In this document: positions 1 through 24,000 of the stretch, in pieces
How the letters are laid out: the number at the start of each line of letters is the position of its first letter
Position numbering within the stretch: the stretch's first letter is position 1
Assembly: GCA_001698425.1 (NCBI GenBank)
Contig: MBRE01000042.1
Coordinates: 13,519-37,518, forward strand
Direction of reading: 5' to 3'
Origin: Oscillatoriales cyanobacterium USR001
GTDB taxonomy: Bacteria > Cyanobacteriota > Cyanobacteriia > Cyanobacteriales > Microcoleaceae
DNA: 24,000 bases
The notes under the pieces: model-generated
The model's input: only the letters and a program-made list of their open reading frames with translations
Database searches by the model: none
Told to the model about the DNA's origin: nothing
Made by a program: the position numbers and the translations under genes

Positions 1-804
1 ATTGCAATTACCGAACCAGCTAAAATTGCGATCGCCCGCGCCGCAAATGGTGGAATGAGGGATGCCTTGCAGTTGCTCGACCAGTTAAGCTTATTAGGAG
101 AGGAAATTACTAGCGATCGCGTTTTGGAACTATCGGGGCGGATACCGGAGTCCGATTTAGTTGCAATTTTGCGATCGACCCGCACCGGTGACGCGCTGAA
201 GCTGCTACAACTGTCCCGCGAACTTATTGACAGCGGGAAGAATCCTAAAATGCTGCTGGGGTCGTTGCTCGCCTGCTACCGAGATTTATTGCTGGTGAAG
301 AGTGTGCCAGACTGTTCGCTGATGCTAGTTAGTGGCATTTCGCACTCCGCGCTGCTGGAAATTGCCGATGCTTGGGACTGCAATGCGATCGCGAATGGCC
401 TCGAACAGTTGCGGACTTCTGAATGGCAACTCAGCAAAAGCGCTCACCCTACGCTGTGGTTGGAACTCTGCTTGCTGGGATTGGCAAAGATACCACAATT
501 AAAATCCTACGCTACAGATAGTGCGATCGCTAACCCCTGTCAATCTGAACGCACCTCCAAGTTGCGATCGCCTCGTTCCAAAGAACAAACCATTTGGGAA
601 AAGGTACTCTCAGCCACTTCGGAGAACAACCGCGCTTTGCTATCTGCTGCTTCCCTGGTAGCACTGACGGAAAAGAAAGCGGTGTTGGCCGTACCCGCCC
701 CATATCTTGACAAGTTTAACCGGAATGCGGCTAAGGTGCAGAAAATATTTCTGGCTGCAACGGGTATCCACTATCAAGTATCGTTTGAGGAGAAAAACCC
801 ATGA
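1..804 (+). CDS. dnaX: DNA polymerase III subunit gamma/tau, C-terminal part (5' end lies outside the window)
   Basis: Frame 1 is open from nt 1 (IAITEPAKIAIARAANGGMRDALQLLDQLSLL...), so ORF 55..804 is only the part after an internal Met. It has the GxMRDALxLLDQ motif, then helical domain III and a tau-type C-terminal tail. The stop overlaps the next start (ATGA at 801-804). Confidence 0.8.
   Translation: MAITEPAKIAIARAANGGMRDALQLLDQLSLLGEEITSDRVLELSGRIPESDLVAILRSTRTGDALKLLQLSRELIDSGKNPKMLLGSLLACYRDLLLVKSVPDCSLMLVSGISHSALLEIADAWDCNAIANGLEQLRTSEWQLSKSAHPTLWLELCLLGLAKIPQLKSYATDSAIANPCQSERTSKLRSPRSKEQTIWEKVLSATSENNRALLSAASLVALTEKKAVLAVPAPYLDKFNRNAAKVQKIFLAATGIHYQVSFEEKNP
28..35. repeat. HIP1 (GCGATCGC) octamer; representative copy of 22 found by eye
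   Basis: Exact GCGATCGC starts by eye at 28, 113, 385, 523, 564, 1349, 1728, 2061, 3327, 3409, 4108, 7556, 7704, 7947, 8536, 8733, 10805, 15400, 15466, 15623, 19951 and 20002. HIP1 is the highly iterated palindrome typical of cyanobacterial genomes. Confidence 0.85.
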
Positions 805-1766
805 TTAGTTTGCTGATAGGGGACGATCTCCACGCGATTCAGAAAAAGCTTTCTGCCTTTAAAAAGAGCCTCGATCCTACTTGGATTAGCTTCAATTATC
901 ACCGCTTTGATGCGACCGCATTAGATGAGGCAATTAACTGTGCTTTAACTCCCGCTGTGGGAACAGAAAAAGCGAAATTAGTAGCGATAGAAGGGTGTAA
1001 TTTCAAACAGTTTACTTCAGAGGTGCTGGATGTTTTACCATTACTCCCACAGATACCAGAAAAGACGCACCTGGTTTTTATAGCGTCTTCTATTGACAAA
1101 CGCCTGAAGGTAGCAAAATTCCTGCTTTCTCAAGCTAAATTGTTCGAGTTCGACCTTATTCCCCCTTGGCGAAGGGATCTTATTTCCCATTCTATCCGAA
1201 ATCAAGCTTTGACAATAGGCTTGTCGCTGAACTCAAATGTCATTGATTACTTAGCAGTTGCAATCGGTAACAATTCGGCTCGCGCCGAATCAGAATTGTA
1301 CAAACTGGCGACTTACAGCCGGGGTACCAACCTTACTTTAAAGGAAGTGCGATCGCTGGTTCCTTCAACTACTCAAAATAGTCTCCAGCTTGCCGAAGCG
1401 TTGAGGGAAAATAACTGTAAAATAGCAGTTTACTTACTGCAAGAACTTTTGGCAATAGGAACTTTTCCACTGGCGATTTGTGCAACGCTGATTACTCAAT
1501 TTAGAACTTGGTTGTGGGTGAAAGCGGCGATAGTTGGAGGGGTTAAGCAAGATGCTGAAATTGCCCAAATTTGTCAAATTGCCAACCCAAAGCGAGTGTA
1601 CTTTCTGAGAAAAGAAGTAGCTGGTGCTTCCGTAACATCTCTTGCGGCTGCGATGTCGCTGCTGCTTGACTTAGAGGCTTCGCTGAAGCTTGGGCGCAAA
1701 GGGGATTTTATGTTACCTGTAATTTTGGCGATCGCGCAACTGTTTTCTCCTAAGAAAGTAAAGTGA
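801..1766 (+). CDS. holA: DNA polymerase III subunit delta (clamp-loader delta)
   Basis: 321 aa. The layout is HolA-like: N-terminal LLIGDD..., KRLKVAKFL, ELYKLATY...LTLKEV, then QNSLQLAEAL and a helical C-terminal domain. It has a 4-nt ATGA overlap with dnaX. Confidence 0.7.
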   Translation: MISLLIGDDLHAIQKKLSAFKKSLDPTWISFNYHRFDATALDEAINCALTPAVGTEKAKLVAIEGCNFKQFTSEVLDVLPLLPQIPEKTHLVFIASSIDKRLKVAKFLLSQAKLFEFDLIPPWRRDLISHSIRNQALTIGLSLNSNVIDYLAVAIGNNSARAESELYKLATYSRGTNLTLKEVRSLVPSTTQNSLQLAEALRENNCKIAVYLLQELLAIGTFPLAICATLITQFRTWLWVKAAIVGGVKQDAEIAQICQIANPKRVYFLRKEVAGASVTSLAAAMSLLLDLEASLKLGRKGDFMLPVILAIAQLFSPKKVK

Positions 1767-2141
1767 ATCACACAGCGCCAGCAGCGTACCTCCCGAATCC
1801 TTTCCAGCTTGACTTTCAGCAATGGCGGGAGCGCTTCCTTAGTCATCAATCGAGCAAGTGGATTTAAAAGCTTAGCTTTGGTCTGTTCTGCTGTTATCAT
1901 CGTAAGTGCATCTCCTTTATTTGTAGGTGCATCCGAATCAATGGGATCTTTTATAAGCTGTTGTGCATCTAAATTGCATATTCCAGAATCGTCAAACCTT
2001 TGTAGTGCAAGCATCTTGCTCGCTTGAATATCATGGTTTAAGTGCAGAACAGCTTAATTTGCGATCGCCCTTGAGTTTCTTAGGCAGGAGGGAGATCGCA
2101 ATTTGTATTAGTAGTTTAGTTAAACAGATTTAAAATTGCTT

Positions 2142-2483
2142 ATGATGTCTAGAGGAATCAGACTCACAATTGTTGGGATTATTTTTGGATTACTTTCTAC
2201 TCTTGCAACTGAAGAAATGAGGTGTCTTTTTCGGTTGTCACAGACCTTGAACTGCTATCAATGTCTAGCACACCATAGTGTTGGGCATTGGTTTTTCCCT
2301 GTTTTTAGTATGTTATATATAATAGTTTCTATTGCATACCCTGAAAACTTTGAAGAATTTGAAAAAGTTTTTAAAAAGCTGGGTTTTAATACTTATGAGA
2401 AAAATGGTGATGCTTTTTGCTTATTTGGTGGATTTCTTTTCCTCATTATTAGCATTTTTGCTATGAACTCTTGCCTGAAATAA
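2142..2483 (+). CDS. small hydrophobic hypothetical protein (probable membrane protein)
   Basis: The ORF track starts at TTG 2136; the first ATG is at 2142. There are two clear hydrophobic stretches (IRLTIVGIIFGLLSTLA and FCLFGGFLFLIISIFAM). The gene is AT-rich. No family recognised. Confidence 0.4.
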   Translation: MMSRGIRLTIVGIIFGLLSTLATEEMRCLFRLSQTLNCYQCLAHHSVGHWFFPVFSMLYIIVSIAYPENFEEFEKVFKKLGFNTYEKNGDAFCLFGGFLFLIISIFAMNSCLK

Positions 2484-2720
2484 AAATTCACTCTAGAGGG
2501 CTTGCAAAAGTCTGGCTGCAATTACTTCTTTGCGCCTCTACTTCTCTTTATCTTTTGTACCTCATAACAGCAGGAGCCGCTGTAAATCGCGGATATTTTT
2601 ACCCAAAAACATTATTTTAAAACTATATTCTGGTTTTCCTGGCTGGCTCTTAATTTCTTTCCAGGCTTCTTTTCTAAGTCATACAATCGCCACACATACA
2701 AGCGACTAACGTCGCACTGG

Positions 2721-2746
2721 CGGGTAAGCAATAATTGTCTTACCCG
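2721..2746. promoter_or_regulatory. near-perfect palindrome/hairpin abutting a start codon
   Basis: cgggtaagcaat/aattgtcttacccg: 12-nt arms with one extra t. It ends 3 nt before ATG 2750 and covers the alternative TTG start at 2735. Confidence 0.3.
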
Positions 2747-2749
2747 TCT

Positions 2750-3382
2750 ATGCAAGTAATCACAATTACCGATTTAAACTTCCTAATCAATCCAACCCTG
2801 CTGGCTGTACCCATTGATACCGAACAACAACACTTTCAGTTAGCAATGAAACAAACCTGCATGAAACTTCCCACCGAACCATTACTAGATTCTCATCCAC
2901 AGATTGATAGATGGATAATGGAAATAGGTTTACTATTTCCTGAAGTGTTTCAAGGTCAGCCTCCGCAATTTTTAGTAGATACCCAGTTTATTACCAAACT
3001 TTGTACAAATCAAAAAGCTGTGTACTTACAAATAAACACCAATGCTGCTTTTCTTAGAAATGGATACGTTAATCTAATTGAATGGGCAATTCGACATCCA
3101 GTATTGAATTGGTCTGATAAATTAAAGTTGTGGATAGCAACAGAATATCTTTCATTACCGCCAGAAAACCTCAAGCTGACAATATTAGCACTTCACTCCA
3201 CCTATCCAGGGAAAAGGCACGAAATCATTTGGAACAGCCAGCAACACGAAGAAACAAAAGATTGGCTCATGTCCGTTCTGACAGAACAGGAAGTACCAGT
3301 TGCCAATCAAGCAACATCACAAAGAGCGATCGCCAACCCGACTAATTTCGACATAAAGAAAATCGAGGAGGTAGAAATTTAG
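2750..3382 (+). CDS. hypothetical protein
   Basis: The ORF track gives 2735..3382 from TTG. The in-frame ATG at 2750 (MQVITITDLNF...) lies just after the palindrome. No motif recognised. Confidence 0.5.
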   Translation: MQVITITDLNFLINPTLLAVPIDTEQQHFQLAMKQTCMKLPTEPLLDSHPQIDRWIMEIGLLFPEVFQGQPPQFLVDTQFITKLCTNQKAVYLQINTNAAFLRNGYVNLIEWAIRHPVLNWSDKLKLWIATEYLSLPPENLKLTILALHSTYPGKRHEIIWNSQQHEETKDWLMSVLTEQEVPVANQATSQRAIANPTNFDIKKIEEVEI

Positions 3383-3509
3383 ATCGCGTACAAGTGCCAT
3401 CCTTAAGAGCGATCGCCTGTTGATTTTCGGTCAAACTTTTTTCCTCAAAAGGCTTAAGCCAAACTTACCAAAAAATTAGTCATTCGCAAGGGAAAATTAC
3501 CACATCAGA

Positions 3510-5435
3510 CTAACGCTTGCCAATACTGCCAGTCGCAAAAACCCGCCTATAACGCCCAGTTTTACTAACAACTGAGTCTAGCGGGTCAGAGCCAAATTTC
3601 TTGCCTGAACCTGGTTGCACCGGTGATGGGGATAGAACATTACCCCCGGCATCTGGCAGCGGTAACATCCGTTCTGCTTCCTCAATGCGATCGTACAAAG
3701 CAGCAGTTAGCTGGTCAAGACTGGCCGACTTGATGCGACTCTCCAGCCGTAGCCTAACCTCTGCATCCCAGAGGGCCTCACTCTCACTTTGCCGCTGCAA
3801 ATCAGCTTTAGGAATAGGAATGGTCAGCGCGTAAGGAATTGACCCCTCGCCGCCGGAACTGTAGCCGGGATTCGTAATTACACACCGTCCCTGGGGAAAC
3901 CGCAAAATCTCATCCACTGAAAACAGTGGCATTTTTTGAAGGGACTCGTTCCAACTAATAGATTGATTGCTTTGAGATTGACCGCCCATTGAACGGCTGG
4001 TAGACTTACTTTTGAGCAAAACTTCTTTTTCTCCGTAGCGTTCGGAGTATTTTTTGGCAGTGTCAGTATTACCAGGATTGAATAAAATGTGAGTGCTACA
4101 AGCAGATGCGATCGCTGCCCCCATTTTCTCTCCATACCCTTCATATAGTTGCTCTAAACTCTGAATTCCCAGAATGAAACAAGCTCCATTCGAGCGATAT
4201 TCGTTAATCCACTGCGGCATTCGATCCAATCGAATGGAGGGAAATTCATCAAGTGAAATAACCAGTGGATCTTTCCGAGGGCGGCTTAAGTTAGACACAA
4301 CAAGTAGGTGAATCGCTGCTGCTAGCAAAGGTCCCACGACGGAGCGCCGCTCGTCATCTAATTTGAAAACAATCATCTGTCGGCCTTCTATTTTCGTCGG
4401 GATGTCCGACTTTCCCAAAAATGCTCGCAACAGGTCAGCTTGGATAAAACTACTGAACGTTCCGGCCGCTGTCGTCAGAATTCCAGAAATAGTTTTTTCT
4501 GCTTCTTTAGCACTCAAAAACTGGTTAAAGCTGGTAGCAACCCACTCATCAATTTGACGGGATTGAACCGCATAGTCAATCCGCTTTACCAAATTTGGCA
4601 ACCTCAAAATTGCATAGAGCATTGCCATGTCTGGATATTTAGAACCCTTGACTAATTGAAGAAGTGCTTTAGCCAATAAATCTCCTGCTTTCGAGAAAAA
4701 TTCGTCACTTTTTCCATTGCCTGCACTCGCATTTCTATTAATAACCTGACCGATTTCCCCAGCCATGACCGAATCTTGAGGGGACTTCATAAAGTCGAGG
4801 GGATTAATGATGCCTGAATAGGCTTCTCCCGGTGCAAATACCCACACTTGATAGCCATATCGCGCTGCCATCGGTGCGTGGAGTTTAAGCTGATCGCCTT
4901 TTTTATCGTAGAGAATAATTGGAAATCCTTGCACCATTGCACTTTCTAGCGCCCTATCAATTGTCGAAAAAGTTTTACCCGATCCCGGTGCTCCAATTAC
5001 TAAAGTTGACCGTTCTGCATGAGGGAGCCAAACAGTGGGAGGAGAACCCATAGCTGTCTGAATAGTGGTAACAAAACCTCTAAGTTTTTTTCCTTTCCAC
5101 CAATAGCGAGGACTGCCACACCAGAGCGTAACTTTATTATGTTTTCGTTCTTTAATTTGTTTCAAGGCAAGCTGAGTAGCTGCCATTTTTTCCGAAGTTC
5201 CACACACTTTACCAGTGGTAATTTTGCCCTTGCCATTCCCTAGAAACCGAGACAGTAAGAGGAGGAAAATCAGCGCTCCTATTGTTAGATACCCATCCGG
5301 GTTATTATATTGTTGGAAAAGACCGCCTAAGTCGATTGAGGATAGGGGTGTGGGTTGCTGGGTTCTCCTCTGGGTTTGAGCGAGAACGGGAGTAGAGTTA
5401 GCCTGTGCGATCAAAAATTTAATCTCAAAATTCAT
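3510..5435 (-). CDS. type IV secretion/conjugation coupling protein (TraD/TraG/VirD4-like T4CP ATPase)
   Basis: 641 aa. It has one N-terminal TM (YLTIGALIFLLLLSRFLG), Walker A GAPGSGKT (nt 4971-4994, verified by reverse complement) and a Walker B-like VISLDEFPS. The IILYDKKGD and GIQSLEQL motifs and the overall length fit T4CPs. Confidence 0.8.
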   Translation of the reverse strand: MNFEIKFLIAQANSTPVLAQTQRRTQQPTPLSSIDLGGLFQQYNNPDGYLTIGALIFLLLLSRFLGNGKGKITTGKVCGTSEKMAATQLALKQIKERKHNKVTLWCGSPRYWWKGKKLRGFVTTIQTAMGSPPTVWLPHAERSTLVIGAPGSGKTFSTIDRALESAMVQGFPIILYDKKGDQLKLHAPMAARYGYQVWVFAPGEAYSGIINPLDFMKSPQDSVMAGEIGQVINRNASAGNGKSDEFFSKAGDLLAKALLQLVKGSKYPDMAMLYAILRLPNLVKRIDYAVQSRQIDEWVATSFNQFLSAKEAEKTISGILTTAAGTFSSFIQADLLRAFLGKSDIPTKIEGRQMIVFKLDDERRSVVGPLLAAAIHLLVVSNLSRPRKDPLVISLDEFPSIRLDRMPQWINEYRSNGACFILGIQSLEQLYEGYGEKMGAAIASACSTHILFNPGNTDTAKKYSERYGEKEVLLKSKSTSRSMGGQSQSNQSISWNESLQKMPLFSVDEILRFPQGRCVITNPGYSSGGEGSIPYALTIPIPKADLQRQSESEALWDAEVRLRLESRIKSASLDQLTAALYDRIEEAERMLPLPDAGGNVLSPSPVQPGSGKKFGSDPLDSVVSKTGRYRRVFATGSIGKR

Positions 5436-5679
5436 CTGACTTGTAGTTACAAATTATTGTTAGCAAACAAGTTAGCTTAAATCAAAACTAATCAGTATTA
5501 GCTCAGTCTTAGGAACGAATAATTACAGCCAACAGTTCTAACTTTTGGTATAAAGCACTGCGTAAGTCCTGATTTAGCGCAGCTTCTCTTTCCCTAGTTC
5601 CTAGCCCCTCATCCTAACAGCCTTAGCAATTGCTATATGATCTCTGCTAACGCAGCCAATTGGATAAAAAGCAAAATTC

Positions 5680-6447
5680 TTGAGAGATATTTTTACCGTG
5701 AATAAGAAACAAAAAGAGTGGCTGTCAGAGCTTCTGAAGAGACACCCGGATTATCAGTTTTTAAAACGCAACACGATTCAACTAGGAAGAGGTGACATTT
5801 TGCTGACCTTAGAACGTACAGAATGGATCTATATGGGAGCAGTTGAAGTAAAATATTCAGGAGCATATATCCCTGGATTAAAGTGGCATTATCTTAAAGC
5901 AAAACTGTCACGCAATGGGAAATTACTTTCTGACTTAACCTACCACTGTAAAGTCATGTCTTATCCTCACTGTCCGCTTGCGCCTGACTCGTTGACAAAA
6001 TCTAACTTAGAAAGGACAAAAATTCAGGAAGGAGAACAGATGAATCTCCCCTTTCACGAAGCTGTACTTGTGGTAAACCAGCCTCCATTACTAAAAGGAA
6101 GTTTTTATCGAGCCAAGCGGTGGTATAAGCGTAAATCAGAACAATCGCCTGTAACAAACTATCGCCATACTCCCAAAACTTTCCAACGCGAACTGCCATT
6201 TATGAAGCCAAAAGTCTTAGCTCCCGATACTAAATTTGTCCCTCTAGCCTGTACTGATGGCACTCTCATACAGGTTCCTGAATATCTGATAAAGTTGTTA
6301 GAAGAAGCTAATACTAGCCCATCTGAACGAGCAGATGTAGCTTCTTTGTACGCAATAGCTGGTTTGAAAGCAGCTATCAACTTGGTAGAAGGACTGCCAT
6401 TATTGCGAGCGAGAGCGGTAAACCCCAAAAGCCACACCATACTTTAG
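5680..6447 (+). CDS. hypothetical protein
   Basis: 255-aa ORF with a TTG start, divergent from the T4CP gene across a 244-bp spacer. No family recognised. It is followed directly by a strong hairpin. Confidence 0.4.
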   Translation: MRDIFTVNKKQKEWLSELLKRHPDYQFLKRNTIQLGRGDILLTLERTEWIYMGAVEVKYSGAYIPGLKWHYLKAKLSRNGKLLSDLTYHCKVMSYPHCPLAPDSLTKSNLERTKIQEGEQMNLPFHEAVLVVNQPPLLKGSFYRAKRWYKRKSEQSPVTNYRHTPKTFQRELPFMKPKVLAPDTKFVPLACTDGTLIQVPEYLIKLLEEANTSPSERADVASLYAIAGLKAAINLVEGLPLLRARAVNPKSHTIL

Positions 6448-6469
6448 TGAGATCGCGGATGCGATCTCA
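6448..6469 (+). terminator. stem-loop directly after a stop codon (probable intrinsic terminator)
   Basis: tgagatcgc-ggat-gcgatctca: perfect 9-bp stem with a 4-nt loop, starting 1 nt after the TAG at 6445-6447. Only a short T run (gttt) follows. Confidence 0.5.
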
Positions 6470-6510
6470 GTTTGAACTCCTTCTAAATCTGATATGCGAT
6501 CCTCTATCTA

Positions 6511-7461
6511 ATGGAATACAATAAAATTTGGTGTTATAAAAGCGATATATGTATGACTGATGAAATGTCCAAACCAAACTTCGATGAAAACGATGCCCTG
6601 TTATCTGACTTGCTCAAAGAAGTTCAGAAATGGGAGGGATCTTTAGCTGGCGGGACAAAACTAGGGATAAATGCAGACAAAGTTGATAGCTTATTTCAAA
6701 CTAAAGTCAACTTTGGCAATCCTAGAGATCGACTAATTCGGCTGACCGAGAATATCTTTAAAGATAGCGGTACTGAACTAGATAGCATCTATAAACAACA
6801 GATGCAACAACATTTTGACTTCTATTATATGACCCTGACAGTTGCTCTAAGTCCTGAACGTGGCGCTCGATTCTGGCGGTTAACCTGTGAATTAGATTTT
6901 AGTCCCAAAGGTAGCAGCGAACCAATTATTACCAGCTTGTTTCCTGCTCAAAAGTGGCGTTCAGTAATGAACTTTGGAGTGGGTATGGATGTGGGATTAA
7001 ATGGTAACTTAAACTGGGATGTAGGCGTGGATTCCTCCAAGTTAGCAGAACTATTGGACTTGATACCAGAAGATATCAAAGCTAATGTCACCAGCAAAAA
7101 TAATTTCAAGGCAGTTTTAGCGATTCCTGCATATCAATACAACCTCGGTCATTCCGAAATTCTGACCAACGGTGAAGGAAATTCAACTTGTTACTGGCGA
7201 ATTCAGGATCAAGAACTACAGAAAATTGGCACAGCGAAATTCGGAATCGTTTTTAAAGTTCCCAAAGGCACTGAATCAATTACATTGCAGGGTACAGTAT
7301 GGGCTGAACCAGATCTTAATTGGCTAACGGCTGATATTCGAGATGTTTTTGCCAATTTGTCCGAAAATTTGAAACAACTACTGAAGCTGAAAAATGAAGC
7401 AGCGAGGCATTTTTCTCGTGGCGATGCTGAAAAATGGGAGCTAAACCTGCCGAAAGGGTGA
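6511..7461 (+). CDS. uncharacterised beta-rich protein, upstream partner of the CHAT-NACHT gene
   Basis: 316 aa with no TM helix or catalytic motif. The N-terminal ~90 aa look helical. The core is Gly/Asn-rich and looks beta ([21 protein letters not shown]; [25 protein letters not shown]), with a charged helical tail. There is a 51-nt gap to the next gene. Alternative in-frame ATGs lie at codons 15 and 19. Confidence 0.6.
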
Positions 7462-7512
7462 TACTAAGAAATTTTAGTGTTAAAGTAGGCTCAAAGGCAG
7501 AGGCGGAAATTT

Positions 7513-10500
7513 ATGGCGAAAACATACTACACCTATCGCCTTCGCGTTGCCAACCGCGATCGCGTCCAGGTAGAAAAGTGGGATACTCAACATCAAGACA
7601 AGGGACAACCTAGCGGCGCGTTTCGATATCAGGAGAAGCAAGCAGAAATTACACCACTCCTGCAAATTGTTAGGAATAACGAGTTGAATGATTCTACTTC
7701 AGCGCGATCGCTCGGAGAAGCATTATTTGATGTCCTCTTTGATGATGTGCTGCGCCAAGATTTCGTCAACTTTTACTATCAAGTAGTCCAACAGGAAAAA
7801 CAACTATTGCGAGTTGAACTGGATATCGACGAACAGGGAATGCCTGAGATAGCTGCCCTGCCTTGGGAATTTATGTGCGTGCCTGCAAGAGCTAATCTAG
7901 GTACAATTTGGATGGGAACAGTACCGGATCTGGTTTTCTCTCGCAGGCGATCGCAGTGGATTGCTGCACAACCAATTCAACTAGAATCTGATGAAAAGCT
8001 GAGAATTGCTTTAATTATCTCTGCTCCTTCTAATTTACCGCCCGTTGCCTACGAACCAGTCCAAGCAGCATTAGAAAAACTAGCAGTTGAGCAAGCAAAA
8101 CGGGTGGAATTATTGCCAATTATTAGTTCAGCTAACCCTGAAACTATTGATAATATTCTGTCAAAAGACCCTCATATTTTTCACTTCATTGGTCATGGAC
8201 GGATGAAGAATGAGGGTAAACAAGAAGTCGGTGAGATAGCTTTAGTCGATCCTGACTTTAATGAGGCAATGTGGGTGGATGCAGATTACTTCAGCGAATT
8301 GTTTAATCAACACCGCCCAGGCGTAGTCATGTTACAAGCTTGTGAAGGCGGAATGTTGTCTTCATCCCAGGCATTTGTGGGAGTTGCATCTAAGGTTGTG
8401 CAACAGAATGTACCTGTAGTTGTAGCCATGCAATATGAAGTAAATAACAGTACTGCTAGCAGGTTTGCACTGCGCTTCTATCAACAGTTAGCAGCAGAAG
8501 ATCCGGTTGATATTGCGGCTCAATATGGAAGACGTGCGATCGCTCTTGGTTCAATGCAATACCGTAAACGCGATTTCGCCACACCCGTAATTTTCATGCG
8601 CGTACAGGATGGACATTTATTCAAACGTCAGGGTACTCAATCAGATGCTGGAGCAAGTGAAGTTGCTGGTAAGGAGAAAGAGATTAGTCAAAATGTACAG
8701 CTAGCGTCAGTTGAAGACTTGGTGCAACAGGTGCGATCGCGCCTCCACAAAGACATCCAACGCTTGCATGGTACGATGCCGCTTTGGGGCGTGGATCGTT
8801 GGGTGCCGTTGGGTGAGTTGTTTGTGGATGTCAATATTCTGGAGGAACTGAGCAGTAGTCGTAGGTCGGAACTTGATGACCTGTGGCAGGACTTCACGAC
8901 GGGGATGCAGGGGTATTCGAGCTATCGCAGTTTGGAGCGCATTGGCTTGGGCAGAGATCGGCAACGGGTGTCGGGGCTGGAGGTGCTGGCGAAGAATACG
9001 AACCTGATGGTAGTGGGTAAACCGGGGTCGGGGAAGACCACTTATTTGCAGCGAGTGGTGACGGAGTGCAACGCGGGGAATTTACAAACGCACCGGATTC
9101 CAGTGTTAATTAAACTGCGAGAGTTTGTGGAGGATGGGCGTGAGGTTGCCTATTCGCTAGAGCGTTATCTAGAGCAGTGCTGGCGGTTATCGAATGCAGA
9201 AAGTCAGTTGGTGCTGGATCGAGGTCGGGTGTTGGTGCTGCTGGATGGATTGGATGAAGTGACGGGGGAGGATGGGAAGAACATCACCCAAGAAATCAAG
9301 CGGTTTGCTCGTGCCTATCCGCAGGTGCAGGTAATTGTGACCTGTCGGACGCAGAGCCAGGATTCGCGGTTTGAGCGGTTTGATTATCTGGAGGTGGCGG
9401 ATTTTAATGAGCCGCAGGTAAGGGCGTTTGCCCAGCATTGGTTTAAGACGGTGATGAAGGATAAGTCGGCAGGACTGGCGAAGGCGCACGAGTTTCTGGG
9501 GCTGCTCTTTTTAGAGGAGAATAAGCCGATTCGGGAGTTGGCGATTACGCCGATTTTGCTGAGTTTGACTTGTGCGGTGTTTCACCAGACAGGGAAGTTT
9601 TACTCGAAGCGTTCCAAGCTGTATGAAGAGGGGTTGGAGTTGCTGCTGAAGCAGTGGGACAAGTCGCGCGAGATTGAGCGGGATGAGATTTATCGGGATT
9701 TGTCGGTGGAGCGGAAGCTGGAGCTATTGAGCTATCTGGCAGTTAAAAAATTTGAGCACCCGAAGTATGTGTTGTTTGAGCAGGGAGAATTGGAGGGTTA
9801 TATTGCGGAGTTTTTGAAGATTGGGCAGCAAGATAGTCCGGCGGTGTTGAGGGCGATCGAATCTCAGCATGGGTTGTTGATTGAGCGAAGTCAGAAGGTT
9901 TGGTCTTTTTCGCATCTAACGTTTCAAGAATATTTTGTAGCTAAATATCTTGTTGATAACAGAACTACACAGGAAGAAGTCTTCCAACACTTGGAAGTTC
10001 ACATTACAAAACCTTATTGGCGAGAAGTTTTTTTGTTGACAGTAGAGTTATTGGACAATGCTGACAATTTTTTGCAGGTGATGAAATGTAAGAGCGATTC
10101 TCTTCTAGCAAAAGACTCACAACTCCAGCAGTTTCTTAACTGGGTAGATAAAAAATCTCAGTCTGTGCCCAAAATTTATAGCACTGTGGCAATACGTGCT
10201 TTCTACTATGCTCTAGCTCATGATTCACCAGGTTACTTCTTTGAAGTCAATATAGAAAAAAATTCCACAAACTCTATCTTTGATATTGATTTAGCACTTG
10301 TAACATCTCTTTTCTTTGCGGAAGCGCTTACCTCTAACCACAATATAATCAATGCTTTCCAGGGGAAGTTTGACAATACCAGAGTCCTTGCCCTTGAGCT
10401 TGGATTTACTCCTGGATTTGAAGTTGCATTAACAAATAGAGATGACCATGAAAATTTGTTAGCTAAGGGTATTAGTGATTCTCTAAATCGCGCTTGCATC

Positions 10501-15949: not shown

Positions 15950-17566
15950 ATGATGCAAATTAGGAAACGGGAGAGTCTGGAGGAAATGTTTTCAACTTTC
16001 CTCAACTTTAAAAGCCAGACTCAATATCTTTGGCAAGCTAATCGGAAAGCAGAACAGAATGTCAAAACAAGAATTCTGTTAAACCCAACTGCTAGCGAAA
16101 GAGATTTGGCTGAAGACTGGCTGAATGAATATCTTGAATCTTTGTCAGATCAGCCTAACCAAACGGCTTTGTCAGATGATCCTAGCCAAACGCCTAGATT
16201 TCATTTAGCAGCCTATTTTGAGGACAGTTGCTTTTGGATTGCCCAGAAAATAGCAGAAAAGCGAGCGGGTAAATCATCCCATTTATACTTGTTTCAAGAA
16301 TACTTTCAAATTGCCAGAAGCATAGTTGCTGAACCAAAGAAGATTCTGGATGGATACGACACTAGCCGCAGTAATAGCCCAAAAAGTGTCAAAAACTGGG
16401 GTCAGTTAAAACTCACAAGTGCTATCTTGGAAAAGATAGGTGAAAAGACCTATTCAGATGCTGGAATGCTGAGGCGGCAAACTAAAACTTCGATGAAAAA
16501 AGTTTTACAAGAAGAGGGGATTACTTTGCTGTCAGAGGGATTATTAAAAAGGTTGGATATCAAAGAAACCCAACTAGCACGCTGTGTTCTAGCCTGGGAA
16601 AGTTTTCAGAGAGTTTATACTCCTAGTACGCCTAAAGGGAGGAGGCAACTTTTGTGGCCTGATACCGAGTACCTGAAAAAGATTGCTGATGAATACAATC
16701 AGCAAGCAATAGAGCATAAACTCACCCCCTCAATGACTGCCCAAAACCTTGATGAATTACTAAAAACCTGTGTTAAAGCTTTACGAAATAGTAGCGAAAA
16801 TCAGATGTCTGATCTGGATGTTCAAGAAATGATTTATGAAGCTGAAACAAGGTCTAAGCAGAATTCTCAAGAAATGATTTATGAAACTGAGGCAGGAATT
16901 GAGGAGCTTGAGAATACAGAGATTGGAGAATGTCTATCAAATGCCTTTACCGCCCTACCGAAAGAGGCTCAAATCATGTTAAGACTTTGGCATGGTTTAG
17001 GATTTAATCAGGGTGATGTTGGCGAGTTGTTTGGCATTGAACGGAATCAAATTGCTAACACAGTAAAAGGTTGGCGTAAATTTTTGTTACAGGAATTGAA
17101 CAAATATTTAGGTAAGCCAATGACGACTCAAGAAATTAAGCAGAAATCAAAAAAAATGGATTTGTGGTTGGAGGATTATTGCAGAGATGATTTCGTCTAT
17201 TTTTTATCCAATACCCTTAACAATGAACTCAATGGCGATGTAGAACTGTTACAAAAGTGCTATAACAAGGGTAAGTTTGATCTGAAGGCTGGAGCTAATT
17301 ACCTAAAAATCCCCGAATCTGAAGTCAGTCAAAGAATTGAGAAACTTAAGGTTCAACTGGGATATCGATTGACAGACTATGTGAGCAGTCAATTAACAGC
17401 AGAGGTGGATAAAATTCTACATGAAACCTTGAGTACAAAAAATTTAGCAAAAACATTGACTGTAGATTTAGTCAATCAAAGACTAGCTGAATTTTTAGAT
17501 GAAAACAATCAAGACATCGCTAAATTTGTTGAAGAATGGTTGACCAAAAACAGAGCGGGGGTATAG
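15950..17566 (+). CDS. divergent sigma-70-family-like protein (long form)
   Basis: The track ORF starts at GTG 15938. ATG 15950 has GAGGA 5 nt upstream. A region-4-like HTH, LPKEAQIMLRLWHGLGFNQGDVGELFGIERNQIANTVKGWRKFL, spans nt 16934-17095. A region-2-like segment is LFQEYFQIARSIV...WGQLKLTSAILEKI. A second HTH-like segment, AGANYLKIPESEVSQRIEKLKVQL, spans nt 17243-17371. Confidence 0.55.
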   Translation: MMQIRKRESLEEMFSTFLNFKSQTQYLWQANRKAEQNVKTRILLNPTASERDLAEDWLNEYLESLSDQPNQTALSDDPSQTPRFHLAAYFEDSCFWIAQKIAEKRAGKSSHLYLFQEYFQIARSIVAEPKKILDGYDTSRSNSPKSVKNWGQLKLTSAILEKIGEKTYSDAGMLRRQTKTSMKKVLQEEGITLLSEGLLKRLDIKETQLARCVLAWESFQRVYTPSTPKGRRQLLWPDTEYLKKIADEYNQQAIEHKLTPSMTAQNLDELLKTCVKALRNSSENQMSDLDVQEMIYEAETRSKQNSQEMIYETEAGIEELENTEIGECLSNAFTALPKEAQIMLRLWHGLGFNQGDVGELFGIERNQIANTVKGWRKFLLQELNKYLGKPMTTQEIKQKSKKMDLWLEDYCRDDFVYFLSNTLNNELNGDVELLQKCYNKGKFDLKAGANYLKIPESEVSQRIEKLKVQLGYRLTDYVSSQLTAEVDKILHETLSTKNLAKTLTVDLVNQRLAEFLDENNQDIAKFVEEWLTKNRAGV

Positions 17567-17568
17567 TC

Positions 17569-18756
17569 ATGAAATTCAGTATAACCGAATTAAACCTAAT
17601 TTATTCACATCAACTTTGTTTAGAATTTTCTAGCCAAGACCAGGATAGAGCATGGGCTTCTGAAAACGAATACTCTAATAATTCAGCTAAGTGGAACGCT
17701 TATCTGAATCGACTTTGCTTGAGCAAACTGATTCATTGGTTTCCAGAAAATACGGAAGCAGAAGTAAAAGTATTTCCCAGCGAGAAAGACTTACCAAGTT
17801 TTTGGGAATTTGTCAATGGTACGGCAATAAATATTGGAGAAAAGAGAATTGTTTTGATTCCCAGCGAAGCTGGTAATACAGAAGAATTCTGCGTTCCTCA
17901 AGAATGGGTGGATATTCCTAGTTGGGCCGCAGACTATTATTTAGCCGTGCAAATTAACCCGGATGATGGTTGGTTGCGCTTGTGGGGATATGCGACTCAT
18001 CGACAGTTAAAACACCCGGAAAATTACGATAGACTTGACCGCACATATTGCCTAGAACGCAAAGATTTAATTGATGATTTAGATGTGATGTGGATAGCGT
18101 TAGAACTGGGTGCGGATGAAAAAGTAGCAGTAAAATCTGTCCCTATTTTGTCAATGACGGAAGCGGACAAACTCGTGCTGCAACTTAGTCATTCCTCTGC
18201 TTGTTCTCCTCGTTTAAAGATAGACTTTGAAGAATGGGCTGCAATATTGTCAGAGCAAAAATATAGGCAACAATTGTACAAAGTACGTAACAAAAAGGTG
18301 GTAAAATTAAGCAACTGGTTACAGAACAACTTTGTCAACACAGTTCAAACTGGGTGGCAGACAATTGAAGCTTTATTAGCACCTGAACAACAGAAGTTAG
18401 CTTTGAGTTACAGGAGTAGTTCTGTTACGGAAGAAAACAGTGTGAGGCAAGCTAAACTAATCAATTTTGGCGTACAATTAGGAAATAAATCTCTTGTACT
18501 GCTAGTTGCTCTTACACCCGATGCCGATAATAAAGTAGGTATCCGGGTACAGGTGCATCCGCCGGAAGGTGAAAAGCATTTACCATCCCATGTCAGACTG
18601 GCTTTACTTGAATCAGGGGAAATTCGGCAGGAAGTGCAATCGAGAAACCGGGATAACTTTATTCAACTCAAGCGTTTTAAAGGTATACTCGGAACATCAT
18701 TTAGCGTTCAAGTAGCTCTCGGTGATGTTAGTCTGGCGGAAGAGTTCGAGATTTAA
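17569..18756 (+). CDS. DUF1822-family protein (cyanobacteria-specific, function unknown)
   Basis: ATG 17569 lies 2 nt after the sigma-like stop, with GGGGGT upstream. The alternative ATG 17536 would overlap that gene by 31 nt. Recalled DUF1822 features: VPQEWVDIPSWAADYYLAVQI..., WGYATH, and the C-terminal IRVQVHP...LPSHVRLALLESGE...FSVQVALGD...EEFEI. Confidence 0.65.
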   Translation: MKFSITELNLIYSHQLCLEFSSQDQDRAWASENEYSNNSAKWNAYLNRLCLSKLIHWFPENTEAEVKVFPSEKDLPSFWEFVNGTAINIGEKRIVLIPSEAGNTEEFCVPQEWVDIPSWAADYYLAVQINPDDGWLRLWGYATHRQLKHPENYDRLDRTYCLERKDLIDDLDVMWIALELGADEKVAVKSVPILSMTEADKLVLQLSHSSACSPRLKIDFEEWAAILSEQKYRQQLYKVRNKKVVKLSNWLQNNFVNTVQTGWQTIEALLAPEQQKLALSYRSSSVTEENSVRQAKLINFGVQLGNKSLVLLVALTPDADNKVGIRVQVHPPEGEKHLPSHVRLALLESGEIRQEVQSRNRDNFIQLKRFKGILGTSFSVQVALGDVSLAEEFEI

Positions 18757-18777
18757 CTTTCTCTGCGAGGAATAGCA

Positions 18778-21207
18778 ATGAGTGTGTTAGTTATCTTAAA
18801 TCTGGGGAATGGCAATCTGAGTGTGGGTTTTCCATCAGTAATTGTCCAGCTATCGACAACTAGCACCTCAGTTGTGGATAAATTTAAAGGCAGTTTACCG
18901 GCTGCACCAGAATTAATAGAAGCTTATAAGAAATGGAACTTCCTCTATCAAGAACTTTCTCAACGTTTGAGGAGTCGTTCTGCGCTTGAAATTGAAAACG
19001 AAGATATAACTAATGTTTCTGTAGAAGCTTTTAAAGAGTTATGCGAGCAATTAGAAACTTTGCTGAATAGTTGGTTAAACTCGAAAGAGTTTCACGAGCT
19101 AGAGCGCCAATTACGCACAGAATTAGATAAAAAAGCAGAAATTCGGTTTTTGATTGAAGTAGATGATGATTTAACCCAGAGGCTTCCCTGGCATTCGTGG
19201 AATTTTTTTAAAGCTTACTCGAAGGCAGAAGTAGCTTTAAGTAGCGCCGAAAATCGTCTCATTCCTCAGCAATATCGGGTTGATGGTCAAATAAACATTC
19301 TGGCGATTCTGGGAAATAGTCAAGGGATTGATGTTCAAAAAGACAGAGAAACCTTGGAAAATTTACAGGGAGCCAAATCAGAATTTCTCGTGGAGCCAAA
19401 ACGCAAGTCGTTAAATGACCATCTGTGGGAAAAAAGCTGGGATATCTTATTCTTTGCTGGGCATAGTCAAACTGAGGGTGAAACAGGTCGAATTTATATC
19501 AACAAGACTGATAGTTTAACGATTAAAGATTTAAAGTATGCTCTTCAAAAAGCAGTTGAACGGGGTTTGAAACTGGCGATTTTTAACTCTTGTGATGGGT
19601 TAGGGTTAGCACACGCTTTGGGAGATTTGCACATTCCCCAAATTATTGTCATGCGAGAACCCGTACCGGATTTAGTGGCACAAGAATTTTTGAAGTATTT
19701 CTTGCAAGAGTTTGCTGATGGTAAGCCTTTATATTTGGCAGTGCGATCGGTACGAGAAAGATTGCAAGGGTTAGAGGATGAATTTCCTGCTGCTAGTTGG
19801 TTGCCAATTATTTGTCAGCATCCTGCCTCTGTGCCTCCGACTTGGCAACAGTTGCGGGATGGGATAGAAAGCGATCGTACCGACTCTACCATGCCTCAAA
19901 GTACAACGCACGATCGCAGCGATCACGCCATCCCGCCAACTTCCCATCCTGCGATCGCCATTTTGCGGCATCCTGCCTTTGTTGCAGGTATTGCGAGTAT
20001 TGCGATCGCAAGCTTAGTATTAGGTGTGCGTCAAATGGGGTGGCTGCAAACATGGGAGTTACAAGCTTATGACCAAACGATTAGGTTGCGACCAGATGAA
20101 GGACCAGACCCTCGCTTGTTGATCGTGACAATTGATGAAGCCGATCTGCAATATCAAGACCGGATGGGAATGGAGAGGCGGGGGTCGTTAGCTGATGCGG
20201 CGCTTAATCAATTATTGAAGAAACTTGAACCACATCAACCGCGAGTTATTGGGTTAGATATTTATCGGGATTTTCCTGTGAGACGCGACCAAACTGAGTT
20301 AGTAAATCAACTAAAACAGAATAATAACTTTATTGCAGTTTGCAAACATAGCGATCCTGAAGCCAACGATCCTGGCATTAAACCGCCCGACGAAGTACCA
20401 GAAGATCGGGTTAGCTTTAGCGATGTGGTAGTTGATTATGACAGTGTTATTCGTCGTCATCTCTGGTCTTTAAATGCTAACATAAATTCTCCTTGTACTA
20501 CAGAAGTTGCGTTTAGCCTTCAGTTGGCATTGCATTATTTAGCTGCTCAAGGCATTAAACCTAAAGCTATCCCAGAAAAACGCTCATTGCAGTTGGGTAA
20601 CATTCTCTTAAAACCGTTAGAGACCCATTTCGGAGGATACCGAAATTTGGACGATCGAGGATACCAAATGTTACTCAATTACCGATCTCGTCAGGTCGCC
20701 GAGCGAGTTAGTTTAACAGACGTTTTGAGTGGAAAGTTTAACCCAAATTTAGTCAGAAATCGGATTGTTATTATCGGCATTATTGCTCCAAGTGTTAAAG
20801 ACGACTACTATACCCCTTACAGTATTGGTCGTCAGCGCAACCAAAAAATGCGCGGCGTGTTTGTTCAAGCTCAAATGACCAGTCAGATTATTGGTGCGGT
20901 GCTGGATAAACGTCCTCTGTTGGGAGTTTTGCCTGCTTGGGGTGATACCCTGTGGATTTGGGGGTGGTCTTTGGTGGGGGGTATTATTGCTTGGCGGATT
21001 CGGAAAACGCTAAATCTGGGATTGGTTTTTGTTGTTGCAGTTGTTACTTTGTCGGGAATTTGCTTTATACTTTTTATCAATGGTACTTGGATGCCCTTAG
21101 TACCATCGTTATTGGCGCTGATATTAACAACGGGTGCAAGTTCAGCAGCATATAGCCAATTCCGGTTTTGGTGCAGTCCAAATAAACTTCCACCCTCCAG
21201 CCTATGA
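18778..21207 (+). CDS. membrane sensor: N-terminal CHAT-like caspase-fold domain + TM + CHASE2 + 3 TM
   Basis: 809 aa. Motifs: LPWH (res 136-139), His229 in FFAGHS (nt 19462-19464), Cys272 in FNSCDG (nt 19591-19593). TM1 is res ~400-417. CHASE2 hallmarks: WLQTWELQAYD, LLIVTIDEADL, VIGLDIYRD, MRGVFVQAQMTSQII. Three C-terminal TMs span res ~721-793, with only 16 residues after them. GAGGAA precedes the ATG. Confidence 0.85.
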   Translation: MSVLVILNLGNGNLSVGFPSVIVQLSTTSTSVVDKFKGSLPAAPELIEAYKKWNFLYQELSQRLRSRSALEIENEDITNVSVEAFKELCEQLETLLNSWLNSKEFHELERQLRTELDKKAEIRFLIEVDDDLTQRLPWHSWNFFKAYSKAEVALSSAENRLIPQQYRVDGQINILAILGNSQGIDVQKDRETLENLQGAKSEFLVEPKRKSLNDHLWEKSWDILFFAGHSQTEGETGRIYINKTDSLTIKDLKYALQKAVERGLKLAIFNSCDGLGLAHALGDLHIPQIIVMREPVPDLVAQEFLKYFLQEFADGKPLYLAVRSVRERLQGLEDEFPAASWLPIICQHPASVPPTWQQLRDGIESDRTDSTMPQSTTHDRSDHAIPPTSHPAIAILRHPAFVAGIASIAIASLVLGVRQMGWLQTWELQAYDQTIRLRPDEGPDPRLLIVTIDEADLQYQDRMGMERRGSLADAALNQLLKKLEPHQPRVIGLDIYRDFPVRRDQTELVNQLKQNNNFIAVCKHSDPEANDPGIKPPDEVPEDRVSFSDVVVDYDSVIRRHLWSLNANINSPCTTEVAFSLQLALHYLAAQGIKPKAIPEKRSLQLGNILLKPLETHFGGYRNLDDRGYQMLLNYRSRQVAERVSLTDVLSGKFNPNLVRNRIVIIGIIAPSVKDDYYTPYSIGRQRNQKMRGVFVQAQMTSQIIGAVLDKRPLLGVLPAWGDTLWIWGWSLVGGIIAWRIRKTLNLGLVFVVAVVTLSGICFILFINGTWMPLVPSLLALILTTGASSAAYSQFRFWCSPNKLPPSSL

Positions 21208-22043
21208 AATGGCGATTGATACTAATTTTTATTTTGCCTTTGGCAGTTGGTATTTTTTTCAACATTGAAGCATCCGCATGGCTAACGGTACAAACACCAC
21301 CGCGTCAGCCATCGCCACCCCGTCGTCAGTCGTCGCCCAGTACACCCCAAAGACAGCCGCCTCAGCCATTAGCGGAAACCCGCAACCCGCCCACTGCAAC
21401 TCCTCTCAGTTTTACCTTACCTCCTAAAGGCGCACCTGGAAACCGGGAAGGTGCATCAGGTCGTGGTGACTGTACAGTGGTAGGCAAAGCTCCTCTCACT
21501 GCTTTAATTCCGGGAACGAATATAGGGTTAACAATTGCCGAACGTCCGACTTTCTGGTTTTATGTGCCTTATCAGTCTAATCCTAGAATTCTGGTTGAGT
21601 TTTCGCTAACAGATGACCGGGAAAATACAGTTTACAAAGCAGCTTTTCAATTAATGGATACGCCGGGTATTGTTGGCATTAACTTGCCGCCAAATACACC
21701 TGGCTTAGAGGTTGGCAAGACTTACCGCTGGGAATTAAAGATAGTTTGCGATCCGGCAAACCCGCGAGAATTTGAGTCTGTTGATGGTGCTATTGAGCGG
21801 GTTCGATTGGAGGAGAGTTTAAAGCAGAAAATAGATCGTGTAAATGGGCGCGATCGTGTTCTTATTTATGCTCAAAATGGTTTATGGTACGATACTTTAA
21901 CTAATCTAATTCAACTGCGTCGTCAGAATCCGAAGGATGCTCAATTAGCGAAAGATTGGGAAGATTTATTGCAACAGTCGCCAGATATTCCTTTAGATAA
22001 GATTGTCAATGAGCGTGTTGTTAATTGTTGTACACCAAGGTAG
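21204..22043 (+). CDS. exported DUF928-family protein
   Basis: It has an ATGA overlap with the preceding stop (21204-21207). There is a signal-peptide-like N-terminus (MKWRLILIFILPLAVGIFFNIEASA) and a Pro-rich linker. Recalled DUF928 hallmarks: PPKGAPGNREGASGRG and ERPTFWFYVPY. Confidence 0.75.
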   Translation: MKWRLILIFILPLAVGIFFNIEASAWLTVQTPPRQPSPPRRQSSPSTPQRQPPQPLAETRNPPTATPLSFTLPPKGAPGNREGASGRGDCTVVGKAPLTALIPGTNIGLTIAERPTFWFYVPYQSNPRILVEFSLTDDRENTVYKAAFQLMDTPGIVGINLPPNTPGLEVGKTYRWELKIVCDPANPREFESVDGAIERVRLEESLKQKIDRVNGRDRVLIYAQNGLWYDTLTNLIQLRRQNPKDAQLAKDWEDLLQQSPDIPLDKIVNERVVNCCTPR

Positions 22044-22051
22044 TAACAGTT

Positions 22052-24000: not shown

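Follow-up and report, generated by a model that had tools for sequence, protein, structure and literature searches.

The gene at the centre of this study encodes a CHAT-CHASE2 membrane protein, and the best explanation we can offer for it, put forward tentatively, is that it is a receptor in which a cue perceived by CHASE2 would switch on an N-terminal CHAT protease, leading to cleavage of the neighboring DUF1822 protein and to the release of a sigma factor. At the level of sequence, this mechanism is suggested by the packing of the operon, the conservation of the neighbors, the sigma-family matches, the co-variation of DUF1822 with sigma type and the exchange of C-terminal modules. By analogy, it is suggested by two precedents that link CHAT proteins to ECF sigma factors, Csx29/Csx30 and DdvA, both recovered as fold matches. 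The protease activity, substrate, ligand and topology of the family are all predictions. The window referred to below is the whole stretch of DNA analyzed, 24,000 nucleotides of Oscillatoriales cyanobacterium USR001, and its relevant features are the following:

15938..17566, + strand: opening gene of the operon, encoding a divergent sigma-70/ECF-like factor of 542 aa (NCBIfam TIGR02937)
17569..18756, + strand: DUF1822 family protein, 395 aa (Pfam DUF1822, E 2.2e-92); 406 aa if the start is at 17536
18778..21207, + strand: CHAT-CHASE2 membrane protein, single ORF of 809 aa with an ATG start and AGGA 6 nt 5' of the ATG
18778..19137, + strand: N-terminal alpha+beta region, residues 1-120; in the model three strands and three helices (~1-115), pLDDT mostly 77-95
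19138..19842, + strand: CHAT caspase-fold protease domain, residues 121-355 (Pfam CHAT, dyad, Foldseek)
19462-19464, + strand: His229 codon
19591-19593, + strand: Cys272 codon
19855..19971, + strand: variable disordered linker, residues 360-398
19972..20034, + strand: TM1, residues 399-419 (hydropathy peak 2.18 at 399-417; model helix 399-419), predicted to cross from the cytoplasm into the periplasm
20035..20934, + strand: CHASE2 domain, residues 420-719, predicted periplasmic (Pfam CHASE2; pLDDT mostly 84-96)
20935..21174, + strand: TM2, TM3 and TM4, residues 720-799 (hydropathy and model), with the TM2-TM3 loop WRIRK predicted on the cytoplasmic side; the last few residues and the stop codon come after them
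21204..22043, + strand: exported DUF928 protein, 279 aa (Pfam DUF928, E 5.7e-61), signal-like N-terminus
22052..24000, + strand: TPR protein with a signal-peptide-like N-terminus, at least 649 aa and open at the window end (TPR_12)

Domain layout and predicted topology of the receptor

Pfam CHAT (PF12770) matched residues 186-331 of the receptor, scoring 45.9 bits where the cutoff is 24 (E 6.6e-12); the match is partial and covers profile positions 106-268 of 289. Apart from CHAT and CHASE2, Pfam reported no domain, and Peptidase_C14 (metacaspase/orthocaspase p20) gave no match at E <= 0.1. The motifs LPWH (at 136), FFAGHS (containing His229) and FNSCDG (containing Cys272) lie in one ORF, at the positions given in the first-pass annotation. 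Both dyad residues were invariant in an alignment of 50 sequences, and over 120 homologues their conservation was 97% or more. Together with the flanking FFAGHS and FNSCDG they were also invariant over the best 150 of 2464 representatives (clustered at 50% identity), which argues for selection on catalysis. When the AlphaFold2 model of the receptor (mean pLDDT 84.3) was compared by Foldseek with solved CHAT proteases, Csx29 ranked first for the N-terminal module (8eey_B, E 3.2e-10), and further matches were found to separases (1e-8 to 8e-7), SAVED-CHAT (2.8e-7) and DdvA (8rot/8rw5, ~4e-6), those to MALT1 and metacaspase 9 being much weaker. The caspase or CHAT fold proposed in the same annotation agrees with all three types of evidence. 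From sequence and model, we describe the module as a CHAT protease of the caspase fold whose His229/Cys272 dyad is intact and whose endopeptidase activity is predicted.

Residues 1-360 align as one block in the representatives (best 150 of 2464 clusters, E <= 0.001), and the alpha+beta region at their beginning is probably the domain that Kaur et al. (2021) call 'EACC2'. This N-terminal unit is followed by CHASE2 with TM helices in 69 of the best 150 representatives; the others are 429-1841 aa long and include, in the matches listed, proteins with nSTAND1+WD40 (9 of 57 scanned) or with a cyclase domain. The survey of these alternatives is incomplete, as it covered 57 of the 150 representatives and the 25 commonest Pfam families. 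The same N-terminal module with varied C-termini fits CHASE2 as an exchangeable sensor and CHAT as the constant part. Among the 120 closest receptor homologues (696-857 aa), CHAT and CHASE2 were the only Pfam domains.

Between the two domains, the linker (~360-398) is abundant in Thr, Ser, Asp, Pro and His and is the least conserved portion of the protein, with a gap fraction of 0.42-0.51 among homologues and pLDDT values below 50 at residues 366-394. The CHASE2 domain itself was recovered over its whole profile (PF05226, residues 411-736, E 1.4e-66, 225.1 bits, profile positions 3-257 of 257) and contains a pair of cysteines, Cys522 and Cys573, that is invariant in the homologue alignment. 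A profile of 50 homologues gave no match at E <= 1 against all PDB sequences, so sequence comparison reveals no solved relative of CHASE2, and CHASE2-type proteins were absent among the listed Foldseek matches of the receptor model. After CHASE2, hydropathy and the AlphaFold2 model place helices TM2-TM4 at ~720-740, 744-767 and 774-799. The protein ends beyond the last hydrophobic stretch with SQFRFWCSPNKLPPSSL, a tail whose length is 10-17 residues according to the end point chosen for TM4.

The predicted pattern is thus one helix before CHASE2 and three after it, as judged from hydropathy, model helices, charges and the Cys pair. The protease is predicted to be cytoplasmic and CHASE2 periplasmic because residues 1-380 contain no signal-like segment (the highest Kyte-Doolittle mean over 19 residues is 1.32), the loop that joins TM2 to TM3, WRIRK, is positive, the C-terminal tail has Arg and Lys, and the Cys522/Cys573 pair is invariant. 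Sequence and model would therefore describe a four-helix inner-membrane protein with a cytoplasmic constant N-terminal unit and a periplasmic CHASE2 held between TM1 and TM2-4. The first-pass annotation had arrived at much the same layout: its Pro/His/Thr-rich linker, its order of TM1, CHASE2 and three TM helices and its lack of any output domain past the last helix were all recovered, the cytoplasmic N-terminal module that it implied agrees with the predicted topology, and the 16 residues that it left after that helix were about right. The reverse arrangement, with CHAT in the periplasm as the TPR-CHAT part of DdvA is (PMC11506125) and CHASE2 in the cytoplasm, is scarcely credible given the 398-residue N-terminal region that lacks a signal-like segment, the positive loop and tail on the same side as the N-terminus, the invariant CHASE2 cysteines and the cytoplasmic protease predicted by Asplund-Samuelsson et al. 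(2012; PMC3501461).

The operon and its conservation

The five genes follow each other in the order sigma-like gene, DUF1822, CHAT-CHASE2, exported DUF928 and exported TPR protein, with a 2 nt gap, a 21 nt gap, a 4-nt overlap and an 8 nt gap between them, respectively. The ATG of the DUF1822 gene lies 2 nt past the TAG stop of the sigma-like gene, and that of the DUF928 gene overlaps the TGA of the receptor gene (ATGA). The closest relatives were found in Microseira wollei, with 69% for the receptor and 87% for the DUF1822 protein. No RNA family was found anywhere in the window with Rfam at gathering thresholds, and the counts of promoters and terminators in it were no higher than in shuffled sequence and are uninformative on the ends of the operon. 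The window also contains a CHAT-NACHT STAND protein, two transposases and a TraG-type coupling protein with 91% DNA identity to an Oscillatoria plasmid.

The CHAT-CHASE2 architecture was found in at least 120 sequence clusters and at no fewer than 599 places in cyanobacterial genomes. Paralogues are numerous in filamentous cyanobacteria, two copies being adjacent in three of the loci analyzed (L058, L066 and L077). Neighborhoods were counted over 80 genome loci containing 82 receptor genes. A DUF1822 gene was located directly upstream of the receptor gene in 68 of the 82 cases, and a DUF928 gene downstream on the same strand in 62, being absent in about a quarter of the loci. Searching by tblastn alone detected a sigma-like gene directly upstream on the same strand in 25 of the 80 loci and missed a second, short family; profile iteration that included this short family raised the figure to 50/82 with a sigma-like gene upstream of DUF1822. 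Beside the remaining 32 receptor genes no sigma gene was detected, and a TPR-CHAT gene takes that place in some of them. A sigma factor can therefore not be the output of all these receptors.

The sigma-like protein of the window is a divergent one. It matched TIGR02937 (sigma70-ECF) over the whole model (E 1.2e-7), although its 31.5 bits are below the curated cutoff of 42.9, and it gave no Pfam match and only a chance-level match to PDB sequences. Among 43 genes in the same position in related loci, Pfam recognized Sigma70_r4_2 in 20, Sigma70_ECF in 10 and Sigma70_r2 in 8. It is on the sub-threshold NCBIfam match and the Pfam matches in these orthologues that the sigma assignment is based.

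In the AlphaFold2 model of the DUF1822 protein (pLDDT 83.7), the N-terminal domain is alpha+beta, the middle is helical and the C-terminal domain is a beta-sandwich; the label of 'TPR protein' found in the literature does not agree with such a fold. A Csx30-like fold, an anti-sigma domain and TRADD-N were also considered and rejected, the model having no PDB match at E <= 0.001 in a library that included Csx30 (8eey); for the C-terminal domain the fold search returned weak Ig-like beta-sandwich matches only. Homology to a known sigma inhibitor is thus unsupported. Neither Pfam nor NCBIfam detected an anti-sigma domain here. There are two versions of DUF1822, with a median length of 405 aa beside long sigma genes versus 329 aa beside short ones, and detectable conservation between them is limited to the C-terminal ~150 residues. 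The DUF1822 version tracks the sigma type. We consider this protein a candidate sigma partner or inhibitor and a candidate substrate of the protease.

Downstream of the receptor, the DUF928 protein has a hydrophobic N-terminus (12-residue hydropathy mean 3.0) that is signal-like in 58 of 64 orthologues, and two conserved cysteines, Cys90 and Cys182, and is a candidate periplasmic partner of CHASE2. In the last gene, frame +3 is free of stops from 22046 to 24000 and Pfam TPR_12 matches eight stretches (E 1.5e-77). Relatives of ~870-1100 aa were found in 27 of the 80 related loci, and the copy in one of them (L016) consists of TPR and CHAT. The product of 22052..24000 is therefore probably an exported TPR-CHAT protein whose CHAT part would fall past the window end.

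Earlier descriptions and related systems

The CHAT-CHASE2 architecture is widespread and has already been described from sequence, so it is not a discovery of this work. A metacaspase-CHASE2 protein was listed by Jiang et al. (2010; PMC2853523), and Asplund-Samuelsson et al. (2012; PMC3501461) described an N-terminal caspase homologue with 1+3 TM helices, a cytoplasmic protease and an exposed receptor. A ligand-activated model was drawn by Bhattacharjee and Mishra (2020; PMC7475262). The premise of the first-pass annotation, that the CHASE2 receptors described so far carry their outputs only C-terminally, is out of date in the light of these papers and of Kaur et al. (2021; PMC8195603). Its caspase-fold module, missing C-terminal output and predicted cytoplasmic protease still stand, and its claim to novelty falls to publications of 2010-2021. 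The classical CHASE2 receptors carry their output, a kinase, a cyclase or GGDEF, at the C-terminus (Zhulin et al., 2003, as cited in PMC8195603). Those proteins share with our receptor the sensor cassette of TM1, CHASE2 and three TM helices, but they carry a domain after the last TM, where ours has none, its enzymatic module being N-terminal to TM1.

The most complete precedent is the class defined by Kaur et al. (2021, eLife; PMC8195603), with EACC2, a caspase domain and a variable C-terminus (e.g., CHASE2), for which sigma and DUF1822 neighbors were reported and a stimulus-induced activation of the caspase ending at an ECF sigma factor was proposed. The order of domains (alpha+beta, caspase fold, CHASE2 with TM helices) is the same as in the receptor. 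The variable C-terminal region, with CHASE2+TM as one listed option, agrees with what we found in the receptor family, and the ECF-type sigma and DUF1822 neighbors are here both directly upstream of the receptor. Their gene order also resembles that of the window. That work is computational, does not name DUF928 and has a 'TM+beta_rich' gene; it calls DUF1822 a TPR protein, as against the alpha+beta and beta-sandwich of the model obtained here. The tables of the same paper include a TIR+TM+CHASE2 protein, i.e., another N-terminal effector on CHASE2. In Trichodesmium erythraeum, the metacaspase-CHASE2 protein has, like the receptor, an N-terminal caspase homologue and CHASE2 between 1 and 3 TM helices (PMC2853523; PMC3501461). 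However, it was identified as a metacaspase (p20/Peptidase_C14 type), and the receptor of the window matches CHAT instead.

Two experimentally studied systems can be compared. In Craspase (Strecker et al., 2022; PMC10028731), the TPR-CHAT protein Csx29 is allosterically activated and cleaves the sigma inhibitor Csx30, so that CASP-sigma is released, the inhibitor gene adjoining an ECF-like sigma gene. The cleavage of Csx30 by Csx29 is, by analogy, the closest worked-out parallel to the mechanism proposed here. Csx29 and the receptor share 12% sequence identity. The trigger in Craspase is target RNA bound by Cas7-11, in contrast to a membrane sensor here, and no cas genes were found among the ORFs of the window. 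The second system is DdvA/DdvS of Myxococcus xanthus (Bernal-Bernal et al., 2024; PMC11506125), in which DdvA is a TPR-CHAT transmembrane anti-sigma factor and therefore also a transmembrane CHAT protein controlling an ECF sigma factor, the fold match being limited to CHAT. Its TPR-CHAT part is periplasmic with an incomplete active site, whereas the CHAT domain of the receptor is cytoplasmic by prediction and has a complete dyad. DdvA has a cytoplasmic zinc-binding anti-sigma domain and one TM helix, and lacks CHASE2. Its anti-sigma domain is on the same chain; here sigma binding, if any, would need a separate protein.

Proposed mechanism and alternative readings

In the mechanism that we propose, CHASE2 would detect a cue in the periplasm or envelope, probably aided by the exported DUF928 protein, whose gene is translationally coupled to that of the receptor, and the signal would cross TM1 and the membrane bundle and turn on the cytoplasmic CHAT protease. 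The protease would then cut a specific partner, for which DUF1822 is the likeliest candidate, and possibly also the linker of the receptor itself, and this cleavage would free the sigma factor for a transcriptional response. DUF1822 would act as a sigma-holding adaptor, with an N-terminal half that varies with the sigma type and C-terminal ~150 residues (the last ~100 forming the beta-sandwich in the model), common to all versions, that would serve the protease. Several observations speak against this scheme. No similarity was detected between DUF1822 and either Csx30 or any solved anti-sigma factor, and the sigma-like protein of the window scores under the curated cutoff of NCBIfam and lacks a Pfam match of its own. 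The incomplete presence of sigma and DUF928 genes beside the receptors also counts against it, and conserved operon partners need not make the contacts proposed.

An extension of the mechanism to both sides of the membrane, which we regard as speculative and rather unlikely, would have the exported TPR(-CHAT) and DUF928 proteins producing the signal in the periplasm or presenting it to CHASE2, with CHAT in the cytoplasm cleaving DUF1822, as an anti-sigma adaptor of a structurally new type, and so releasing the very divergent ECF-like sigma factor. If true, such a relay would be a caspase-type transmembrane activation of sigma factors, distinct from regulated proteolysis of the DegS/RseP type, and a route specific to cyanobacteria, mostly filamentous ones.

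Among the alternatives, the one closest to the proposed mechanism is that the activated CHAT module cuts its own linker (~360-398), in cis or across a dimer, and the freed module acts in the cytoplasm on DUF1822 or other proteins. The long, variable and disordered linker would suit such a cut, activation by autopeptidase activity was proposed for the class by Kaur et al. (2021; PMC8195603), and autoproteolysis in trans has been suggested for the DdvA dimer (PMC11506125). The linker, however, shows no conserved motif, and we give self-cleavage only a small chance. It is compatible with cleavage of a partner, and the present data do not distinguish them.

Somewhat less probable still is that the receptor is an effector of cell suicide or conflict, in which damage to the envelope or a phage would be sensed and CHAT would degrade many proteins, the sigma factor being accessory only. 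Reviews place the class among apoptosis-like systems (PMC8195603; PMC7475262), many paralogues exist in filamentous cyanobacteria, some of them side by side, and the window is rich in genes of mobile or conflict type. Nevertheless, the PADLOC defence models matched none of the four operon proteins, the steady linkage to sigma and DUF1822 genes points to a specific transcriptional output, and the characterized CHAT proteases (separase, Csx29) cleave specific substrates (PMC11506125; PMC10028731).

Finally, CHAT could be a scaffold without catalysis that tethers both DUF1822 and the sigma factor to the membrane, their release following from a conformational change that involves no proteolysis. 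The incomplete CHAT active site in the resting DdvA structure (PMC11506125) and the loss of the dyad in 44% of cyanobacterial caspase homologues (PMC7475262) would allow this, but the invariance of His229, Cys272 and their flanking motifs over the best 150 representatives (50% identity clusters) makes it very improbable.

The value of the window is modest, as a clean example of an operon of sigma, DUF1822, CHAT-CHASE2, DUF928 and TPR protein genes. If the proposed mechanism, from cue to sigma release, were true, abundant proteins, present in hundreds of cyanobacterial genomes and often as several paralogues in each, would couple an outside sensor through a caspase-like protease to a sigma factor. 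This would be bacterial transmembrane signaling built on caspase-fold proteolysis, and it would bear on the origin of caspase-type signaling in multicellular prokaryotes.

The receptor gene and its fold

The receptor is the single ORF found at 18778..21207 (+ strand), coding for 809 amino acids from an ATG with an AGGA 6 nt 5' of it. Its N-terminal part carries LPWH (from residue 136), FFAGHS (holding His229) and FNSCDG (holding Cys272). The Pfam scan gave only CHAT and CHASE2, with no match to Peptidase_C14. Hydropathy and an AlphaFold2 model (mean pLDDT 84.3, from a 50-sequence alignment) agreed on the membrane helices and on the short tail that is all that follows the last one.

Residues 186-331, CHAT (Pfam E 6.6e-12, 45.9 bits, cutoff 24)
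Residues ~360-398, linker, disordered in the model and the most variable, gap-rich stretch among homologues
Residues 399-419, first membrane helix (TM1)
Residues 411-736, CHASE2 (Pfam E 1.4e-66)
Residues 720-740, 744-767 and 774-799, three further helices

This is the layout described in the first-pass annotation, i.e., an N-terminal caspase-fold module, CHASE2 and no C-terminal output. The caspase/CHAT fold that it proposed was also borne out, by a Pfam CHAT match above the cutoff and by the comparison with PDB structures, in which the top matches of the model were CHAT proteins throughout. The best was Csx29 of the type III-E craspase (8eey_B, E 3.2e-10), with separases (E 1e-8 to 8e-7), SAVED-CHAT (E 2.8e-7) and the transmembrane anti-sigma factor DdvA (E about 4e-6) also matching, and MALT1 and metacaspase 9 far weaker. 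Judging from the model, the N-terminal module has a genuine CHAT protease fold. The Csx29 alignments span about 380 columns, compared to a CHAT core of 235 residues, so that an extended CHAT fold may take in part of the first 120 residues.

The operon, its conservation and its surroundings

The receptor gene is the third of a tight array on the same strand, whose other members are the following.

15938..17566, + strand, sigma-like gene (542 aa), matching the sigma70-ECF superfamily model over its whole length (E 1.2e-7; 31.5 bits, below the curated cutoff of 42.9)
17569..18756, + strand, DUF1822 (Pfam E 2.2e-92), starting 2 nt past the sigma stop codon
21204..22043, + strand, DUF928 (Pfam E 5.7e-61), in ATGA overlap with the receptor stop codon
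22052..24000, + strand, TPR ORF (649 codons from its ATG, open at the window end), starting 8 nt past the DUF928 stop

Related loci supplied 43 genes at the position of the sigma-like gene, of which 20 matched Sigma70_r4_2, 10 Sigma70_ECF and 8 Sigma70_r2. DUF1822 has been termed a TPR protein, and tabulated as "TRADD-N+TPRs" for some proteins with this annotation (Kaur et al., 2021; PMC8195603). The label does not fit the AlphaFold2 model (pLDDT 83.7), which is not TPR-like: an alpha+beta domain is followed by a helical middle and, at the C-terminus, a beta-sandwich. Nor is DUF1822 a detectable relative of Csx30 or of known anti-sigma domains, the model having no match among PDB structures at E <= 0.001. 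The DUF928 protein is predicted to be exported because of its signal-like N-terminus, Pro-rich stretch and two conserved cysteines. The product of the TPR ORF begins with a signal-like segment, matches TPR_12 in eight places and is probably an exported TPR-CHAT protein like those of related loci. G+C of the ORF is 30%, versus 41-45% in the 1-kb windows over the receptor and DUF928 genes that precede it. Among the matches listed, the named proteins most similar to those of the operon came from Microseira wollei.

We carried out a census of 80 related genome loci with 82 receptor genes; those with a name were cyanobacterial without exception, and some genomes held several copies. DUF1822 lay directly upstream on the same strand at 68 of the 82 receptor genes, DUF928 downstream on the same strand at 62, and a sigma-like gene upstream of DUF1822 at 50 (none was detected at the other 32). 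The CHASE2-DUF928 adjacency, seen before in Nostoc punctiforme and thought lineage-specific, is widespread. The sigma genes fall into a long family (~400-550 aa, the type of the window) and a short one (~225-260 aa), and the DUF1822 version follows them, with medians of 405 aa and 329 aa respectively; only the C-terminal ~150 residues are detectably common to both versions. At some loci a TPR-CHAT gene takes the place of the sigma gene. TPR proteins of ~870-1100 aa related to the TPR ORF were found in 27 of the 80 loci, one of them confirmed as TPR plus CHAT.

Several of these loci had peculiar arrangements. Three from Nostoc (L058, L066 and L077, ~450-11700 in each) contain two divergent DUF1822 - CHAT-CHASE2 - DUF928 cassettes back to back, a sign of local module duplication. 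In loci from Scytonema, Brasilonema and Tolypothrix (L006, L009, L011, L012 and L034), a gene of ~1540-1640 aa with a match to the receptor profile (~2400-7400, - strand) is found divergently upstream of the receptor gene; four of these loci have a DUF1822 gene on the opposite strand 4-7 kb downstream, three of them together with a sigma-like gene. In another Nostoc locus (L008), a large TPS-domain (two-partner-secretion) protein (12217..15480, + strand) is found ~1 kb downstream of DUF928, with one ORF between.

The rest of the window makes an oscillatorian plasmid or mobile island the likely origin, since the gene for a TraG/TrwB-type type IV coupling protein, together with its neighbor (3510-6368), has 91% DNA identity to plasmid NC_019763 of Oscillatoria nigro-viridis PCC 7112, and a DDE transposase (11301..12458, - strand) and a TnpB/OrfB_IS605 gene (12734..14161, - strand) are present. 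Two adjoining ORFs (55..1766, + strand) match DNA polymerase III gamma/tau domain III and delta subunit, i.e., clamp-loader-like genes within a region rich in mobile elements. There is also a second CHAT protein, a STAND-type conflict protein of 1135 aa (7513..10920, + strand; CHAT 67-339, NACHT 498-645, NCH2 1032-1112). GC skew is unusually high (0.355) at 9001-10000, where G+C is 50%.

Predicted topology and a possible route to the sigma factor

Two rules guide the topology of such proteins: positively charged loops stay inside, and export requires a signal. Residues 1-380 of the receptor contain no signal-like segment (maximum 19-residue hydropathy mean 1.32) and begin with a confident beta strand in the model. 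Between TM2 and TM3 the loop reads WRIRK, and Arg and Lys occur in the tail, while the loop joining TM3 to TM4 (NGT) has no charge. In addition, a Cys522/Cys573 pair in CHASE2 is invariant among 50 homologues, and such a pair is expected in an oxidizing compartment. The absence of a signal, the charged loop and tail and the Cys pair therefore predict a cytoplasmic protease and C-terminus and a periplasmic CHASE2.

With the fold, the dyad, this predicted topology and the conserved operon established for the receptor, a route can be proposed because two other CHAT proteins control an ECF sigma factor: Csx30, an inhibitor of CASP-sigma, is cleaved by Csx29 (PMC10028731), and DdvS has the TPR-CHAT protein DdvA as its anti-sigma factor (PMC11506125). 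CHASE2, perhaps with DUF928, would sense a periplasmic cue and switch on the CHAT protease, which would cut DUF1822 or the linker of the receptor itself, and the sigma factor would thereby be released. The lack of a PDB match for DUF1822, the receptor genes at which the sigma gene went undetected and the absence of defense-system model matches to the sigma-like, DUF1822, receptor and DUF928 proteins all advise caution.

Among the alternatives, self-cleavage of the receptor with release of its N-terminal module is conceivable and rather unlikely, and a suicide protease somewhat less likely still. A CHAT domain acting as a scaffold without catalysis is improbable: His229, Cys272 and their flanking motifs are invariant both in the 50-homologue alignment and across 150 representatives of 50%-identity clusters, which makes a pseudo-enzyme unlikely. 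A reversed topology is very hard to reconcile with the signal and charge pattern.

The family to which the receptor belongs

A search of 5.8 billion proteins with the receptor gave 7551 matches at E <= 1e-5. The 120 of them listed were all 696-857 aa long with exactly CHAT plus CHASE2 and, where they had a name, were annotated as "CHASE2 domain-containing protein" (Microseira, Planktothrix, Scytonema, Nostoc, Phormidium and others). When one genome of each species was scanned, relatives turned up at 599 sites at least. With residues 1-360 as query, the representative clusters numbered 2464 at E <= 0.001, and 1580 of them reached E <= 1e-30. Among the best 150, proteins of 429-1841 aa, the whole 360 residues were nearly always covered and usually N-terminal. 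The CHASE2-TM module was present in 69 of the 150; other partners included nSTAND1 with WD40 (9 of 57 scanned) and an adenylate/guanylate cyclase domain. Such varied C-terminal partners fit the view that the protease module is fixed and that CHASE2 is one of several sensors exchanged on it.

The CHAT-CHASE2 architecture is common and already described from sequence. Jiang et al. (2010; PMC2853523) listed a Trichodesmium metacaspase with CHASE2. Asplund-Samuelsson et al. (2012; PMC3501461) described the N-terminal caspase homologue, CHASE2 and 1+3 TM helices of this protein, and concluded that the protease is active in the cytoplasm and the receptor exposed. A ligand-activated model was drawn by Bhattacharjee and Mishra (2020; PMC7475262), and Kaur et al. 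(2021; PMC8195603) defined a class in which the "EACC2 + caspase" module is constant and the C-terminus varies, CHASE2 being an option that they name. These four papers, from 2010 to 2021, make outdated the premise of the first-pass annotation that CHASE2 comes only with C-terminal outputs; its observations of the layout and the His/Cys motifs stand, and its interpretation is supported in part. The receptor-linked caspase homologue is an idea about 14 years old, and by its sequence the receptor is a further member of a computationally described family. New beyond the literature are the figures on the constancy of the DUF1822 - receptor - DUF928 core, the finding that each sigma type has its own DUF1822 version, the structural model of DUF1822, and the putatively exported TPR protein encoded at the window end.
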